From a virus: a DNA stretch of 64,000 nucleotides. Position 1 is the stretch's first letter. Each line of letters begins with the position of its first letter. Under the pieces are notes generated by a model, which was not told the origin of the DNA, made no database searches, and worked only from the letters and a program-made list of their open reading frames with translations. Below, in pieces: positions 1 to 64,000 of the stretch. Both the position numbers and the translations under genes were made by a program. The stretch lies in the IMG/VR virus record IMGVR_UViG_3300045988_165047; one strand, 5' to 3'.

Positions 1-1472
1 CCCATCATCAGCTGTTGCATAAACGAGCCGTTAAGAGCGTCCTGCATCTTTTCGTCTACTATCTCCTTCATAAGTTCGGGGATATTAGACTTACCGAGAC
101 GCTCCATAACCTCACGCTTAGAAGCGATACCCATAGACAGCTCCACCTGCGAGCGTTGAAGTTCGTCCATTCTATCCTTGGGGAACCCAAATGCAAACAC
201 GGGGCATACCTTCATATCATTGATGAAGTCGGGGTCAATCTCAAAGATTTTGTTGAGACGAGTATTCTCGGGGTCCTCAATGCTGAGAATTTTGAGTATC
301 ATCGTATTGAGCTTAGTGATACCATCCCCGTAGGTCATAGCCTTAATGTTCGCCTGTTGGATGAGAGGCTGGTAGGTAATCTGGAGAGCTGCCGCAGAAG
401 TGTTACTGATAGCTTGAATCTTACCTAGAGCGTTCTCGGGAACATCCGACAACTCGTGCATAGCCGTCTTCAAATCCTTAGCGAAGTTAAGGCTCGCAGA
501 AATATCCACGTCCAACCCGAGGTTAAATACGTTAGCTTCGGGTGGAAGACCTGACCAAATCTGACCGAGACCTCTCTTCAAGGACTTAGCCGATGCGCCC
601 GTGATAATAGTCGTAGGGGTAGCGTGGTAGTCAAGGATAGCCTTGATTTGCTGAATCATTTCATTGTACACCTTGTTAATCTTTAAGATGTCGTTTGAAT
701 CTGACTGACCATAGTACCCCGAGGAGTTAGGCTTGTTCTTGATATGCACCACGGGGATAAACCCATAGCGGTTTTCCTGCTTTACGTGGTTGTGTTTAAC
801 GATACCCTTCTCGTCTGTGGAGGTTGTCGTCTGATACCAAGTTTCGGTATGTGTCTTGGTCCACTTAGTTACGAATAGGGCGTACTCATTGTCACCCTTC
901 CTATCAAGGGGCATTCTAGTTAAGAACGACTTTACCTTCTTGTAGTTCCCGTTCTCAAACTCCACAAAGCACTGACGGCTGTCAAATACATTGATACGGC
1001 AGAAGCGGTCTAGGTCATCATCAACCCATTCAACACCTACCCAGCAGTCACCCGTGATACTACCCATCTGGAGCATTTCGTAAGCCAGCTGTAACTTCTC
1101 CGACTTGGTCCAGTGGTACATAAGCAACTCCTCTACAAGACGCTCAAGGTCTTGAGGAACTTGCGTAGAGTATAAGCTCTGTGTGTGGAAAGAGAACGCT
1201 TCACTACCTAGCAAGAACATATTGACCTTGTCAATAAACGCTCTGAGGTAGTTAAACGAGAGAAGCCCATCATTGAAGTCCTTATAGTGGAGACCTTCAT
1301 AGAACTTCCAGAACAGATAGTACTTTGTAATTCGGTCTATCTCCCATTGGTTATCCTGAACAATGTTGTTCATCACAAACGACCTAATGGTGTTTGTGGC
1401 TTCAGTTAGTTGTCGGCTATCGGCACTCCAATGTGGGGAATCTGGGTACCCATTATATCCTGCGTAACTCAT
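1..1472 (-). CDS. Portal protein, partial (runs off window start)
   Basis: The minus-strand frame is open from the ATG at 1470-1472 to position 1. It is absent from the ORF track because there is no stop in the window. My translation starts MSYAGYNGYPDSPHWSADSRQLTEATNTIRSFVMNNIVQDNQWEIDRITKYYLFWKFYEGLHY. It lies 1 nt after the TerL stop. The portal call rests on position plus general resemblance to portal N-termini. Confidence 0.6.
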   Translation of the reverse strand, partial: MSYAGYNGYPDSPHWSADSRQLTEATNTIRSFVMNNIVQDNQWEIDRITKYYLFWKFYEGLHYKDFNDGLLSFNYLRAFIDKVNMFLLGSEAFSFHTQSLYSTQVPQDLERLVEELLMYHWTKSEKLQLAYEMLQMGSITGDCWVGVEWVDDDLDRFCRINVFDSRQCFVEFENGNYKKVKSFLTRMPLDRKGDNEYALFVTKWTKTHTETWYQTTTSTDEKGIVKHNHVKQENRYGFIPVVHIKNKPNSSGYYGQSDSNDILKINKVYNEMIQQIKAILDYHATPTTIITGASAKSLKRGLGQIWSGLPPEANVFNLGLDVDISASLNFAKDLKTAMHELSDVPENALGKIQAISNTSAAALQITYQPLIQQANIKAMTYGDGITKLNTMILKILSIEDPENTRLNKIFEIDPDFINDMKVCPVFAFGFPKDRMDELQRSQVELSMGIASKREVMERLGKSNIPELMKEIVDEKMQDALNGSFMQQLMM

Positions 1473-1473
1473 A

Positions 1474-3138
1474 TTAGTATGAACTTCTTCTAATAGTGTT
1501 TATTTCGTCAATAACTCCAGCGTAGAGGGGGTTATCAAGGACTTCCATTTCTTCCTCAACCTCTCCACCGACTTCTCTTGAGGCGGCTAGACTCATAAGT
1601 GCCGCACTATCCACGAAGTCGTCAAAGTACCCATCCGCCTTCTGACACACGAGGTAAGGTCCGTTAAAGAACTTGGTGCAGTTCAGCATCTGTTCCTCAA
1701 ACTTCTGATACTCCGTTGTAGCTCTGACGCTAGGGTTTGCTGGAACAATAAGTCGTCTAGTCTGAATATCAGATATGAAGTTAAACCACATATCTGACTT
1801 ACTCTGCGTTGTGAAGGTGTAAGGAACAATGTCCACATACTCACCACAAGCGTAAGAAAGTCGGTCTACTACTGCTCTACCTACCCCCGTATAGTCTGCA
1901 AAGATAACAGATATATTGTACTCTATGATAGCGTCCATTATGATATGGTGTTGCGTCTCATAGTCCGCTGTACCGAGAGCTAGCCACGCAAGTATCTGTT
2001 TGTAGGGCTTACCGAATGGGTCTTCCTCATCATTCCATACTTTCGCTATCGTTAAGACTGTCTCAGCAGGAGATTTTGCAATATCAAGCCCAGCCACGAC
2101 AAAGTCATTAACTCTGGGTTCTTGTAGCCCCAGCTTTCTATTGATGATACGAGCATACTCCTTATCGGTAAGAAGCATACCGCTCTCAACGTCCCATATC
2201 AGAGCAAAAGCAAGGCGGAAGGCTTGGGAGTCTTCTCCCCATCGGTCTCTCTTACGGAGAATGTCCGCTTCATAGTTAAGGTGAAAGCGTTTCCCGTCTA
2301 TGGAGAACTGCTTCCTTCGGTCCTTTATGATGTCCTTGTAGTTGTACTCATAGTGTTTGCGTGTTAGAGGGTTCTTACTCTTAGCGTCCTCCTTTCGGTT
2401 GTTCACAATCTCGTAGTAGAAGTGGTTCTTGGTTGTACCCGTAGTTCCCACCTTAACAAGAGTACCTGCCGTAGAAGAAAGCATAGGCTCAATAGACTTA
2501 CTCACAATAAGGTCATCTACGTCCTGCGCTTCTTCAACTATTACAAGGTCATACGTCTTTGATTCAATCTTACTCTGCTTACTCGCTACCTGTCCTGCAA
2601 GGAAAGACCCATTAGTAAGCACGAGTTTAGCGGAGCTATCAAGCCCTACATCAATATCGGGGTCGTCCATAACCATTTCAGCGTTGGCAGACCTAAGACG
2701 GCTAAGCGCACGGGAGTACGTAGTAACCACCTGGTCAGACTGCGGAGCAAACAACCCTACACGGAAACCATCCTTGAACTGCTCCAAGTCTGGAATGAAC
2801 TTAGCAAGAGCTGGTAATAGTACTACGAGGGTGTCAATAACGAACGCCATAGCCTCCGATTTACCACTCTGTCGGGAGAGAAGGACGGTCTTAACGTCCC
2901 CCGAGAAGGTAATTACGGAGTGAATAATCCCATAGGCGATAGCCTCTTGGTAGTCATACAGACTAATACCCGTGAGTATCTTCCCAAACTCCATTATCTT
3001 GTTGGTGACATCGTGGGCATCAAAGGACACCTCTTTGGATATAACGGACAGGTCTATATCGTCAATACTTCCTCCTGTCGCAGGGAACACATATCCCTCG
3101 TCTGCTACCTTAGTTTGATTTTTCTTCTTTTTAGACAT
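1474..3138 (-). CDS. terL: Terminase large subunit (TerL)
   Basis: ORF 1474..3150 trimmed to the ATG at 3136-3138 (MSKKKKNQ). Walker A-like LLSRQSGKSEAM, Walker B-like DLVIVEEAQD, and a C-terminal nuclease-like half (GLDIAKS, FADYTGVG). The portal lies directly downstream. Confidence 0.9.
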   Translation of the reverse strand: MSKKKKNQTKVADEGYVFPATGGSIDDIDLSVISKEVSFDAHDVTNKIMEFGKILTGISLYDYQEAIAYGIIHSVITFSGDVKTVLLSRQSGKSEAMAFVIDTLVVLLPALAKFIPDLEQFKDGFRVGLFAPQSDQVVTTYSRALSRLRSANAEMVMDDPDIDVGLDSSAKLVLTNGSFLAGQVASKQSKIESKTYDLVIVEEAQDVDDLIVSKSIEPMLSSTAGTLVKVGTTGTTKNHFYYEIVNNRKEDAKSKNPLTRKHYEYNYKDIIKDRRKQFSIDGKRFHLNYEADILRKRDRWGEDSQAFRLAFALIWDVESGMLLTDKEYARIINRKLGLQEPRVNDFVVAGLDIAKSPAETVLTIAKVWNDEEDPFGKPYKQILAWLALGTADYETQHHIIMDAIIEYNISVIFADYTGVGRAVVDRLSYACGEYVDIVPYTFTTQSKSDMWFNFISDIQTRRLIVPANPSVRATTEYQKFEEQMLNCTKFFNGPYLVCQKADGYFDDFVDSAALMSLAASREVGGEVEEEMEVLDNPLYAGVIDEINTIRRSSY

Positions 3139-3172
3139 AAAAATACCCAAGAGGCTTGTTGCCCCTTGGGTA
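3139..3172 (-). terminator. Stem-loop plus U-run abutting the TerL start codon
   Basis: On the minus strand this reads TACCCAAGGGGCAACAAGCCTCTTGGGTA followed by TTTTT and then ATG. The stem is 8 bp (3144-3151 / 3165-3172). Confidence 0.55.
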
Positions 3173-3180
3173 CAAAGATA
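3173..3180 (-). promoter_or_regulatory. -7 box TATCTTTG (Bacteroidota TAnnTTTG type)
   Basis: Plus-strand caaagata lies immediately upstream (in the minus sense) of the TerL leader hairpin. Confidence 0.4.
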
Positions 3181-3224
3181 ACTAGTTCTTAGTTATTCGT
3201 TAGGAAGTTAGTTCGGAGATTCTA

Positions 3225-3539
3225 TCAACTACGACTTTTCAGTCTCTTGCTCTTAAGCTCTGACCCTCTAGGAGTTTTTGCCCCTCCACTACTTGGGTTT
3301 GTTTTTGTCTTCCTCCTAGTGGTGTGGGCCTTTACGGTTACAGTCTTCCCACTCTTGGTTTTCCTAGTGTAGGCCTTCACATGGACCTCCTTTTCTGCGC
3401 CACTCGCAATGGCCTCTTTACGAGCTCTCTCCTTTTTACGGAGAGCTACACGCTTGTTGTGCTCTTTACGCTCTTTTTCTTCTTGTCTAATCTCTTTCCA
3501 GACACGTCTTTCAATGTCCGCACTTGTTACTTGGTACAT
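3225..3539 (-). CDS. Highly basic K/R-rich protein with a shared KTKSGKxVTVKAHT module
   Basis: 104-aa ORF directly upstream of TerL. It contains EKEVHVKAYTRKTKSGKTVTVKAHTTRRK, which is nearly identical to a module in the next gene. Confidence 0.7.
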   Translation of the reverse strand: MYQVTSADIERRVWKEIRQEEKERKEHNKRVALRKKERARKEAIASGAEKEVHVKAYTRKTKSGKTVTVKAHTTRRKTKTNPSSGGAKTPRGSELKSKRLKSRS

Positions 3540-3560
3540 ACTCTTTAGTTATTATAGTGA

Positions 3561-4337
3561 TTAATCTTCAGTGGACCCGTTAATCTTTAGGAAACTTAAT
3601 CGGGATACCCGTCTTGAGTATTTCCTTCTTTTTAGGTCTCTAATATCTTTTCTAATCATAGAGTTATTATGAGACTGTATATCGAGGTTGTTCTTGTGAA
3701 GTAGTCTTTTTAACTCATAGTCTTTATCAAGATCTGTATGGGTGCTTGCGCTACGCCGAAGTTCATCTCTAACATATTCAGGAACACTCCTCATAGAGCC
3801 TCTTAGCTTCTTCTTAACTCCAGAGCAGACCGCCTTGTAGAAGTGAGTAGTAAATTGACCTCGGCCATTTATTAAGGTATCGTATATCGGAGACTCATCG
3901 GAAAACCCATACTTACCCTTCTCAGTGGTACACAAAGCGCTTATAGCGTTTAATAGTGTATCAAAAGAGTTCTTCCCCTTCTTATATTCAAGAGTACCCT
4001 CAGTGAGAGTCTCAAGATACCTCACATCCAGTTCGTTTGACTCATCAAACAACTTTTCAGCCTTCAGTTGTCTGCGTTTTTGTTCTTTTTCCTCAGCGGA
4101 GGATTTTACTCCGCTACCTAGGGGCTGTTTTGTGGTTGTGTCTAGCTTAGCCGCCTCTCGTTTAGCTGTATGGGCTTTGACTGTGACGACTTTTCCACTC
4201 TTAGTTCTACGAGTGTGCGTCTTTACCTGAACGTCTTTCTTCATACCGCTACCACTACTGGGCGATTTACTCTTCGTTTTGCTTCTAAGAGCTTTGTCTC
4301 TCTTAGCCTTCTCTTCAGCAGTTAATGCTCGTGCCAT
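3561..4337 (-). CDS. Basic protein with an N-terminal KTKSGKxVTVKAHT module
   Basis: 258-aa ORF. It contains KKDVQVKTHTRRTKSGKVVTVKAHTAKR near the N-terminus. The rest is unrecognised. Confidence 0.7.
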   Translation of the reverse strand: MARALTAEEKAKRDKALRSKTKSKSPSSGSGMKKDVQVKTHTRRTKSGKVVTVKAHTAKREAAKLDTTTKQPLGSGVKSSAEEKEQKRRQLKAEKLFDESNELDVRYLETLTEGTLEYKKGKNSFDTLLNAISALCTTEKGKYGFSDESPIYDTLINGRGQFTTHFYKAVCSGVKKKLRGSMRSVPEYVRDELRRSASTHTDLDKDYELKRLLHKNNLDIQSHNNSMIRKDIRDLKRRKYSRRVSRLSFLKINGSTED

Positions 4338-4342
4338 ATCCG

Positions 4343-4870
4343 TTATTTATTAGAATAATTCATAGTTCCCTTGTCAAGCCTCCACTCTTGGAGTCTCTTC
4401 AAAAACTCTTCGGTCATCTTGTACACTGGTGGTTCCGAGGTGTCCACCCAGCAGTTGGGAGTCTCATAGAGTCTGATGTTCTCAAGAGTTAGCAACTTCT
4501 CAGATTTCATCAACTCCTTAATGATGACAAACAGCTCGGCGCTGATATTTTCAGCGGTCGGGTTGCAGTACCCCTCATTACCGAGACCCATAGGGAATAA
4601 CCTCCACCCCTCTTTCTTACACATATCAATTAACCCCGTGTCTTCTGGGTTAAAGATACCTGCGTGGTCCAAATGCTCGTCAATCCACTGACAAGCGATG
4701 CGCTTGATTTCCTTGAAGTCAATAGCGTACCCGATTTCCTCGGTCTGTTCAAAGGAGAACGTTATCTCCACCTTGAACCTATGCCCGTGAAGGTTGTAGC
4801 ACTTGACCCTCTCATTCATCACTCTGTGAGCCGCATCAAACTCACAAATTCTAGTTATCGTCTGTCTCAT
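4343..4870 (-). CDS. queD: 6-carboxy-5,6,7,8-tetrahydropterin synthase (QueD / PTPS family)
   Basis: ICEFDAAHRVMNERVKCYNLHGHRFKVEITF carries the Cys-x3-His-Gly-His PTPS/QueD signature. The start is trimmed to the internal ATG (MRQTITR) that abuts the stop of the upstream ORF. Confidence 0.85.
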   Translation of the reverse strand: MRQTITRICEFDAAHRVMNERVKCYNLHGHRFKVEITFSFEQTEEIGYAIDFKEIKRIACQWIDEHLDHAGIFNPEDTGLIDMCKKEGWRLFPMGLGNEGYCNPTAENISAELFVIIKELMKSEKLLTLENIRLYETPNCWVDTSEPPVYKMTEEFLKRLQEWRLDKGTMNYSNK

Positions 4871-4871
4871 T

Positions 4872-5102
4872 TTAAGGATGCTTCTTAGTTGTTCTTTTGT
4901 AGGGGAACACGTCTCGGATATTGTGAGAGAAGTACGTCCCCTTACTTTCGGAGCGAAGAAACTCACCCCACACTCTGAGAGATACACCGCTATACGTGTA
5001 CACCCACGTGGGTCTGTTTATGAACACCATAGTCAGCTTTAGTGTACGTCTATCGTACTCGGCTGATTTTATGTTGGAAGAGTTTACTAACATAGTCTGC
5101 AC
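4872..5102 (-). CDS. KTSC-domain-like small protein
   Basis: 76 aa. The pattern SSNIKSAEYDRRTLKLTMVF...WVYTYSGVSLRVWGEFLRSESKGTYFSHNIR resembles the KTSC domain. Confidence 0.55.
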   Translation of the reverse strand: MQTMLVNSSNIKSAEYDRRTLKLTMVFINRPTWVYTYSGVSLRVWGEFLRSESKGTYFSHNIRDVFPYKRTTKKHP

Positions 5103-5111
5103 AAAGTTATT

Positions 5112-5154
5112 AAAAAAGGGGGAATGTCAGTCGCCCGAACACCCCCCCCTTCGG
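5112..5154 (-). terminator. GC-rich stem-loop followed by a U-run
   Basis: The minus strand reads CCGAAGGGGGGGGTGTTCGGGCGACTGACATTCCCCCTTTTTT. It lies between the stop at 5157 and the next start at 5102. Confidence 0.5.
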
Positions 5155-5156
5155 TA

Positions 5157-5438
5157 CTACTTCTTATTACTCTTACTCTTTGACTTATGCGTCTTCAAGT
5201 AGTACCTAACATTTCTAACTACCTCCACCTTCTTAGTGAGTGAACCTATCTCAAACATTTGGCAAAGTGGGGCCAAGGCTACTAAGCTGTTGTTACCCTT
5301 ATCGTACAGATACGTTCTTAGTTTAACACCCCCGTACTTTTGAGAGTCCTCGTGCTTGATGAAGTTAGCAACAGAGCCATAGCGTTCCTTGATAGCTTCT
5401 CTTAGTTGCTGTTTTACGTCTTCTATCTGTACTTCCAT
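5157..5438 (-). CDS. Hypothetical protein
   Basis: ORF 5157..5456 trimmed to the ATG (MEVQIED) that abuts the upstream stop. Part of the tiled operon. Confidence 0.6.
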   Translation of the reverse strand: MEVQIEDVKQQLREAIKERYGSVANFIKHEDSQKYGGVKLRTYLYDKGNNSLVALAPLCQMFEIGSLTKKVEVVRNVRYYLKTHKSKSKSNKK

Positions 5439-5439
5439 A

Positions 5440-5814
5440 TTACCACCAAAAGTCAATTAGTACGATTTCACCTTCTTGGACTTTCTGAAGGAGTTCCTCC
5501 AACACCTCCTTGGTTCTGTCTACCTGATAAAGGTAGTCCTCGCCATACTCCGTGGACCCGAAGAAGAAACCACCTTGTGTTGGAAGGGTGACGGAAGCAT
5601 ACTCTATGAACTCTGCGGTTAGCCCCAGCTCCTCGTGTTTGGTGAGAACATTGTTACAAAGCTCTACCAGCTCAGCAAGGTCTTCCTTCGTTACTCGTGC
5701 GTTCTCCTCATCGTCAATCACCTCAGCGAAGTGTGCGTACACGATGTTACACTTACGAAGATACCCGAGTTCGGTCTGTCCGTCTTCCGTGTTGAAATAA
5801 ATGTCTAGTCCCAT
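5440..5814 (-). CDS. Hypothetical protein
   Basis: 124-aa ORF, tiled, acidic. Confidence 0.6.
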   Translation of the reverse strand: MGLDIYFNTEDGQTELGYLRKCNIVYAHFAEVIDDEENARVTKEDLAELVELCNNVLTKHEELGLTAEFIEYASVTLPTQGGFFFGSTEYGEDYLYQVDRTKEVLEELLQKVQEGEIVLIDFWW

Positions 5815-5834
5815 AATCTTTATTTGGTTGTGGG

Positions 5835-5855
5835 GGGGAGGAATTTCACCTCCCC
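5835..5855 (-). terminator. Intergenic 7-bp GC stem-loop (no U-run)
   Basis: ggggagg-aatttca-cctcccc, between the stop at 5865 and the start at 5814. Confidence 0.35.
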
Positions 5856-5864
5856 GTTATTTTA

Positions 5865-7151
5865 TTAGAGCTTAATCCACTTGTGGAACTTGGTAAGTCC
5901 GTACCCACCTGAGATTTCAATACCCTCGCTGGTGTCCTTGACTTTGGTGGTGCGCCACTCATCGTTAGCCATATCGTAGAACAGAATCTTGTCACCGACA
6001 TTAAGGCTCTCATCAAAGAGTATATCCTGTGGGGCAACTACTCCGAGTGCTTCAGCGAAGGCACTAAGGAGCTGTGCGTTTTCAGCCGTGTTGGGGAGAG
6101 CCTTATTAGAGTACTCAATGTAGGGGTCTACATATATGGGGTCCTCAAGGAGTTCCAGCTTCGTGCACATTCCCTTTGCGTAGCGCATAAGTTGTGGCAT
6201 ACCTTTTGGCTCGTAGTGTAGTATATAGTCCGTCATAAAGGGGACGGCATCAATGAGACCTCCATCTACTTCTAGCTTATCACCGAGGAGTCGTCCGATG
6301 GTCTTAAATCCTGGGAGAACTGCTCCCTTGAACTTAACCTTCTTTTGTGTGACCACTACGAACTCCATTTCTTCTGTCATCGTGCGAAGCTCCTTTAAGA
6401 ACTTTGCGTAGCGAATTTCCTTGTTCGCCCATTGGCGGAGTAGAGCCTTAGCTCGTCTGTTCCACTTGCGGAAAGGTATCATACCTACGAACTCTGCTGG
6501 GTCAAACTTAGGTTCTACCTTTTCCAAGATGCGGTCAATCTGACGGATAACCTTCTTGCGCAGGTTTTCATAGTCCACCTCTTCCTGCTCTTCGGGGAGG
6601 TCCTCTGCCTTCTTAGTCAAACTCTTCCCGAGTTCGTATGCGGCTGAGAGTTCCTCTGGTGTGTGGGAACGCTTAGAGCTTTTCTTCTCAAACCAATCAC
6701 CCAATTCTTTCGGAGTAGGGATGCCCTCCATTTCAGTATCTACCACAGCGTATCTATTATAGGTATCTTCTACGAGGAAACCATTTTCGCTGGTGCAGGA
6801 GATACGATAACCACGGAAATGTAGCTTGCCCTTTTTGATAGGAGCGTCCTCGTTGTTGAAGCGGTCTTTGAGGTATCTCTGATAGGTGGTCATACTCATT
6901 TCCAGCACGCTGATGTCCTCGGGTATCTCGTCAAAGGAATTCACGATACGGCTTACTTTACGGCAGGTTCTCTTTACAGGGTCTACGATGTAGTCCTCCC
7001 CTTTGGTGCTACGAGCGTACTCATACGTAGGCTCTTCTTCGCTTGTGGTTTTGCGTGGCTTAGTCACCTTGGGAGCTTTTACTTTCACTGGGGCAAAGGC
7101 TTCATCAAACCATTGCTGTACTTCTTGTGGGGCTGTTGCTTGAGTATTCAT
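5865..7151 (-). CDS. Hypothetical protein (428 aa)
   Basis: Long uninterrupted ORF. No motif recognised. Confidence 0.75.
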   Translation of the reverse strand: MNTQATAPQEVQQWFDEAFAPVKVKAPKVTKPRKTTSEEEPTYEYARSTKGEDYIVDPVKRTCRKVSRIVNSFDEIPEDISVLEMSMTTYQRYLKDRFNNEDAPIKKGKLHFRGYRISCTSENGFLVEDTYNRYAVVDTEMEGIPTPKELGDWFEKKSSKRSHTPEELSAAYELGKSLTKKAEDLPEEQEEVDYENLRKKVIRQIDRILEKVEPKFDPAEFVGMIPFRKWNRRAKALLRQWANKEIRYAKFLKELRTMTEEMEFVVVTQKKVKFKGAVLPGFKTIGRLLGDKLEVDGGLIDAVPFMTDYILHYEPKGMPQLMRYAKGMCTKLELLEDPIYVDPYIEYSNKALPNTAENAQLLSAFAEALGVVAPQDILFDESLNVGDKILFYDMANDEWRTTKVKDTSEGIEISGGYGLTKFHKWIKL

Positions 7152-7153
7152 CT

Positions 7154-7357
7154 TTATAGAGAGATTAGTTTGTTTAGTAGTTCGTTAGTTAGTGGGGCTG
7201 TTACCCGATACTTTGGACCTCCGAAGATGTCAATCTTTTCTATCAGTTGGGTTTTCTTTAGGAGAGCTTCCATCTTCTTTTCAGCGGACCTCCAAACAGA
7301 ACGCTTGTAGAGCTTGGGGTCGCTAAGACCGATTTCTATTAGTTGCTTGTCACTCAT
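7154..7357 (-). CDS. Hypothetical small protein
   Basis: 67 aa, tiled. Confidence 0.5.
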   Translation of the reverse strand: MSDKQLIEIGLSDPKLYKRSVWRSAEKKMEALLKKTQLIEKIDIFGGPKYRVTAPLTNELLNKLISL

Positions 7358-7360
7358 AGT

Positions 7361-7591
7361 TTACTTAGCTAGTTTGTTACGGAGCTTTCGGTACGAGCGC
7401 ATCACCTTGACGAGCCAGCGTTTGTCAGTGTCCATCTTGTAGCACACCCACATAGCGAGGGGTGATACTACGCCGAAGAGTTGCGCTACTGATGTTCCGC
7501 CACTAAGGCAGATGGTGAGAAGCCATACAGCTTCAAAGAATAGGAGGGTGGTTGCGACAAGGATGTCGCCGATGATACGTTGCTTGTTCAT
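7361..7591 (-). CDS. Small membrane protein
   Basis: 76 aa with two hydrophobic helices (ILVATTLLFFEAVWLLTICL, AQLFGVVSPLAMWVCY). Confidence 0.55.
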   Translation of the reverse strand: MNKQRIIGDILVATTLLFFEAVWLLTICLSGGTSVAQLFGVVSPLAMWVCYKMDTDKRWLVKVMRSYRKLRNKLAK

Positions 7592-7595
7592 TGCT

Positions 7596-8363
7596 TTATC
7601 GCTTTTTGGGTTGAAGTTGTCTTAGTTCTTCTAGGTAGTCCCACAGAGCAGAGTCTATGTAGCTTACCTTGCAAACACTGGGGGTATTATTGAGGTGTTC
7701 GCTAACGTAGGTAGCTACCTCTTTAACCTCTTCACGACGCTGTTTTTTGGTCGTTGGAAGTTCCCTTTCAAGGATGTCCTTTACAGCATCCCACGCTACG
7801 ATGTTTGCCCGTAGCGTTCTAAAGTCTTTTGGGGTAAACGTGTTACCCACGTACTTCTTGACAAACTTAGTAAGTTCATACGCCGTTATGTCAAAGATAG
7901 TTTCCGCTTCATAACCATTAAGAAGCGCACGAACCTGCTTAGAGAGCGTTTTGTCTAGTTTGAAGGAGTTTTCAACCTGCTTCTTTCCAAGAAAGTGCAG
8001 GTATACAACACCACGTTTTACCTCCACGTGCTCACGAAGGAGCGTAGTAAGCCCATACGTTTGTACAAACTCAGGTTCTTTAGAGCTGTTTGGGTGTGGC
8101 TGAGTAACATAGCCCTCAGAGCTACCTTCGTTACCTATACGGATACCCGTGTACATCATCAGTTTGCACGCTAGTGCGAGTCTTGCGGTGTCAGAAGTGT
8201 TCCGACCACGCTCAATCATCCCATCAAACTTCTCAGAAAGCTCGTCAAAGCGATAGGCTAGCTTGACGGAGCGGTTAAATTTGTCCGTATTTCTCCCCTT
8301 TAGGGAGCGGAAAAACTTATACTCCTCCCCACACAGCTCTATAATCGTAATTGTTTTAGCCAT
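7596..8363 (-). CDS. Type IB DNA topoisomerase (poxvirus/bacterial TopIB type)
   Basis: Ordered TopIB catalytic motifs are present: TGIRIGNEG, LHFLGKKQV, TPKDFRTLRAN and LNNTPSVCKVSYID. The last carries the active-site Tyr in an SY(I/V) context. Confidence 0.8.
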   Translation of the reverse strand: MAKTITIIELCGEEYKFFRSLKGRNTDKFNRSVKLAYRFDELSEKFDGMIERGRNTSDTARLALACKLMMYTGIRIGNEGSSEGYVTQPHPNSSKEPEFVQTYGLTTLLREHVEVKRGVVYLHFLGKKQVENSFKLDKTLSKQVRALLNGYEAETIFDITAYELTKFVKKYVGNTFTPKDFRTLRANIVAWDAVKDILERELPTTKKQRREEVKEVATYVSEHLNNTPSVCKVSYIDSALWDYLEELRQLQPKKR

Positions 8364-8665
8364 CGTTGGATGTAATTAGTGATTTTATCAAGGTCTTTCG
8401 TTTTTAGTACCTCTTGGTCCAGCTGTTGGTATACAACGTACCCGTTGCTTGTCTCATCAACTGCGACCTCAAGCACAAAAAGACCCTTACGAAACTCATA
8501 CGAGTAGTCCCCATATCTAGCACGGAGCTTGTGTTTACGCAAAACAGCTTCAAGGGATGCGAGTAACCGCATTTTTCGCCGTTCTTTGCGTGTAAAGCGG
8601 ACCTCATAGCCACGAGGGCACGTATCCGCCAGAACACTGGGGTCATAAGGCTCAATTACGCCCAT
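8339..8665 (-). CDS. Hypothetical protein
   Basis: 108 aa. An AAATTTTG box lies 4 nt before the ATG. Confidence 0.55.
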   Translation of the reverse strand: MGVIEPYDPSVLADTCPRGYEVRFTRKERRKMRLLASLEAVLRKHKLRARYGDYSYEFRKGLFVLEVAVDETSNGYVVYQQLDQEVLKTKDLDKITNYIQRWLKQLRL

Positions 8666-8774
8666 AAGTCAAAATTTTTAGTTGTTACTAACTGATATTT
8701 GCCTCTTGCAAACATCATTGTTCCCAGCTGGGGTGTCGCTCCCCACTAAGGCTTCATCAGCGCTGGGAAAATTT

Positions 8775-9470
8775 CTACCGCTTTTTGAGGGGGTAGAAAT
8801 TAGAGAAAGAGAATAGGAAGAGGTCATTTTCAAGAGCAGAGCCCTTTTTGAGCTTGAAATTCTCAAAGTCACCATTAAACGTGGCTAACTTTTTCAGCTC
8901 TTTAAGAGTCTTCTTATCAAGTGCACTCTCATACTTAGAGTACTCAAGATTGAAATTCACCGACATACCGCCTCGCCACCATACGTTGTCTTTAGCGTGG
9001 TTAGCGTATTGATACGCCGACACCCAGTTGGCTGCACGGAGGAGAGCTTCGGTTTCGGGGTCCTCTTGAGCGGTTGCACGCTTCTTGTCACGCAAACGAT
9101 AATACAGCGTATTATCAAGCTTTTCAAGTAACGTTTTAGCATCATCGCTGAGGTAGCAGTCGTTGTCCCAATAGCCTCGTTCTCTCAAGTGTATCATTTC
9201 AAAGGACTTCGTAATGGAGTCCATGACTTTGTAACCATTGAGACCGAGTTCCTTTAGGGTACTTCTTACCTTAGTGAGTAAAGCCTTGAGTGACTCGTCT
9301 GGAGTTTCCTTTTTGGGGACACTCTTAGTTACGAATGTCACAGGCTTTTCTAGAAGGTTGTAGCGTTCCTTTGGGAAATTTCCCTTGTTCTTCTCCACAC
9401 GGATGCAGAACATTAAGGTAGTTAGCGTCTCGTGGACACCGACAAACACTCTTACGTCTTCTGTACGCAT
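8775..9470 (-). CDS. Tandem paralog A (unknown function)
   Basis: 231 aa, clearly homologous to 9592..10254 (VFVGVHE..LMFCIRVEK...LRAANWV). A TATATTTG box lies 5 nt before the ATG. Confidence 0.75.
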   Translation of the reverse strand: MRTEDVRVFVGVHETLTTLMFCIRVEKNKGNFPKERYNLLEKPVTFVTKSVPKKETPDESLKALLTKVRSTLKELGLNGYKVMDSITKSFEMIHLRERGYWDNDCYLSDDAKTLLEKLDNTLYYRLRDKKRATAQEDPETEALLRAANWVSAYQYANHAKDNVWWRGGMSVNFNLEYSKYESALDKKTLKELKKLATFNGDFENFKLKKGSALENDLFLFSFSNFYPLKKR

Positions 9471-9540
9471 AATTTCAAATATATTTAGAGTTAGTAATAA
9501 GTTACTACAACAGAATAGAGTACACTGCCCATTTATAATA

Positions 9541-9578
9541 AGTAATAGGTGTTACACACGTGTGTAACACCTATTACT
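9541..9578 (-). terminator. Perfect 38-nt palindrome between the paralogs (terminator and/or operator)
   Basis: agtaataggtgttacacac|gtgtgtaacacctattact. In the minus sense it is followed by TTATTATAAAT. The core GTTACACACGTGTGTAAC recurs upstream of paralog B. Confidence 0.55.
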
Positions 9579-9591
9579 TTGACTACCACCG

Positions 9592-10254
9592 CTACTCCTT
9601 TTCAAGAAGATAGCTGTTTAAGGATGAAAATAGGTAAAAATCATCGTGCAGGCGTGATTTTGGCTTAAGTTTGAAAGAAGAGAAATCTTTTTCAAACGTA
9701 GCCATCGTTTTCAGCTCAGCAAGGAGAGCTTCATCAAGTTCCTTGCGTCGCTTAGCGAGTTTTTGCTCAGACAGCCCCATTGCCCCCTCTTCAGAGAGAC
9801 ACTGATGCTGTTTAGCATAAACCCAATTAGCCGCACGTAGAATGGCGTCAGCCCCTGGGTCCTCGGATGCGTACTCCAACTCATGCTCGTCAATATACGT
9901 AGATAACGCATAACGGAGCTTTTCAAATAGAGAAGCCCCTTTACCATTATAAGCATACGCATCAGGTCTTCCTAGGTCGTACAGAGAGCCATAGATTTCA
10001 TAATCTACGTCTTCTGTGCTGTACCCCTCCAAACCAAGTTCTTTTAGGGTATTTTGTACCTCGGAAAACATGAGCCTGAGCGTTGGGAGGTCATCCTCCA
10101 GCCTAGGGATGGTCTTAGTGACGGATGCGATGGGCTTTTCCTTGAGGTTATAATACTCCTCTGGGAAACGGAACTTCTCCACACGAATGTGGAACATTAG
10201 TCCCTCATGCACCTCGTGGGCACTAAGGAACACCTTTACATTTTTGGTACTCAT
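9592..10254 (-). CDS. Tandem paralog B (unknown function)
   Basis: 220 aa, homologous to 8775..9470. A TATAATTG box lies 4 nt before the ATG. Confidence 0.75.
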   Translation of the reverse strand: MSTKNVKVFLSAHEVHEGLMFHIRVEKFRFPEEYYNLKEKPIASVTKTIPRLEDDLPTLRLMFSEVQNTLKELGLEGYSTEDVDYEIYGSLYDLGRPDAYAYNGKGASLFEKLRYALSTYIDEHELEYASEDPGADAILRAANWVYAKQHQCLSEEGAMGLSEQKLAKRRKELDEALLAELKTMATFEKDFSSFKLKPKSRLHDDFYLFSSLNSYLLEKE

Positions 10255-10327
10255 AATTCAATTATATTTAGGTTAGTATTTACTACGCTAAATCGTGTAA
10301 GCCGCTTGCTTATCACCAGTGGAGGGC

Positions 10328-10343
10328 GTTACACACGTGTAAC
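10328..10343 (-). promoter_or_regulatory. Palindromic element GTTACACACGTGTAAC in the leader of paralog B
   Basis: 7-bp arms. It shares its core with the 9541-9578 palindrome. Confidence 0.4.
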
Positions 10344-10418
10344 ATTTACCACTACATTGACCATCATAACCACTACTTCTGTCACTTAGTCGTTATTGGT
10401 TGGTCATTGATTACATTA

Positions 10419-10449
10419 CAAAGATAGTAACTTTTATTGAACTAACAAA
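10419..10449 (-). promoter_or_regulatory. Near-consensus Bacteroidota promoter TTTG-N19-TATCTTTG
   Basis: The minus strand reads TGTTTGTTAGTTCAATAAAAGTTACTATCTTTG. It is the first promoter-like element leaving the gene-free region and points at paralog B. Confidence 0.6.
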
Positions 10450-10531
10450 CATTTTAGGGCGTTTGGGTGAAACTTTTTTATAAGTAGTTAGTTTATAAGC
10501 ACTTACAAGTAGAAAATTTTTTCATCAGCAA

Positions 10532-10607
10532 GGGCAAACGGGGTACATACGGGCAAAAGTAGGGGCAAAGCAAGGGGTAAAACGGGGCGTTTTGGGGGCG
10601 TTTGGGG
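10532..10607 (+). repeat. Eight phased G3-5 tracts (about 10.3-nt period)
   Basis: G-tract starts at 10532, 10540, 10551, 10562, 10574, 10584, 10594 and 10604, separated by A/T-rich spacers. Confidence 0.8.
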
Positions 10608-10697
10608 CGTTAGGCACGTTGCACCACGGGGCATATTTATACGTAGGCACACACGTATGCACACGCACGAGGGAGCAGCGTTGTACACTTACATAGT

Positions 10698-10798
10698 ACA
10701 CCACCACACGAACGAACCACCACACCACCATATCAAGACACCACACCACAGAAGCACACCACGACACCACCATACCATACCACCACTATACCACCACA
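10698..10798 (+). repeat. About 100-nt CA-rich low-complexity tract (CCACC/ACACC words)
   Basis: caccaccacacgaacgaaccaccacaccacc...ataccaccacaat. The track ORFs that overlap it translate to low-complexity sequence. Confidence 0.8.
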
Positions 10799-10881
10799 AT
10801 AGTACGCACATATACACTAACTAAAAATGTCCATGTTTCTAATTTCTATTTTCTAATATAAGCGGACTACCGCTGAGTAAC

Positions 10882-10908
10882 TTCAATTCATCCCCCTCTT
10901 TAAGGGGG
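10882..10908 (-). promoter_or_regulatory. Stem-loop followed by TGAATTGAA (partial copy of a conserved leader element)
   Basis: The minus strand reads CCCCCTTAAAGAGGGGG-ATGAATTGAAG. Compare 28072-28105 and 53995-54028. Confidence 0.35.
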
Positions 10909-11340
10909 TGGGGAGCAACCACTAGCACAAGGGTGCCATAATTCTGGGCATTCTTTGCCACGCACCCCAGGGTCTCCCTCCATAAAAACACCCACACGGG
11001 GGTACCTTTGGCGTTTTCGTTTACTTTTCATCCGTTACCTATATGGTATTATGTATGTTCTTACTCTTATAATAGTATTATAGGTGCTTATTAAGCGTTT
11101 CACCGCCGAAATTTTTCCTTTCTATGCCACGCAGTGTGCTCCATCAGCATATATTATATACTTATACTATGATATTACGCTTACCTAACTACATTTTCAT
11201 ATTGCGCCCAATGATTTCCCAGCGCTTTTACCGCTTTTATGCCACAAACGCTATTACCTAAGTTAGTTTTCAGATGAATTGCATACATATACTACTTACC
11301 TACTACTATAATTCAGCTCTTATACTACTATTATATAGCT

Positions 11341-11375
11341 CTAACTACATAAATAAGTGTGCTAACTACATAAAT
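11341..11375 (+). repeat. Direct repeat CTAACTACATAAAT x2, 21-nt spacing
   Basis: Copies at 11341-11354 and 11362-11375. Confidence 0.8.
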
Positions 11376-11414
11376 GAGCATCTAATTTCAGTTTTACTCC
11401 GCAATTCTAGTTGC

Positions 11415-11447
11415 AAAACTACTCTACCTACAAGTAAAACTACTCTA
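11415..11447 (+). repeat. Direct repeat AAAACTACTCTA x2, 21-nt spacing
   Basis: Copies at 11415-11426 and 11436-11447. Confidence 0.8.
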
Positions 11448-11637
11448 TGCGCCCAAAAATTAGAATGCGCTTTGTAGTTTACGAGCATCTTGAGCTAAAA
11501 TTAGTAGTGTATCTACGTGTAATAGTAGTTACCTAATTAGAAAATTAGATTTCTGAGCAGAAAAATCATTCTAATCTGCGTGTAAATTAGAATGCACCAA
11601 GAAAAATTAGAAGAAATCTAGTTCAAGACCGCAGTTC

Positions 11638-11664
11638 TATATAATATATATAATATATTATATA
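11638..11664. other. 27-nt A/T-only tract (possible DNA unwinding element)
   Basis: tatataatatatataatatattatata, embedded among the 8-mer repeats. Confidence 0.5.
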
Positions 11665-11897
11665 GTTTTCTCCGCCAAATTGCAAACACAACTTCTAATT
11701 TCAAATTACGCACGCTAATTTCAAATTGCGCCTTGTAGTTTTTAGACGCACAAGCTAATTTTTGGGAGCAAATTCTAATTTCCGCAGTAGTTTTTAGTTG
11801 CTGTTTCTAATTTCAGTACGTAATTCTTATTGTAGTTATACTCTAACTAGAAAACTACGCATCTAATTTCAAATTAGAATTGCACATACAAATTACG

Positions 11898-12065
11898 CTA
11901 GTTTTTCTGCGTTGAAAACTAGAATTAGAACGCTAGAAACTAAGTTACTCTAATTAGAAACTAAATTAACCTAGTTACTAACTAAAATTAGAACGCCGAA
12001 ATCTAAAATTACGCAGTTAGAAACTAAAATAACGCCTCTAAAAACTAAATTAGCGCCGATTACAA
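11898..12065 (+). repeat. Eight tandem degenerate 21-bp units (iteron-like)
   Basis: Units start at 11898, 11919, 11940, 11961, 11982, 12003, 12024 and 12045. Each begins CTA(A/G). Examples: ctagaattagaacgctagaaa, ctaaaattagaacgccgaaat, ctaaaattacgcagttagaaa. Confidence 0.8.
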
Positions 12066-12314
12066 TGAAAACCCATTCAGAAAAAGTACCTCTAATTTCG
12101 TAACTACCTGATAATGGGGTGTTTGACCCCCTATAAAAACGACACTTTGATACACAAAAACCACCTAAAAACTACCTAAAAACGCTATAAAATGCAGTTA
12201 CTCTAATTTCTAATTACTTACACGTATATACCTATATAGTAATAAGCAAACCCTTCGCAAACCCAGTGGCTACGGGCTTTTCGCTATGCCAAAACCCAAA
12301 GGGCTTACCCACAC

Positions 12315-12389
12315 ACATAGTTACATACACTTTGTTTCGCCTATGTACATAGTTACACACGTATATAAATACCCACGTACATAGTTACA
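12315..12389 (+). repeat. Direct repeat ACATAGTTACA x3, 32-nt spacing
   Basis: Copies at 12315-12325, 12347-12357 and 12379-12389. Confidence 0.8.
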
Positions 12390-12640
12390 TATAGATAAAC
12401 ACGCATTTAAGGCCGCGAATCTGTTTCCTTTTCAGCACCGCTTTCTGCGTATTACAACCACAACCGCCGATTTTGTTATTGTTCTATTGGTTGCACACAG
12501 CTACCTTATACAGATGTTATACTATTACTACCTAGATATAGAGTAGATTTTGCGCCCTTTTGTTACCCTTACCGCCTATAAGCAGTTTTACCCGCCAAAA
12601 TTTTACCCGCAACAAATTGAATTTCTAGGTTGCATATACC

Positions 12641-12665
12641 AAAAACGAAAGGGAGCCTGTCTCCC
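12641..12665 (-). terminator. Rho-independent-type terminator
   Basis: The minus strand reads GGGAG-ACAGG-CTCCC followed by TTTCGTTTTT. It lies about 95 nt after the stop at 12760 and closes the long upstream operon. Confidence 0.6.
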
Positions 12666-12759
12666 GACAAACTCCCTTCCTACTACTAATACTAACCCAT
12701 TATAGGCAGGTTCATCACTCCTACCTATGAGTTTACCACAAAGATTTTATGTGGTATTT

Positions 12760-12969
12760 CTAGTCTACGCATTCGTAGATTTCTTCACAGAGGGTTTTTG
12801 GTAGCCACTCTGTAAAGGCGACTTCATTGTTAGCGTTCTTATACAGAAGGCACACCCCCTCTCTGTCGCCGTTTTCATAGGGTGTTGGGTCTCCGTAGTA
12901 CTTTTCAAGATACTCTGAGTAAGTCATCAGCTCTGCGTCAATGACTTGTCTAGCTTTTAGTTGCAACAT
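12760..12969 (-). CDS. Hypothetical small protein
   Basis: 69 aa, the last gene before the gene-free region. Confidence 0.5.
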   Translation of the reverse strand: MLQLKARQVIDAELMTYSEYLEKYYGDPTPYENGDREGVCLLYKNANNEVAFTEWLPKTLCEEIYECVD

Positions 12970-13285
12970 AGTTCAATGCTCTCTTATAAATTAGTATTGT
13001 GTTAGGGTACTTGTTCTCTTCGGAGAAGATGGCTCCCGATGCTGACCATACTATTGTAGGTACACCTGAGTAAACACACTTCTCTTGTTTTACTTGCAGG
13101 ACCTCTACGGTTTCATCGCCCTTCTCCCGATAGAAAGCGGACACCCAGTTCCCGTTTTCAACTCGGTTTGCAGTGCGCTGTCTCCACTCGGGGTAGTGGA
13201 TGGCTGTCTCCCTAGAGGCTTCCTCTAAGAGGGTTTGCAGAGTTTTAGCAAGCTCCTCTTCTACGTGATTTGTTTCTCTGTTCAT
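12950..13285 (-). CDS. Hypothetical protein
   Basis: 111 aa, tiled. Confidence 0.55.
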   Translation of the reverse strand: MNRETNHVEEELAKTLQTLLEEASRETAIHYPEWRQRTANRVENGNWVSAFYREKGDETVEVLQVKQEKCVYSGVPTIVWSASGAIFSEENKYPNTILIYKRALNYVATKS

Positions 13286-13286
13286 A

Positions 13287-13577
13287 CTATATCATTATGT
13301 CTACTGAATAGATTTCGTACTCGTCTAGCGTTGTTTTGTACTCTGGAGTGTGCATATCATAATACCACTCTGTGAAGAACACCTTATCCTGAGCGGAGTA
13401 CTTATCACTATCCTCGGGGACGACATTAAAGTACTCCAAAGATACTTCAAATACTTCAAACTCCTTATGGTACTCAACCTCTTTCGCTGAGCACCCCATG
13501 TACTTCGCAAGGACCTCCGCCCTTCGTTCAAGTTCTACCTCGTTCATTTTGCGTTTCGCCGCTTTAGTAATGCCCAC
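13287..13577 (-). CDS. Hypothetical protein
   Basis: 96 aa, tiled. Confidence 0.55.
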   Translation of the reverse strand: MGITKAAKRKMNEVELERRAEVLAKYMGCSAKEVEYHKEFEVFEVSLEYFNVVPEDSDKYSAQDKVFFTEWYYDMHTPEYKTTLDEYEIYSVDIMI

Positions 13578-13822
13578 TTATATAGGGCGGACATATTGCC
13601 CCCGTCCAAGATTTCGTAACTCTTCACGTCACCGATTGCTTGGAACTCAAACTCGTACCTATACACCCTAAGAATGAGACTACCTCTAACATAGTCAGTG
13701 TAGAACTCATTCTTGGGTGCGGTTTTCTCTCGGAGGTGTCTCCAATACCCGATAACCATCATCAAGGCTTGCCCAAGAACGATGATTATCATAATGCCGA
13801 GACAGACTACTTCTTTACTCAT
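13544..13822 (-). CDS. Small membrane-anchored protein
   Basis: 92 aa with an N-terminal hydrophobic helix VVCLGIMIIIVLGQALMMVIGYW. Confidence 0.5.
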   Translation of the reverse strand: MSKEVVCLGIMIIIVLGQALMMVIGYWRHLREKTAPKNEFYTDYVRGSLILRVYRYEFEFQAIGDVKSYEILDGGNMSALYKWALLKRRNAK

Positions 13823-14157
13823 ATAGTTGGAATCTTGTTGTAATACTCATTTATGTGTTCATCTATGAGCTTCATAACCACGTAAGGGTTTTGGTAGTCC
13901 TCTCCACAGATGAAGTTTTGCAAGATAGCCTCCGTGGTCCCGTAAGGCACTTGTTTAAAAGAAGTGTCCCCTTCCTTCATATAGATGATAGAGCCGTCTA
14001 CGGCACGTGGGAGCGCTCTTGTTGGTTGATACTCCCCATGCCCCGTAGAGGTTGGAACACCCATTACATCTCCAGAGGTCTCATATATGACTACCAAGGA
14101 ACCTCCCTTAGCCATAACTATGTCACCCTTCCTGGCTACAACTACGTCCTCCTTCAT
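13819..14157 (-). CDS. Small paralog family member 1 (KGDIV...YETS N-terminal module)
   Basis: RKGDIVMAKGGSLVVIYETSGDV matches KKGDIVHVKTGVLEIMYETSDDI in the next gene. 4-nt overlap. Confidence 0.65.
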   Translation of the reverse strand: MKEDVVVARKGDIVMAKGGSLVVIYETSGDVMGVPTSTGHGEYQPTRALPRAVDGSIIYMKEGDTSFKQVPYGTTEAILQNFICGEDYQNPYVVMKLIDEHINEYYNKIPTI

Positions 14158-14498
14158 ATTGTAACAGCTCGCTCATACTCCCTAAGTAGTGCCTCGGTAG
14201 GTGCGGACCTCTTCCACCTGTACGAAATACCCTTTATAGTCGCTACCTCAGTAATGTACCGCCTCTGGTCGTCAAACACGACAGGCTTAAAATCCCCAAT
14301 AGGGGTGTTACCTCTTATTGAGCGAGACACCTCAGAACCCCTTACGGGTAGCGGAGCGATTTCATCCCCATCTATTATGTCGTCGGAGGTCTCATACATA
14401 ATTTCAAGGACACCAGTCTTCACGTGAACTATGTCTCCCTTCTTAAAGAGAATGAATCTTACCCCTTTGGGAGACTTCACAACCTTCTTCTCAATCAT
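14154..14498 (-). CDS. Small paralog family member 2 (C-terminal PTE..Y.E tail)
   Basis: It shares the N-terminal module with member 1. C-terminus: SAPTEALLREYERAVTI. Confidence 0.65.
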   Translation of the reverse strand: MIEKKVVKSPKGVRFILFKKGDIVHVKTGVLEIMYETSDDIIDGDEIAPLPVRGSEVSRSIRGNTPIGDFKPVVFDDQRRYITEVATIKGISYRWKRSAPTEALLREYERAVTI

Positions 14499-15187
14499 AC
14501 TGAACTTGCTTCTTCATACCACGTACGTTCTTCCTCTGTGGGGGAAAAGTAGTATATGGTACTAACCCCCACAGCCTTTACCCCACTTACAAGCACTTCC
14601 TCTATATCCCCAAGGAACGAAGAAGCCTCACACCCATTTACGGGTTCACCATCCAACATACTGAGGACCCTACCTGAGTGCTTGCTCTTCACCAATACCA
14701 AACTACCCCTTACCAAGGGGAGCTTCTCTGGGGTGTGTGGGTCTATCTTATCGTATAGTTGGAAAACTCCTCTGTACCACTCCCAAATGTCATCGGGGTT
14801 CTTTAAGTAAACCTCCACTCCGAAATGGTCATCAGCCTTAGCTACTTTGTGTGTTGTAGTCTCCGTTGGAGCACACACCTTTTTATAGGCACTAAGGGTA
14901 GCTTCTTTCCTCACAACTGAAAAGTACAGATGCTCCTCACTAAAGGTTAGATGCTCAATAAAGCGTTTAAGCAACTCGGGAGCTTTGAGCATCCCCTTTT
15001 CCGTGCTTATGACAATACTATCGGGTGATGGGATAAGAACGTGCCTCCCGTCACCAATAGTGTAGTCGCTATTTAAGGAGAACAAGACCTCCGATACTCC
15101 ACTAATCCTGTGGCGGAGGACAGTCCCCTTCTTAAGAGCTGTTTCAGTGACAGAGAACCCATTAGAAATCGAAAAGGGTAATCCCAT
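14495..15187 (-). CDS. Paralog family member 3 (longer form, 230 aa)
   Basis: C-terminus: FSPTEEERTWYEEASSV. There is an internal VRGSLVLVKSKHSGRVLSMLDGEPV module. Confidence 0.6.
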   Translation of the reverse strand: MGLPFSISNGFSVTETALKKGTVLRHRISGVSEVLFSLNSDYTIGDGRHVLIPSPDSIVISTEKGMLKAPELLKRFIEHLTFSEEHLYFSVVRKEATLSAYKKVCAPTETTTHKVAKADDHFGVEVYLKNPDDIWEWYRGVFQLYDKIDPHTPEKLPLVRGSLVLVKSKHSGRVLSMLDGEPVNGCEASSFLGDIEEVLVSGVKAVGVSTIYYFSPTEEERTWYEEASSV

Positions 15188-15845
15188 TTACCTTGTTTTT
15201 GAAGATGTTGTACGATAGCGTGATGTTCTTGCTCTCCATTTTCAGTGGTGCGCCAAGTACTTTGAGGAGTTTGTCTAAGGCTTCTACTACCTTGGTGCAA
15301 TAGATGCAGTCCTCGGGAGAGTATTTAACCCCTTCACCTAAGTACGAGTCAATCTTACGGGCTACCTCTCTATCAAAGGTTATAACGTACCCAGCTATGT
15401 CACGTGCGGTATAAGTGATACGAGCAACGTGAGCTTCCTCCTTGGTTAGGGGTATGCGGTTTTTCAGCAAAAGCTCATCATACTGAAATTGGTGTATCAT
15501 TATATCCTTCTCTATGGAGGAGAGGAACTCCGTGGCATCCCTATGTACCTTTCGGTATAGGTCCGCCTTCATAACATTGATAGAGTCCCTTTCGTGTTGT
15601 GCTATGGCTTCACGGAGTTCACGACTGATAGCTTTCGTCTTCTCTATACGGGCGTAACTAAGAGCGTCCAAAGCACTACCCAATAGTTGGAAGCACACGT
15701 CTATCAGAATTTGGGGAATGTACGTGAAGCGAACCCTCTCCTCCATCGGAACACGTTCGGCTATGATTCTGTACATTTCACTTTCAGTGAGCCTTTTTAC
15801 TCCGCCACTCTGAAAAGGTAGGTTAGTTGTAGTCATCTGTTTCAT
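15162..15845 (-). CDS. Hypothetical protein (227 aa)
   Basis: Uninterrupted ORF that breaks up the paralog array. No motif recognised. Confidence 0.65.
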   Translation of the reverse strand: MKQMTTTNLPFQSGGVKRLTESEMYRIIAERVPMEERVRFTYIPQILIDVCFQLLGSALDALSYARIEKTKAISRELREAIAQHERDSINVMKADLYRKVHRDATEFLSSIEKDIMIHQFQYDELLLKNRIPLTKEEAHVARITYTARDIAGYVITFDREVARKIDSYLGEGVKYSPEDCIYCTKVVEALDKLLKVLGAPLKMESKNITLSYNIFKNKVNGITLFDF

Positions 15846-16114
15846 ATCGTGCAGGCTTCATTGTAGAGTTTTAGCTGTTCCTCTGTTGGTTTTCGGGAGT
15901 TACCCAAGGTGAAGCATAGCTTCATAGCGTCAGCGTCGCTTACAACATAGACAAAAAGTCCTGTGTGCCCTATTCGGATAACTGAACCGCCAACAAAACC
16001 AATGATGGTCCTTGGGTTTGTGTCGTAGACCCCCTTGGGAACCTCAAACATATAGTCTATGGTGTTTACTCTTGCTACGAGTATCTCACCTTTCAGTACT
16101 TCTGTTAAACTCAT
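15842..16114 (-). CDS. Paralog family member 4
   Basis: KGEILVARV near the N-terminus. C-terminus: SRKPTEEQLKLYNEACTI. Confidence 0.6.
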   Translation of the reverse strand: MSLTEVLKGEILVARVNTIDYMFEVPKGVYDTNPRTIIGFVGGSVIRIGHTGLFVYVVSDADAMKLCFTLGNSRKPTEEQLKLYNEACTI

Positions 16115-16434
16115 ACTACCTTAGCTGTTTCGTTATACTTAGCGAACTCCTCTTTCGTAGGAACTCTACACTGCGATAGAATTATCCTAAGAGGGTACTC
16201 ATCTGGGTACAACTTACTTCCTGATACAGATTGTAGAGACCCCTCTACGTACGTAAGCTCCTTCTCAAGAAAGTAATTTACCTTGATGCGACAACCTAAC
16301 TGAAAGAATACCTCCTGTGCGAGACTACCTTCATAGATTAGGACCGACCCTTCCTCTATTATTGCCCCTTGTAGGGAACTCAACATCAGTCTTTCACCCG
16401 TTTTTGCTACGGGGTCTGTCGTTACTGACTCCAT
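16111..16434 (-). CDS. Paralog family member 5
   Basis: C-terminus: CRVPTKEEFAKYNETAKVV. Confidence 0.6.
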   Translation of the reverse strand: MESVTTDPVAKTGERLMLSSLQGAIIEEGSVLIYEGSLAQEVFFQLGCRIKVNYFLEKELTYVEGSLQSVSGSKLYPDEYPLRIILSQCRVPTKEEFAKYNETAKVV

Positions 16435-16718
16435 TGTCGTATGATTTCTTTTAAGTAGATGGTGTCCCCTCCCACACTAACAGCGGTGGATAGTGCTTTT
16501 AGCAGGACCTCCATCACGAGGGTTTTTTCAGTAGATGATGATGGCCTTTGAATGTTGTTGCACCCAAAGGCGTAATGTGGTGTAGTGACCTTTGCGAACA
16601 TCCTCCAGCAGGTGTCTTGCTTAACACCCCTAACGGATATGCCTATGGTAGCGTTGCTCCTTTCAAAGAGGAACTCCCCAGCACCCAAGGTGTTGAGGAG
16701 TACCACTACGTCCATCAT
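16422..16718 (-). CDS. Hypothetical protein
   Basis: 98 aa, tiled. Confidence 0.5.
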   Translation of the reverse strand: MMDVVVLLNTLGAGEFLFERSNATIGISVRGVKQDTCWRMFAKVTTPHYAFGCNNIQRPSSSTEKTLVMEVLLKALSTAVSVGGDTIYLKEIIRQWSQ

Positions 16719-17383
16719 ATTTTGATAGCTTGTAAGAACTCAGCCCTAAGAGGTCCATTAAAGAATACCCCACCGAGCTTAGAGGTTAGTGTATCACCGC
16801 CCTCGTCTTCCTTACCTCTGAAACTAACACAGAAATGTTCCGCCTTGATGACAACGGCAACATTCTCAGTCTCTAAGAGATAACTAAGCGTGTGGTAAAT
16901 CTGCTCTACTAAGCGTTCTTGTACCTGGGGTCTTCGGCAAAAGAACTCCACAACCCTATTAAGTTTAGAGAGTCCAATTACCTTCCCCTCGGGAATGTAC
17001 GCTACATAAGCCTGACCACGAATGGGCATCCAATGATGCTCACACATAGACTTCACACTGATGCCTCTCTCAAGTACCATACTACCATACTCCATAGAGT
17101 TACCGATGGTCATAATCTTGGGGAAGTTTTTGTAGTCCAATCCCCAAAATAATTCAGAGTGATACATCTTAGCCAATCGGCGAGGTGTCTCCATAAGAGA
17201 CTCATCTGTTAGGTCCAGACCAAGATTATGGTGCAGTAGGCTGAACAGCTTTTCAGTGTCTTCTCGTAGAGTATCCTCCTCCTTAATAAGGCGCACCATA
17301 GGTGTCTCCACTCCCATAGACTTTAAGTGTTCGTGAACCTCTCTACCTAATGCAAGGTCGGTTTTGTTTTTGTCTAATGCCAT
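16715..17383 (-). CDS. folE: GTP cyclohydrolase I (FolE)
   Basis: SMCEHHWMPIRGQAYVAYIP and RRPQVQERLVEQI are canonical FolE motifs. 222 aa. Confidence 0.9.
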   Translation of the reverse strand: MALDKNKTDLALGREVHEHLKSMGVETPMVRLIKEEDTLREDTEKLFSLLHHNLGLDLTDESLMETPRRLAKMYHSELFWGLDYKNFPKIMTIGNSMEYGSMVLERGISVKSMCEHHWMPIRGQAYVAYIPEGKVIGLSKLNRVVEFFCRRPQVQERLVEQIYHTLSYLLETENVAVVIKAEHFCVSFRGKEDEGGDTLTSKLGGVFFNGPLRAEFLQAIKI

Positions 17384-17673
17384 TATAAGTTGTTTATTGC
17401 TTCAAGGGTTACTTTTAGCTGGTCCTCAGATAAGTGCTTGCCGAGGATAAGTTTCACCTCACGCAGAGAGACCTCTCGGTCCTCCAAGCTCTTTCGTGTA
17501 GTAAACATTGGGTTGTTGCTACACACATCAAGAGGGTAGGAAACTGCTACCACCTTTGTGGTATCATAGAAGCGTGCTTCATTCCCGACAATGGCTGCAC
17601 GAGTACCAGCCTGCACAACCCTACTCCAAGAGTCTCCGTGAATAAGCACCGAGGAGTTTATCTGTATCTCCAT
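17383..17673 (-). CDS. Hypothetical protein
   Basis: 96 aa, tiled. Confidence 0.55.
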   Translation of the reverse strand: MEIQINSSVLIHGDSWSRVVQAGTRAAIVGNEARFYDTTKVVAVSYPLDVCSNNPMFTTRKSLEDREVSLREVKLILGKHLSEDQLKVTLEAINNL

Positions 17674-17861
17674 TAGTCACGATGGATGCCTAAATCAATG
17701 AGAGCCGTTTCAAGGTCTTCCTTGAATGCTTCGGACGTTAGTTCTCTCATTCGGTTAGCTACTCTCTTTACTAGTTTGTCACTGATAAGTTCAGAAGGAA
17801 CGCCAGCCTCTAAAAGGTCATCCTCTCCGAGGGAAGTTACCACAACCTTTTCACTATTCAT
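17673..17861 (-). CDS. Hypothetical small acidic protein
   Basis: 62 aa, tiled. Confidence 0.45.
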   Translation of the reverse strand: MNSEKVVVTSLGEDDLLEAGVPSELISDKLVKRVANRMRELTSEAFKEDLETALIDLGIHRD

Positions 17862-19062
17862 AGTCTCTAATAGTTATTGCGGAGGGGAAACGAGGTATGC
17901 CATCATCGGATAGTCCTTGGTACTGAATGGTGGCTACCTTACCGATAATCTCCTCCTTGTTTGTAAAGTACTTAGTGCGCAGTTCTCTAGTCCCTTGTGG
18001 TTTCACATTGAACCTTCCACCTGCGCATTCACATACAAAGATAGCAGTTCCTTCGTCTCTACCTGATGCCTCTACTACATCAACTATTGGGAACTCCTCA
18101 GTATCAAACCTTTTCAGCTTGATTAGGTCATTGCTTCGGAACCCAAACTCATAAAGACCTCGGGTGTTTCGGATGATTGCCCCTTCGTAACCTTGTCCTA
18201 CGAATTGGTCGTGTTTGTTCTGAACCTCCTCAAGCGTATCAGCGGTATATGTGGGACTAAGGTACACGATAGAGTCCTCGGAGACCCCCTTGAAGTCCTC
18301 ACACAAACTCTTCTGTCGTTCAGAGTAGTTAGCACCCTGAATAGGTTTATCATAAACTACAAACCTAATTTTAGAGGTGAGTTCAGATACCTTCTTGACC
18401 GCAGAGATTATCTCTTGGAACGTAAGCTCCTTGTGGCAGTACAGCTCTCCGTCTAAGGGTAACTTGTCAAGGTTGTCCTTAGCCCACTTTTCAAGGTGGG
18501 GAATTTTATACGGCTTCCCATTACGTGATAGGATATGCACACCCTCGTCATCTGAGAAGATAATACAGCGCACGCCATCATACTTGGGCTGTACGAAACA
18601 AGGGAACACAATCTTCTGCTGAGAGAAACCACAAGCAAGCATAGGCTTCATTCTCCCATTTGCGTCAGTGTTGTGTTCTCCCTTTGGAGGTTCATAAGAG
18701 AACCCTTTATCGTGCAACCTCTTTACGAGAGACTCTGCGTCAAACACCGCCTTCTCTTCGGGAGACTTATAGTTGGACTTTCCTTCGTTCACTCCCTCTG
18801 TGTAAGCATACCTATCAAAGGTGCTCTTTCCACCGATGGTCATTATCTTCTCAGTCTCCAAAATAGGAACACCTCCTTGCATATATACACGCACGTAATA
18901 CGTGCGTACATTTCCATTTTTAGAGAGGGCATAAAGTGGGGGAGAAGAGTACAAGCCACCACGGGGCAGAATGGGGTCCTTACACGTAGGCTGTTCCTCC
19001 TTGATTGTTGTTCCCTCTAGGGCATCACCCGAGGGGAAAAGTATGGGTATAAGTGTTAGCAT
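17854..19062 (-). CDS. ATP-dependent DNA ligase
   Basis: Nucleotidyltransferase motifs in order: I QPKYDGVRC (adenylated Lys), III LPLDGELY, IV EGAIIRN, V LIKLKRF. A C-terminal OB-like region follows. Confidence 0.9.
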   Translation of the reverse strand: MLTLIPILFPSGDALEGTTIKEEQPTCKDPILPRGGLYSSPPLYALSKNGNVRTYYVRVYMQGGVPILETEKIMTIGGKSTFDRYAYTEGVNEGKSNYKSPEEKAVFDAESLVKRLHDKGFSYEPPKGEHNTDANGRMKPMLACGFSQQKIVFPCFVQPKYDGVRCIIFSDDEGVHILSRNGKPYKIPHLEKWAKDNLDKLPLDGELYCHKELTFQEIISAVKKVSELTSKIRFVVYDKPIQGANYSERQKSLCEDFKGVSEDSIVYLSPTYTADTLEEVQNKHDQFVGQGYEGAIIRNTRGLYEFGFRSNDLIKLKRFDTEEFPIVDVVEASGRDEGTAIFVCECAGGRFNVKPQGTRELRTKYFTNKEEIIGKVATIQYQGLSDDGIPRFPSAITIRDYE

Positions 19063-19082
19063 ATTCGGTACTTATTTATACT

Positions 19083-19114
19083 TTAATATACGCATAACTA
19101 ACGAGAAAAACAAA
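19083..19114 (-). promoter_or_regulatory. Promoter-like TTTG-N20-TATATTAA upstream of the ligase
   Basis: The minus strand reads CCATTTGTTTTTCTCGTTAGTTATGCGTATATTAA. It closely resembles the element at 41122-41153. Confidence 0.5.
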
Positions 19115-19165
19115 TGGAGCTAAGATTGCTCTTAACCCCATCTGTCGTTCTACTAAAGCAAACAG

Positions 19166-19663
19166 CTACGCCAATATCGTGGCAAGCGTTAGGTACAAAG
19201 AAAGTAACACGCCTAACTCTACAAAGAGTAACCAGCATTTCGGCTTAACTACACACAAAGATAAGCATACCCCTAGTACTATGCAAGACAGATACCAATA
19301 CTCTGTGCTTAAGCACCAAGAGAAGGATGACACACAAGCAACTACTGCCGCACCAAAATGTACCTCATAGGTTAGGGGCATATTGTAGTTAGGGGCTACC
19401 GCTACGAAGATAGTCGCCGCACAAGTTAAGTAGGCAAGGAACTCTGTACCCTCCGAAGAAGCACCTAGCAGGATGGGCATAATGGTAGCCGCACATACAG
19501 CGAGTACTGCTGTGAACAACCAAGCCCCTTTACCCCGCTCTTTATGGTAGTGGTACGTGTCGGAGATACTAGGAGTTAGCTCCTTAAACACTATGAAGGA
19601 GTACACTAAGTACCCGATTAGAAGCCCTAGAGAAGCTAGGACTATGATAAGCTTTACACTCAT
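19166..19663 (-). CDS. Polytopic membrane protein
   Basis: 165 aa, about five hydrophobic helices. Confidence 0.65.
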   Translation of the reverse strand: MSVKLIIVLASLGLLIGYLVYSFIVFKELTPSISDTYHYHKERGKGAWLFTAVLAVCAATIMPILLGASSEGTEFLAYLTCAATIFVAVAPNYNMPLTYEVHFGAAVVACVSSFSWCLSTEYWYLSCIVLGVCLSLCVVKPKCWLLFVELGVLLSLYLTLATILA

Positions 19664-19684
19664 AATCTCTTTAATTGAATAGAA

Positions 19685-20164
19685 TTAAACCAAATTCTCG
19701 TACTTGCTCCAATCAATGGACGCTCTAGCCTGCCACCATTTCTGATAGACCCCCTCCACAAACTTTAGTGTGGTGAGGTAGAACTCCGTGAACTCCTCAA
19801 GCGTTGTAAACTCGTGGAATTGTGGTTCCGTATCTGTACCAAACTTGATAGTCGTAGGAAGGCTTTTACCTTGGGTCTGATAGGCGATGTCGTAGAGGAC
19901 CTTGTAGTTCAGTTTATCTTCGTTAGTGAGGTTCACAAACAACCCCTTCCACTCAAAACCCCGAAGGACCTCATCGTCCGTCATCGTCTTATACCAATCA
20001 ACCACCACTGCCTTTATCTGGTCAATGGTAGGTTTATAAGGGAGCACCGCTTGAATTAAGTCGTTTCCGAATACCCAAGAAAGTATCCACTCACCTTTTA
20101 CCTCGTTATAAGGAAGTAGAGAGGGGGTTGCCCCCTCTACTCCTTTAGTTACTAAGTATTCCAT
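19685..20164 (-). CDS. Fibre-associated protein (possible DUF4376-like chaperone)
   Basis: 159 aa, immediately after the giant fibre gene. DWYKTMTDDEVLRGFEWKGLFVNLTNEDKLNY resembles DUF4376. The function is inferred from position. Confidence 0.45.
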   Translation of the reverse strand: MEYLVTKGVEGATPSLLPYNEVKGEWILSWVFGNDLIQAVLPYKPTIDQIKAVVVDWYKTMTDDEVLRGFEWKGLFVNLTNEDKLNYKVLYDIAYQTQGKSLPTTIKFGTDTEPQFHEFTTLEEFTEFYLTTLKFVEGVYQKWWQARASIDWSKYENLV

Positions 20165-23100
20165 TATAAGAAATCTGTTATGTTAATGAACTCCTGTACA
20201 CTCTTCACCTCACGGATTTCTCCAGTGAACATAGGTCTTACCGCTTGTTCGGTGTTGGAGCTTTCTAGGATTTCAAACCATATTAAGCCTTTATCGTGGT
20301 GTCTATGTCCTATATAAATAGGAGAATCTGTATCTCCAACGCTCCAAATCTTGGAACCTGTGGTATAGAACGTAGAATTAGAACCACCTGAGAATTGATA
20401 TGGTGTAAGACCTATGATGTCCATGTACTTTTCGTGTCTAACTCTAAGTATGTTGGTCTCGTGGTTACGAACAAACCTCCATAAAGTGGTTTCTCCATTC
20501 TCTCTGCGAGCCTTGAAAATGGGGGCATCGCCATTCATGGACACCGAACTTCCTGTAAGAGCACCCCACCAGCCAGAGTCGAAGTACTCGTACCCCATCG
20601 TCTTTAGGGCTTGCTGACCTACCCATTCTCGGGATATACCACTAACCTTCCAGAAACCCCAATCTCCTGATGTACCATTCTTACGGACGTTATCTGACAT
20701 ACCACTTTCAAGGCATCTTCCCATAAAGTGTGCCCAATTACTCTCGCTCGTAAGTGACCCATGGTCCCAGCTCGTTATTGAACCGTCCCTCACATACTTC
20801 AAGTTTACTATATTCTTGTACTCCTCATAGGATATTATTTCCATACCCCTACTCGTCATAAGTGTCTCAAAGCTCTCCCTGTTTCTACCCGTAACGTGTC
20901 TATTAGACTGAATAAAATCCTTGAGAACTCCCGAGCCTATCTTCCCATTGACAGAGCATAGTTTGAAAGCCCCTACAAGTTTCGCCTTATGGCGAACCCA
21001 ATCAGTCTCTACATCTACTATATTACTCGTATTAGACACTACGGCGTATATGTCGGGAGAAGTCGCCCTAGGTGCCTGATTAGGTATGGAGAAGTAACAC
21101 CATTCTGCCCCATCTGGGATGTCAAGTACTACATACATTCCCTCTTCAAAGTACGAAGAATTGGTAGAAGGGGAGTAGGACTCTACAACCCCCCCATCTT
21201 CTCTTACTATGATTACACCTTCAGCGTTGCCAGATGTTGGAACCCTTACCTTCTTACCTCCTCGTACTTTAACCCTATAAGCTACTCTTGACGTGTCTTG
21301 AACTATGGAGTTTTTAGTAGTGCTTCCGGCCACTACCTTTTGGTTCACAAGCTCATTACCGCTACTACGAAGTTCTTCAAGAGTGAATTTAGTCGCATCT
21401 GGAGCGTCTGGTTTTACCCCGTACGCATAGCAGAAGTACTTCTTCATACTCTTTACGTCATTTACCCCCTTGTACCAATACTCTGGCTCATATATCATCA
21501 GGTCTCCCTGTGAAAGGTCTACCGCCGCATCGGTACAATTACTCTGTATCTCGTTGTCGTCATACTTCAAGAAGGTATCTTTTCTAAGACGGCAGATACT
21601 CATAACCCCCTTAGACTTTCGCTCCTGCTTAGCTAAACAAGGGAAGCGAGCGTTAAGGATAGCCGCAATATGCGCAGAGGGCTTATAGGCATTACCGAAC
21701 TTATACCCCGTCTTGTTGTCAAGGTTGGAGAGCTTAGCTGGAGTTGCCACCGCATCGTCAAGCTCAACAACTGTGTACTGAGGCTGACGAATGTTAAGCT
21801 CATCAAAGCGTTCTCTGTACTTCTCAAACACAGCTTCGTCAAGGTACTTAGTGAGCTGGTAATTACCTAGGAGCTTACACTTAGAAACGTTCTCCGTTCC
21901 ATCAGCGTTGATACCTCCAAGACCCTTAGCATACCAAGCCTCAAGTTCAGACCCGTCACCCGTAATAGAGCCGATATTGATACGGACATACTTCAAGGAG
22001 TTATTACCCGAAAGTATTTCCTTGAGGAGGTCCGTCCCCGATAGCTTGGGGCAATTTTCAACTCTAAGACCAACAAGGCGACTAACGTCCCCAAATACAA
22101 TACCCGCTCTCGTGATGTTTGGTAACGACACAAGAGACAGAGTCTGGTAGTTATTAGGGAGTTTCACCACCTTGACAGCGGAACTTTCTCCAAAGAGAAT
22201 AGACGAAAGAGAGTTACACCCACGTGCATCAACCTCTTCAAGTCTAGAGCACCCTGTTAAGCTAAGTGAAGGAAGGTTCTCATACCCATTAAGAGCGAGC
22301 TTTCTGAGCATAGGCAGGTTATCTCTAATGGCGAACTCTGTCAGACCATAGGACTTTCCTTCCTTACCCATAATCAGTTCCTCAAGAACGGGCATATTGG
22401 GGATGTCCAAATTCGTGAAGCCACCCCAATCAGAGAGGTCAAGTTTCGTTATCCACTGCCCACCATATAGATGGAAGATGGTACCGATATTAGCCACCTG
22501 AGTGTAGCGGTACACGAACTCTTCTCCCTTCTGTACCTTCTTATGAACCATAGAGGTTCCCTCTCTCTTGAACTCAAGATAGAAGTCTCTACCCGTTACG
22601 GCACGAATAGTAGCACCTGCTTCGGAGTTACCCTTCCAAGCGATGTCCGTTGCAGTGTACTGACCCGTAGCCGCCCAAGCATCAAACAGAGCCATTCGGT
22701 TATAGATGAACCACTCTCTGTGCGACTTTCTGTTCCCCTGCATACTTTCAAGGTAGGAGTACGTCTGCGTAGTAACTCTCCCGTCACGGATAACAGAGAC
22801 ACCCTTAGTCTTGGGGTCAATGTACTTTCTAAGAGAGTCCACATTGAATACTCGCTCACAGAAACGCTCACTCTGTTCGTCATTAAACATACGAAGGATG
22901 TCCGCATTAGAGAGTTTTGCTCTGATACGGAGATATGCCTTCTTGATTTCATCGGGGAACTGCTCACGCAGGTTCTTCCACAGAACACTATCGTGCCCAG
23001 CGAAAGCATAGACGGTCTTTCCTCCTACGGACAGCTCTGTGTCAATAGTCTCCTCGTTAATGTCCCAATGATAACGAAGTCTCCCGTCATTTCGGACACC

Positions 23101-26100
23101 TAGGATAGTATCGTTATCATAGAAAATCATATAGGCGAGTACCTTGTCACGCTTAGGCTCGTAGAAGAAACTCATCATCATATTCTTCACACGCTGGTCA
23201 CAGCAAGCGAACATATCCGTGAACACATAGTAGTCACAGAGGTAGTCTATATCAAAGTAGTCACCAAGCTCTCTCTTAAACTTAGTTTTTCTCTGAGTAA
23301 TTGCACTTGCAGAAAGCCCACTAGCGAGAGTGTCCGTAGAGTGTACCCACTTGACAAGAGGCTCAAGATACTTAGGTTTCAGCGTCCCATCAGCATACTT
23401 AGCGTTTATCCCCTTGTCATCGGGGAAGCGTGCTTCAAACACCTTCATCCAATTAGGAGTACCATCAGATGCCTTAGCGTCAAAGTCAGAGTCCTTAAAG
23501 CTACCCATTGGGTAGTCGTTATTAAGGAACTCCCAACATTCAGTAGGGTTCTTACCGCCAAACTTAGTCGTTACCCAAGTAGCATCGTGGTATCCAGGAA
23601 TACCTAAGAACCCGAAGACATCCTCGGTGCTCTTGTCGTTGTTAAAGTTGAACTTCCCTAGGAACTTAGGAGTCTCATCTACTGAACCACGATAGAAGAG
23701 CAAGCAAGGCTCTCCGTCCACGGTGGTACGCACATCCTTATCGTAGCGTTTTCTATCTACGTGCTTCTGAGGAGGAGTAAGTTCCCCTGCCTTAATGAGA
23801 GTGTTGTGGACAAGGCGAGCCATCCCCGTATTATGGGAGCTGGAGCTTTCAGCAAAGTCCGCTTTAAGACAGAAGCAATTTACGTCTGCACCAGCAGGCA
23901 TACCATCCTTAGCAATTCGGAACGTCCACTTACCACTTTCTCTGAGAGTACCACCTGCACCATTCTCATCACAACCTACAAACAACTGCCCCAACTTTTT
24001 CTCCTTAGAGCTATCGTAGGTGTAGATGCGGTAGTTCTTAGTGGGGTAAGCAAGAGACGAAGTTCCTTGAAGAGCTATACTCCCACCAATAAGACGGAAG
24101 TTCTGTTCGGGGACACCACCCTTCACAAAGGTGAAAATCTCAGATACGTCAAACTTCGTCTTCTTGTTATTATTCACTGCCGCATAAAGAGCGGTAGGCA
24201 TCCCACTTGAGTGAGTGCCTGTAATGATTACAACACGAAGTCCAGCAGGAGCACTTTCAACGCTAATGTCCCCTTCGGAGTTAAGGACATCATTCTGCTT
24301 GTACTCTGCGATAAGGTCGTCCACCTTGGGCTGACCAAGAATGTACAAGGAGAGTACCTGGTCATCAGTTAGGAACGTATTGTACGCTCTAATAGAATTA
24401 ACATCTATCGTAGCCTTCGTTGAACCTATCTTAATAGGCATAGGAGTGGCTTGATAGACACTATCAGTAGGACCTCTCTGCACCCCTGCGCACATTACCC
24501 CATTGATATAGAGGTAAACCATTTCAGAGTTATTCTTCTCGTACTCTGAAGACTCTGACTTACTTTGTGGGAACGACACAAACGTAACCTCGTAGGGAAC
24601 GTCTGAAGCCATCTTCATAGCGAGTTTGCTATTACCGCTCGTGATTAGCCTAGCTTCACTAGGAGTGATTTCAAACCCCGTTCCTCTAGAGTCTACGCAA
24701 GACACAACTACTGCATCGTGGTCTACTACCTCACTACACTTGTATCTGATAGAGAACGCAAACGCATTAGTTGTTGGGAGTACCTGCTGAAGAGGCTTGT
24801 AGTTTACTACTGATATAGCGTCCCCCTTGTGACGGAGTGCTCCGTTAATCCAACCATCACCACCAAAGTTGAAGCCTCTAAAGTCAGTAGTTACTCCGTT
24901 GTACGTCCAAGAGTCTCTCTTAACATCAGAGTTGCTTCTACCTTGTGCGGATAAGTGTAGCTTCAAACCATCGGTGGGTTCCGTAAGGTTAAGGTCCGTC
25001 TTACCTACCTGTAAGGTATAGGTGTACGTGGTATCGCCACAAGCAATTTTGCAGGAGCGTTCCCCTTCCCTATTACTACGTAACTGAAGCTCATTGTCCA
25101 CGAAGGAAACCTTAGCAGAAGCAACTACCTCGTCACCCTCATATACCGCAACAGCCGTTGGAGTCTCAAGAGGGTTGTACACAGCATAGCTTAACGTATA
25201 GGTGTCAAACTGCTTAGTGACCAATTCAGGTCTCTGTCCAGCGGTGTAAACTCTCCCGTCCGCATAGTCAAAACGGGTACAAACAATAGGTCTGTTAATA
25301 CCCTTAGTGACTACGGCTACATCAAAGTAGATGCTGTTTGACTTAATAGTCCCACCGCCTAGAACTTCAAGCTCCGCAACTAATTGTACAGAGTTAGAGC
25401 CGTGAGACATTCTGCTTGTGTCAATCGTAAACGCCCCGTTAGCCGAGGATGCGGTAATAGTTCTGTCTTCGGTGGGTGCGCCATTGACGTAGCAACGAAG
25501 AACCTTACTACCACTACCCGACAAAGCATAGGGAATGGACAAGGACTGACCTCTCTCCGTGAGAGTGGAGATAGAGTATGAGCTGGTAAGTTTCAGCTGA
25601 ATTACATTCACCGTCCACGAAGCCGAAGCAACCTGTCTATCACTACCCGAGCCAACCTCTAAGCGCACTCGGATATTATTAGCACCGACACCCACAAACT
25701 TAGTAGCGTCAATCTTCTGTGTGCTCCCAGCAGGTACGTTTGATTCAAAAGAGTACGAAGTAGCCCCTCTAGTAATAGTTACGACAGCCTTAGCAGGGTT
25801 ACCCGTAGTGTCCTTGGTCTCCGTATTGATTTGGTCATAGGAGTAGACAAGTGCAACCTCATCCCCAGCCTTTACATTAAGGTTGGGAGTTACACGAGTA
25901 AGGACAATCTTGGTTGCACTTTGAGAACCTCCACCGCCACCTGTGATGGGACCTTCGGTAGAGATTTCTTCCCCAAGCATATTGTTCACTACAATTCGGT
26001 AGACCTTATCAGCGCCTTCCCCTTCTTCCTCAACCTTGATACCACCAACGGCTTCCTTCTTGAGCTGTTGGATAGCGGAATGAACCGCCCCACTCTGAAC

Positions 26101-27804
26101 CGCATTGGTAGAGTTAGGAGTTACACTATTCTCCACAGCAACCTCGGGGATAGAGATAGTAACCTCACCGCTAGCGTTTGGAAGTTTCTTCTCAGCAGGT
26201 CTAGTACCTACATTAAAGCTGATAGAGCGCACAGCACCCTTAGCACCATACTTTTCCCAAGAGCTTTCTACGAAGAAGCTAGTAAGAGAAGTACCTGCGA
26301 AGCGATAATCTTCCCATACACCACTCTTAGTTTCAAAGGTTATGATTGCGCCCTTCTTTCTGTCATCGGGGTACTCGGCATCCTGCATAGCTTGGAGAGC
26401 TGTCGCTAAGGTGTAGAAACCGCTACCAAGAGGAATTTCCGTGGTGACGTTATAGAAACCGCTACCACTACCATCCCCCGAACCACCCTTAGACGCACCA
26501 AGGAGGTCAAGATGGGACCCGTTAAAAGCATAGAACTCTTGCCCTACTTGATAGAGTACTCCCTTTTTAGGTGAAGCAACAGAAGTAGAACCTGTCTCCA
26601 TCGTGACGACCTCAGAGACTTTACCGCCTGCGTTCTTTCGGAGATACACACCATCAGACGAAGGAGGAACACCTGCCTCAAGCACCGACTTACACCCTAT
26701 GATAGGAGCGGTCTTACTCTTGAGTGCCTCCATAGAGGTTAGTCTCTCATCAAGAGCGGTAAGAAGTTCCTTCGTGTTTTTGCCCACAAGGGTGAACACC
26801 CCAACAGAGTTAAACACATAGAGGTCCTCACCCATCCCATAGATAGCTTCTCTATTGGGGCGGTTGTTGTCCATATAGAAGAGGGCAGTGTCCCACTTAG
26901 CGTAGTAGTTACTATCCTTTTTAGCCGCAAATGCGTCAAGGTCTTTTAGGTAAACTACTAAGTGCCCCGAGGGAGCTTCACTCTGTAAGATATTGGGGTA
27001 CCCTCCCTCTAGAGCGGAGAAGGTATTAAACACTCTCTTGGAGGTAGTAGCAAGAAGCGAAGAGGTCTTTCCAAGAGTTTTAGTCGTCTCTTCGTGTCCC
27101 TTAGTTACGTCCTCTAAGCCCTTCTTAACCTTCTTAATCTCCTCACCCTGCCCAGACTTTAAGGTATCTACTGCCTGTGTTACTTGGTCAGTCAGTTCTC
27201 TAAGAGCTGTCGTAACAGCCGCCTGAGACATTACCGAGGACGTAGATGTTCCCTTCGTCTGAGAGATTGTAATGTTAGAAGCCGCAACGGGAATTTCCTT
27301 ATGTGACCAATAAGTAGCCCCAGCTTCTCGGTACATAATGATGAGAGCCGAAGCATCCGTAATGGTTATAGGCCTACCATCAACCCCGATGAAGTTCTTA
27401 TAGGTCCCAGCACCTGCCGCAAGAAGAGTTACAGATTTATTGCTGGGGAAATTTGGTTCGTAATTAACGTCCGTAGCAAACCCCGATACACCACCTGATA
27501 CAGAGTTCACGTAGCGTACCATATTAGCGACCTCTCGGTCAATCTTATCCATCAGAGCGATATTGTTATCTCTCTGAGTATCTCTAACCTGTTGTGCGAG
27601 AGTAGTGGCGTTATCCACATTGGTGGAACTCTCAGTAAGAGCTTCCCACAATTTCAACAGCCCCTTGTCCCCCTTAATAATGGCGAAGAGCATTTCATTG
27701 ATTTTCGTCCTCGCCTCTAATCCAGAGTCTCCCTGCTGTATTCTCTTTATATCTTGTATATCCATATTCTCAAAACAAATAAAGGGCAACCTACATTTCT
27801 GCAA
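20164..27804 (-). CDS. Giant multidomain tail fibre / host-recognition protein (2546 aa)
   Basis: Single uninterrupted ORF (alternative start at 27765, MDIQDIK). It contains beta-rich Ig-like repeats and a LamG/ConA-like lectin region (MVYLYINGVMCAG...IRAYNTFLTDDQVLSLY, about 24.3-25.0 kb). There is a possible CotH-like region (FCLKADFAESSSSHNTG...DYYVFTDMFACCDQRVKN, about 23.0-23.9 kb) and leucine-rich repeats (about 21.9-22.45 kb). Confidence 0.8.
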   Translation of the reverse strand: MQKCRLPFICFENMDIQDIKRIQQGDSGLEARTKINEMLFAIIKGDKGLLKLWEALTESSTNVDNATTLAQQVRDTQRDNNIALMDKIDREVANMVRYVNSVSGGVSGFATDVNYEPNFPSNKSVTLLAAGAGTYKNFIGVDGRPITITDASALIIMYREAGATYWSHKEIPVAASNITISQTKGTSTSSVMSQAAVTTALRELTDQVTQAVDTLKSGQGEEIKKVKKGLEDVTKGHEETTKTLGKTSSLLATTSKRVFNTFSALEGGYPNILQSEAPSGHLVVYLKDLDAFAAKKDSNYYAKWDTALFYMDNNRPNREAIYGMGEDLYVFNSVGVFTLVGKNTKELLTALDERLTSMEALKSKTAPIIGCKSVLEAGVPPSSDGVYLRKNAGGKVSEVVTMETGSTSVASPKKGVLYQVGQEFYAFNGSHLDLLGASKGGSGDGSGSGFYNVTTEIPLGSGFYTLATALQAMQDAEYPDDRKKGAIITFETKSGVWEDYRFAGTSLTSFFVESSWEKYGAKGAVRSISFNVGTRPAEKKLPNASGEVTISIPEVAVENSVTPNSTNAVQSGAVHSAIQQLKKEAVGGIKVEEEGEGADKVYRIVVNNMLGEEISTEGPITGGGGGSQSATKIVLTRVTPNLNVKAGDEVALVYSYDQINTETKDTTGNPAKAVVTITRGATSYSFESNVPAGSTQKIDATKFVGVGANNIRVRLEVGSGSDRQVASASWTVNVIQLKLTSSYSISTLTERGQSLSIPYALSGSGSKVLRCYVNGAPTEDRTITASSANGAFTIDTSRMSHGSNSVQLVAELEVLGGGTIKSNSIYFDVAVVTKGINRPIVCTRFDYADGRVYTAGQRPELVTKQFDTYTLSYAVYNPLETPTAVAVYEGDEVVASAKVSFVDNELQLRSNREGERSCKIACGDTTYTYTLQVGKTDLNLTEPTDGLKLHLSAQGRSNSDVKRDSWTYNGVTTDFRGFNFGGDGWINGALRHKGDAISVVNYKPLQQVLPTTNAFAFSIRYKCSEVVDHDAVVVSCVDSRGTGFEITPSEARLITSGNSKLAMKMASDVPYEVTFVSFPQSKSESSEYEKNNSEMVYLYINGVMCAGVQRGPTDSVYQATPMPIKIGSTKATIDVNSIRAYNTFLTDDQVLSLYILGQPKVDDLIAEYKQNDVLNSEGDISVESAPAGLRVVIITGTHSSGMPTALYAAVNNNKKTKFDVSEIFTFVKGGVPEQNFRLIGGSIALQGTSSLAYPTKNYRIYTYDSSKEKKLGQLFVGCDENGAGGTLRESGKWTFRIAKDGMPAGADVNCFCLKADFAESSSSHNTGMARLVHNTLIKAGELTPPQKHVDRKRYDKDVRTTVDGEPCLLFYRGSVDETPKFLGKFNFNNDKSTEDVFGFLGIPGYHDATWVTTKFGGKNPTECWEFLNNDYPMGSFKDSDFDAKASDGTPNWMKVFEARFPDDKGINAKYADGTLKPKYLEPLVKWVHSTDTLASGLSASAITQRKTKFKRELGDYFDIDYLCDYYVFTDMFACCDQRVKNMMMSFFYEPKRDKVLAYMIFYDNDTILGVRNDGRLRYHWDINEETIDTELSVGGKTVYAFAGHDSVLWKNLREQFPDEIKKAYLRIRAKLSNADILRMFNDEQSERFCERVFNVDSLRKYIDPKTKGVSVIRDGRVTTQTYSYLESMQGNRKSHREWFIYNRMALFDAWAATGQYTATDIAWKGNSEAGATIRAVTGRDFYLEFKREGTSMVHKKVQKGEEFVYRYTQVANIGTIFHLYGGQWITKLDLSDWGGFTNLDIPNMPVLEELIMGKEGKSYGLTEFAIRDNLPMLRKLALNGYENLPSLSLTGCSRLEEVDARGCNSLSSILFGESSAVKVVKLPNNYQTLSLVSLPNITRAGIVFGDVSRLVGLRVENCPKLSGTDLLKEILSGNNSLKYVRINIGSITGDGSELEAWYAKGLGGINADGTENVSKCKLLGNYQLTKYLDEAVFEKYRERFDELNIRQPQYTVVELDDAVATPAKLSNLDNKTGYKFGNAYKPSAHIAAILNARFPCLAKQERKSKGVMSICRLRKDTFLKYDDNEIQSNCTDAAVDLSQGDLMIYEPEYWYKGVNDVKSMKKYFCYAYGVKPDAPDATKFTLEELRSSGNELVNQKVVAGSTTKNSIVQDTSRVAYRVKVRGGKKVRVPTSGNAEGVIIVREDGGVVESYSPSTNSSYFEEGMYVVLDIPDGAEWCYFSIPNQAPRATSPDIYAVVSNTSNIVDVETDWVRHKAKLVGAFKLCSVNGKIGSGVLKDFIQSNRHVTGRNRESFETLMTSRGMEIISYEEYKNIVNLKYVRDGSITSWDHGSLTSESNWAHFMGRCLESGMSDNVRKNGTSGDWGFWKVSGISREWVGQQALKTMGYEYFDSGWWGALTGSSVSMNGDAPIFKARRENGETTLWRFVRNHETNILRVRHEKYMDIIGLTPYQFSGGSNSTFYTTGSKIWSVGDTDSPIYIGHRHHDKGLIWFEILESSNTEQAVRPMFTGEIREVKSVQEFINITDFL

Positions 27805-27831
27805 GTTACCCTTTCTTTGACATATTCAGAT

Positions 27832-28053
27832 TTAGTTCAGTGCCGTCCAGTCAGCTACGGCCTTATCAGCTGCAGTGCGAACGTAGAACTTCTTACCCGT
27901 GGTGTCAGTGTACTGAGAGCCGATAGGGAACTTTTTGATATCCTGTACAAGCTCATCGGTTGCATCACTGATTGCGCCTTCACCCGTGACTACGGAGTAG
28001 TGGCGAACCTTGTCCGCAGAGTTAAGCACTCGGAGGTTTTTTACCTTTGCCAT
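27832..28053 (-). CDS. Hypothetical small protein preceding the fibre gene
   Basis: 73 aa, preceded by the conserved leader element. Confidence 0.6.
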   Translation of the reverse strand: MAKVKNLRVLNSADKVRHYSVVTGEGAISDATDELVQDIKKFPIGSQYTDTTGKKFYVRTAADKAVADWTALN

Positions 28054-28071
28054 TGTTTATACGTTTATATT

Positions 28072-28105
28072 GTTTGTTTCAATTCACGCTCCTACGAGAG
28101 GAGCG
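28072..28105 (-). promoter_or_regulatory. Conserved 18-mer GCGTGAATTGAAACAAAC (minus sense) with adjoining stem-loop
   Basis: Plus-strand gtttgtttcaattcacgc (28072-28089) is identical to 53995-54012. The 7-bp stem cgctcct/aggagcg lies at 28087-28105. Confidence 0.5.
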
Positions 28106-28123
28106 ACAAAAGGTTGTCCGTAG

Positions 28124-28131
28124 CAAAGATA
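28124..28131 (-). promoter_or_regulatory. -7 box TATCTTTG
   Basis: Plus-strand caaagata, just downstream of the QueE stop and upstream of the conserved leader. Confidence 0.4.
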
Positions 28132-28140
28132 CGACTTATT

Positions 28141-28866
28141 TTATAATTCCCGTGGGACAACTAGTTTAGTAGCTTCCTCCTTGTACTTATCATACATAAC
28201 CGCCATCTTATGCGTCTGCATGTTTAAGTACGCCTTAATCCCGAGGGAAGAGAGAACCTCATCAGTGTGCATATATTGCATAAGAGCTTGGTAGGTAATT
28301 GCGGACCCCCAAAATACCCCAACGGCAAGATTAGTCTTGCTGTATTTAAGGTAGCTTTCTGCAAACTCCTTAAGGCTAGTTAAGTCGTCTTCGTCATCTA
28401 CCACAACTTTCACGAAGTCGTCCTCATTAAGCAGGTGGTAGTTGTTGTATTTCATTCGTAGGTTCTCCCCCGTGCTGGGAAGTTTGTAGTCTACGATGAA
28501 TGATACATTACGGAAGTGTCTGTAAGGGAGAATATCCACACAACCACTAGTCTCAATGGCTACGTGATACCCCTTAAGAGTAGCGATTCTAAGGAACTCG
28601 GAAACATCTTGGAGTAGCGGTTCCCCTCCTGTAAGACAGATAAGGTTATACCCATAAGAGTCTACTGACTCTAGAATATCCCACTCATCCATTGGGTGTC
28701 CGCTTTTACCTTCAAGTGCTTCGGGTGTATCACACAGAATACCCTTAGTTTTTAGGTAGCACCGAAGAGGGCACTTACTAAGTCTAACGAACACACAAGG
28801 CGCTCCAATCCCGAACTTGTTTACCTCGCCCATAAAGGCTGGGTAGATAGTTTGTACGTTTAGCAT
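28141..28866 (-). CDS. queE: 7-carboxy-7-deazaguanine synthase (QueE, radical SAM)
   Basis: N-terminal FMGEVNKFGIGAPCVFVRLSKCPLRC...CDTPEA aligns with the QueE cluster loop. The SAM-binding motif CLTGGEPLL is present. The Cys spacing is atypical (see findings). Confidence 0.8.
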   Translation of the reverse strand: MLNVQTIYPAFMGEVNKFGIGAPCVFVRLSKCPLRCYLKTKGILCDTPEALEGKSGHPMDEWDILESVDSYGYNLICLTGGEPLLQDVSEFLRIATLKGYHVAIETSGCVDILPYRHFRNVSFIVDYKLPSTGENLRMKYNNYHLLNEDDFVKVVVDDEDDLTSLKEFAESYLKYSKTNLAVGVFWGSAITYQALMQYMHTDEVLSSLGIKAYLNMQTHKMAVMYDKYKEEATKLVVPREL

Positions 28867-29294
28867 ACGGCTCTATATTGTTCTCTTGTTAAGTACTTCT
28901 TGAAGTTAAGAACTCTACTCTTATACACTCCCAAGAAGCACTTAACAGCTGTAATAGTAGAGTTATTATCCCCCTTCTTTAAGAGGGAGATTAGGTTCTG
29001 TTGTCTTCCGTCTATGTCGGTGGTGTCTAGGTATGCAACGATTTTACTACGTAGTCGCCCGAGGGAGAAGGCTCCCCTAATGGCTGGGTAGAAAACCTGC
29101 TTTCTGTAATAAGACATAACCTCAGCGAGTACAACAACTGCGTCCTTCTCTGATAAGCTACGTGCTCTAGTACAGATTGTGTCAATGGCTTCTCTTTCTG
29201 TCTGGAGAGTTTCATTAGCGGAACCCTCAATGACGTATTTTCCTGACTTGAACTCAACACAAGTTCCAACCAAATGTTTGGCTAAGTTATTCAT
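28860..29294 (-). CDS. Hypothetical protein embedded in the deazaguanine cluster
   Basis: 144 aa, with start/stop overlaps to both neighbours. Confidence 0.6.
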   Translation of the reverse strand: MNNLAKHLVGTCVEFKSGKYVIEGSANETLQTEREAIDTICTRARSLSEKDAVVVLAEVMSYYRKQVFYPAIRGAFSLGRLRSKIVAYLDTTDIDGRQQNLISLLKKGDNNSTITAVKCFLGVYKSRVLNFKKYLTREQYRAVC

Positions 29295-30019
29295 CGTTTC
29301 TCTTTTATTGGTTCTTTCACCTCTTCAAAGTCAGCGATTTCTGCTGAGCCTTCAAGAGACTTACTTCGTTCTGGTAATTCTGTTACCGATGGTTGGGGTA
29401 AGGAAGAAGGTCCTCCTCCGAAGAGTTTCGCTAAGATGCCTCCACCTCCCGAACTTGCAGAACCTTCTGCCTCTACACTAATACTAAGACGCTCTCTTGA
29501 GAGATTAGCCTTAGCCGCTGTTAGTCCGTTTAGGCGGTCCATTTCACTTGAGAGGTTAGCATCTGGAACACCACCATCTAGTTTTTCGTGTAGTGACGCA
29601 CGCTGAACTCTTGTGTACTGCATCTTGATGAGGTAGTCCATCATATCCTGCGGAGAGGTCGGATAACCTTCCTCCCAATCAATAGAGCAAGCACTACCTT
29701 CTTCGTAGAATGGACACTTATCTGCCACATAACAGCTGTCGCAAGACATCCCTCCAGATATACTCTCAAGAGAAACCTTATCTCGTTTTTTCGGCAGGGG
29801 AGCCGCTTCAAAGGAGGGTTCCCATACGTCCATAGGTTTCTTAAGGATGGCAGAAAGGTAATCCATCTTACACTCCTCAAAGTCATCCTCTTGTCGTAAG
29901 CAAGTTAAACACCTGGGGGCTGACCCTTTCTCATAAAAGGGGCAGAGGTGTTTGGACAACTTCTCTGGAGTGTCCGCTTCAGTAATGCTTCTAATCCTTT
30001 TTAGGATGCTTTCTTTCAT
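29291..30019 (-). CDS. Cys-rich protein with duplicated CPFYE(K/E)GSA motif
   Basis: 242 aa. Contains LCPFYEKGSAPRCLTC and CDSCYVADKCPFYEEGSAC, with a Gly/Ser-rich C-terminal part. Confidence 0.6.
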   Translation of the reverse strand: MKESILKRIRSITEADTPEKLSKHLCPFYEKGSAPRCLTCLRQEDDFEECKMDYLSAILKKPMDVWEPSFEAAPLPKKRDKVSLESISGGMSCDSCYVADKCPFYEEGSACSIDWEEGYPTSPQDMMDYLIKMQYTRVQRASLHEKLDGGVPDANLSSEMDRLNGLTAAKANLSRERLSISVEAEGSASSGGGGILAKLFGGGPSSLPQPSVTELPERSKSLEGSAEIADFEEVKEPIKEKR

Positions 30020-30992
30020 ATCTACTTACGTACTTGTTCTTGAGTTTCAGGTTTGCCATCTTTATGAACTCCTTTCGGAATCCGAGCCACCCCGTCAAGT
30101 TCATATTATTGACAGCGTATCGGTCTTCTTTCTTACCGATTACTCCTTCATAATCAACTCCTGCCGCAATAAGTTTCACTTTACGCTGTTTACGGATGCG
30201 CTCCTTCTTCTTGTAATCTAAGGTACGGAAATTCTTCCCATCGTAGTCGTAGGTAGTACCATAACGAGTACCACCAAGCCACGTTGTGGAGTCCACCGAA
30301 AAGAATGGGTATCTCTTACACAACTCAAATGCTGTCCAAGCAAATCCGTGTATTCGTGTCCCGTACTTATTCGCAATGGTGGCTACTTTATGAGCGTACT
30401 CTTTGTCACGTTGGTTTACTCCTACGTACTTATACCGCTTACAATAGTACTCTAGGTTGGTAAACTTCAAGTCGTCATTAGTTCTATGTGCAACATAGAC
30501 TATTTGCAACCCTTCGGCTTCAAGAGGTTCAAAGTATTTCTTATTCCACTTTCGTACTATCTCCTCCCCAACCACTTTATCAAGGTCAAGGTTAGCGGCT
30601 ACGAATATGTACTCCTTGTGTTTGCGCAACCAAGCTACATACTCCTCAAGGTAAGGTAGCCAAAACTCTTCCGATGTGAGTTTATCGTACTCGGGGTGGT
30701 CCTCATGAAACTGACCCATAAAGGAGAACGCTCCAGAGTCCGTCATAAAGATACCATCCTGTTCGTACACCTCTTTAAGTAACTCCTCAAAAGAGCGAAG
30801 AGACTTTCTCAGATAGTGGTAAGATACGAGGATTTCTTTTATGCCGAAGCGTCTAAGAGTTCTAGCGTCCTCAATAGAAGAAGCAGAGAAAAACACAACC
30901 GCTTTACTCCGCCTCTTATCGTATTCTAAATTCTTAGGTATCAAGGAGAGTCTGCATTTCGTTAGTGAATACCTCAGTAGAAATAGTCCCAT
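29991..30992 (-). CDS. dpdA: DpdA-like 7-deazaguanine DNA transglycosylase (TGT superfamily)
   Basis: ILVSYHYL...FMTDSGAFSF resembles the DpdA N-terminal region (LFVSH...LDSGGF). It is flanked by queC and queE. The true start may be a downstream TTG (30944) or GTG (30896), because the ATG at 30992 overlaps queC by 59 nt. Confidence 0.7.
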   Translation of the reverse strand: MGLFLLRYSLTKCRLSLIPKNLEYDKRRSKAVVFFSASSIEDARTLRRFGIKEILVSYHYLRKSLRSFEELLKEVYEQDGIFMTDSGAFSFMGQFHEDHPEYDKLTSEEFWLPYLEEYVAWLRKHKEYIFVAANLDLDKVVGEEIVRKWNKKYFEPLEAEGLQIVYVAHRTNDDLKFTNLEYYCKRYKYVGVNQRDKEYAHKVATIANKYGTRIHGFAWTAFELCKRYPFFSVDSTTWLGGTRYGTTYDYDGKNFRTLDYKKKERIRKQRKVKLIAAGVDYEGVIGKKEDRYAVNNMNLTGWLGFRKEFIKMANLKLKNKYVSRYERKHPKKD

Positions 30993-31653
30993 CAGAGATT
31001 TCTAAGAACTCTGCTAACCATTCCTTACCAGCAATTCTAGGGTCCTCGTCAAATAGCTTAGGGTCAAACATCCCGTTTACTGCGAGTGCGATGGCTTTCT
31101 GTACACACGATTTGCACTTCCCACACCCCTTAATACTATGTGCGTCATAGCATGTTCTTAGAGTTGGGATATGTGATACGTCTATGTCTCTTGAGATTGC
31201 TTCTGCGAGCATTTCCCCCTTAGTGTAGTCACGATAAGGAGTTAGGACCTTTGGGTGTACACTATCCCACGTGTCGGGAATATCTCTAAAGTAGTAGTAG
31301 TTCTGAATGAACGAAGTTAGTCCATTAAGAACATCCTCCTGCTTATCATAGTGCAGGTCATAGTGTGTCACTCCCAACAATACCTCATTAGAGAACTCAA
31401 AGGCTCTAAGTAGGTAAAAGATATTTCTCATAGGAACAATAGCATTAGCCTGTTCCAGAGATTTGAAATTGAGAGTGTGGTCCACTATAATGGAGTGTCC
31501 ATTAAGAAGACCCATACCTTTGAACTTTTCAAGTTGCTCAAGCTCTCTCTGTTCATAGCGTGCGCCCGATGCGAACATTAAGAGAGTATCTGGGGCTTCC
31601 AAGAGCCTATATAATTCAGAGTCCAACCCCGTGGAGTATAGTAGTACGCTCAT
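30934..31653 (-). CDS. queC: 7-cyano-7-deazaguanine synthase (QueC)
   Basis: PP-loop-like LLYSTGLDS at the N-terminus and the C-terminal zinc motif GCGKCKSCVQK. Confidence 0.85.
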   Translation of the reverse strand: MSVLLYSTGLDSELYRLLEAPDTLLMFASGARYEQRELEQLEKFKGMGLLNGHSIIVDHTLNFKSLEQANAIVPMRNIFYLLRAFEFSNEVLLGVTHYDLHYDKQEDVLNGLTSFIQNYYYFRDIPDTWDSVHPKVLTPYRDYTKGEMLAEAISRDIDVSHIPTLRTCYDAHSIKGCGKCKSCVQKAIALAVNGMFDPKLFDEDPRIAGKEWLAEFLEISDGTISTEVFTNEMQTLLDT

Positions 31654-31677
31654 ATTATTGTTTCCTATTTACGCAGA

Positions 31678-31701
31678 GAGGGTGGCTTTTACACCACCCT
31701 C
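31678..31701 (-). terminator. 8-bp GC stem-loop (no U-run)
   Basis: gagggtgg-cttttaca-ccaccctc, between the AK-rich ORF and the queC start. Confidence 0.35.
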
Positions 31702-31726
31702 CCTAAAATAACACATCCTGTTAGGT

Positions 31727-31850
31727 TTAGCTATTAGAGCCCGTGCCCTTAGCCTTAGCGCCCTTAGCACCCTTACCTGCTGCCTTCTTAGAGGTCTTAG
31801 CAGGCTTGGTAGCCTTCTTAGGAGCGGCTGCCTTGATCTTCTTAGCCATA
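31727..31850 (-). pseudogene. Ala/Lys-rich histone-H1-like mini-ORF split by a +1 frame change
   Basis: The ATG at 31848-31850 gives MAKKIKAAAPKKATKPA then TAA (31797-31799). The +1 frame continues KTSKKAAGKGAKGAKAKGTGSNS to the stop at 31727-31729. It has its own promoter-like box. Confidence 0.4.
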
Positions 31851-31914
31851 ATCGTATAAGATTTTTATGAACAGCGTATTATTTTATTAGCCGATTAGCT
31901 GTTAAACCGACACT

Positions 31915-31945
31915 ACAAAGATAGCAGTTTTCTTTTACTTAGCAA
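31915..31945 (-). promoter_or_regulatory. Promoter-like GTTG-N19-TATCTTTG
   Basis: The minus strand reads GGTTGCTAAGTAAAAGAAAACTGCTATCTTTG, upstream of the AK-rich mini-ORF. Confidence 0.5.
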
Positions 31946-32211
31946 CCTCGGACAATAATTTTCAGCACCACCGCTGTAATCCCGTCAGCATCCGTAAATG
32001 ATGGTCTAACATCAGATACAAGACCCTTCTTTGAAAAGTAGGTGTTACTAATAATCACTCCCTTGATTGCCTGATTGAGCGCCCCAGCCCCTACAACTCT
32101 AAGATGGATTACCCTATCGGGGTCCTCTTGGTAAATAGAATAAATGCTGGCACCCAACTTATTGGGGTCGGTAGACGACTTACACCGAATTTCCTTGTGA
32201 ACTACGTCCAT
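31939..32211 (-). CDS. SpoVS-like protein
   Basis: VVGAGALNQAIKGVIISNTYF...ITAVVLKIIV matches the SpoVS signature (GAGALNQAVKAIAIAR...TAIKLIV). 90 aa. Confidence 0.7.
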   Translation of the reverse strand: MDVVHKEIRCKSSTDPNKLGASIYSIYQEDPDRVIHLRVVGAGALNQAIKGVIISNTYFSKKGLVSDVRPSFTDADGITAVVLKIIVRGC

Positions 32212-32254
32212 ACTTCTTTCATAGTTTAATCGCCAACCAAGTAACTTTGCCTAG

Positions 32255-32262
32255 CAAAGATA
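32255..32262 (-). promoter_or_regulatory. -7 box TATCTTTG overlapping the palindrome CTTTGC-TAG-GCAAAG
   Basis: Plus-strand caaagata. The palindrome lies at 32245-32259, upstream of the SpoVS-like gene. Confidence 0.45.
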
Positions 32263-32272
32263 GGTAAAATAT

Positions 32273-32995
32273 CTAAGCTATTACAATTTTACCGACTACT
32301 TCCCCAGCTACCATCACGTAGTAAGTGCCGCTTTTTACTTTGTAGCCTACCTTCTGTACTTTAGCAATACCAGCCTCTACTTTAAGTAGGTCAAAGTAAT
32401 AAGGAAGGTAATCTTTCAGTGAAGGTTCATATACACCCTCTTCGGGAATTTCAGTACGAGTGCTATCCAAAAGTTTCCAACCAATATAGTTCATTTGGAA
32501 CTCTCGGTTAGAAGTGTTCTCCACTCTCATTGTAAGAACGAGATTTGAGAACCCGTCGGGAATAGCGTAGCTAGCGAGATTTTGGAACTGAATGTTTACC
32601 TTCCCATTTCCGTAGGTGAATGAGAGTTCGTCATCAACCCCGATTAGTTTCTCGGCAGAGATTGAGTCTTTGGATGTTGTTGTACCCTTATCGTAGGGGT
32701 CTTCTCCTAGAGGTACTGAACAACACTCCGAGGTGTCTCCTCCCCAAAGTGGGGAAACCTCATTTACGAGAATGCCTACCCAGATTAAGGTAGAGAACGC
32801 AAAAAGCGTTGTGAGAAGTGCGCTCGCTTTTTTCCCGAGGGCATAACCCAGAAGGATAGCGAACAGAATAGCCAAGATGAGGCTAACGAAGATAAATGAC
32901 ATAGCTATTATCGTTATTAAAGTTAGTATTGTCTGCACCAATATAGGCATCACCCATATCAGTACAAAGGGCTTGTTAGTTTTCGGAGAAGCCAT
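32273..32995 (-). CDS. Membrane protein with a C-terminal beta-rich (DUF4352-like?) domain
   Basis: 240 aa with three N-terminal hydrophobic helices. The C-terminal segment VLTMRVENTSNREFQMNYIGWKLLDSTRTEI is Ig-like. Confidence 0.6.
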   Translation of the reverse strand: MASPKTNKPFVLIWVMPILVQTILTLITIIAMSFIFVSLILAILFAILLGYALGKKASALLTTLFAFSTLIWVGILVNEVSPLWGGDTSECCSVPLGEDPYDKGTTTSKDSISAEKLIGVDDELSFTYGNGKVNIQFQNLASYAIPDGFSNLVLTMRVENTSNREFQMNYIGWKLLDSTRTEIPEEGVYEPSLKDYLPYYFDLLKVEAGIAKVQKVGYKVKSGTYYVMVAGEVVGKIVIA

Positions 32996-33432
32996 TACTT
33001 ATCAGTTTCAGCTTCCATTTCATGTACGAGGAGTTTCATATCCTCTGGAGCGATTAAGAACAGACACCCCTTAGCGCCTTTCTTTTTGATAGCGACTATG
33101 GGGACCTTCTTTTCTACCTTAGCCTTAGCCTTGGTGTCTTCGTAGAGTTCCCATAGAGAGAAGCTGGCACGGACCTTGCACTCAATATACACTCTCTCGT
33201 GTAAGGAGTCGCTATTAGTTCCGTGACCGCTATTACTTCCTGATAGTGGTACTCTTCTAGTAGAGAACATTGAAGCAACTTTGCGCTCAAAGGCTTTCCA
33301 CGTACTTTTACTAGTAGGGTTCTTAACCACCACATTATTGGAGCGTATTTGCTCCTTGGTCTTTCGTTTTCGTTTCGTTAGTGTGGGCATAGGCTTGTAG
33401 TTGAGAAGCCCAAAAACTTCAAAAGCATCCAA
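32995..33432 (-). CDS. PD-(D/E)XK nuclease, Hjc-like (putative Holliday junction resolvase), copy 1
   Basis: FERKVASMF..RRVPLSGS...SDSL...VYIECKV follows the E...SG...D...ExK pattern. The N-terminus is basic. Confidence 0.55.
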   Translation of the reverse strand: MDAFEVFGLLNYKPMPTLTKRKRKTKEQIRSNNVVVKNPTSKSTWKAFERKVASMFSTRRVPLSGSNSGHGTNSDSLHERVYIECKVRASFSLWELYEDTKAKAKVEKKVPIVAIKKKGAKGCLFLIAPEDMKLLVHEMEAETDK

Positions 33433-33464
33433 AATTTTGGAGTTTCGTAGTTCTTGGGCTGTTC

Positions 33465-33695
33465 CTAATCCTTAGAGGGCGTTTCCTCTATGAGAGGGTT
33501 GTTTCGGTCTCGTAGTTCTTCCAACTGTCCAGAGTCACCTGAACAGCAAGAAGAACTATACTCTTCTCTCTGCGCTTTCAACTCTGAGAGGATGCTCCTT
33601 CGGATAGCCTCTAACTTACGAGTGACCGCAAATATAACAAATACCCACACTAGAACACTAAGTGTCCATAGCGCCAATAGAGTTGCTAATGACAT
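33465..33695 (-). CDS. Small membrane protein
   Basis: 76 aa with the N-terminal helix LATLLALWTLSVLVWVFVIFAV. Confidence 0.5.
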   Translation of the reverse strand: MSLATLLALWTLSVLVWVFVIFAVTRKLEAIRRSILSELKAQREEYSSSCCSGDSGQLEELRDRNNPLIEETPSKD

Positions 33696-33697
33696 AT

Positions 33698-33817
33698 CTA
33701 TTCTTTACTACATAAGTGAATTACAGCTATCACAAGAAAGATTACAGATACAATGATTATGCCGAGGCAAATATCTTGTATCAGCGCATCCTCTTGGAGT
33801 TGGTCGTAAGGTAACAT
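33698..33817 (-). CDS. Possible 39-aa membrane peptide
   Basis: Not in the ORF track (under 60 aa). My translation is MLPYDQLQEDALIQDICLGIIIVSVIFLVIAVIHLCSKE. Its stop lies 2 nt before the next ATG. Confidence 0.35.
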   Translation of the reverse strand: MLPYDQLQEDALIQDICLGIIIVSVIFLVIAVIHLCSKE

Positions 33818-33834
33818 ACTTCTATATCCCTCAG

Positions 33835-34413
33835 TTAGTAGGTCTTCCCGTGAAGGGGAGGACGTGTCTTGTTGTAGCGCATCTTCAATTCAATATGACC
33901 CATAAGGTCTATACCCATAGAATCTGCGATGGAGAATATGCTGGCTATCGTTGTAGTTACTTCCTGTCCCTTTATAGGGTAGCCCTTAGTTAGGTCAAGA
34001 GTGACTACCCAAAGAAGGTGTGCAAGAGTAGGTCCTGCTAAGAACTCCTTACGGGTATCCATTGCCTCATTGATGTCAGCAACGTTTTCCGCTCCGTAGA
34101 CCTCGATAAAGTAACCATAAAGGTCAAGAAGTCTAATAACAGCATCAGCAAGTTCATCTTCCACGGAATCCTTAACACCCCAAAGGAAAGCCTGAATAAA
34201 CTTGGACCCCGTAAGAGGGTAGATGTCTACTAGTGGCGTTCTAGAGCGTTTCTTAATTCGGTCGGAAGCAATAGCCTCACTAAGCTCTGTTACTACGAGC
34301 ATATAATAGTGGGCTAAGTGTTGGGGAGGAGTCCAGAACCCTTTAGCGACTGAGTCTGCGTGGGCGATTATGGCTACCTCCTTTAGGTTATCCCTCTTAA
34401 ATGGAGTCTCCAT
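33835..34413 (-). CDS. MazG-like nucleoside triphosphate pyrophosphohydrolase
   Basis: VVTELSEAIA and SVEDELADAVIRLLDL resemble the MazG E-x2-E / E-x2-D metal motifs. The start is trimmed to METPFKR, which abuts the upstream stop. Confidence 0.6.
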   Translation of the reverse strand: METPFKRDNLKEVAIIAHADSVAKGFWTPPQHLAHYYMLVVTELSEAIASDRIKKRSRTPLVDIYPLTGSKFIQAFLWGVKDSVEDELADAVIRLLDLYGYFIEVYGAENVADINEAMDTRKEFLAGPTLAHLLWVVTLDLTKGYPIKGQEVTTTIASIFSIADSMGIDLMGHIELKMRYNKTRPPLHGKTY

Positions 34414-34414
34414 A

Positions 34415-34627
34415 CTATTTGTGGTGGTACGTTGGGTCTTCCTCTGTGTATGCAAGGTACACACCCAGCAGTAGGAAAACTGCCTGTAATACTAAGAGCA
34501 GAAGACCTACAAGGCGTAGGTAGTAATAGTGGAAGAGTTCCGCCATAGCTATGAATGCTACCCCTAAAGAGAGGAAAAACAAGAATAGCACAAGAAGAAC
34601 TATTGAGAAGTTAAGTCTGTTGTTCAT
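34415..34627 (-). CDS. Small two-helix membrane protein
   Basis: Trimmed to MNNRLNF. Very hydrophobic. Confidence 0.5.
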   Translation of the reverse strand: MNNRLNFSIVLLVLFLFFLSLGVAFIAMAELFHYYYLRLVGLLLLVLQAVFLLLGVYLAYTEEDPTYHHK

Positions 34628-34628
34628 C

Positions 34629-35078
34629 CTATTGTGAGATATAAACACCTCTACGAGTAAGCTCTCTACTAAGAATAGCGAGAACGTTCCCAAAGGAGGT
34701 GAGTTTCTGTGAGAGTAGAGATTGGTATATCTCCGCCTCGGTTAGTTCTTTTGATAGTCGTTGTACCTCGGGGTTGGACCTTGCACTTGCTTTACGCTCG
34801 GTAACGGTGTCCCCCGTTGCATTGAGGAGACTTCTATCCTCTGCGTTGTCGTACTCAGACTTAATCTGAGCATAAACAGCGCACGCTTCTAGATGCCTAT
34901 CTTCTGTGTATTCTCTCCAAGCGGAGTACCTACACATCATATCACCCAAAGCATCAGAGGGAAGCTCTGAGATACGTGTGGGCATTGTAGGAAGACCTCC
35001 TTTCGGAGGCTCTACTGCTGTAAAGACACTTCTGAAAGACTCAAGAGGTGTCTTAGTTGGAATTTTTTTAGTGGGCAT
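34629..35078 (-). CDS. Hypothetical protein
   Basis: 149 aa, tiled. Confidence 0.6.
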   Translation of the reverse strand: MPTKKIPTKTPLESFRSVFTAVEPPKGGLPTMPTRISELPSDALGDMMCRYSAWREYTEDRHLEACAVYAQIKSEYDNAEDRSLLNATGDTVTERKASARSNPEVQRLSKELTEAEIYQSLLSQKLTSFGNVLAILSRELTRRGVYISQ

Positions 35079-35087
35079 AGTTACTTG

Positions 35088-35654
35088 TTACTTATAGTGG
35101 TCTACACTCCGATACTTTACTAACCGCTCTTTGTAGTGGTCAGTGCTATCATAACCACAGCATTTTTCCTCGGGGCAAAAGCCTCGGTAAATACACTCTG
35201 GTACGCACTTCTCAGCGAGGATGGGGTCTTGTTTACCTATCTCCTTGACTACCATTTTCCACGTCTTTCGTGTTTCCTTAGAAGAGAGGTAGCAAAGTCT
35301 CTTACGAGATATGTTAATGAGAGCTTGAGCATTGCAGGTCATTTCCATATCGTTCAGACTTCCTTGTGGGAGTTCGTCTCTCGGAACTTCAAGAGTAGTT
35401 CTATCCTCTCTCTGAGTGCGGACAAACTTCTCTACTCCGATATGGTGACGAACAAGATGTACCGACACCCATTGACGAATATCCTCAATAGAAATGTCGT
35501 ACTCTATCAAACGTATGGGGCTATGTTCGGATAGGAGCATTCGTGCCCTCCATCGGTCACTTGGTTCCTTCCCAATATCACCCTTTCCGACCGTCTTACG
35601 AGCCATACGTAAGGCACGTCTCCAAGGTGTTACCTGCTCAACACTAACTTTCAT
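35088..35654 (-). CDS. ThyX (Thy1)-like flavin-dependent thymidylate synthase family, divergent
   Basis: LSEHSPIRLIEYDISIEDIRQWVSVHLVRHHIGVEKFVRTQR resembles the ThyX core, but it has RHH instead of RHR and lacks the usual Ser. It is short (188 aa). Confidence 0.5.
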   Translation of the reverse strand: MKVSVEQVTPWRRALRMARKTVGKGDIGKEPSDRWRARMLLSEHSPIRLIEYDISIEDIRQWVSVHLVRHHIGVEKFVRTQREDRTTLEVPRDELPQGSLNDMEMTCNAQALINISRKRLCYLSSKETRKTWKMVVKEIGKQDPILAEKCVPECIYRGFCPEEKCCGYDSTDHYKERLVKYRSVDHYK

Positions 35655-36006
35655 ATTCTTCTTTTATGATTTCTTTCAGAACTGCTTCCACTCTCCACCA
35701 CATACGATGTACTACAAAGCGGATAACAGAGGTTTGCTTCTCGGAGAAGTTATTCTGCGTAGTAAATTCCTCCACTACGTCATAGAGTTCTTTACGTACT
35801 GATAACCCTTTAGTGAGTTGCTCTCCGAGTTGGGCGTAATGTACTGCCTTCTCAAGGTCAATTCTACCGCCCTTGTTCTTGTACCGACTTACATACTTGA
35901 CTATGCTCCCTTGCACAAAGTCAAGGTTAGTCTCGGTTATGAACTTTATAGGTTCGTAGGGGAGCTTATAGTGGCTTCCCCCAACTTGTTTATCTAAAGC
36001 GCTCAT
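35644..36006 (-). CDS. DUF3310-like protein
   Basis: VGGSHYKLPYEPIKFI...GSIVKYVSRYKNKGGRIDLEKAVHY follows the DUF3310 pattern. Confidence 0.6.
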   Translation of the reverse strand: MSALDKQVGGSHYKLPYEPIKFITETNLDFVQGSIVKYVSRYKNKGGRIDLEKAVHYAQLGEQLTKGLSVRKELYDVVEEFTTQNNFSEKQTSVIRFVVHRMWWRVEAVLKEIIKEEYES

Positions 36007-36875
36007 TCCTTAAAGCATAAATCACGGAAGATACAGCTAAAGGCTCTATCACACCTAGGGGTATCACAAGAGCGTTTAGGCAAAGTACCCTCCTTGATAT
36101 GGTTAATCACGTTGTCCATCTTTTTGTCCGCCACAGCGAGTTCTTCCTCATTGATAGGCATAAGGAACTCTTTTATTTCAGAGGTGTCCTTATTGATGTA
36201 CAGATAGAGGACCTTCTTAATACCGAGTTCTCTAGCATATAGAGAGGCTTGAAACTCGTGCTTCTTAAAGGGGCGGAAAACGGCTCGTTGGTAAGACCAA
36301 CTATTCATAGTCTTAATCTCTAAGACCACACGTTCACCATACACGCTCTCCTTAATAACTCCGTCCGCTTTACCATTGATATAGCGTTCCTTGTTAATCA
36401 CGGGAACCTCCGCTTGTTCAAGCACCCCCTTTGCATACAAGATATTCTGTATGTAGATGTGATACCACGTTCCCGTATCAAAGATACGTTGTAAGGAGGG
36501 GCTTATCGTAGAGAGCACCTTATTACTAGGAGGTGTTCCACCAAGCTCATAAGCAAAAGCACGCTCACACCCATCAAGAAGTTGGGAGGGGTGAAATACC
36601 CCGTAGCTTCTTTTATCGGGAGCCATCACTAAGGAGTATAGCTTACTGAACTCAGCGAAGAACTCTTCTCGTTTGAAGTCGCCCTCCTCCAATGTTCGGA
36701 GCATCTTCTTCATAGCCCTTCGTACACCGATAAGAGAGAAAGCTCCAACAGCGGTAACCCCTTCAACGCAGGCAGAGTCTATGGTGTCTACTATCGTTGG
36801 TTTCTTTCCTTCGGTCTTTTCAGATATTCTCCGTAGGACTTTTCCCAACCCCTTTCGTGAACTACTCATTGCCAA
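36003..36875 (-). CDS. PD-(D/E)XK exonuclease, Cas4/RecB-like with a C-terminal Cys cluster
   Basis: GKADGVIKE...VVLEIKT (D...ExK) plus C-terminal CDTPRCDRAFSCIFRDLC. An N-terminal Cys may complete a 4Cys Fe-S site. Confidence 0.7.
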   Translation of the reverse strand: MAMSSSRKGLGKVLRRISEKTEGKKPTIVDTIDSACVEGVTAVGAFSLIGVRRAMKKMLRTLEEGDFKREEFFAEFSKLYSLVMAPDKRSYGVFHPSQLLDGCERAFAYELGGTPPSNKVLSTISPSLQRIFDTGTWYHIYIQNILYAKGVLEQAEVPVINKERYINGKADGVIKESVYGERVVLEIKTMNSWSYQRAVFRPFKKHEFQASLYARELGIKKVLYLYINKDTSEIKEFLMPINEEELAVADKKMDNVINHIKEGTLPKRSCDTPRCDRAFSCIFRDLCFKE

Positions 36876-37134
36876 CCACCTCGTAGATTTTGTAAGAGCT
36901 GATTTGGGGATGCTTCTTACGATAGCACTTTACAAAATCACGCATACACTCTCTAGCGGTAAAGGAGCCTCCGTACGTAGGGTTCTTAGGCTCACCATTA
37001 AGCAGGATTCTGTAACCATCGTTAAGAGGTTCTGTTGTGATATTTTCTTTACGGATGATGAAGTCAAATACAGAAGCGAGGTCCTCGGCTTCCATCTGGA
37101 CTATATTGAATCTGATAAGGAGATATTTTCTCAT
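36862..37134 (-). CDS. Hypothetical protein
   Basis: 90 aa. Confidence 0.5.
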   Translation of the reverse strand: MRKYLLIRFNIVQMEAEDLASVFDFIIRKENITTEPLNDGYRILLNGEPKNPTYGGSFTARECMRDFVKCYRKKHPQISSYKIYEVVGNE

Positions 37135-37248
37135 AAGATTTCTAAGCTAGTATTTAGGTAGGGTGGTTGGAGTTGCACCAACACAGCCTATTGGCACCCA
37201 CTTTAAGTAGGCTCGCTTACTACGTGCGCCACACCCTACACATTAGGC

Positions 37249-37315
37249 AACCCCATAGAGGACTTGAACCTCAATCTTTCCCGTCGGACTGCTCTAGCCA
37301 TTGAGCTAATGGGGG
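37249..37315 (-). other. Degenerate tRNA-like sequence (too short for a canonical tRNA)
   Basis: The minus strand has a good D-arm (GCTC-AATGGCTA-GAGC) and T-arm (GAGG-TTCAAGT-CCTC) and an acceptor stem CCCCCAT/ATGGGGT. Only about 16 nt lie where the anticodon arm and variable loop should be. Confidence 0.3.
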
Positions 37316-37479
37316 TAACGTAGGTACTTAGGAATTTGTTCGGTAACCTACTTGGTTGAGTATTAAAGTGACCCGAGTACTAACATATAGCTAATACAAT
37401 CTCAACACCGACTATCTACTTAACCCTCCTATGGGTCGTAGACCAGCAACCTTTAATAGGAATTATGTTGCATATTTTG

Positions 37480-37552
37480 TCACCTCAGCAGGACTTGAAC
37501 CTGCGACCCACGGGTTAAAAGCCCGTTGCTCTACCGACTGAGCTATAAGGTG
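37480..37552 (-). tRNA. tRNA-Lys: tRNA-Lys (anticodon UUU)
   Basis: Hand-folded cloverleaf. Acceptor CACCTTA/TGAGGTG, D-arm GCTC-AGTCGGTA-GAGC, anticodon arm ACGGG-CTTTTAA-CCCGT, T-arm GCAGG-TTCAAGT-CCTGC. No encoded CCA. Confidence 0.85.
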
Positions 37553-37650
37553 AAGTGGTGGTTTGAATTTTGACCCAACTCCTCCCAACCACCAAAGAGG
37601 AAGGTCCTACCAACTTAGCTTGATAGTGCTTGGCGACTGACAACCGCTCG

Positions 37651-37724
37651 TTTAGGAGGTGGGACTCGAACCCACGACCGATAGCTTAGAAGGCTATTGC
37701 TCTATCCAACTGAGCTACTCCTAA
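37651..37724 (-). tRNA. tRNA-Arg: tRNA-Arg (anticodon UCU)
   Basis: Hand-folded cloverleaf. Acceptor TTAGGAG/CTCCTAA, D-arm GCTC-AGTTGGATA-GAGC, anticodon arm ATAGC-CTTCTAA-GCTAT, T-arm GTGGG-TTCGAGT-CCCAC. No encoded CCA. Confidence 0.85.
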
Positions 37725-37768
37725 ATAATAGGTGGCAGAACTAACTCTGTAATTGTATATCTGCACCT

Positions 37769-37880
37769 CCCAGCAGGCTTCCAAAATGCTGGGCGTTCTA
37801 ATTAAACTACACCTAACAGCGTGGGAAATCCCAAAACCCACGCTACTCACTCAAGCAACGTAGCACCCAGACGGCTACGT
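37769..37880 (-). terminator. Three consecutive 7-8 bp stem-loops between the vWA gene and the tRNAs
   Basis: Stem-loops at 37769-37793 (cccagca/tgctggg), 37818-37844 (agcgtggg/cccacgct) and 37858-37880 (acgtagc/gctacgt). None has a clear U-run. A TAACTTTG box (37884-37891) precedes them. Confidence 0.4.
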
Positions 37881-37888
37881 GTGCAAAG

Positions 37889-39697
37889 TTAGGAAATTCT
37901 TACCGAAGCGTTATCAACCACAGCCTTTTTAATTATCCTTCCGAGGTCTATCGCAAGCGTAGACATATTCTCTAGGATAACATAATGCTTGAACATCTTA
38001 GCTGGGTCGTAAACGTGGTTAATACAAACCTGAATAACGCTAAAGTTCATCTTCTCCACAAGAGAGACCTTATTACGAACGTCTCTTACAGCTTCGTCCC
38101 CACCATAACCTCCAGCGCAAGGAGCACCATCTGAGATTACGAACATTATTACGGGGGTCTTAGTCATAGAGCGTACTCGCTTTGCAGTCTCATATATGGC
38201 AGTTCCGTCTCTATTCTGATAACGTTCACGAGAAGTTCCCAAAGAGTACTTAGGGCGATAGCGTCCCTCTCGGTAGATGAATATCTCTGTTGTTCTATCA
38301 CGTAAATCGTCTCCCGAGTGCCCATAGATGAATAACTCAACTTGTGGAACACCTCCTACGGCTTCATTGATTAGCACAGCAGTATCTCGTGCACTTTGTA
38401 TTCTACTACCACACATAGAACCACTCTCGTCAATAAGAACGCAGATGGCTATCTTGTCGGTTTTCACCTCGCCCTCTCTGATGTAGACACTAGGAACTCC
38501 TTGTACCGCCTCAGCGAGTTTGTTAGTATCAAGAACACCGCTTCGCATAGACCTATGTATCAGCTTATACTCTTTGCAGTGTCCCTTGATTACTTTAGCT
38601 ATGGCAGGAATATACCTTTTCACTCTATCAAGAGAGACTAGATAAGTGGAGGCATCTTCGGGAGCCTTAATGAACACAACGTCCTTTGTAGTCTCCTCCA
38701 TAGTCCCCTCAATGATGTGAGAGGAAACCGCATCACGAAGTGCCCCACACTTATCAACGTCCTTAGAGGACTTAGTGGGCTTAATCTCTCGTAAGATTTC
38801 ACGGAAGGTTTCTTCGGACGCATCCATATCCTCCGACATACGTTCCTCCGCACGGGCGATTTCTTCTTCGGTGGGTTCTCCTTCTCCCGAAGCACCACCA
38901 CTCTTCTCCCTTTCATCCTCAATGTAGAGGTCACGAATAATCTCAAAGATGTCTCTTGCCAATTCAAGGCAGTCATCATTATTCGTGGGGTAAGGTAACG
39001 TTACCTCCTTAATCCGCACCATATAGTCATAGAACTCTATGATGTCCTTTTCCTCTATGTACTTTGGATAACGGATAATCTTTAGTAGGAGATTTACCGC
39101 CTTTTCGTAGAGGTTCAACTCTCTCTTCATTGACTCCAGAGTGTCTATGTAAACGTGGTCAAACACGTAGTACTTAACCTTCTCTAGGAAGTTTGCGAGA
39201 CCTGGTTTTTCCTCTCCGATTAGTCGCTCAATTCGTTCATCTTCTACGATGTTCCAAATCGTGTGGATAGGTTTAGGAAGAGTACCTAAAGAGGAGAGGT
39301 CTGTGTAAAGTAGATGTGCCGCTTCGTGTACCGCAATACCAATAAACACGTCTACCTTTTCTCCCAAGGATAACTCTGGTTCGTCAAACACCTTAGTGGA
39401 GCAATGTAGTAGCTTCCCGTCAGTATAGCTATCAGAAGAGGAGGACACCTTAATAGATACCTTAAAAGGAATGTCCATACTGATGACAGTCTCACTCGCT
39501 AATGAGTAGGCACGTTTGAGAACGTCCATTTCACTAAGCGTGGTATCTAAGAAGTAAGAGGAGTAAGAAGTACCCTCTAGGCGTTCCTCCCAACCAAGTC
39601 TTCCAGTAGTTCTCTTATGAACGTAGGTCTCACCATCTCGGTCAAACCAATCGTCCATAAGAGCGTCTACCATTTCATCGGTGATTATCTTGCTCAT
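37889..39697 (-). CDS. vWA-domain protein with an N-terminal HExxH region (CobT-like / DUF2201-like)
   Basis: C-terminal MIDAS motif VLIDESGSM, N-terminal IAVHEAAHLLY (HExxH), and a central acidic linker EDEREKSGGASGEGEPTEEE. 4-nt overlap with the upstream AAA+ gene. Confidence 0.75.
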   Translation of the reverse strand: MSKIITDEMVDALMDDWFDRDGETYVHKRTTGRLGWEERLEGTSYSSYFLDTTLSEMDVLKRAYSLASETVISMDIPFKVSIKVSSSSDSYTDGKLLHCSTKVFDEPELSLGEKVDVFIGIAVHEAAHLLYTDLSSLGTLPKPIHTIWNIVEDERIERLIGEEKPGLANFLEKVKYYVFDHVYIDTLESMKRELNLYEKAVNLLLKIIRYPKYIEEKDIIEFYDYMVRIKEVTLPYPTNNDDCLELARDIFEIIRDLYIEDEREKSGGASGEGEPTEEEIARAEERMSEDMDASEETFREILREIKPTKSSKDVDKCGALRDAVSSHIIEGTMEETTKDVVFIKAPEDASTYLVSLDRVKRYIPAIAKVIKGHCKEYKLIHRSMRSGVLDTNKLAEAVQGVPSVYIREGEVKTDKIAICVLIDESGSMCGSRIQSARDTAVLINEAVGGVPQVELFIYGHSGDDLRDRTTEIFIYREGRYRPKYSLGTSRERYQNRDGTAIYETAKRVRSMTKTPVIMFVISDGAPCAGGYGGDEAVRDVRNKVSLVEKMNFSVIQVCINHVYDPAKMFKHYVILENMSTLAIDLGRIIKKAVVDNASVRIS

Positions 39698-40917
39698 CGG
39701 CTCATAATGATTTTATTGACGATACCTCGTTCTCCTTCAGCCTTTGAACCTTCAAACATAGGCAGTATGCACAGGTCCATAGCGGTTATCGTGTCCCACC
39801 CATCAGAGATTAGCTGAGCGGTCATCAAGGTCTCTCTCGTGGAGATTGTTGTGGAGAGTTCTCCCTTTCGGAACAGACTTCTTATTGAGGTAGCCACCTT
39901 AACGATATGTTCCGCATTTTCAAAGGGGATGCGAGCACGCTGGACTAGAACCTTCTCCTCTTCCTTGGGGGGTAGGTAGTCTAACTCAATAGGGAAGAAC
40001 CTACCAACGAGTGCTCGGTCAAGGGACATAGTTCCTGAGTACTCACTACCCACGTTAGCGGTAGCTATAAACACACACTCCTTATGGACCTTGACACTTC
40101 GTAGGTCATCACCACCTGCGAGTTCCACGGGAAGCGTTCGCCGACTATCCAAGCAGGGGAATAAGATGTTATTAGTAGTTACGGGCGCACGGCTAAGTTC
40201 GTCCAGAATGATGACGCAGGGCTTCTGAATATCCTGTGTAAACTTTGCGTAGTCAAACACACTCTCTCCACCCTTCTTCAAGCGGTGAACACCTAAGAGA
40301 CCTGCGATTGGGTCGTACATACTACCCATATCGTACACACAGCACTCCTTCTCCAGCTTTTCACAAGCGAGCATCACAAGCTCCGTTTTACCAGACCCCG
40401 TAGGTCCAACCATTAGAGTGTTCGTACCTGTTATGATGTTTCGGAGAAGAAGCTGCCAATCGTTTTTACTTACGAAGAACCCATCATCTAAGATAGTAGG
40501 CCTATGGTACTTCAGCGAACTGAGCGTTTCTCTTACGGGGGTGCGCTTTCTTGGGCGGTAGATAACCTCCTCACCAACCTCCATAACAGAGGCTTCCTCA
40601 GAAGAGGAAACAGATGATACTCCGATGTATGCTTCATAAGCACGTATCATATCAGAAGGAGGTCTGTGCATTTCTTCCTTGTACTCGGTAACGTTCATAG
40701 GGTAAATCCTATCACTCGTTCCGTAGTACCCAGAGTGTACTTGCAGTCCTTCACCACCGAAGATGGTTCCGATAGGGTAAGCTATGCGAACGCTCTTATC
40801 TGCCTGCACATTGAGTGTAGTGTTTACAGCAGAGCCGTCCTCAAGGGTCTGTCCAGACAAGGCTCTAAGTCTTGTTCTGGCTCCGTCATTGACGGTCTTG
40901 AAAAAGTAGTACTTCAT
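39694..40917 (-). CDS. AAA+ ATPase (MoxR/CobS-like)
   Basis: Walker A LMVGPTGSGKTEL and Walker B CVIILDELSRA. About 150 aa at the N-terminus are unrecognised. Confidence 0.8.
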   Translation of the reverse strand: MKYYFFKTVNDGARTRLRALSGQTLEDGSAVNTTLNVQADKSVRIAYPIGTIFGGEGLQVHSGYYGTSDRIYPMNVTEYKEEMHRPPSDMIRAYEAYIGVSSVSSSEEASVMEVGEEVIYRPRKRTPVRETLSSLKYHRPTILDDGFFVSKNDWQLLLRNIITGTNTLMVGPTGSGKTELVMLACEKLEKECCVYDMGSMYDPIAGLLGVHRLKKGGESVFDYAKFTQDIQKPCVIILDELSRAPVTTNNILFPCLDSRRTLPVELAGGDDLRSVKVHKECVFIATANVGSEYSGTMSLDRALVGRFFPIELDYLPPKEEEKVLVQRARIPFENAEHIVKVATSIRSLFRKGELSTTISTRETLMTAQLISDGWDTITAMDLCILPMFEGSKAEGERGIVNKIIMSR

Positions 40918-40938
40918 TGCTTGGGATTTCTTTAGATG

Positions 40939-41118
40939 TTATTTCTTGAAGCCTTTCTCTAAGCGGTAGACTAAGTCCTCAGCTTCATTATGAAGGAGGT
41001 CCTTATAAAGAGTACGTTTTCGGACGAAGTCTCCCACCTGATAGAACTCCTCTATTTTATACCGCCCGTGTAGTTGTTTACGTATGCGGTAGTAGAGGAC
41101 TTTTCGGTTTTTGTTCAT
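40939..41118 (-). CDS. Possible 59-aa basic protein
   Basis: Not in the ORF track. My translation is MNKNRKVLYYRIRKQLHGRYKIEEFYQVGDFVRKRTLYKDLLHNEAEDLVYRLEKGFKK. The promoter-like element ends 3 nt before the ATG. Confidence 0.45.
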   Translation of the reverse strand: MNKNRKVLYYRIRKQLHGRYKIEEFYQVGDFVRKRTLYKDLLHNEAEDLVYRLEKGFKK

Positions 41119-41121
41119 ACA

Positions 41122-41153
41122 CTAATATAGGGGTAACTAATGAGACTTCCAAA
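41122..41153 (-). promoter_or_regulatory. Promoter-like ATTTGGAAGT...-N-TATATTAG (phage promoter class)
   Basis: The minus strand reads CCATTTGGAAGTCTCATTAGTTACCCCTATATTAG-TGT-ATG. TTTG and the -7 box are separated by 20 nt. Confidence 0.55.
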
Positions 41154-41167
41154 TGGCTTATTATGAG

Positions 41168-41530
41168 CTACTTGTCACTCTCAATGAGCCTTAGAAGGTG
41201 CTCAAAGTCATCGTTAGTCATTATCACGAGGGTGTCCTTAGACTTTTCAAAGTCCAGCATAAAGATGGGCATCTTCCTGCGGTCACACTTTTTTCGTAGC
41301 ATACGCCAATCAGCGAGCTTCAACGTGTACGATTCTTTAGAAGTGGTTTTAGCTTCCACCTCACAAAAATCAGAGATTACATCGTTCTGTCCAAGAGTAG
41401 CACCCGAGTTAATCGTAGCGTACCCTTTTAGCGATTTAGCGATACGGCTCTCTTGACGCTTTGACCTAGCACGTGTAGTTTCGCCATCAAGTTTAGCGAG
41501 GTACCCATAAGTTTTACCCTTCATAACCAA
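41168..41530 (-). CDS. PD-(D/E)XK nuclease, Hjc-like, copy 2
   Basis: QESRIAKSLKGYATINSGATLGQNDVISDFCEVEAKT has the same E...SG...D...ExK layout as 32995..33432. Confidence 0.55.
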   Translation of the reverse strand: MVMKGKTYGYLAKLDGETTRARSKRQESRIAKSLKGYATINSGATLGQNDVISDFCEVEAKTTSKESYTLKLADWRMLRKKCDRRKMPIFMLDFEKSKDTLVIMTNDDFEHLLRLIESDK

Positions 41531-41912
41531 ACTCCTTTAGTAGTTCATCTTCCCGAAGGTTCATAAGGTGGTCTTTCCACTTAGTGACCTTCTTAACTAA
41601 GGACGGCTCACTATGTCGGGTCATTTGGTCCAAGGCTAAATCTATCTCACGTTCCACAGCCTTGTGAATTGTTGGATAGACGAAAGAACCTCTCCATACC
41701 CCGTGACTAAGTCCCCAATTTTTGCAGGCTAGGGAAGACCCCGACCCCCAAACACCTTGTTTACGTGCGACACGTATTTCAAGGTGGAGGTCTCTACTAC
41801 GTATTTCAGTAGTTATGGGAGATAGTAAAACCCCGTAGGGGTTAAACTCTCCTCCAATATCCTTGGGGGTAAGTAAAACCACTACGGGGAACTCCGTGTT
41901 GTATGCGTTCAT
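41514..41912 (-). CDS. Hypothetical protein
   Basis: 132 aa, tiled. Confidence 0.6.
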   Translation of the reverse strand: MNAYNTEFPVVVLLTPKDIGGEFNPYGVLLSPITTEIRSRDLHLEIRVARKQGVWGSGSSLACKNWGLSHGVWRGSFVYPTIHKAVEREIDLALDQMTRHSEPSLVKKVTKWKDHLMNLREDELLKEFGYEG

Positions 41913-41913
41913 C

Positions 41914-42135
41914 TTATTCAGTTACATCGGGTCCACGAAAACCTAGATAGTAGCGAGCGTCTTGTAGAGTTCTAAAGGCTCTACCTTCTCGGTAAAACTT
42001 AGCGTCTACTAAGGGAGTTTCTCCCCAAGAGAGTTTAAGGATGGTCATACCATCATCGTCAATCCCCCAATAGGTTTCTCCGTTAGCAGGAAACTCTTGT
42101 AGAGGGGTTCCTATCTTTTCCTTGTCTAGTTCCAT
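41914..42135 (-). CDS. Hypothetical small protein
   Basis: 73 aa, tiled. Confidence 0.5.
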   Translation of the reverse strand: MELDKEKIGTPLQEFPANGETYWGIDDDGMTILKLSWGETPLVDAKFYREGRAFRTLQDARYYLGFRGPDVTE

Positions 42136-42143
42136 AGTTATTA

Positions 42144-43307
42144 CTAGTCTACGTCCGAATCCTCTAGGAGGGCATATACCTCCTCTTCAATATCCTTAAT
42201 CTGTTTGGTAGAGACAACCTCGGAAACGAAGTTTTCAATACCACTGACCTTGGTGTCCTTGTAGTAGTACCAAGCGCCTTTTCTCTCTACGATACCGAAG
42301 CGCATTGCTAGGTCAATTACCTGACCCTCTGCATCGGTAGTGTACGCCTTAGTAGCTCCGTAGTCAGTGAAGGCGTAGAAGAAGTTTGACCTTCTACCTG
42401 GACGACCACACTTGTTCTTGATACAATGGATAGAGATATTCTTCCCAACAGCGATGTCTCCTTCATCAGTCTTACCGACAATCTCCTTCAAGGGCTTGAA
42501 CTTTACAGATACCGACTTAGTGCGTTTCAGCTGTTCCCCGTTTCGTATCACCTCGGGGTCTCCGTAAGCAATACCCGTCTTTTGATAAGCGGAATTGATT
42601 ACGATAAGAGTAGCCTGCCCGTGAGGGTTTCTATTCATTGCAGACTGAAACTTTCGGAAGGCTTTGTTCCAGAAGCGAGCACCGCTAGCCATCTGTTGTT
42701 CCTCCATTGACTTTTCAACCTCGTCATCAGTACCGACTGCTGAGAGACTATCAAACACTACAAGCCCGATATTCTCATCACAGAGTAGTGCCTGCACAAT
42801 GTCTACCGCTTCAGTTAAGAGAGAGGTGCGGATGAGAATTAGCCCATCGTTGTCAATCCCGAAGCGTTCACCCCAATCGGGAGTGTAAGTACTCTCCAAG
42901 TCTACTAGAGCTACTCGGCGATATTCAGGCTCGTTCTCTGGTTTGTACCCCTTACGAAGAGTGTACCCGATAATCTCCTTGAAGCCTTCATCATCGTCAT
43001 CGGAGTACTCAAACTTAGAGAAAGCGTTAGGCTCGTTATTCGCCCAATCGTACCGCTGAAACCTTGCTATGGCATCGTAGGATAGATAGCTCTTAAGCGA
43101 ACCATTCTCTCCGTAATGCTCAATAACTCTACCAACGGGGAAGCCCCCATCAGTTACGTAGTTATAGGCAGGGACAGAGCTTCGTACCTTAATGCAGTCT
43201 GGGGTATGTGAGGCTGTGTGAATAACACCCTCCCCCATTACATCACGGAACTTCTTGAGTATTGCGCCGAGGCTAGTACCCTCAGCAGATTTCTTTTTCT
43301 TTGCCAT
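42144..43307 (-). CDS. UvsX/RecA-like recombinase
   Basis: P-loop HYGENGSLKS (compare UvsX-type GPSKSFKS) and Walker B LVVFDSLSAV. It has a RecA-core layout. Confidence 0.7.
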   Translation of the reverse strand: MAKKKKSAEGTSLGAILKKFRDVMGEGVIHTASHTPDCIKVRSSVPAYNYVTDGGFPVGRVIEHYGENGSLKSYLSYDAIARFQRYDWANNEPNAFSKFEYSDDDDEGFKEIIGYTLRKGYKPENEPEYRRVALVDLESTYTPDWGERFGIDNDGLILIRTSLLTEAVDIVQALLCDENIGLVVFDSLSAVGTDDEVEKSMEEQQMASGARFWNKAFRKFQSAMNRNPHGQATLIVINSAYQKTGIAYGDPEVIRNGEQLKRTKSVSVKFKPLKEIVGKTDEGDIAVGKNISIHCIKNKCGRPGRRSNFFYAFTDYGATKAYTTDAEGQVIDLAMRFGIVERKGAWYYYKDTKVSGIENFVSEVVSTKQIKDIEEEVYALLEDSDVD

Positions 43308-45154
43308 TACAGAATTAGTATGAGTGGGTCAAAAACTCTCTTAGAGTAGGAGGGTACATCATCTAGCTTAGCCTCCCACCAATTTTTAAGTATCTTCCCG
43401 TCTACGTCAAGAGGTACTTCTAACTTGATGGTGTTGCTCATCGCATCAATGATTATCTCTTCAGCGAGTAACATCTGGTCCTCCCTACATTCAAAGAGGA
43501 GTTCATCGTGAACCTGTAATAGGAAGTGACAATCAAGCCCCTCCTTTTTCAGTCGTTCAACTGCTCGGATAGTAGACACCTTTACGATGTCAGCACCCGT
43601 GCCTTGCACTTTCGTGTTCACAGCCTGACGCATAGCCGCATAGTACTTTCCCTTGTTCGTTGGTTTAAGTGCTTCGGGGAGTCTTCGCATTCTACCGAAC
43701 AGCGTGCGCACATATCCCTTAGCGGAAGCATCTTCTTCGGTAAAGTGCTTCCATTCAGCGAACCCCTTATAAGTGGTCATATAGTCCACCTGAATGATTT
43801 TGTTAGCGGTGGCTTCATCAACGTCAATGGTCTTGGCTAACTTACCACCGCCCATCCCGTACAGAACACCGAAGTTTACCACCTTAGCACCCTTACGAGT
43901 TATACCCAATCGTTCAGCTACGTCAGAGTGGGGGTCTCCTCCCGAACGGAACACCTCCAAGAAGTGGGGGTCCTTACTAAGGTGCGCCATAACACGAAGC
44001 TCTAGCTGAGAGTAGTCGTAGTTAATAAACACGTAACCTGGACGAGGGATGAATGCTTGACGAATAGGAAGGTCCTTGTTATTAGGCTGGTTCTGGAGGT
44101 TAGGGTTAGAACTACTTGCTCTACCCGTTTCAGTACCGCAACTATTGATGTCACCTCTAAGTACTGCGTGTTCGTCACACATACGAGGGATAGCCGTGAT
44201 ATATCCGCTTAGGAGTTTATTAAGCGTAGAGAACTCTTGCAGGCGTTCACCAATTTCGTACCCCATTTCAGCCCACGCTTCGTAGGTAGCTGCATCAGTA
44301 CTCGGCTCTCCCTTCTTAGTCTGCGATATTACGGGCAAACCCATCTTATCAAAGAACACCTCTTTCTTCTGTTTCGGGGAGTTCAGATTAAACACGCACC
44401 CTGTGGTCTCGTAGATGGAGTTCAGAGTTTCCTCTAGAAGTTGGTTTGCACGTTCCTCCATTTCACTAAGGAGGGGGATGTCTATGAGAACTCCTCTAAT
44501 CTTCGCATCACGTAAGATGGGTATCATAGGGAGTTCAATCCTATCGTGTATCTTCCACGCATAGGAATCCATAAGCGCAGAGTACTTCTTGAAGAGTTCG
44601 GTAGTCCAACGAGTATCTTCACCAGCATACCCAGCGAGTATCTCTAGAAGTTCGTCACCCTTAACACTCCAATTCACTTTGTCCCACGAGAGTCCCGTCA
44701 ATTCCTTGAACGTGGACTTCTCATAACCGAAGTCAGCCTTTACTCTTTGCTCTAGGTTTTTGTTTAGGCTAGGGTCGTACAGATGTATCATAACGAGGGT
44801 ATCTGCATACAGCGTATAAGAGCTGTCCTCAATACCATTCATTAGGTTTATCATCGTGTCAAACTTTGCATTGTGCGCAATCATTCTAAAGCGGTGAAGC
44901 TCTTCGTTGCACACATTAGCAATCTCGGTGATGGGAACACCCTTAGAGAAGAAAAAGTCTGTGGGGCAAAACACGCTATCGTGTCCATCAGAGTGTACCG
45001 ACAGACCTAAAGGTAGAGCATCGTAGCTAAGACCTGTTGTTTCCCAGTCAAAAGACACGATACTATCCGCCTTAATTCCTTTAAGGTAGTCACGAAGTTC
45101 AGACGAACTCTCAAGAAGTCTAACGACCCCTTTATAAACAGGTAGCTTTTTCAT
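43307..45154 (-). CDS. Family A DNA polymerase with a 3'-5' exonuclease domain
   Basis: ExoI VSFDWETTGL, motif A INYDYSQLELRVMAH, motif B RKGAKVVNFGVLYGMG, motif C LLQVHDELLFE. Confidence 0.95.
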   Translation of the reverse strand: MKKLPVYKGVVRLLESSSELRDYLKGIKADSIVSFDWETTGLSYDALPLGLSVHSDGHDSVFCPTDFFFSKGVPITEIANVCNEELHRFRMIAHNAKFDTMINLMNGIEDSSYTLYADTLVMIHLYDPSLNKNLEQRVKADFGYEKSTFKELTGLSWDKVNWSVKGDELLEILAGYAGEDTRWTTELFKKYSALMDSYAWKIHDRIELPMIPILRDAKIRGVLIDIPLLSEMEERANQLLEETLNSIYETTGCVFNLNSPKQKKEVFFDKMGLPVISQTKKGEPSTDAATYEAWAEMGYEIGERLQEFSTLNKLLSGYITAIPRMCDEHAVLRGDINSCGTETGRASSSNPNLQNQPNNKDLPIRQAFIPRPGYVFINYDYSQLELRVMAHLSKDPHFLEVFRSGGDPHSDVAERLGITRKGAKVVNFGVLYGMGGGKLAKTIDVDEATANKIIQVDYMTTYKGFAEWKHFTEEDASAKGYVRTLFGRMRRLPEALKPTNKGKYYAAMRQAVNTKVQGTGADIVKVSTIRAVERLKKEGLDCHFLLQVHDELLFECREDQMLLAEEIIIDAMSNTIKLEVPLDVDGKILKNWWEAKLDDVPSYSKRVFDPLILIL

Positions 45155-45170
45155 ATAGTAGTTTTACGAA

Positions 45171-45201
45171 GATAGGGGAAGCGTCTTAAGCCTCCCCTAT
45201 C
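45171..45201 (-). terminator. 9-bp stem-loop between the SSB and polymerase genes
   Basis: gatagggga-N13-tcccctatc. Its 3' arm overlaps a TATCTTCG -7-like box. Confidence 0.4.
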
Positions 45202-45210
45202 CATTAGTGG

Positions 45211-45915
45211 TTAGTCCTCGGTTTCGTAACCACGTTCATCTATCTCGTCATCGGAAGGTGGCTGACAGAGTTCTTCGCAGTCGGGGTACTTCTCCTTCCA
45301 ACGAACAGGCTTCATTGGGGAGTCGTCCTCCTCGGCACGCTCAAAGTTGTAGGTACTATCCTTCCCCGAACCCGAGCGAGTAACCTCAAGAACTAACTCG
45401 GAGAGGTCCTTACCCTTCTTGTCTACGTACTGCTTGAGAGCGTTTGCGATGACCGTCCCGACCTTCCAGATTTTTTCGTGAGGTTCATCGTTCTTGAAGC
45501 GCTTCTTATCCTTGTCCCAATTACCACGATAGTCAAGGAGTTTGAATGCCGCTCTCCACGTTTGTTTCACACCCTGCGAACACAGAGTGCAATGTCTTGA
45601 CGTGTTAAGCTGGCAGGGAACTACTTGCCAATTACCTCGCTTGTCCTTGACCTGATGTGCGTCAAAGCAATAAGGCTCGTCTTGAAGGAACTGAATAACT
45701 GCCGATTCACCTGGCTTCAACCAAAATTCTCGGCACTGATTTTCAAGTTCGCTCTTGCGCTCTTCCATCTCCGTTTGTCTTCGTGCAACGGCTCCCCACC
45801 CTTGTGAAGAACCACGCTTTTCTGACTTCGCACTGCGACGAGGAGTTACCTCTTCATCGTCATCGTCAAGGTCTGCGGAGCGACCTAACTTCTTACTCTT
45901 GAATTTACTAGGCAT
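45211..45915 (-). CDS. gp32-like single-stranded DNA-binding protein
   Basis: The Zn-site-like spacing FDAH-x13-C-x8-C-x2-C is comparable to the T4 gp32 His/Cys3 site. The C-terminal tail is acidic (DDEIDERGYETED). It sits among replication genes. Confidence 0.6.
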   Translation of the reverse strand: MPSKFKSKKLGRSADLDDDDEEVTPRRSAKSEKRGSSQGWGAVARRQTEMEERKSELENQCREFWLKPGESAVIQFLQDEPYCFDAHQVKDKRGNWQVVPCQLNTSRHCTLCSQGVKQTWRAAFKLLDYRGNWDKDKKRFKNDEPHEKIWKVGTVIANALKQYVDKKGKDLSELVLEVTRSGSGKDSTYNFERAEEDDSPMKPVRWKEKYPDCEELCQPPSDDEIDERGYETED

Positions 45916-45970
45916 ACTATTTTTTTGTTTAGTGTCATTGTATTGACATTATGAATATACGGAGAGCTAA

Positions 45971-46927
45971 CTAATAATCCAAATCGGTCTTGCGTGCTCG
46001 TACTTCTCGTAGAACCTCCTCTTTCATATCAAGGTACTCATCCCACTCTGTGGTCATAGTTAGCGAGTACTCAAGGTAGTCCGAGTAGTTGCTGAAAGCA
46101 CTTTCCCATTCAGATTTTTCTATGCAGTCTCCTGGGTCTTTAGTAGTATAAGGGACAAGACGAATCTCGGTGTGATTACGTAATAGCTCATACACAATCT
46201 CCGTGGCTCGTCTTCCTGCTAAGTCATTATCAAGGGCGAGATACACCCTTTCAAATTGAGCGAGTTGTTCTACCTGCCACGGACTAATATCTGCACCCAT
46301 TAGAGCGCACGCATTATATCCGTGTTGGTAAAGTCTCCACACATCAGACTGACCCTCCACAACCACTACGTAAGAGTAAGAGGTGTCCAAATTGTAGAGG
46401 TATTCCTTTTTGTTGAACCCTCTGCTATTTCGGACACCTCTCTCTGGGTAGTACCATCTTCGCTGGTAGCCTAATAGAGTTATGGGGGAATTGAAGTCCT
46501 TGTAGTAAGGTATCAATATCTCCCCATCATCAGTAAGCCCCACACGAAAATGTTTTAGTGTCTCCTTAGAGAAACCTTTCTTGAGAAACTCCTTCGGTAG
46601 TTTGTTAATGCTCCAAGAAATATCTAACTCAAACTCCTCCGATTTTTTGGTGTAGTCTCCAAGGCGAACCATACCGACCGCCTCAAAGTAGTTCACGTCA
46701 AATCTTCTTGTCAAAAGGGGAATTAGAGACCCCTTAGCACCACAGCTAAAGCAATGATAAGCGTTTATGCTGGGTGTAGCAAAGAATGACATCATACCGC
46801 TTCCGTCCTCGTGGTTTTCTCTAAATGGGCATTGCATTCTTATCTGCCCATTAGACATCAAGCGAGGAGAAAGCTCGGAGAAAATCTCTGTCAAGGTTCT
46901 CTCCGACTCTTTCCTCTTGGTAGGCAT
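45971..46927 (-). CDS. DnaG-like DNA primase (CHC2 zinc finger + TOPRIM)
   Basis: CPFRENHEDG...YHCFSCGAKG zinc finger. TOPRIM motifs VVVVEGQSDV and YLALDNDLAGR. Confidence 0.85.
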   Translation of the reverse strand: MPTKRKESERTLTEIFSELSPRLMSNGQIRMQCPFRENHEDGSGMMSFFATPSINAYHCFSCGAKGSLIPLLTRRFDVNYFEAVGMVRLGDYTKKSEEFELDISWSINKLPKEFLKKGFSKETLKHFRVGLTDDGEILIPYYKDFNSPITLLGYQRRWYYPERGVRNSRGFNKKEYLYNLDTSYSYVVVVEGQSDVWRLYQHGYNACALMGADISPWQVEQLAQFERVYLALDNDLAGRRATEIVYELLRNHTEIRLVPYTTKDPGDCIEKSEWESAFSNYSDYLEYSLTMTTEWDEYLDMKEEVLREVRARKTDLDY

Positions 46928-46929
46928 CG

Positions 46930-47178
46930 TTACTTGTCTCCTTCGTGTTCGGTGCTTTCAGGCTTTTCGTCCTGTTCGTCATCCTCCTTGGGAGCTTCGG
47001 GACCCTGTGCGGAGAACTTAATGCAGTGCATAGTGTGCTGTTTCTCAATAAGCTCTTGGATAGCTCTACCGAGAGTTACAGCAGGGGAGAACCCCATAGT
47101 CTGTACACTGATACGTGTGGCGAACTTGGTGGCTTCCTCAAAAGCCGACACCTCCATTGTTAGGTCATACTTGAGCAT
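46930..47178 (-). CDS. Hypothetical protein with an acidic C-terminus
   Basis: 82 aa, tiled. Confidence 0.5.
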   Translation of the reverse strand: MLKYDLTMEVSAFEEATKFATRISVQTMGFSPAVTLGRAIQELIEKQHTMHCIKFSAQGPEAPKEDDEQDEKPESTEHEGDK

Positions 47179-47181
47179 AAT

Positions 47182-47535
47182 CTACTTAGTTTTATCGTTT
47201 GACTTCTTGACCTCTGCGGTCATTTTTTCGGTTGCACTAACATTACGTGAAAGCCCTCTATACAGAGAAGCTCCCACTTGTTGCATCTTGGGCATAGAGC
47301 GTAAGAGTTCTTTAAGACCTCCGACAGCTCTGATTAGATACCCGCTATTTGCTACCACCGCATTGTACAATCTCAGTAAAGAGAACGTACAGATAGCGAG
47401 CAATAACAAGGCTACTCTACAATAGAAGTGGAATAGCTTGCCCTCAAAGTAGGGGAGGACCACCCACGTTAGTACTGAAAGGGCAACTGCAACAGCTCCT
47501 GCGATAGCCCATTTATAGCTACGACTACTTTCCAT
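47182..47535 (-). CDS. Membrane protein
   Basis: 117 aa with two or three hydrophobic helices. It overlaps the upstream ORF by 67 nt, so the start is uncertain. Confidence 0.5.
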   Translation of the reverse strand: MESSRSYKWAIAGAVAVALSVLTWVVLPYFEGKLFHFYCRVALLLLAICTFSLLRLYNAVVANSGYLIRAVGGLKELLRSMPKMQQVGASLYRGLSRNVSATEKMTAEVKKSNDKTK

Positions 47536-47888
47536 AGGTTGTTTCTTGAGTACATATTATGTGTCTTAGCGTCTAGCCTATGGTTATCAGCGATAACCTC
47601 TGCTATGGGCTTCTTAGCCTTCTCTATCCTATCAAGAAGAGTTTCCACCCAAGTTTCCACCGAGCGAGACTTCTTGATAAGTTGGTGTTCCTGCACCGCA
47701 TTTACCCGAGTTGATAACTCAATTATGCGGTCCATCTTGCCCTTTTCAAAAGAGCCGAGGACGAAAAACGAACCATCCACCTCAATCAACCTCTTTGAGT
47801 AAAAGGTACAGAGTGAGACAACGCCGTTTATTATCCTCTCAAAGGTGTACTCCGACTTATCTTGTCGGACAGAATAGTTAGAACTCAT
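47469..47888 (-). CDS. Hypothetical protein
   Basis: 139 aa. Confidence 0.55.
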   Translation of the reverse strand: MSSNYSVRQDKSEYTFERIINGVVSLCTFYSKRLIEVDGSFFVLGSFEKGKMDRIIELSTRVNAVQEHQLIKKSRSVETWVETLLDRIEKAKKPIAEVIADNHRLDAKTHNMYSRNNLWKVVVAINGLSQELLQLPFQY

Positions 47889-49158
47889 CTAATACCTCCT
47901 CAGTTATCTCGGGTTTATGTTTCTCCACGGGCTTCGTTATGGAGTGCACCATATTGGTAAGGTCGTTCTGGAAGGTAAGCGTTGTTCCTGCTGGAGCACG
48001 TCTACCTTTAACCACTTCAAGACCTACCAATTCGTTGTACTTCATATCAGCCGTTTGGAACATTCGTATAGCGATGTCCGAATCTTGTACGAACGAACTA
48101 CCATAAGCAAAGTCATCCTGACCATCAAGAGCGAATTTACTACCCGTTTTACCACTACCTCTACGGAGCTGTGTGGTGTTTATGATAGGTGTCTTAAAGC
48201 TCTTGGCAATTCGTTTCAAGTTTCGTGTGATGTAGGCTATCTTCTCCCACCCTTCGGTTTGTCGGCTTTCCATAAGGTAGGACCCGTCCAAGAACACTGC
48301 GCTCGGTTGGTAGATGCCTAAGAGTGTTGTAAGCTCATCAATAGACTGACAGCTGGGGACTATTCTAATCTTGGATGGGGTCTTCTCCAACCCTTCAAGA
48401 CCAGCATAGTAGCGTTTCTTCTCTCTAGAGGTTAATGAACCTCCGTTGAAACGTTCAAAGGGTAGGGAGAACCTTATGCAGTCCATCCGCTCCTTGATTT
48501 CGTCATCCGACATTTCGTTAGTGACGAACAGAATATCTCCATAGGTTTCACCCGTCTCCTTCTCCTTAGCAAGGACAACACGTTCCAATTCAAGAGCGAG
48601 GAACACGATACACCAAGTTTTACCTTGACCACTCTTACCACCTATGGTGATTAGGTCCTCCCTTCGGTACCCAAAGAAAACACTATCAAGGTCGTCCTGT
48701 CCCATACTAAGGTAGACAACACCGCCTGTTTTCTCTCGGTCCTCATACTCCGTCTTTCGCTTTTCAGTGTTTTCAGAGTAAAGGGTATCTCGTGACCCCG
48801 TAGTGTCACCACTGAGAGAAGATACTAACTCTTGTAAGTCAGAGAGTCTCTTGCGAGGTTCATCCCTAACGCCCTTTAGAAGTCGGGGAACCTCCTCCGA
48901 AATGGTGGCAAAGATGTAACGCTCTTGTAGTTTGGTGAGGTAGTGGGCTGGTTTAGCATCCACCTCAGAGGAGGACACCTTGAACTCTCTACAAAAGGTT
49001 CTTATACCTACGTGTTCACCAAACTCTTTGTAGTAGTCAAGAATAAACTTATGCTGTTTCAGCTCTACACCATCAAGCCACTTCTTGTTTATCGCAGAGA
49101 GTGTGCGACTATCTCTAGTTTTTAAGCACGCTATAAGTAGTTGTTCTCCGATTGTCAT
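47878..49158 (-). CDS. DnaB-like replicative helicase
   Basis: Walker A IGGKSGQGKTW within a RecA-like C-terminal domain. The N-terminal domain is helical. It is adjacent to the loader and primase. Confidence 0.8.
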   Translation of the reverse strand: MTIGEQLLIACLKTRDSRTLSAINKKWLDGVELKQHKFILDYYKEFGEHVGIRTFCREFKVSSSEVDAKPAHYLTKLQERYIFATISEEVPRLLKGVRDEPRKRLSDLQELVSSLSGDTTGSRDTLYSENTEKRKTEYEDREKTGGVVYLSMGQDDLDSVFFGYRREDLITIGGKSGQGKTWCIVFLALELERVVLAKEKETGETYGDILFVTNEMSDDEIKERMDCIRFSLPFERFNGGSLTSREKKRYYAGLEGLEKTPSKIRIVPSCQSIDELTTLLGIYQPSAVFLDGSYLMESRQTEGWEKIAYITRNLKRIAKSFKTPIINTTQLRRGSGKTGSKFALDGQDDFAYGSSFVQDSDIAIRMFQTADMKYNELVGLEVVKGRRAPAGTTLTFQNDLTNMVHSITKPVEKHKPEITEEVLDEF

Positions 49159-49817
49159 AGTATCTTCTTCTTGTTTCTTTCCTGAATAGCCCTACGATAA
49201 TCCTTTCCCCGAACGGGAACGGCAACAACCGCCTCTCGGAGAAGTGAAGCAACATCCTCAGTGAAAACCTTAGTGACGTTCTCGGGTGCAGTATTAGAAG
49301 CTATCCATATTGGTAGCTTCATCTGAACTCGGTAGCGAATGATTGACTCTATGGCACGCTTTACAACGTCTGGAAGGTAATTAGGCTCTCCCTCACGGGA
49401 AAGGTCCTTACCAAATTCATCAATACCCAAAAAGTCCACCGCTCTCAGAATATCGTAGAACTCCTTACGCTGTTCATCAGAGTACCAGCTAGCAGTAAAC
49501 TTATCTACTATCTCGTCAAGGGTGTAGTTTTGTACACTATACCCGAGAGAAAGTAGTGCCTTAAAAGAGCAGTTCAGTAGGTGCGACTTACCCGTCCCAT
49601 TTGCTCCATAAAGGTACAGCCCTATCCCGTCCTCTTTGTTATCAGTAGCGTTAAGGAGATACTTCTTGACAACCTTGAGAGCTTGTGGGTCGTTTGTGTA
49701 CTCATTCAGACGCTTATCGTGCCATCCAGATTTGATACCACAGCTGAGTAAGTATTCCGTCTTAGAAATCTCCTTGCTCATATTCTTCTTCTCGCATATA
49801 CTCCTTACTACCGCCAT
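49155..49817 (-). CDS. DnaC/IstB-like AAA+ helicase loader
   Basis: Walker A LYLYGANGTGKSHLL and Walker B-like FLGIDEFG. Alternative start at 49781 (MSKEISK). Confidence 0.75.
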   Translation of the reverse strand: MAVVRSICEKKNMSKEISKTEYLLSCGIKSGWHDKRLNEYTNDPQALKVVKKYLLNATDNKEDGIGLYLYGANGTGKSHLLNCSFKALLSLGYSVQNYTLDEIVDKFTASWYSDEQRKEFYDILRAVDFLGIDEFGKDLSREGEPNYLPDVVKRAIESIIRYRVQMKLPIWIASNTAPENVTKVFTEDVASLLREAVVAVPVRGKDYRRAIQERNKKKIL

Positions 49818-50523
49818 TACTCTTTAGACCACGAAGAACCTCGTCCTTCATTGTGGCGACATTGGTAATAGTAGGCAGTCCTTTTTTCCTGTATGTGTCG
49901 TAGTTTAGGGTTCCCTCAACTAGTAAACAGAAGGTGGTAGCTCTATCGTACGCCTTAAGCATATTGTTGGTCTGAAACGCCTCCACTTTATTGCGCAGGT
50001 TATAGACCTCACCACCTGTGTAAACTTCATAGAGGTACCCGTGAACCTCTGTTAGTTCAGAAGCTGTGATATTGTTGATACCTCTGTCAATGAGTTCCCC
50101 TATGCGCTCCTTGATAAAGCGACTACGAGATTTGACCTTTGCAGACTTTGACCTACCGAAAAGGTCAAGGGCGGTTTTAAGCACCCCTAAGCACTTATCA
50201 AGAAGGGAGCACTCACCCTCAAACGGGAAGAACTTCCTACCACGATACTCACCTACGTAGATACTATCTTCATCGGTAAATATCAACCCGTCATCGGTTA
50301 GTTCCTCTAAAGCTAGACGGACCTTACACCTATTAGGGTTCCTGTGGGCGAAGTCCTCAAAGGTTTCACATAAAGAGGCTATTGTGTAAGTGGACACCCC
50401 ATACTTAGTATCGTCCGTCCACTTAGGGGAAACATCGGAGAGGAGAACAACGTATAGGAATGTCTTAAAGTCCATAAGGTCCAGAAGGGAAGCACCCTCC
50501 TTAACCCTTAGTAAGGCGTTCAT
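49762..50523 (-). CDS. Hypothetical protein (possible replication initiator / wHTH)
   Basis: 253 aa. Its position upstream of the loader and the segment VRLALEELTDDGLIF suggest a winged helix. Weak evidence. Confidence 0.4.
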   Translation of the reverse strand: MNALLRVKEGASLLDLMDFKTFLYVVLLSDVSPKWTDDTKYGVSTYTIASLCETFEDFAHRNPNRCKVRLALEELTDDGLIFTDEDSIYVGEYRGRKFFPFEGECSLLDKCLGVLKTALDLFGRSKSAKVKSRSRFIKERIGELIDRGINNITASELTEVHGYLYEVYTGGEVYNLRNKVEAFQTNNMLKAYDRATTFCLLVEGTLNYDTYRKKGLPTITNVATMKDEVLRGLKSNGGSKEYMREEEYEQGDF

Positions 50524-50524
50524 A

Positions 50525-50785
50525 TTACTTGTCCTCTAACAGCTCTTTTACTTGCAGTTCAAGCTCCTCTGTGGTTATTCTATCAGCGATTTCTATGGTC
50601 TTGTTAATAGCGTCCACTTCCTCGGAGGTAGGGTTAATCGGAAGAGTAACCCCAACGGTAATCTTGGCACTTTCGTAGTTGCCGAGGTTCTTGGTAAGTG
50701 ACTTCTCGTAGTAAACCACGCACCCCTTATCTCGGAGTTCGGCAACAACCGCTGGGGAAGAACTTTTAGATTTGGGCTTAGGCAT
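50525..50785 (-). CDS. Hypothetical protein
   Basis: 86 aa, tiled. Confidence 0.5.
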   Translation of the reverse strand: MPKPKSKSSSPAVVAELRDKGCVVYYEKSLTKNLGNYESAKITVGVTLPINPTSEEVDAINKTIEIADRITTEELELQVKELLEDK

Positions 50786-51092
50786 ATTTGTTTATCTCTT
50801 CGTTAAAGACCCGAGTTATCTCTACAAGAAGCTCGGGGTCTGGTTTTGTATGACGGGGTAATCTCGCTATAAGTGGCTTTAACTTTTCAGCAAGAGAAAG
50901 GGGGTAGTAGCGGTAGTTCTCTATCTTAAGAAACGCAGGAGGAATTACTCCATTGCGCTCGTATCTTAGAAGAGTATCTCTGGACTTACCGACAATGTCA
51001 GCTAACCCAGAAATGGTAACTACACTTACTACTACCCCCTTAATCTTTACCTTTCGTTGTTTGCGAGAGTTCCCCTTAGTGGGGGTCTTCAT
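50778..51092 (-). CDS. MerR/excisionase-type HTH DNA-binding protein
   Basis: VTISGLADIVGKSRDTLLRYERNGVIPP is a helix-turn-helix pattern. Confidence 0.55.
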   Translation of the reverse strand: MKTPTKGNSRKQRKVKIKGVVVSVVTISGLADIVGKSRDTLLRYERNGVIPPAFLKIENYRYYPLSLAEKLKPLIARLPRHTKPDPELLVEITRVFNEEINKYA

Positions 51093-51531
51093 CAGAGAAA
51101 CGTTGTTTTACGTCTACGGAGAAAGCATTGCTAACCTTCTCCTCATATAAGCGTTGGACCACCTCATCGGGGAGTTCCCCTCGTAGTATCATTTCTGAAA
51201 GGATGTCGTCTCGTACCACCTCAACAGATTCAATGCAGTCCTTAAGACCCATTTCCTTAAGAATGTCTAAGGCTTCTGGGCGGAGAATAGCAGTGGACCT
51301 GCGAGTACGTTTAAGATGAACGTCCTTATCAGCGTAAGGAACTACTACGAGTTTGTGTCCTTGTGGGGTGTCCATTCCCTCAGCGTCAAGGTACGCTTCT
51401 AAAGGCTTTCGTGTTTCCTTAAGGGACTTTTCAATCTCGGAGATTTGTTGCTTCCCTTGGTAGTACTGAAAACCCTTTAGGGCGATTTCCTCGGCATTCT
51501 GAGGGAACTCGGAAGCCTTCTTCTTAGGCAT
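51076..51531 (-). CDS. Hypothetical protein
   Basis: 151 aa, tiled. Confidence 0.6.
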   Translation of the reverse strand: MPKKKASEFPQNAEEIALKGFQYYQGKQQISEIEKSLKETRKPLEAYLDAEGMDTPQGHKLVVVPYADKDVHLKRTRRSTAILRPEALDILKEMGLKDCIESVEVVRDDILSEMILRGELPDEVVQRLYEEKVSNAFSVDVKQRFSDEDPH

Positions 51532-51808
51532 TGAGTTCTTCCTTTACGCTGGCAGACTCCTTGAAGGAGAGAGCCACAGATGCAGGAATTTCAATAGCCT
51601 GCTTAGTAAGAGGGTTGAACCCCTTACGTGCGGTACGCTGGCGTGGTGCGAACTTACCGAGCTGGGGGATGGACACGCTTTCCCCTTCCTTAGCGGCTGT
51701 GAGGATAGCAGAGGAGAACCCCTTGAGTACTTCCTTTACGACATTCTGTGATTGACCGCTTCTCTCAGCGATGAGACGGACAAAGTCCGCATAAGACATC
51801 TTATTCAT
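51524..51808 (-). CDS. HU/IHF-family DNA-binding protein
   Basis: GKFAPRQRTARKGFNPLTKQAIEIPASVALSFKES matches the HU beta-arm signature (R-x-G-R-N-P-x-T). Confidence 0.9.
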   Translation of the reverse strand: MNKMSYADFVRLIAERSGQSQNVVKEVLKGFSSAILTAAKEGESVSIPQLGKFAPRQRTARKGFNPLTKQAIEIPASVALSFKESASVKEELNA

Positions 51809-51833
51809 AACGTTATATAGTTTTTATTAGTAA

Positions 51834-51870
51834 GGGGGAACACCTCAACACGTGGTCTAAATGTTCCCCC
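51834..51870 (-). terminator. 9-bp GC stem-loop after the acidic-protein gene
   Basis: gggggaaca-N19-tgttccccc. Confidence 0.4.
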
Positions 51871-51884
51871 ACACCGACAATCGG

Positions 51885-52811
51885 TTACTTGATTACCTTT
51901 ACTGCCTGTTCAGCGTCAAGGGCTTCTTCGGTGCCATCATCGTAGGTGATAACTACCTTGCCCTTCTTGGTGGACTTGACAACGCCCTTGAACCAACCTT
52001 CGGGGTCCTCCCACTGAACGGCAACCTTGTCACCCTTCTGGAGGTCTTCGTGGTCTACCTTCTTACCCTTGGGTTCGGAGGTGTCCTCGTCGTCATCATC
52101 GTCTTCGTCATCGTCCTCTTCGTCATCAGACAGCTCACCCCCGTTAAGGAGCGTAGAGAACTTTTCTGCGTAGTCATCGAAGTCGCCTTCTTCGTCATCC
52201 TCAAACGTGGTGAGGAGTTCGGAGACAGCGTCCTCGTCAGCGTCCTTGTTGAGAGCAAGGATAGCCTTCAGTGCCTTCTTGGAGGAGAGCTTTCCTTCGT
52301 CAAGTTTTTCAAGGATGCTCTTTACCTCGTCAGAGTAGTCGGTTTCGTCACCTTCTTCGTCCTCGTCACCTTCTTCATCGTCCCCACCTTCCTGAGCTTC
52401 AAGGATAAGGTTACGGAGCTTCTTGTTGGTGTTCTTGCCGTCCGTAGCGTCTGGGTCAATGCCCATCTTCTTACAGAGAGCGAGGAGGTCCTTGGTGCTC
52501 ATTTCACTGAGTTCTTCCTCAGTGTAGAGACCGCCCTCTTCTTCGTTGTCGTCATCGTCGTCCTCGTCAGCAGGTTCCTGCTTCTTTGCCTTCTTAGAAG
52601 GTGCAGGTTCTGGAGCAGGTTCGGACTTCTTCTCCTTCTTAGGTGAGGGAGCTGTTTCCGTAGGAGTTTCACCCGAGACACCGATACCGAAGTCTGCGAT
52701 GTTGATTACGGGGAGGAAGACCTTACCATCGTGGTTGATGGCTTCTACTTCTACTCCTGCGAAGAACTGAGCGATGAGCTGAGTTGTTGGTTTAATCTTT
52801 CCGATTGTCAT
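51885..52811 (-). CDS. Extremely acidic protein with an HeH/Rho_N-like motif and a C-terminal Tudor/SH3-like module
   Basis: 308 aa with D/E runs (DEDDDDDNEEE, DDEEDDDEDDDDDED). Contains LSEMSTKDLLALCKKMGI. C-terminus: GDKVAVQWEDPEGWFKGVVKSTKKGKVVITYDDG. Confidence 0.75.
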   Translation of the reverse strand: MTIGKIKPTTQLIAQFFAGVEVEAINHDGKVFLPVINIADFGIGVSGETPTETAPSPKKEKKSEPAPEPAPSKKAKKQEPADEDDDDDNEEEGGLYTEEELSEMSTKDLLALCKKMGIDPDATDGKNTNKKLRNLILEAQEGGDDEEGDEDEEGDETDYSDEVKSILEKLDEGKLSSKKALKAILALNKDADEDAVSELLTTFEDDEEGDFDDYAEKFSTLLNGGELSDDEEDDDEDDDDDEDTSEPKGKKVDHEDLQKGDKVAVQWEDPEGWFKGVVKSTKKGKVVITYDDGTEEALDAEQAVKVIK

Positions 52812-52879
52812 AGCGATTTACTATTAGTAGTTAATATGATTTGATTTGTACTTACTATGTTCGTTTGTAAGTTCAAGGG

Positions 52880-52911
52880 TAAATATAATAGGAGTTAATT
52901 AAACTTCCAAA
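52880..52911 (-). promoter_or_regulatory. Promoter-like GATTTGGAAGTTTAATTAACT-N-TATATTTA
   Basis: TTTG (52908-52911) and the -7 box (52880-52887) are separated by 20 nt. The extended -33 region is 21/21 identical to 54.07 kb. Confidence 0.6.
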
Positions 52912-52929
52912 TCGTTCTGTTAGAGCCGT

Positions 52930-53160
52930 TTACTTTTCGTTTTTGGTTACAACGATATGATTAGGCCCGTAGGTAGTAAAGAGTTTAGTACCTGGAGTGA
53001 TTTCGGTAGTTTCAAACCCCTCGGGTGCACCCTCGTTAAGGAGACGAATTACTCGCTCATACTCGGGGGAGTCCACTTTGATGATAGTACCCTTTGGTGA
53101 AACGTAGACCTCTTTGAGTTGTTCGGGGCTACTTTCGTGTGTTAGCTTAACTAGCGTCAT
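52930..53160 (-). CDS. Hypothetical small protein
   Basis: 76 aa. Confidence 0.5.
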   Translation of the reverse strand: MTLVKLTHESSPEQLKEVYVSPKGTIIKVDSPEYERVIRLLNEGAPEGFETTEITPGTKLFTTYGPNHIVVTKNEK

Positions 53161-53782
53161 ATTTATTGAAGCATTTTATACCCGTGTATGCAAGCACCGC
53201 CCAAAACTTTCGGGTGGCTATGTACTCGGTGTTATTCTGATGAGAGTTTGCCTCCAGCTCAAAGCAGGTAAGTTTGCGTACCTCATTGAAAGTTACCTTC
53301 GGCAGTAGTTTGTCCTTGTAGGGACTACGCATTGCTCTGATGAACACCCTAAGCATATCCAGCCCGTAGAGGAGCGTAGGGATAAAGGGTATCATAAGGA
53401 GGTAGGGGAGGGGGTTAAACTCACCCGTCAGCTCAAGGATAAGGCAGAGCACCAAGAGAGGTAAGCTGATGGTGAGGTGAATATCCCGTTGCTGTCTGAT
53501 GTGGATGCGCTCGTGATTGAGCATTGGAATTACCCCCTTGCTTGGTAGTGTCGCCTTCACGAAGAAGAACGGATAAAACGCCCAAGCGTTATACCACAGC
53601 CGTTTTAAGGTCACGGGGAACCCATTTCGGAAACACCCATTAACGATGTTCACAAAGGAGGACAGCTGTGCAACACGCTTGTATCGGTACTCATTACCGA
53701 GGTTGTCTGCGTAGAGTTGTTCCTTCCACTTCGTTTCCCCCTTTCGTAGGAGGTATCTTCTTTCTCGTCTACTTTCGCTCAT
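53147..53782 (-). CDS. Membrane protein with an HExxH motif (putative metallopeptidase)
   Basis: Trimmed to MSESRRE. Contains MLNHERIHIRQQ followed by hydrophobic helices. Confidence 0.4.
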   Translation of the reverse strand: MSESRRERRYLLRKGETKWKEQLYADNLGNEYRYKRVAQLSSFVNIVNGCFRNGFPVTLKRLWYNAWAFYPFFFVKATLPSKGVIPMLNHERIHIRQQRDIHLTISLPLLVLCLILELTGEFNPLPYLLMIPFIPTLLYGLDMLRVFIRAMRSPYKDKLLPKVTFNEVRKLTCFELEANSHQNNTEYIATRKFWAVLAYTGIKCFNKYDAS

Positions 53783-53987
53783 AGTCTGTAAGTATTCTCC
53801 ACAGGGCTTGATAGTGTCCCCACAAAACGATTGAGGTATATAAGCTCCCAAGCAGGAGCAGGAGATACCACATATTGTCCGTATAGCGTGCAACGCACAA
53901 GGGGATAGCCCAAATGATTATGAATTGAATTGCCTTCACGATTTCCATTACCACGGATATGAGGGCTATATAGTTTCGCACTTGCAT
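53769..53987 (-). CDS. Small membrane protein
   Basis: Trimmed from the GTG at 54014 to the ATG (MQVRNYIALISVV). Two hydrophobic helices. Confidence 0.5.
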   Translation of the reverse strand: MQVRNYIALISVVMEIVKAIQFIIIWAIPLCVARYTDNMWYLLLLLGSLYTSIVLWGHYQALWRILTDYERK

Positions 53988-53994
53988 AAAGTTC

Positions 53995-54028
53995 GTTTGT
54001 TTCAATTCACGCACCCTAGGAAGGGGCG
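53995..54028 (-). promoter_or_regulatory. Second copy of the conserved 18-mer plus stem-loop leader element
   Basis: gtttgtttcaattcacgc (53995-54012) is identical to 28072-28089. An imperfect stem lies at 54010-54028. Confidence 0.5.
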
Positions 54029-54057
54029 ACTAAGTTCGTTTATGATTGGAACGGGAG

Positions 54058-54089
54058 TAAATATGGGGATAGTTAATTAAACTTCCAAA
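54058..54089 (-). promoter_or_regulatory. Promoter-like GATTTGGAAGTTTAATTAACT-N-CATATTTA
   Basis: TTTG at 54086-54089 abuts the helicase stop codon (54090-54092). 20-nt spacer. Confidence 0.6.
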
Positions 54090-55643
54090 TCACATTTCCT
54101 CCAAAGCGTCTGCCAAGGATAAAACCCCCTTAAAGTCCCCATTGATTTTTAGGAACTTCTTAGCATTGGTAAATACCGCCTGCGTAATAGGGAAGTTATC
54201 CAAGAGGTAAAACGCCTTCGGTTGCTTCTTCGTGGGGTGCAGGCGAGCGATACGCCCGATAGCCTGCTCGGTATCCTTCATAGGAAGGTGGATAATCAGC
54301 GTATCCAATCGGTCAATGTCAAGACCCTCCTTAGCGAGTTGCGTAACCCCAAGGACCAGCCTACATTCGTTTTGCAGGTAGTAGTCTTCCTCCTCCGTAC
54401 GTTTAGCAGTTTCGGAGACAATGACCATAGGCTTGTACTTATGAAAGTACTTAGCCAGAGTATGTAGGACCTCCTTTCGCTTACTAAGGAACAAGATTGT
54501 TCTCCCCTCTTTTAGAGCTTCCTCAATTAAGCGCACCACCATTTTACGGCGCTTTGAATGTTCGTTGAGGTAGGAGTCTAGCGTTGCGTATGGGCAGTCC
54601 TTGAGTTTGCGAGCCACCGCAAGGAGTTTGTTCCCCTCGGTTTTGGTTATCACACCTGCACCCATATCAGAGGTAATGGCATTGCAGATAGTCTTATTCA
54701 GACTTTCATTCATCGTAGCCGCCATAACCTTCTCCGTAGTGTGGTAGTGAACACCGACCCTATCTAGGTAGCTCTGAAAGGTAGGCGTAATAAGCTCCGA
54801 AGAGCATACAGAGTTTCCACTAATGTTCGTGCGCACAGCATACACGTAGGGAGGAGGGAACACCTGTGGCATCTTAGCAACCTTCCCAAAGTGGTATGCA
54901 AGTATCTTATGCACGTTGTCAGTTCTTCGGAAAGTAGCAGTAAGAGCAATACGCCAACGGGCAGGTATCTCGTCAAGGATAGGGAGGTACGTCTCTGCGC
55001 CTATACGATGAGCTTCATCAAGGATAACCAACCCGATGTTGTTTACAAGCTCCTCGGGGAGCACCCTACACGTGAAGAGGTCAGTAACGACAATGGTGAA
55101 ATCCGTATCAAGCATCACCTTAGAATCGCTTGACGACAAGATAGCAACAGATGCCGTAGTAGTTTCAGAAATTCTCGTAGCCCATTGCTTAGCGAGGTAA
55201 TAGGTTGGTACTACTACGAGTGCCTGCCTACCAACTTTGTGCGCTTGGTAGATACCAAGGATAGTTTTACCACCACCGCAAGGGGCTTCAATGAGGTACC
55301 CCTCCGAAGAGAGTTCCTCCTTATGCTCGGCAAGATATTTCTTCTGATAGTCACGTAGCGTTATAAGGCATTCATAAGAAGTCTTACGCCCGTCAATGCG
55401 CAAGTCCTTATCAAAGCCCGCTAGTTTGTCAGAATAGTATCTTGGTATTTCATACACACCATCCTTCTCCTTCAAGTAACAGATAGTGGGTTCTACCTTT
55501 CGGTAAAACTTACCCCTCCCAAATCTAAGTATGTTTTGATACTCGGGGTTTGGGAGAGATAAGTCCTTTATGAGTTCACTAAGAGAAATACCTAGTTTGT
55601 CAAGTTCCCTCTTAGTTACTTTTATGTTGCTTCCGATTTCCAT
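54090..55643 (-). CDS. Superfamily 2 DEAD/DEAH-box DNA helicase
   Basis: Motif I EAPCGGGKTILG, motif II LVILDEAHRIG, and a C-terminal helicase domain with QAIGRIARL (motif VI). Confidence 0.85.
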   Translation of the reverse strand: MEIGSNIKVTKRELDKLGISLSELIKDLSLPNPEYQNILRFGRGKFYRKVEPTICYLKEKDGVYEIPRYYSDKLAGFDKDLRIDGRKTSYECLITLRDYQKKYLAEHKEELSSEGYLIEAPCGGGKTILGIYQAHKVGRQALVVVPTYYLAKQWATRISETTTASVAILSSSDSKVMLDTDFTIVVTDLFTCRVLPEELVNNIGLVILDEAHRIGAETYLPILDEIPARWRIALTATFRRTDNVHKILAYHFGKVAKMPQVFPPPYVYAVRTNISGNSVCSSELITPTFQSYLDRVGVHYHTTEKVMAATMNESLNKTICNAITSDMGAGVITKTEGNKLLAVARKLKDCPYATLDSYLNEHSKRRKMVVRLIEEALKEGRTILFLSKRKEVLHTLAKYFHKYKPMVIVSETAKRTEEEDYYLQNECRLVLGVTQLAKEGLDIDRLDTLIIHLPMKDTEQAIGRIARLHPTKKQPKAFYLLDNFPITQAVFTNAKKFLKINGDFKGVLSLADALEEM

Positions 55644-55673
55644 CTTGCAGTTAGTTTAGTTTTTGTTCTCCCT

Positions 55674-55720
55674 CACGCGCACGCGCGCTTTATATATTAT
55701 ATATATATATTATTATAATA
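55674..55720. repeat. Alternating pyrimidine-purine tract followed by a 32-nt A/T-only tract
   Basis: cacgcgcacgcgcgc (55674-55688), then tttatatattatatatatatattattataata (55689-55720). Confidence 0.7.
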
Positions 55721-55739
55721 CTATAAGACTATTCTAAAT

Positions 55740-55758
55740 GAACTATCAAAGATAGTTC
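55740..55758 (-). promoter_or_regulatory. 19-bp perfect palindrome GAACTATC-TTT-GATAGTTC containing a TATCTTTG -7 box
   Basis: Plus-strand gaactatcaaagatagttc, about 100 nt upstream of the helicase ATG. Confidence 0.55.
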
Positions 55759-55902
55759 TTGTGTGCAGTCACTTTAGAAAAACTGACAATTTGATAGTCG
55801 TTTTTGCCCGAGTACTGCTCAGATATTTCAAGGCTAAAGCCTTGAAAATCTTCGACAGTCCTACGGGCGAGGGAGAGAGTTTAATCTTATATACTAATAA
55901 GA

Positions 55903-55934
55903 TTAAGATAATAAAAGCTAACTACAATTCCAAA
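55903..55934 (-). promoter_or_regulatory. Promoter-like GATTTGGAATTGTAGTTAGCT-N-TATCTTAA
   Basis: TTTG at 55931-55934, 20-nt spacer, immediately after the stop at 55946. Confidence 0.5.
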
Positions 55935-55945
55935 TCGTCCTAGAA

Positions 55946-57280
55946 TTAGTAGGGGTCAGTAGCCGCACTAGCTTTTCGGAGAGGGAGAATAAATTGGAAA
56001 CCTGGAAGTAAAATTCTAACATCGGGGTTACCTATGTTCTCCCAAAATTTGGTAAAGCTTACTCCGAGGAAACTCATCTTATATGAAATATCAAAGTCCA
56101 CGAAGAACCCTCCAATGGCATAGTGAGTGGTTGGTAGCCCCTTATGGTCGGTTTCTCTAAAGGGGTTTACAATCCTGATAATTCCATAGGAGAACGTCCC
56201 ATAGATGGTTTCACCCTTAGAAACCCCTGTAATTTCCTTATTTACTTTTACCGGAACTCTTATGTTGTGGAGGGGTACTACCATCTGAGCACTCCAGTCT
56301 AACGACAGACCAATAGAACTAAGAGGAGCATACTCTCTGCTGTTGATACCCTTAAAGAAGTTCCACACCTGTGGGGTTGCATCAGACGTATTAGGCTTGT
56401 ACATTTCATCAAGGAGACCCCCAATAAATGCCCCATTGGTCCAGTTATCATTACCAACATCAGTTGTTTCAGCCATACCCAAAACGTACAGAATATCTGC
56501 ATAGCGTCTTATGTAGTAGTCAAACAATCTTGAAGAGACAGTTATCCCATCAAGAGAGTCAGAGCCACTTGGTACTGCAAAGGTGGTTCCAAGTCTTCTC
56601 CAGTCTTCCTCAATAGCGAGGAGATCCTTAATAGACTTCTTAGTGAACTTGAGGTCTTTCTCAAGTTCACCTTGCTTCTGTTGTATAGGGGAGAACCCTT
56701 CATAGCTTACAGCGTCACTACTGAACGCCCCCTTCCACGCCCCATAGTTGTACACTCTAGGGGCCTTCTTACCCTCAAAGAACACACGGAACAGCGTCAC
56801 CTTATTGGGGTCTTCCTCTGCGGATGCACTGATAGTAACCACGTTGTCAAACACTATGTGCGTAGCCGCAGGTTTAGAGGTCCCGTCCTCAAAGAACGCT
56901 CCAGAGATTTCGCTGGTATTATCTAAGTCCCCATAGTCCACAGAATGCTCCACAAGAGCGCCTTGGACATAGAGGTCTCCCGTGTACTCTGCGGAGTCTA
57001 GAGTGACCTCCAAGGAGGCATCCTTGACATCAAACTCGCTCCCAAAGCAATGGAGTTTACCCCCACTAACGGTAAGGGTAGCTTTTGCGTCTTTAAGCAC
57101 CGCAGAGAGTGTGCAGGTGTGGGGGAACCCCATACGTCTCTCCAAGGAGGACATTTGCTCTTGAAGAGCCTCTATCTGTCTGTTAAGGTCAGCGGTCGTG
57201 AACAGGCTTGGAGCACCCTTAAAGAGCGCACGCTTAATGCGGTTCTTAGGGTGGTAAGTCTTCTTCTTAATTGCGCTCAT
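55946..57280 (-). CDS. Putative tail fibre / distal baseplate protein
   Basis: 444 aa. It follows the gpI-like gene, as the fibre gene does in Mu/P2 modules. Position-based call only. Confidence 0.4.
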   Translation of the reverse strand: MSAIKKKTYHPKNRIKRALFKGAPSLFTTADLNRQIEALQEQMSSLERRMGFPHTCTLSAVLKDAKATLTVSGGKLHCFGSEFDVKDASLEVTLDSAEYTGDLYVQGALVEHSVDYGDLDNTSEISGAFFEDGTSKPAATHIVFDNVVTISASAEEDPNKVTLFRVFFEGKKAPRVYNYGAWKGAFSSDAVSYEGFSPIQQKQGELEKDLKFTKKSIKDLLAIEEDWRRLGTTFAVPSGSDSLDGITVSSRLFDYYIRRYADILYVLGMAETTDVGNDNWTNGAFIGGLLDEMYKPNTSDATPQVWNFFKGINSREYAPLSSIGLSLDWSAQMVVPLHNIRVPVKVNKEITGVSKGETIYGTFSYGIIRIVNPFRETDHKGLPTTHYAIGGFFVDFDISYKMSFLGVSFTKFWENIGNPDVRILLPGFQFILPLRKASAATDPY

Positions 57281-57909
57281 ACGAATCGTCTATTTAGTTT
57301 TCTATGAATGAATTTGTCTGTTGATTTTGTGTAGTTGATTACTACCTCGGTGTCCCCGAATGGAATAAACCCTCTAACCATCCTCTTTATCGTGGGGGCA
57401 TAGTCATCCCAAAAAGGTTCGTCCAAAAGTGGCGTAGCCACCTCAATGACTATCTTAGAGGTGTTGATAAGTTGTTGATTATCAGAGATTAAGAACAACT
57501 CTCTATCCGCTGTGTTATCAAGAACATACCCGTTTGACCTTGAGTCTGGTATCACAATCTTGAGAGGTGCAAAGAACTTAGAGGTGTCTATTTCACTTTT
57601 ACCTAGCACAAGAATGCTGAGTAGAATCTCTAGTCCAACAACACTACCACGTGCCGATAGCAACGTCTCTGCGTTAAGGAGGAGCTGTTGTAATGACCAC
57701 AGAGGAGTTATATAAGGTAGGTTAAACCCGAGGTCTCTCAGCATATCTATAAGGCGGTGTTTGTTGGTAAGTACTGCCGCATTATAGCACCTGAGAGACG
57801 CTCCGATAACCTCCTTCTTCCAATCGTATGCGCCCTGCAACACCTGGATAAACTTCCAAGTGTTTGGGGACTGCATAGCGGTTTCTGGGATGTGTTTACT
57901 AAATTGCAT
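57277..57909 (-). CDS. Baseplate protein, P2 gpI / Mu gp48-like
   Basis: 210 aa, directly after the gpJ-like gene. Contains an LLSARGSVVGLEILL segment. Confidence 0.5.
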   Translation of the reverse strand: MQFSKHIPETAMQSPNTWKFIQVLQGAYDWKKEVIGASLRCYNAAVLTNKHRLIDMLRDLGFNLPYITPLWSLQQLLLNAETLLSARGSVVGLEILLSILVLGKSEIDTSKFFAPLKIVIPDSRSNGYVLDNTADRELFLISDNQQLINTSKIVIEVATPLLDEPFWDDYAPTIKRMVRGFIPFGDTEVVINYTKSTDKFIHRKLNRRFV

Positions 57910-59410
57910 TGACTCTAATTGTTAGTTCGGAGTCCTTGATAGTTCTGAAAATCTCAGATTTGTCAAGGGCAATATCTGGCATAACTACATATCTACCTCC
58001 CATATCAAGGAGGAAAGAAACAGCCTGAACTCCTCGCACCTGAGTACGGAGGATAATGTCAAGGTCCTGTTTCTTGAAACCACCACCATAGGAGGCTTTA
58101 ACTCTAGGGTTGGTGTAGTCTTTAAGGGCCTGCGCAACGGCACTACGTGTGACCTCCTGATTAGTACCAAGGGACACAACCACGTCCACCACCAAAGATT
58201 TCGCTTCGTAGTTAGCCTTAGTCAGCAGACTACGATAGTTATTAGCTTGGTATCTTCCCGTGTACCCCACAATAAGATATGGGTGGAACTCCTCTGCAAG
58301 AATTTGAAGCTCCTTAGCATTGAGTTCAAAGGTGTCCTCCGTAGGGATAACGTTATACACGACCTCCTGCCCCTCAAAGTGTACAGAAGATTTGTGTACA
58401 AAGGGGAAGCTGTTAAGAAGATGCTCCGCAGACTCCTCATTGATAGCCGCACGTCTGTTCTGATACGACATAGGGGCTTTAGCCTTGATAGAAGCGAGAC
58501 TCTCGGGGTCACTACCTCCCGTGGCATTAGACAGCATACGAACCTCTGTAACGGCTCTAGCAGGCAAGGAAGCCCCCACAGAGGCATCACCCTTATGGAT
58601 GTTCCCGTTCGCCCCCTTACAGCGTCTGTATTCAATTCGTATGGACTTATCAAGAGAGGGCTTATTACCAAACCCATCTTCACCGAAGAACACCGAGCAG
58701 GACCCGTTCTCTTCGGGTAGTACCATAAAGTGGTTACTCCCCCTAGTGGAGTCCCCAAAGTTCTTTACCTGCTCATAACGGATGTTGTCAATGATTACCT
58801 GAAGGCTATCAATGTCCACCATCGTCTTCCCTATGTACACGTTGTACCCGTTAAAGGGGATAAGTTCGGCAAGCTGATTCCCCTCTCTAAGGGTGATAAC
58901 CATAGAGGTAGTAGTGTCGCTTCTGTCTAAGCGAATATCCTCATCGTTGGAGAACTTGGTCCCATTAACCTCTACGATTAAGTCACCTCTTCGGTAAGTG
59001 ATAGCGTCCCCCTTGTCAAAGATTACCTCAAAGGAAGAGGAAGCACCCTTACACGATTGCGGATAGTAGCCTATCGTAGAAGCCAAGCTAACCGCATTAC
59101 TATACGAGCGCATCTTTCTTAGGATGCCCTCATTAGCAAACGCATTGATATACCAAAAGTCCTTCTCAGAAAAGAGCGCAAACAGCTCCAAAAGGAACTC
59201 TCCGAAGTCCGACTTGCTTCTATCTGTCCACTCGGGGAACACAGCGTCAGCAATAGAGTGCGCCTTAGTTACCATCTGCGCCATATTGGCGTTGGTGAGG
59301 AGGTCTTCCTCGGGGATAATCAAGAGCTGTGAGTACTTTTGGAGCTTTTGAAGCGTGGGGACATCCAAGTCCGAAAAGTATTTTAGGAGTTGTTCTTTAG
59401 TCTGTGTCAT
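57899..59410 (-). CDS. Baseplate wedge protein, gpJ / T4 gp6-like
   Basis: 503 aa. The N-terminal FPEWTDRSKSDFGEFLLELFALFSEKDFWYINAFANEG resembles the Baseplate_J pattern. Confidence 0.6.
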   Translation of the reverse strand: MTQTKEQLLKYFSDLDVPTLQKLQKYSQLLIIPEEDLLTNANMAQMVTKAHSIADAVFPEWTDRSKSDFGEFLLELFALFSEKDFWYINAFANEGILRKMRSYSNAVSLASTIGYYPQSCKGASSSFEVIFDKGDAITYRRGDLIVEVNGTKFSNDEDIRLDRSDTTTSMVITLREGNQLAELIPFNGYNVYIGKTMVDIDSLQVIIDNIRYEQVKNFGDSTRGSNHFMVLPEENGSCSVFFGEDGFGNKPSLDKSIRIEYRRCKGANGNIHKGDASVGASLPARAVTEVRMLSNATGGSDPESLASIKAKAPMSYQNRRAAINEESAEHLLNSFPFVHKSSVHFEGQEVVYNVIPTEDTFELNAKELQILAEEFHPYLIVGYTGRYQANNYRSLLTKANYEAKSLVVDVVVSLGTNQEVTRSAVAQALKDYTNPRVKASYGGGFKKQDLDIILRTQVRGVQAVSFLLDMGGRYVVMPDIALDKSEIFRTIKDSELTIRVNAI

Positions 59411-59769
59411 ACAAAAATAACGTCTGATGTTAATGTGTTGTCTTCATTGAGGACCTCATAAGATACTTTCAGTGTGAGGTTCTTTCGGTCGCTTCCAACG
59501 TAACCAACGTCAATATCCTTTACCTTGACAGAGGGGACGTACTTCTTGATACCTCTTTGTAGAGTACCAAGAAGAATTACCTTGTTTGATACCACGTAAG
59601 AGACGGGTCTCTGTACAAGGGTAATGAAGTTAGCCCCAAAGTTAGGGGTGTATATCCTATTCCTATCAAAGGAGCAATAGAAGTACATAGCGTCTCTTCC
59701 CCTCACAGCACCCTCTGAAAGGGAGATTTTCCCATTCACAAGGGGCAAATCAGTGTTTAATCCACGCAT
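59407..59769 (-). CDS. Baseplate wedge protein, gpW / gp25-like
   Basis: 120 aa. Contains YTPNFGANFITLVQRP. Its position before the J-like gene fits. Confidence 0.5.
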   Translation of the reverse strand: MRGLNTDLPLVNGKISLSEGAVRGRDAMYFYCSFDRNRIYTPNFGANFITLVQRPVSYVVSNKVILLGTLQRGIKKYVPSVKVKDIDVGYVGSDRKNLTLKVSYEVLNEDNTLTSDVIFV

Positions 59770-59771
59770 AG

Positions 59772-60050
59772 CTAAACGATTTTAGAGGGTTTAAGAGGAG
59801 CTACAATAGCTGGTGTTGTGGGTGTCGTGCTAGTGACCGACACGTTCTGAGGTCCGACTATTATGTCACCACTACGAACAAAAGCGTCCACAGAGGACGC
59901 AATAGTCTTAGCAAGCTCCCCAGCTACTCGGTCAATGACTGCGCTGGGGTCCTCTTGTTCATCCCCATTAAGGGCGTTATCACTTTGTTTCAAGAGAGCT
60001 TCTTTGATACCCGATTTAAGGGAACTCTCTAAAGATAGTTTATTCAGCAT
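59772..60050 (-). CDS. Hypothetical baseplate-module protein
   Basis: 92 aa. Confidence 0.5.
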   Translation of the reverse strand: MLNKLSLESSLKSGIKEALLKQSDNALNGDEQEDPSAVIDRVAGELAKTIASSVDAFVRSGDIIVGPQNVSVTSTTPTTPAIVAPLKPSKIV

Positions 60051-60465
60051 CGCCTACTTTGTTAATCAGCTTGTTAATATCCTCTAGCTTGGTAGTTATC
60101 TCAGAGAACTTCTTAATAGAGTCTGGCATAAAAGGCTGAGGACCAATGTTAGTATTGACCTTAGCCTTGCCCAGCTGTTTCAAGAGTTCAGTAAGACACT
60201 CAAGAATTTGCTCCACCACATCGTACTTCTTAGACTTCGCCGAGTTGGTAGGGAAGAACCCAATAATCATAGGGTTCTCTAAGATGTCCTTTTCAAAAGC
60301 AACTACTGCCAAAAAGTCATCTTTGTACTCCTTAATCCACTCTTCGGAGGGAGCAACAATACCACTACCTACCATAATAGGCACAAGGAGTGTCTCTCCC
60401 GTTCTAAACTTAACTCGGTAGCTGTGGTCCTTTACTTCACCAAGTATCTTAGCAAATTCAATCAT
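60040..60465 (-). CDS. Baseplate spike/hub OB-fold protein, gpV-like
   Basis: YRVKFRTGETLLVPIMV...LAVVAFEKDILENPMIIGFFP resembles the gp5/gpV OB-fold pattern. Confidence 0.45.
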   Translation of the reverse strand: MIEFAKILGEVKDHSYRVKFRTGETLLVPIMVGSGIVAPSEEWIKEYKDDFLAVVAFEKDILENPMIIGFFPTNSAKSKKYDVVEQILECLTELLKQLGKAKVNTNIGPQPFMPDSIKKFSEITTKLEDINKLINKVGDAE

Positions 60466-61796
60466 CGTATAAACTCTAGTTCAGTCCAAGTACCATCAGA
60501 GTCCCAAATGTGTTTGAGACCTCTTAGGAAGAAATGGGTGTCCAAATTCTTGGTGTGGTAACTAAGAATACCTCTAACGGGGTAAGACCTCTGAGAACGA
60601 ATATCAAGGTCCTGATTTGTCTTAGCCGACAAGGTAATACCAAAGAACGCCTTATCAAACATAGCGGTGCGCTCATCAAGTATTTGCGTACGCTTGTAGT
60701 AATAAGCCGCATTATCGGGGTTATCCTTACTACCCCACTCCATACCCGTTGGGGAGGACTCTCGTATTCTCTTAGCTCTTTCGGGGTCCGTTCTATGGAT
60801 GAAGGCTACCTTCTCCTCATCAAGTTCGTAGAACACCATATAACGCTTCCCGTCCTTCTCTTCAATTTCGGAGATAGTGGACTTTTCCTCCCCCGTAGTT
60901 TTATCAAAGTAGACCGCAGACCTAGACACTGCATGCGCCGCAGAAATGTCCTCGTCAATGGAGACGCTTCTAAGCATACGGATGCGACTAGGAGCGTCTG
61001 GGAATTGTTGTATCTCGTTCTCTCTTGGAGAGGTTATGCGCCCTTGTAAGGGGTATAAGAACCCAATCTCAGACTGCTTAGAGAACGCCTTACGCTTGTT
61101 TACGAAGTTAAGTTTCTCCACCCCATTCTCATTAGACACCCATACAGAGCAACCAAAGTCTTGGGCAAGCATATTGAGGTACTTCCAATCGGTCATCCCC
61201 TTTTGGTAAGACACCTTAATAGCGTTGAAGTCTCGCTTAACTGAGACAACGTCCTCATTAGGTGCATCAAGGTCAATAACCCCCAACTCAAAGTTGTTCT
61301 CTTCGGCAATACCCCTAATGATGTCCATAGCACTAAGGGTTTTAGCTTGGGCGAACTTACGGCTACTATGGGGGTCGGGGTACACAAAGTGTTTGAAGTC
61401 CTTGCCCAGCTTAGTAAACCCGAAGTTCATACACTCTACGCTGAAAGTAATACTCCCGTCATCCTCAAAGCGAGTTCTTAGGCGAGTGACCGTCCCCGAG
61501 AACACGTGCTTCATACTTCTCTGGCTGTCGGAGTAGTAACCGCCCATAAGGGCAATAGCTTGTCCGATATGGAAGTAGTAAAGCAAAATATCAGCGTGCC
61601 TCGTTATGGTGAAGTTGAGAGTATTGAGCAATTCAGCCTTCTCCTCGTACACAACGGGGTAACTGACGAAAGGCTCAATGTCAATGAAGTCCCCGTCAGT
61701 ATTGAAAACAACCCCCGACCCTTTAAGGTCGTCAAGGTTCTTTCTTCGCCCGTTGAATAGGCGAATCTTAAAGCTAGGTTGAATAGAATTACCCAT
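60462..61796 (-). CDS. Baseplate hub protein, gpD / Mu gp44-like
   Basis: 444 aa. Its position between the LysM (gpX-like) and spike genes fits, and the N-terminus is compatible with the GPD family. Confidence 0.5.
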   Translation of the reverse strand: MGNSIQPSFKIRLFNGRRKNLDDLKGSGVVFNTDGDFIDIEPFVSYPVVYEEKAELLNTLNFTITRHADILLYYFHIGQAIALMGGYYSDSQRSMKHVFSGTVTRLRTRFEDDGSITFSVECMNFGFTKLGKDFKHFVYPDPHSSRKFAQAKTLSAMDIIRGIAEENNFELGVIDLDAPNEDVVSVKRDFNAIKVSYQKGMTDWKYLNMLAQDFGCSVWVSNENGVEKLNFVNKRKAFSKQSEIGFLYPLQGRITSPRENEIQQFPDAPSRIRMLRSVSIDEDISAAHAVSRSAVYFDKTTGEEKSTISEIEEKDGKRYMVFYELDEEKVAFIHRTDPERAKRIRESSPTGMEWGSKDNPDNAAYYYKRTQILDERTAMFDKAFFGITLSAKTNQDLDIRSQRSYPVRGILSYHTKNLDTHFFLRGLKHIWDSDGTWTELEFIR

Positions 61797-62112
61797 TGGT
61801 GCTGTATATGTTTCGTTGAGTATCGGAGTCTCTGATGATTATCCTCGGGAGCTTGAGAACGTCCCCAGCCTGCCAATCATCGGGCATTCTAGGAGGGTTG
61901 TTGTCCGCTATAAGCGTCCACAAGTGTTCAAGACCTTCCCCAAAAATGCGCTCCGCAATAGAATAGAGTGTCTCCCCATCCTTTACGATGTACTCATACC
62001 AAGAGTACGTAACCGAAGCGTCCTTAATAGGATAATGGGAAACCTTACCGCCCAAAAACTGAGCGATAAGGTTCTTCTTGTTGTAAAAAGCGTTACTAAT
62101 CATCTTTCCCAC
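61789..62112 (-). CDS. LysM-domain tail protein (P2 gpX-like)
   Basis: YIVKDGETLYSIAERIFGEG...WQAGDVLKLP is a LysM-like motif. Confidence 0.6.
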   Translation of the reverse strand: MGKMISNAFYNKKNLIAQFLGGKVSHYPIKDASVTYSWYEYIVKDGETLYSIAERIFGEGLEHLWTLIADNNPPRMPDDWQAGDVLKLPRIIIRDSDTQRNIYSTNG

Positions 62113-63011
62113 TTAACTCGTCGCTCAAGGGTCTCGTACTCGTGAACGACAAATTCTACATTTACATTAGCTCTGATAGGGGTTAAATCTCTATCAAAAA
62201 GAGTGTACTCTACGGGGCAACTCCTCAAGAACCCTTCTAAGTAGATAGGTCCAAGAGCGAGGACAGCCGTTGCAGGGGGTCGGAATTGGTTTTCCGATAC
62301 TACCCCACCCTCTGCAAATCTTGGGGTCTCCTCACCAACGAGTTTAGCAGGGTACAGAAAGCTCTGTAAGAACTCTACCTCTGGGAGAACTCCCCTTTCG
62401 TGCACTCTAGAGACCGAGTAAGCATCCCCAACAAAGTCAAACCTATCAGGTCCAGCATTGGGAGATTTAAGGGGGTTCAAGTCTCTAAGATACCCCTCTA
62501 CACGAGACTTTATCGTGTGTCTAGGGACTTCGTACTTTTGGGTCTCCTCATTGTAGGGGAACCCTTTACCCTTATCATCAATCTCCATAGCTCTTGCAGA
62601 ACCATAGCTCTCTGGACGGAGCTGGCGGTACTTAGACCCTGGGGTATTATCTAGAAAGAGCTGGAACGTTATTACACGTTCACCTCCACCACTCCAAGAA
62701 TAGTCCTCATAATGAAGACCTGCGTAGTTTCGGTTAGCGTACGTTGTGTTCTTAGTGTCAGAGACGGTCTGTGGGTTAAACTGAAACTGATAACCTTTGT
62801 TTAGGTCAATAGTGTTAGCTGAACGCACATACTCTCTGTCAATAATAATCCCTCGGGTAGGTGTGTACCCACCTGAAAACCTGCTTGGGTCTTCACCAAA
62901 AGCTCCAGAGGGGTTTCTTCGTAGTACCGAAGCAAACTCACTCAGAGCAATGTCAGCCGCCGTAGAAACGGCTCCTGCTAAAGCAAAGTTAGTAATTCCC
63001 TTAATATCCAT
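62100..63011 (-). CDS. Tail protein between the tape measure and hub (Mu gp43-position analogue)
   Basis: 303 aa. Position only. Confidence 0.35.
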   Translation of the reverse strand: MDIKGITNFALAGAVSTAADIALSEFASVLRRNPSGAFGEDPSRFSGGYTPTRGIIIDREYVRSANTIDLNKGYQFQFNPQTVSDTKNTTYANRNYAGLHYEDYSWSGGGERVITFQLFLDNTPGSKYRQLRPESYGSARAMEIDDKGKGFPYNEETQKYEVPRHTIKSRVEGYLRDLNPLKSPNAGPDRFDFVGDAYSVSRVHERGVLPEVEFLQSFLYPAKLVGEETPRFAEGGVVSENQFRPPATAVLALGPIYLEGFLRSCPVEYTLFDRDLTPIRANVNVEFVVHEYETLERRVKWER

Positions 63012-64000
63012 TAGCCCATTCCTCCTCTTAAGCTGTTAGTTCTCTCCATATCCATAATGGTCTCTCTGACAAGATTTGCGAGCTTTCTTTCATCAAACCC
63101 ACTATCCTTACCAACGACAATCTGAATTGCGCCGTTTGCAAAGGATAGGTTGTTGGTAGTACCCGAGCCTGTGTCAAGAGACTTAGCAGAAGCTGTGGCT
63201 TTGGCATCCATAATGGGGTTTCTGTCCTTTTTACCACCGCCACCAAAGATGTCACCGAAGTTCTCAGAGAGATTTTGGAAACCATCTTCTAGTTGCTGGT
63301 TGTTAAGGACTGTCCCCTTACCGCCAGAGTTCCAACTAAGGTCTACAACCCCGAATTGTTTTGCCTCCTCACTTGTGGACTGAGCAATACTATCAGAAGC
63401 CATACCAAGGAACTTAGCCGCCTTACCGATAATCTCGGAGATTTTCTGCCAGATGTTTTTAATCCACTCAAATGCCTTTTTGATAGGCTGAATGAGTGTT
63501 TCATCAATCCATTTACCGACAGAGGAGTCCTTGAAGTATGCCCACATACGTTTGATACCTGATACGATGTTGGACCCAATCTTCTTAATACCTCTCCACA
63601 GCCTTATGCAACTAGTCATCACCTTGGTAATTACCCAAGCAACGATGTTCCACAAGAACCTCCACCATTCTACGAGGAAGACTACGGCTGAATGTACGAG
63701 GTCTCTGAACTTCTCACACTTGATATAAAGCGCAATGAATAGAGCAATAGCTATGGTAATCCACCCAACGGGGTTAGTCGCCATAATCGCCTGAGAAGCC
63801 GCCGCAAACGACCTAAGTGCGCCCATAAACAAGCTAGGAAGACTAAGGAGGAAAGACCCTGCGGACTTAAACCCGTTACCAATAGCTTGTGACGCTCCCT
63901 TTATTGACGTGAAGTTCTTGAGAACACCAGCTGTTGCAGAGTACACACTACGAGCCGAAGCCTTCATAATGTTACCAGCGTTCACAAAGAGGCTCTTAGT
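63011..64000 (-). CDS. Tape measure protein, C-terminal part (open to the window end)
   Basis: The frame stays open beyond the first Met at 63985 to position 64000. It has hydrophobic segments typical of tape measure proteins (LLSLPSLFMGALRSF, WITIAIALFIALYI) and sits upstream of the baseplate genes. Confidence 0.6.
   Translation of the reverse strand, partial: TKSLFVNAGNIMKASARSVYSATAGVLKNFTSIKGASQAIGNGFKSAGSFLLSLPSLFMGALRSFAAASQAIMATNPVGWITIAIALFIALYIKCEKFRDLVHSAVVFLVEWWRFLWNIVAWVITKVMTSCIRLWRGIKKIGSNIVSGIKRMWAYFKDSSVGKWIDETLIQPIKKAFEWIKNIWQKISEIIGKAAKFLGMASDSIAQSTSEEAKQFGVVDLSWNSGGKGTVLNNQQLEDGFQNLSENFGDIFGGGGKKDRNPIMDAKATASAKSLDTGSGTTNNLSFANGAIQIVVGKDSGFDERKLANLVRETIMDMERTNSLRGGMG

Follow-up and report, generated by a model that had tools for sequence, protein, structure and literature searches.

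The deazaguanine gene cluster and its two small genes

The window, meaning the whole stretch of 64,000 nucleotides of viral DNA that was analysed (IMG/VR record IMGVR_UViG_3300045988_165047), carries two small genes on its minus strand between a dpdA-like gene and a queE-like gene. These are orf242 (29291..30019), which encodes 242 amino acids, and orf144 (28860..29294), which encodes 144. Both are real, conserved minus-strand genes, and the ORF list confirms the positions and lengths given for them in an earlier note made from the sequence. The neighbouring DpdA-like catalytic core gene (29991..30992, minus strand; 333 aa) matches positions 7-270 of phrog_887 with an E value of 5e-34, and is preceded by a gene for a QueC-like preQ0 synthase (30934..31653, minus strand; Pfam QueC E 4.5e-10, above the cut-off, and phrog_1550). 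On the other side is the gene for a QueE-like radical SAM enzyme, or CDG synthase (28141..28866, minus strand), which is matched by phrog_2076 (E 1.3e-27) and by NCBIfam QueE models at E 3e-32, below their curated cut-off.

As the earlier note had claimed, both genes share overlapping start and stop codons with their neighbours. Read from the sequence, the dpdA stop and the orf242 start overlap by 29 nt, with orf242 in a different frame from dpdA, the orf242 stop and the orf144 start overlap by 4 nt (ATGA), and the orf144 stop and the queE start overlap by 7 nt (ATGCTAA). A terminator-like hairpin composed of a 15-bp stem and a T-run is located at 27781..27814 on the minus strand, where it probably ends a queC-dpdA-orf242-orf144-queE-orf73 transcription unit; no other terminator-like site was found on this strand from 32146 to 27814. 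The proposal that both genes belong to the deazaguanine module is upheld by this lack of an internal terminator-like hairpin and by the synteny of 47 loci described below.

The window also encodes FolE, or GTP cyclohydrolase I (16715..17383, minus strand; Pfam PF01227 E 2.4e-54, also found by tblastn with BCD7 FolE), and QueD/PTPS (4343..4987, minus strand; Pfam PF01242 E 9.5e-32, also found by tblastn with BCD7 QueD), both outside the cluster. Because FolE, QueD, QueE, QueC and DpdA are all encoded within the window, orf242 and orf144 fill no known gap in the pathway. Neither protein has a family-level match to FolE, QueD, QueE, QueC, QueF/QueF-L, ArcS, Gat-QueC, DpdL or DpdM/DUF3109 in Pfam, PHROG or NCBIfam. 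A megablast search of isolated phages with the cluster gave no match.

The true start of the DpdA core gene is likely to be the ATG at 30944, which yields a protein of 317 amino acids, as in its relatives. In tblastn searches the core matches BS162P1 (56%), BCD7 (35%) and mycobacteriophage DpdAs (29%), as well as the DpdAs of phages CAjan and iggy at E ~4e-4. Its invariant residues include D69-S70-G71 (DSG), D120, H153 and an HG pair. It lacks the canonical CXCX2CX22H zinc site and has just two cysteines in 317 residues, neither of them conserved. No Pfam TGT model matches the core, and a PDB profile search with the family alignment found no relative, TGT included, so that its membership in the DpdA family rests on distant homology. 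The short DpdA cores that were sampled end at approximately profile position 250, and the last ~60 residues of the long core occur exclusively in DpdAs that have the C-terminal domain discussed below.

Sequence and predicted structure of orf242

The orf242 protein contains exactly eight cysteines (positions 26, 37, 40, 50, 93, 96, 102 and 111), all of which are invariant among 35 homologues of 38-56% identity. The family as a whole has 35 invariant columns at a mean identity of ~50%. The spacing of the cysteines differs from that of the TGT zinc motif and from those of classical ferredoxin motifs. The protein is acidic, with a pI of 4.95 versus 9.4 for the DpdA core, which argues against direct DNA binding.

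Four parts can be distinguished in the sequence and in the AF2 model. Module 1 (aa 1-75; 29795..30019, minus strand) is predicted to be a helical bundle with helices at 3-14, 18-31 and 44-58 (pLDDT ~90), and carries the invariant residues C26, C37, C40 and C50 together with the first CPFYEKG motif. Module 2 (aa 89-120; 29660..29755, minus strand) is a putative Cys4 knuckle, C93-x2-C96-x5-C102-P-x7-C111, that includes the second motif, CPFYEEG, and W115; its low pLDDT is as expected of a predicted metal site that the model does not contain. It is followed by a helical hairpin (aa 121-176; 29492..29659, minus strand) with predicted helices at 123-147 and 154-174, in which ~15 polar residues are invariant. 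Invariant positions of the hairpin include Q134, R137, R140, E145, the D148-G149-G150 turn, S157, E159, D161, R162 and L163. From residue 183 onwards, the model shows a Gly/Ser-rich disordered tail of ~60 residues. Within this tail is a short motif, GGGGILAKLFGGG (aa 191-203; 29411..29449, minus strand), with invariant G193, G194, L196, F200 and G201 and with flanks of pLDDT <50. The hairpin and the tail agree with the coiled region and Gly/Ser-rich tail that had been described from the sequence.

The two Cys modules had also been described as a duplication, which holds for the motif more firmly than for the modules. The first copy, CPFYEKGSA (aa 26-34; nt 29918..29944), and the second, CPFYEEGSA (aa 102-110; nt 29690..29716), are identical at 8/9 residues and at 16/27 nt, and the motif common to the whole family is CP[FLM][YF]x[KE]G. 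Comparison of the two copies thus confirms a duplicated motif, and each module has four cysteines. All eight shared residues are encoded by different codons, indicating that the repeat is not a recent DNA duplication. In profile-profile alignments of the modules, solely the 7 motif residues align (P 2e-4 to 6e-4, probability 29-44%), and duplication of the whole module is only weakly supported by the sequence.

Scans of Pfam, NCBIfam and PADLOC gave no family match to orf242, and a PDB sequence-profile search with the family alignment found no relative. Foldseek searches of the PDB returned ferritin and other helical proteins at E ~1, which were rejected as spurious. Also, orf242 does not resemble a TGT/DpdA catalytic domain, as no Pfam or NCBIfam TGT model matches it and the AF2 model consists of a helical bundle, a knuckle and a hairpin.

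orf242 corresponds to the C-terminal domain of long phage DpdAs

PHROG family 887, which contains the match to the core gene, is annotated as "queuine tRNA-ribosyltransferase"/DpdA. Residues 90-206 of orf242 match positions 363-478 of the 509 positions in this same profile (E 7.4e-19), and a BS162P1 gene pair shows the same split match to phrog_887 as do dpdA and orf242 of the window. By BLASTP, orf242 matches residues 357-485 of BRock gp36 with an E value of 1e-20, and homology to BCD7 gp21 is also detected. BRock gp36 (500 aa, Streptomyces phage) and BCD7 gp21 (757 aa, Bacillus phage) are both listed as DpdA proteins in the Supplementary Data of Hutinet et al. 2019, where BRock is listed with DpdA only. 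Literature searches returned nothing relevant on the domain, on BS162P1 or on BRock or BCD7 modification beyond this supplementary listing. Sequence comparison therefore establishes homology between residues ~90-206 of orf242 and the C-terminal domain of long phage DpdAs. The earlier note had recognized neither protein and had gene neighbourhood as its sole evidence; for orf242, both statements are superseded by the homology to an annotated DpdA and by gene fusion.

The fused domain, found in BRock, BCD7 and 32 other viral loci, has the four cysteines, the helical hairpin and the GGILxKLF motif. Like orf242, the BRock and BCD7 proteins carry a C-x2-C-x5-C-P-x(7-8)-C knuckle, a hairpin of the form Q..RV...GG..D..LS.E.DRL and a G-[IM]-L-x-[KR]-x-F-G motif, and BCD7 and the window phage have a RusA / SpoVS / Que / DpdA neighbourhood in common. 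Module 2 is invariant in split forms, and its four cysteines are kept in 8/8 aligned fused forms and in BCD7. The hairpin signature QxxRV...GGxxDxxLSxExDRL is common to orf242, BRock, BCD7 and the IMG/VR fused DpdAs. A motif resembling G-[ILM]-[LIFV]-x-[KRQ]-[LIM]-F-G is present in most of the split, fused and HNH-linked forms examined, with GGILSRLF as the BCD7 version.

Unlike the BRock and BCD7 domains, orf242 is the product of its own gene, a separate polypeptide, and has the additional N-terminal Cys4 helical module at aa 1-75. Split and HNH-linked forms possess module 1 whereas covalently fused DpdAs lack it, and every protein of at least 440 aa among the orf242 profile matches aligns exclusively from profile position 76 or beyond. 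In its place, fused DpdAs have a Cys-free acidic linker, which in BRock gp36 and BCD7 gp21 is long and acidic or Lys/Glu-rich. Among the fused forms, the domain is borne on a low-complexity linker of 60-300 aa, so that it may act as an independent module rather than one packed on the barrel.

A survey of 79 loci revealed 32 in which the domain is fused to DpdA and 47 in which a gene of its own, immediately downstream of dpdA, encodes it, with no case of the domain away from dpdA (79/79). There is also a third architecture, wherein the DpdA core is directly followed by a protein containing an HNH endonuclease domain and an orf242-like domain, and LAGLIDADG inteins occupy dpdA in some relatives. 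In the sequences surveyed, the domain is thus obligately associated with dpdA: it is fused to the core, adjacent to it, or has an HNH endonuclease domain between itself and the core. Stand-alone homologues of orf242 form 74 protein clusters, and the orf242 profile matches 837 representative clusters (50% identity) at E<=1e-3. No relatives were found among 185,579 bacterial and archaeal genomes within the sensitivity of the pattern.

The reverse test, starting from the DpdA core, found the domain with 28/30 long-core clusters and with 0/11 short-core clusters, for which an orf242-like domain was sought within 5 kb. The Fisher p value of 2.5e-8 for this difference ignores phylogeny, and the correlation between core length and domain may do no more than mark two clades. 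The check on co-occurrence with DpdA across phage genomes that the earlier note had called for thus favours the association for orf242 from both directions. No Que genes lie within ~5 kb of the fused-DpdA loci, indicating that the domain goes with DpdA and not with QueE or QueC.

In 43/47 split loci, the spacing between dpdA and the orf242-like gene is -38 to +49 nt. A programmed frameshift joining the two genes was considered and rejected, since the junction varies among relatives, with overlaps of up to 38 nt and gaps of up to 49 nt, and so holds no conserved frameshift site. The gene is rather a split homologue.

A probable two-gene DpdA

Because orf242 is a detached copy of a tail domain that is fused to DpdA in related phages, its most likely role is that of a subunit partnering DpdA, rather than that of a new tailoring enzyme. 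Judging from these homologies, we consider it probable that the window phage uses a two-gene DpdA, composed of a core gene and orf242 as the accessory part. Among the three roles put forward earlier (a new tailoring step, a DpdA specificity or loading factor, and self-protection), the second is the best fit for orf242, given the fusion of the Cys4-hairpin domain to DpdA in the sister clade, its presence beside or within DpdA at every locus surveyed and the outcome of the reverse test.

In such a system, the 333-aa (probably 317-aa) protein would be the basic catalytic core of the TIM-barrel type, and orf242 would be the acidic accessory part, which the sister clade carries covalently through a long flexible linker. 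Presumably, orf242 binds the core non-covalently. Its N-terminal Cys4 helical module, which is restricted to forms without the fusion, probably makes up for the loss of the covalent tether. On the core, a likely docking or co-evolving surface is formed by the final ~60 residues, since these are confined to domain-bearing DpdAs. Each set of four cysteines may bind a structural metal, most likely zinc and possibly an Fe-S cluster, which would stand in for the CXCX2CX22H zinc site absent from this DpdA clade. The hairpin and the GGILxKLF peptide might mediate oligomerization or the recruitment of DpdA to DNA or a partner. The outcome would be the efficient insertion into phage DNA of preQ0 made by FolE, QueD, QueE and QueC.

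The enzymes that carry the zinc site offer a comparison. TGT and bacterial DpdA have a structural zinc site, CXCX2CX22H, in insertion 8, as seen in the Salmonella DpdA structure (PMC10164549). In both cases, a Cys-rich and presumably metal-stabilized element is attached to a guanine-transglycosylase barrel. However, the orf242 cysteines are spaced differently, number four with no histidine, and lie outside the barrel, on a flexible linker or a separate protein. PDB profile and Foldseek searches detected no sequence or fold similarity between the two, and the idea that the Cys4 domain is functionally equivalent to the zinc site is put forward solely by analogy.

The window core is also a distant homologue of the well-studied short DpdA1 proteins of Escherichia phage CAjan and Pseudomonas phage iggy, and the FolE-QueD-QueE-QueC route to preQ0 encoded in the window is the same as theirs. 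Such short DpdA1s are reported to function in E. coli as single proteins (PMC6884629). Alignment of the CAjan and iggy proteins to the window core is limited to the corresponding part (query residues <=258), and from this they appear to belong to the short-core group, which lacked the domain within 5 kb. Were this so, transglycosylation would not depend on the domain in every DpdA.

In a more far-reaching form of the proposal, the Cys4-hairpin-GGILxKLF unit would serve a large clade of DpdAs as a hitherto unrecognized module for recruitment or regulation that depends on metal and sets the amount and place of modification; in split systems it would be a second subunit that cannot be dispensed with, and orf144 would be a third component. 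Possible partners include the packaging machinery and the replisome sliding clamp, the latter contacted by the short hydrophobic peptide. Another option is that the acidic surface of the domain gates the very basic DpdA core. We regard this extension as rather unlikely, although if true it could explain the failed single-gene reconstitution of some phage DpdAs.

Phage 7-deazaguanine DNA modification has been studied as an anti-restriction strategy, with DpdA regarded as a signature enzyme made of one protein. The conserved, unstudied Cys4 accessory domain is carried by a sizeable clade of DpdAs (the 837 clusters noted above) and is a separate gene in gut Bacteroides-type phages. Efforts to express certain phage DpdAs by themselves were unsuccessful in published work (PMC10516641), and orf242-like genes should be included when such systems are reconstituted or annotated. 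For annotation, a gene located directly downstream of dpdA that encodes ~250 aa with two groups of four cysteines is to be taken as part of DpdA. The findings also raise the question of whether a tail that is predicted to bind metal adds efficiency, specificity, oligomerization or recruitment to a DNA transglycosylase.

Other explanations for orf242

Homing endonucleases can create enzymes whose genes are in pieces, such as the split nrdA of phage Aeh1. The dpdA family resembles this case in having one enzyme encoded by two adjacent genes and in its HNH endonucleases and inteins, and orf242 could accordingly be a by-product of endonuclease or intein invasion of dpdA, a piece that is decaying or does no more than it did in cis. 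HNH endonuclease domains are situated exactly at the junction of core and C-terminal domain in some relatives, LAGLIDADG inteins are present in dpdA of others, and an HNH endonuclease gene is near the BS162P1 cluster. In contrast to cases of the nrdA type, the junction in the window has no endonuclease. Furthermore, the strong constraint on the 35 invariant columns of the family shows no decay, the split forms have gained a conserved extra module, and the split is stable across a broad clade of 74 protein clusters. Such a by-product is quite improbable, and invasion as the origin of the split is compatible with the two-gene DpdA.

The eight invariant cysteines, in two groups of four that each include a Cys-Pro pair, would also suit a small acidic Fe-S electron carrier, similar to a ferredoxin with two Cys4 clusters, that reduces the radical-SAM cluster of the phage QueE. 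The C-x2-C-x5-C spacing recalls Fe-S motifs, the low pI of orf242 agrees with this role, and queE is in the same operon, two genes downstream. However, the Cys4-hairpin domain is fused to DpdA in BRock and in 32 loci where neither QueE nor QueC is encoded within 5 kb. In addition, no Pfam Fer4 or SPASM model matches orf242, its spacing differs from CxxCxxCxxxCP, and AF2 predicts module 1 to be a helical bundle with no match to a ferredoxin fold. We find an electron carrier very unlikely.

One or both proteins might instead be new tailoring enzymes or self-protection factors that alter the final modified base. Both genes reside inside the modification operon, neither has an annotated family in Pfam, NCBIfam or PADLOC, and phage deazaguanine pathways contain unassigned steps (PMC10516641). 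Against this, the AF2 model of orf242, with its bundle, knuckle, hairpin and ~60 disordered residues, has no enzyme-like fold, and some DpdAs that carry the domain lack Que genes within 5 kb, which counters the earlier suggestion of a new tailoring step by orf242. For its part, orf144 is small and helical and lacks a conserved constellation of His, Cys, Asp or Ser residues, and no Pfam match to the DUF3109 (DpdM), PTPS-like (DpdL) or QueF families was found. This explanation is accordingly given a very low probability.

Weaker still is the possibility that the domain is a small-terminase-like or packaging-coupling module that tethers DpdA to the packaging machinery, or that orf242 is TerS itself: the PHROG 'terminase small subunit' matches of the Cys4 region (phrog_16015, E 0.02; phrog_6902, E 0.006) and the Foldseek match to a Gordonia phage Jumbo 'terminase small subunit' (E 5e-3, TM 0.23) are weak, and the flexible tail and short hydrophobic motif of orf242 resemble the C-terminal TerL-binding tails of TerS proteins, but the matches are at noise level over 30-100 residues (30 for phrog_16015), the PHROG TerS labels are themselves unverified, TerL (1474..3150) is ~26 kb from orf242, and the orf242 gene is always beside dpdA and never shown beside a terminase.

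orf144 is a clade-restricted orphan

The orf144 protein is basic (pI 9.5) and is predicted by AF2 to be all-alpha (pLDDT 82, pTM 0.73). It has no match in Pfam, PHROG or NCBIfam, and the best hit of a PDB profile search has an E value of 0.55. A PADLOC match at E 0.011 is at chance level. Foldseek matches in the PDB to Bcl-xL and 14-3-3 proteins (best E 1.2, TM ~0.2) were rejected, as was an assignment to QueD or FolE, since the window encodes both of those enzymes at other positions and no histidine is conserved in orf144.

A 158-aa protein of BS162P1 is 33% identical to orf144 (E 2e-22). The relatives of orf144 form 16 clusters among 5.8 billion proteins and are confined to the Bacteroides-phage clade. 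The gene is present in 43/47 split loci, always just upstream of queE, and is absent from the other four (L044-L046 and L078), which include the more distant split loci. Its place in a deazaguanine neighbourhood, as the earlier note had proposed, is therefore well conserved, and this conserved neighbourhood constitutes the evidence. Thus orf144 is a clade-restricted orphan, and we propose that it is another accessory protein of this operon, specific to its clade. As a low-confidence guess, it might be a nucleic-acid-binding or partner-binding helper of DpdA or QueE. The invariant residues of the family are L, G, Y and R, and E14 and E58 are nearly invariant.

Relationship of orf242 to long phage DpdA proteins

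As judged from sequence, the decisive evidence for the identity of orf242, a Cys-rich protein of 242 aa (29291..30019, minus strand), is that one PHROG hit is split over two adjacent genes. Positions 7-270 of phrog_887 ("queuine tRNA-ribosyltransferase") are matched by the upstream 333-aa DpdA-like gene (29991..30992, minus strand; E 5e-34), and positions 363-478 (of 509) by residues 90-206 of orf242 (E 7.4e-19). In full-length members of phrog_887, the orf242-like region is C-terminal. Two such members are Streptomyces phage BRock gp36 (500 aa; BLASTP match to orf242 at aa 357-485, E 1e-20) and Bacillus phage BCD7 gp21 (757 aa), both of which appear as DpdA in the Supplementary Data of Hutinet et al. 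2019. Bacteroides phage BS162P1 is split as in the window, with a DpdA core followed by a 251-aa homologue (44.6% identity). It is very probable that orf242 is homologous to the DpdA C-terminal domain and obligately associated with DpdA.

The family numbers 837 representative clusters (E<=1e-3), and the proteins of at least 440 aa in that search all match the orf242 profile from position 76 onwards only. Fused DpdAs contain the second Cys module, the helical hairpin and the conserved peptide of orf242, but not the first Cys module; a linker of about 60-300 residues, free of Cys and either acidic or Lys/Glu-rich, takes its place. In BCD7 gp21 (L080:4893-7166), the core and the Cys4 domain are joined by a linker of ~300 aa that is rich in Lys, Glu and Pro, matches no Pfam family and does not represent an intein, which indicates that the C-terminal domain tolerates very long flexible tethers.

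Gene arrangement in the window

The ORF listing places orf144 (28860..29294, minus strand, 144 aa) and orf242 between a QueE-like radical-SAM gene (28141..28866, minus strand) and the DpdA-like gene, as an earlier note had claimed, and the overlapping start and stop codons that it described on both sides can be read directly from the sequence. The overlaps are 29 nt between the dpdA stop and the orf242 start, 4 nt (ATGA) between the orf242 stop and the orf144 start, and 7 nt (ATGCTAA) between the orf144 stop and the queE start. A QueC-like gene (30934..31653, minus strand) lies upstream. The listed dpdA start (30992) probably lies upstream of the true one; the start in close relatives corresponds to the ATG at 30944 (residue 17), with which the overlap with queC shrinks from 59 nt to 11 nt.

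On the minus strand, a consensus scan found no terminator-like hairpins from upstream of queC to 27814 (weak evidence, with Bacteroidota promoters outside the scope of the scan), and a strong one with a 15-bp stem at 27814-27781, after a 73-aa ORF. The next gene after the cluster is a 2546-aa ORF (20164..27804, minus strand). The TTG listed as its start falls inside this hairpin, and translation therefore probably begins further downstream.

Genes for FolE (GTP cyclohydrolase I; 16715..17383, minus strand) and QueD (PTPS; 4343..4987, minus strand) sit beyond this large ORF, 11 kb and 23 kb from the queC-dpdA-queE cluster, respectively. All pathway genes of BCD7 are contiguous. The known dPreQ0 route needs neither orf242 nor orf144 to be complete, because the window encodes each of FolE, QueD, QueE, QueC and DpdA.

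Upstream of the cluster is a SpoVS-like gene (31939..32211, minus strand; Pfam SpoVS E 1e-9), which is kept in 44 of the 47 loci where the orf242-like domain is a separate gene. BCD7 also has a SpoVS-like gene, adjoining a RusA-like resolvase, an arrangement shared with the window (RusA-like, 32995..33432). Amid the window replication genes, a 602-aa protein (phrog_1576/peptidase-like) and then a 407-aa AAA-type ATPase (phrog_249, 'porphyrin biosynthesis') together span 37889..40917 on the minus strand.

Co-occurrence with DpdA

The association was counted from both sides, with related contigs included and presence judged within 5 kb, so that a gene elsewhere in the same genome would be missed. 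A scan of IMG/VR for the domain gave 77 loci, or 79 with BS162P1 and BRock. The domain is fused to DpdA in 32. In the other 47 it has a gene of its own, immediately preceded by dpdA, with -38 to +49 nt between the two in 43 cases. None of the 79 lacks dpdA. No QueC, QueE, QueD or FolE gene was found within 5 kb of the 32 fused loci, which indicates that the domain travels with DpdA rather than with the preQ0 synthesis genes.

The association also holds from the DpdA core, for which a second scan gave 41 clusters at 90% identity. When the core reaches profile position 270 or beyond, the domain is present, split or fused, in 28 of 30 cases; one exception is a contig that ends about 200 nt past the gene and the other is a 434-aa protein. 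When the match ends at position 250 or earlier, the domain is found within 5 kb in 0 of 11 (Fisher p 2.5e-8, with no phylogenetic correction). This pattern makes the Cys4 domain and the final ~60 core residues a joint, lineage-specific addition. Within the sensitivity of a pattern scan, no orf242 relatives were found in 185,579 cellular genomes.

Anatomy and metal sites of orf242

Residues 1-75 (module 1) are confidently predicted by AF2 as a helical bundle carrying C26, C37, C40 and C50. Module 2 (residues 89-120) is a knuckle, C93-x2-C96-x5-C102-P-x7-C111. A hairpin of helices 123-147 and 154-174 follows, with unusually many invariant polar residues (Q134, R137, R140, E145, D148-G-G, S157, E159, D161, R162), and then a disordered, Gly/Ser-rich tail with the conserved peptide GGILAKLFG and a charged end. 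The protein has exactly eight cysteines, all invariant among 35 homologues with 38-56% identity. At pI 4.95 (about 4 for module 2) it is acidic; the DpdA core, at pI 9.4, is strongly basic.

The duplicated motif noted earlier is real: CPFYEKGSA (aa 26-34) and CPFYEEGSA (aa 102-110) are identical at 8 of 9 positions. Every shared residue uses a different codon, which argues that selection on the protein, rather than recent DNA duplication, keeps the likeness. Duplication of whole modules is not established, as a profile-profile alignment of the two spans only the 7-residue CP[FL]YxKG (P about 2-6e-4).

The Cys4 modules are presumably structural metal sites, most likely for Zn, with Fe-S as the alternative. 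In bDpdA and TGTs, insertion 8 is held on the barrel by a structural zinc site of the form CXCX2CX22H (PMC10164549), whereas the window DpdA core lacks this motif and has only two, non-conserved, cysteines.

Proposed role and alternatives

Overall, the best explanation is that orf242 is a detached accessory domain of a two-gene DpdA, which we consider likely; that it is a physical subunit of the enzyme is somewhat less secure, although still favoured. orf242 would bind the basic core non-covalently, probably through the C-terminal extension of the core, with module 1 replacing the covalent tether and two Cys4 metal sites stabilizing the protein. The invariant hairpin and GGILxKLF peptide would then serve oligomerization or recruitment needed for efficient preQ0 insertion.

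The earlier suggestion of a new tailoring or self-protection enzyme finds neither an enzyme-like fold nor an enzyme-like constellation of residues. The AF2 model (mean pLDDT 70), taken through the proposed Foldseek check, matches no PDB fold (best E 0.9), and its matches in BFVD are uncharacterised viral proteins of 240-540 aa only; PDB sequences include no relative. A small-terminase-like or packaging module is a further candidate, but its matches are at noise level and TerL is encoded at a distance of 26 kb. The presence of the domain on DpdAs without Que genes nearby contradicts a role as ferredoxin-like reductant for QueE, and a neutral genes-in-pieces relic is contradicted by the strong conservation and by the module that was gained.

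Neither the DpdA system nor the long PHROG-887 proteins are new, and both are annotated. In the searchable literature, we found no description of the C-terminal Cys4-hairpin domain, the split form with its extra module or the orf144 family. The main import of the result is that it alters which genes have to be cloned or annotated as "DpdA" in a large phage clade, and that it delineates an accessory domain open to testing.

Selfish elements at the core/C-domain junction

Selfish elements cluster at the junction of the core and C-terminal domain. An HNH endonuclease domain forms the N-terminus of orf242-like proteins P0158, P0161, P0167, P0170 and P0177; in L081 (5114-7080) such a gene comes directly after a 295-aa DpdA core. 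In P0175, an intein and an HNH domain occur together with the C-terminal domain.

LAGLIDADG inteins also occur within dpdA of some relatives (L040, L012, L038, L039, L042, L043, L079, L122-L126 and L129). In L040 (3794-5992), dpdA is a 732-aa ORF whose intein (Pfam Intein_splicing E 3e-23) is inserted at the conserved FFSxDS|TTW, corresponding to window DpdA residues of about 234-237, which marks this sequence as a probable active-site element. The HNH domains and inteins show the gene family to be a frequent target, and invasion by such elements is a plausible, conjectural route to the dpdA/orf242 split. Since relatives differ in the geometry of the junction, a programmed frameshift that is conserved among them is unlikely.

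The orf144 family

orf144 is 33% identical to a 158-aa protein of BS162P1 (E 2e-22). Of the 47 split loci, 43 have a homologue, which in every case directly precedes queE. The more distant split loci L044-L046 and L078 lack it, as do all fused loci. The family has only 16 clusters in a collection of 5.8 billion proteins. The protein is basic (pI 9.5), with invariant L4, L8, G10, Y62, R80, R82 and R97. AF2 predicts a confident all-alpha domain at residues 23-143 (pLDDT 82, pTM 0.73), and the conserved N-terminal peptide is poorly modelled. There are no hits in Pfam, PHROGs, NCBIfam, PADLOC, PDB sequences or PDB folds. QueD and FolE are excluded as identities, as these are encoded at 4343..4987 and 16715..17383.

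Sixteen relatives (L001:6753-7073 and 15 other loci) carry a very basic 105-120-aa gene, absent from the window, between the orf242-like and orf144-like genes. In P0229 and P0231 (246 and 256 aa), the N-terminal part of this protein is joined to an orf144-like sequence via a frame change, which could reflect either a genuine frameshift or a faulty assembly.
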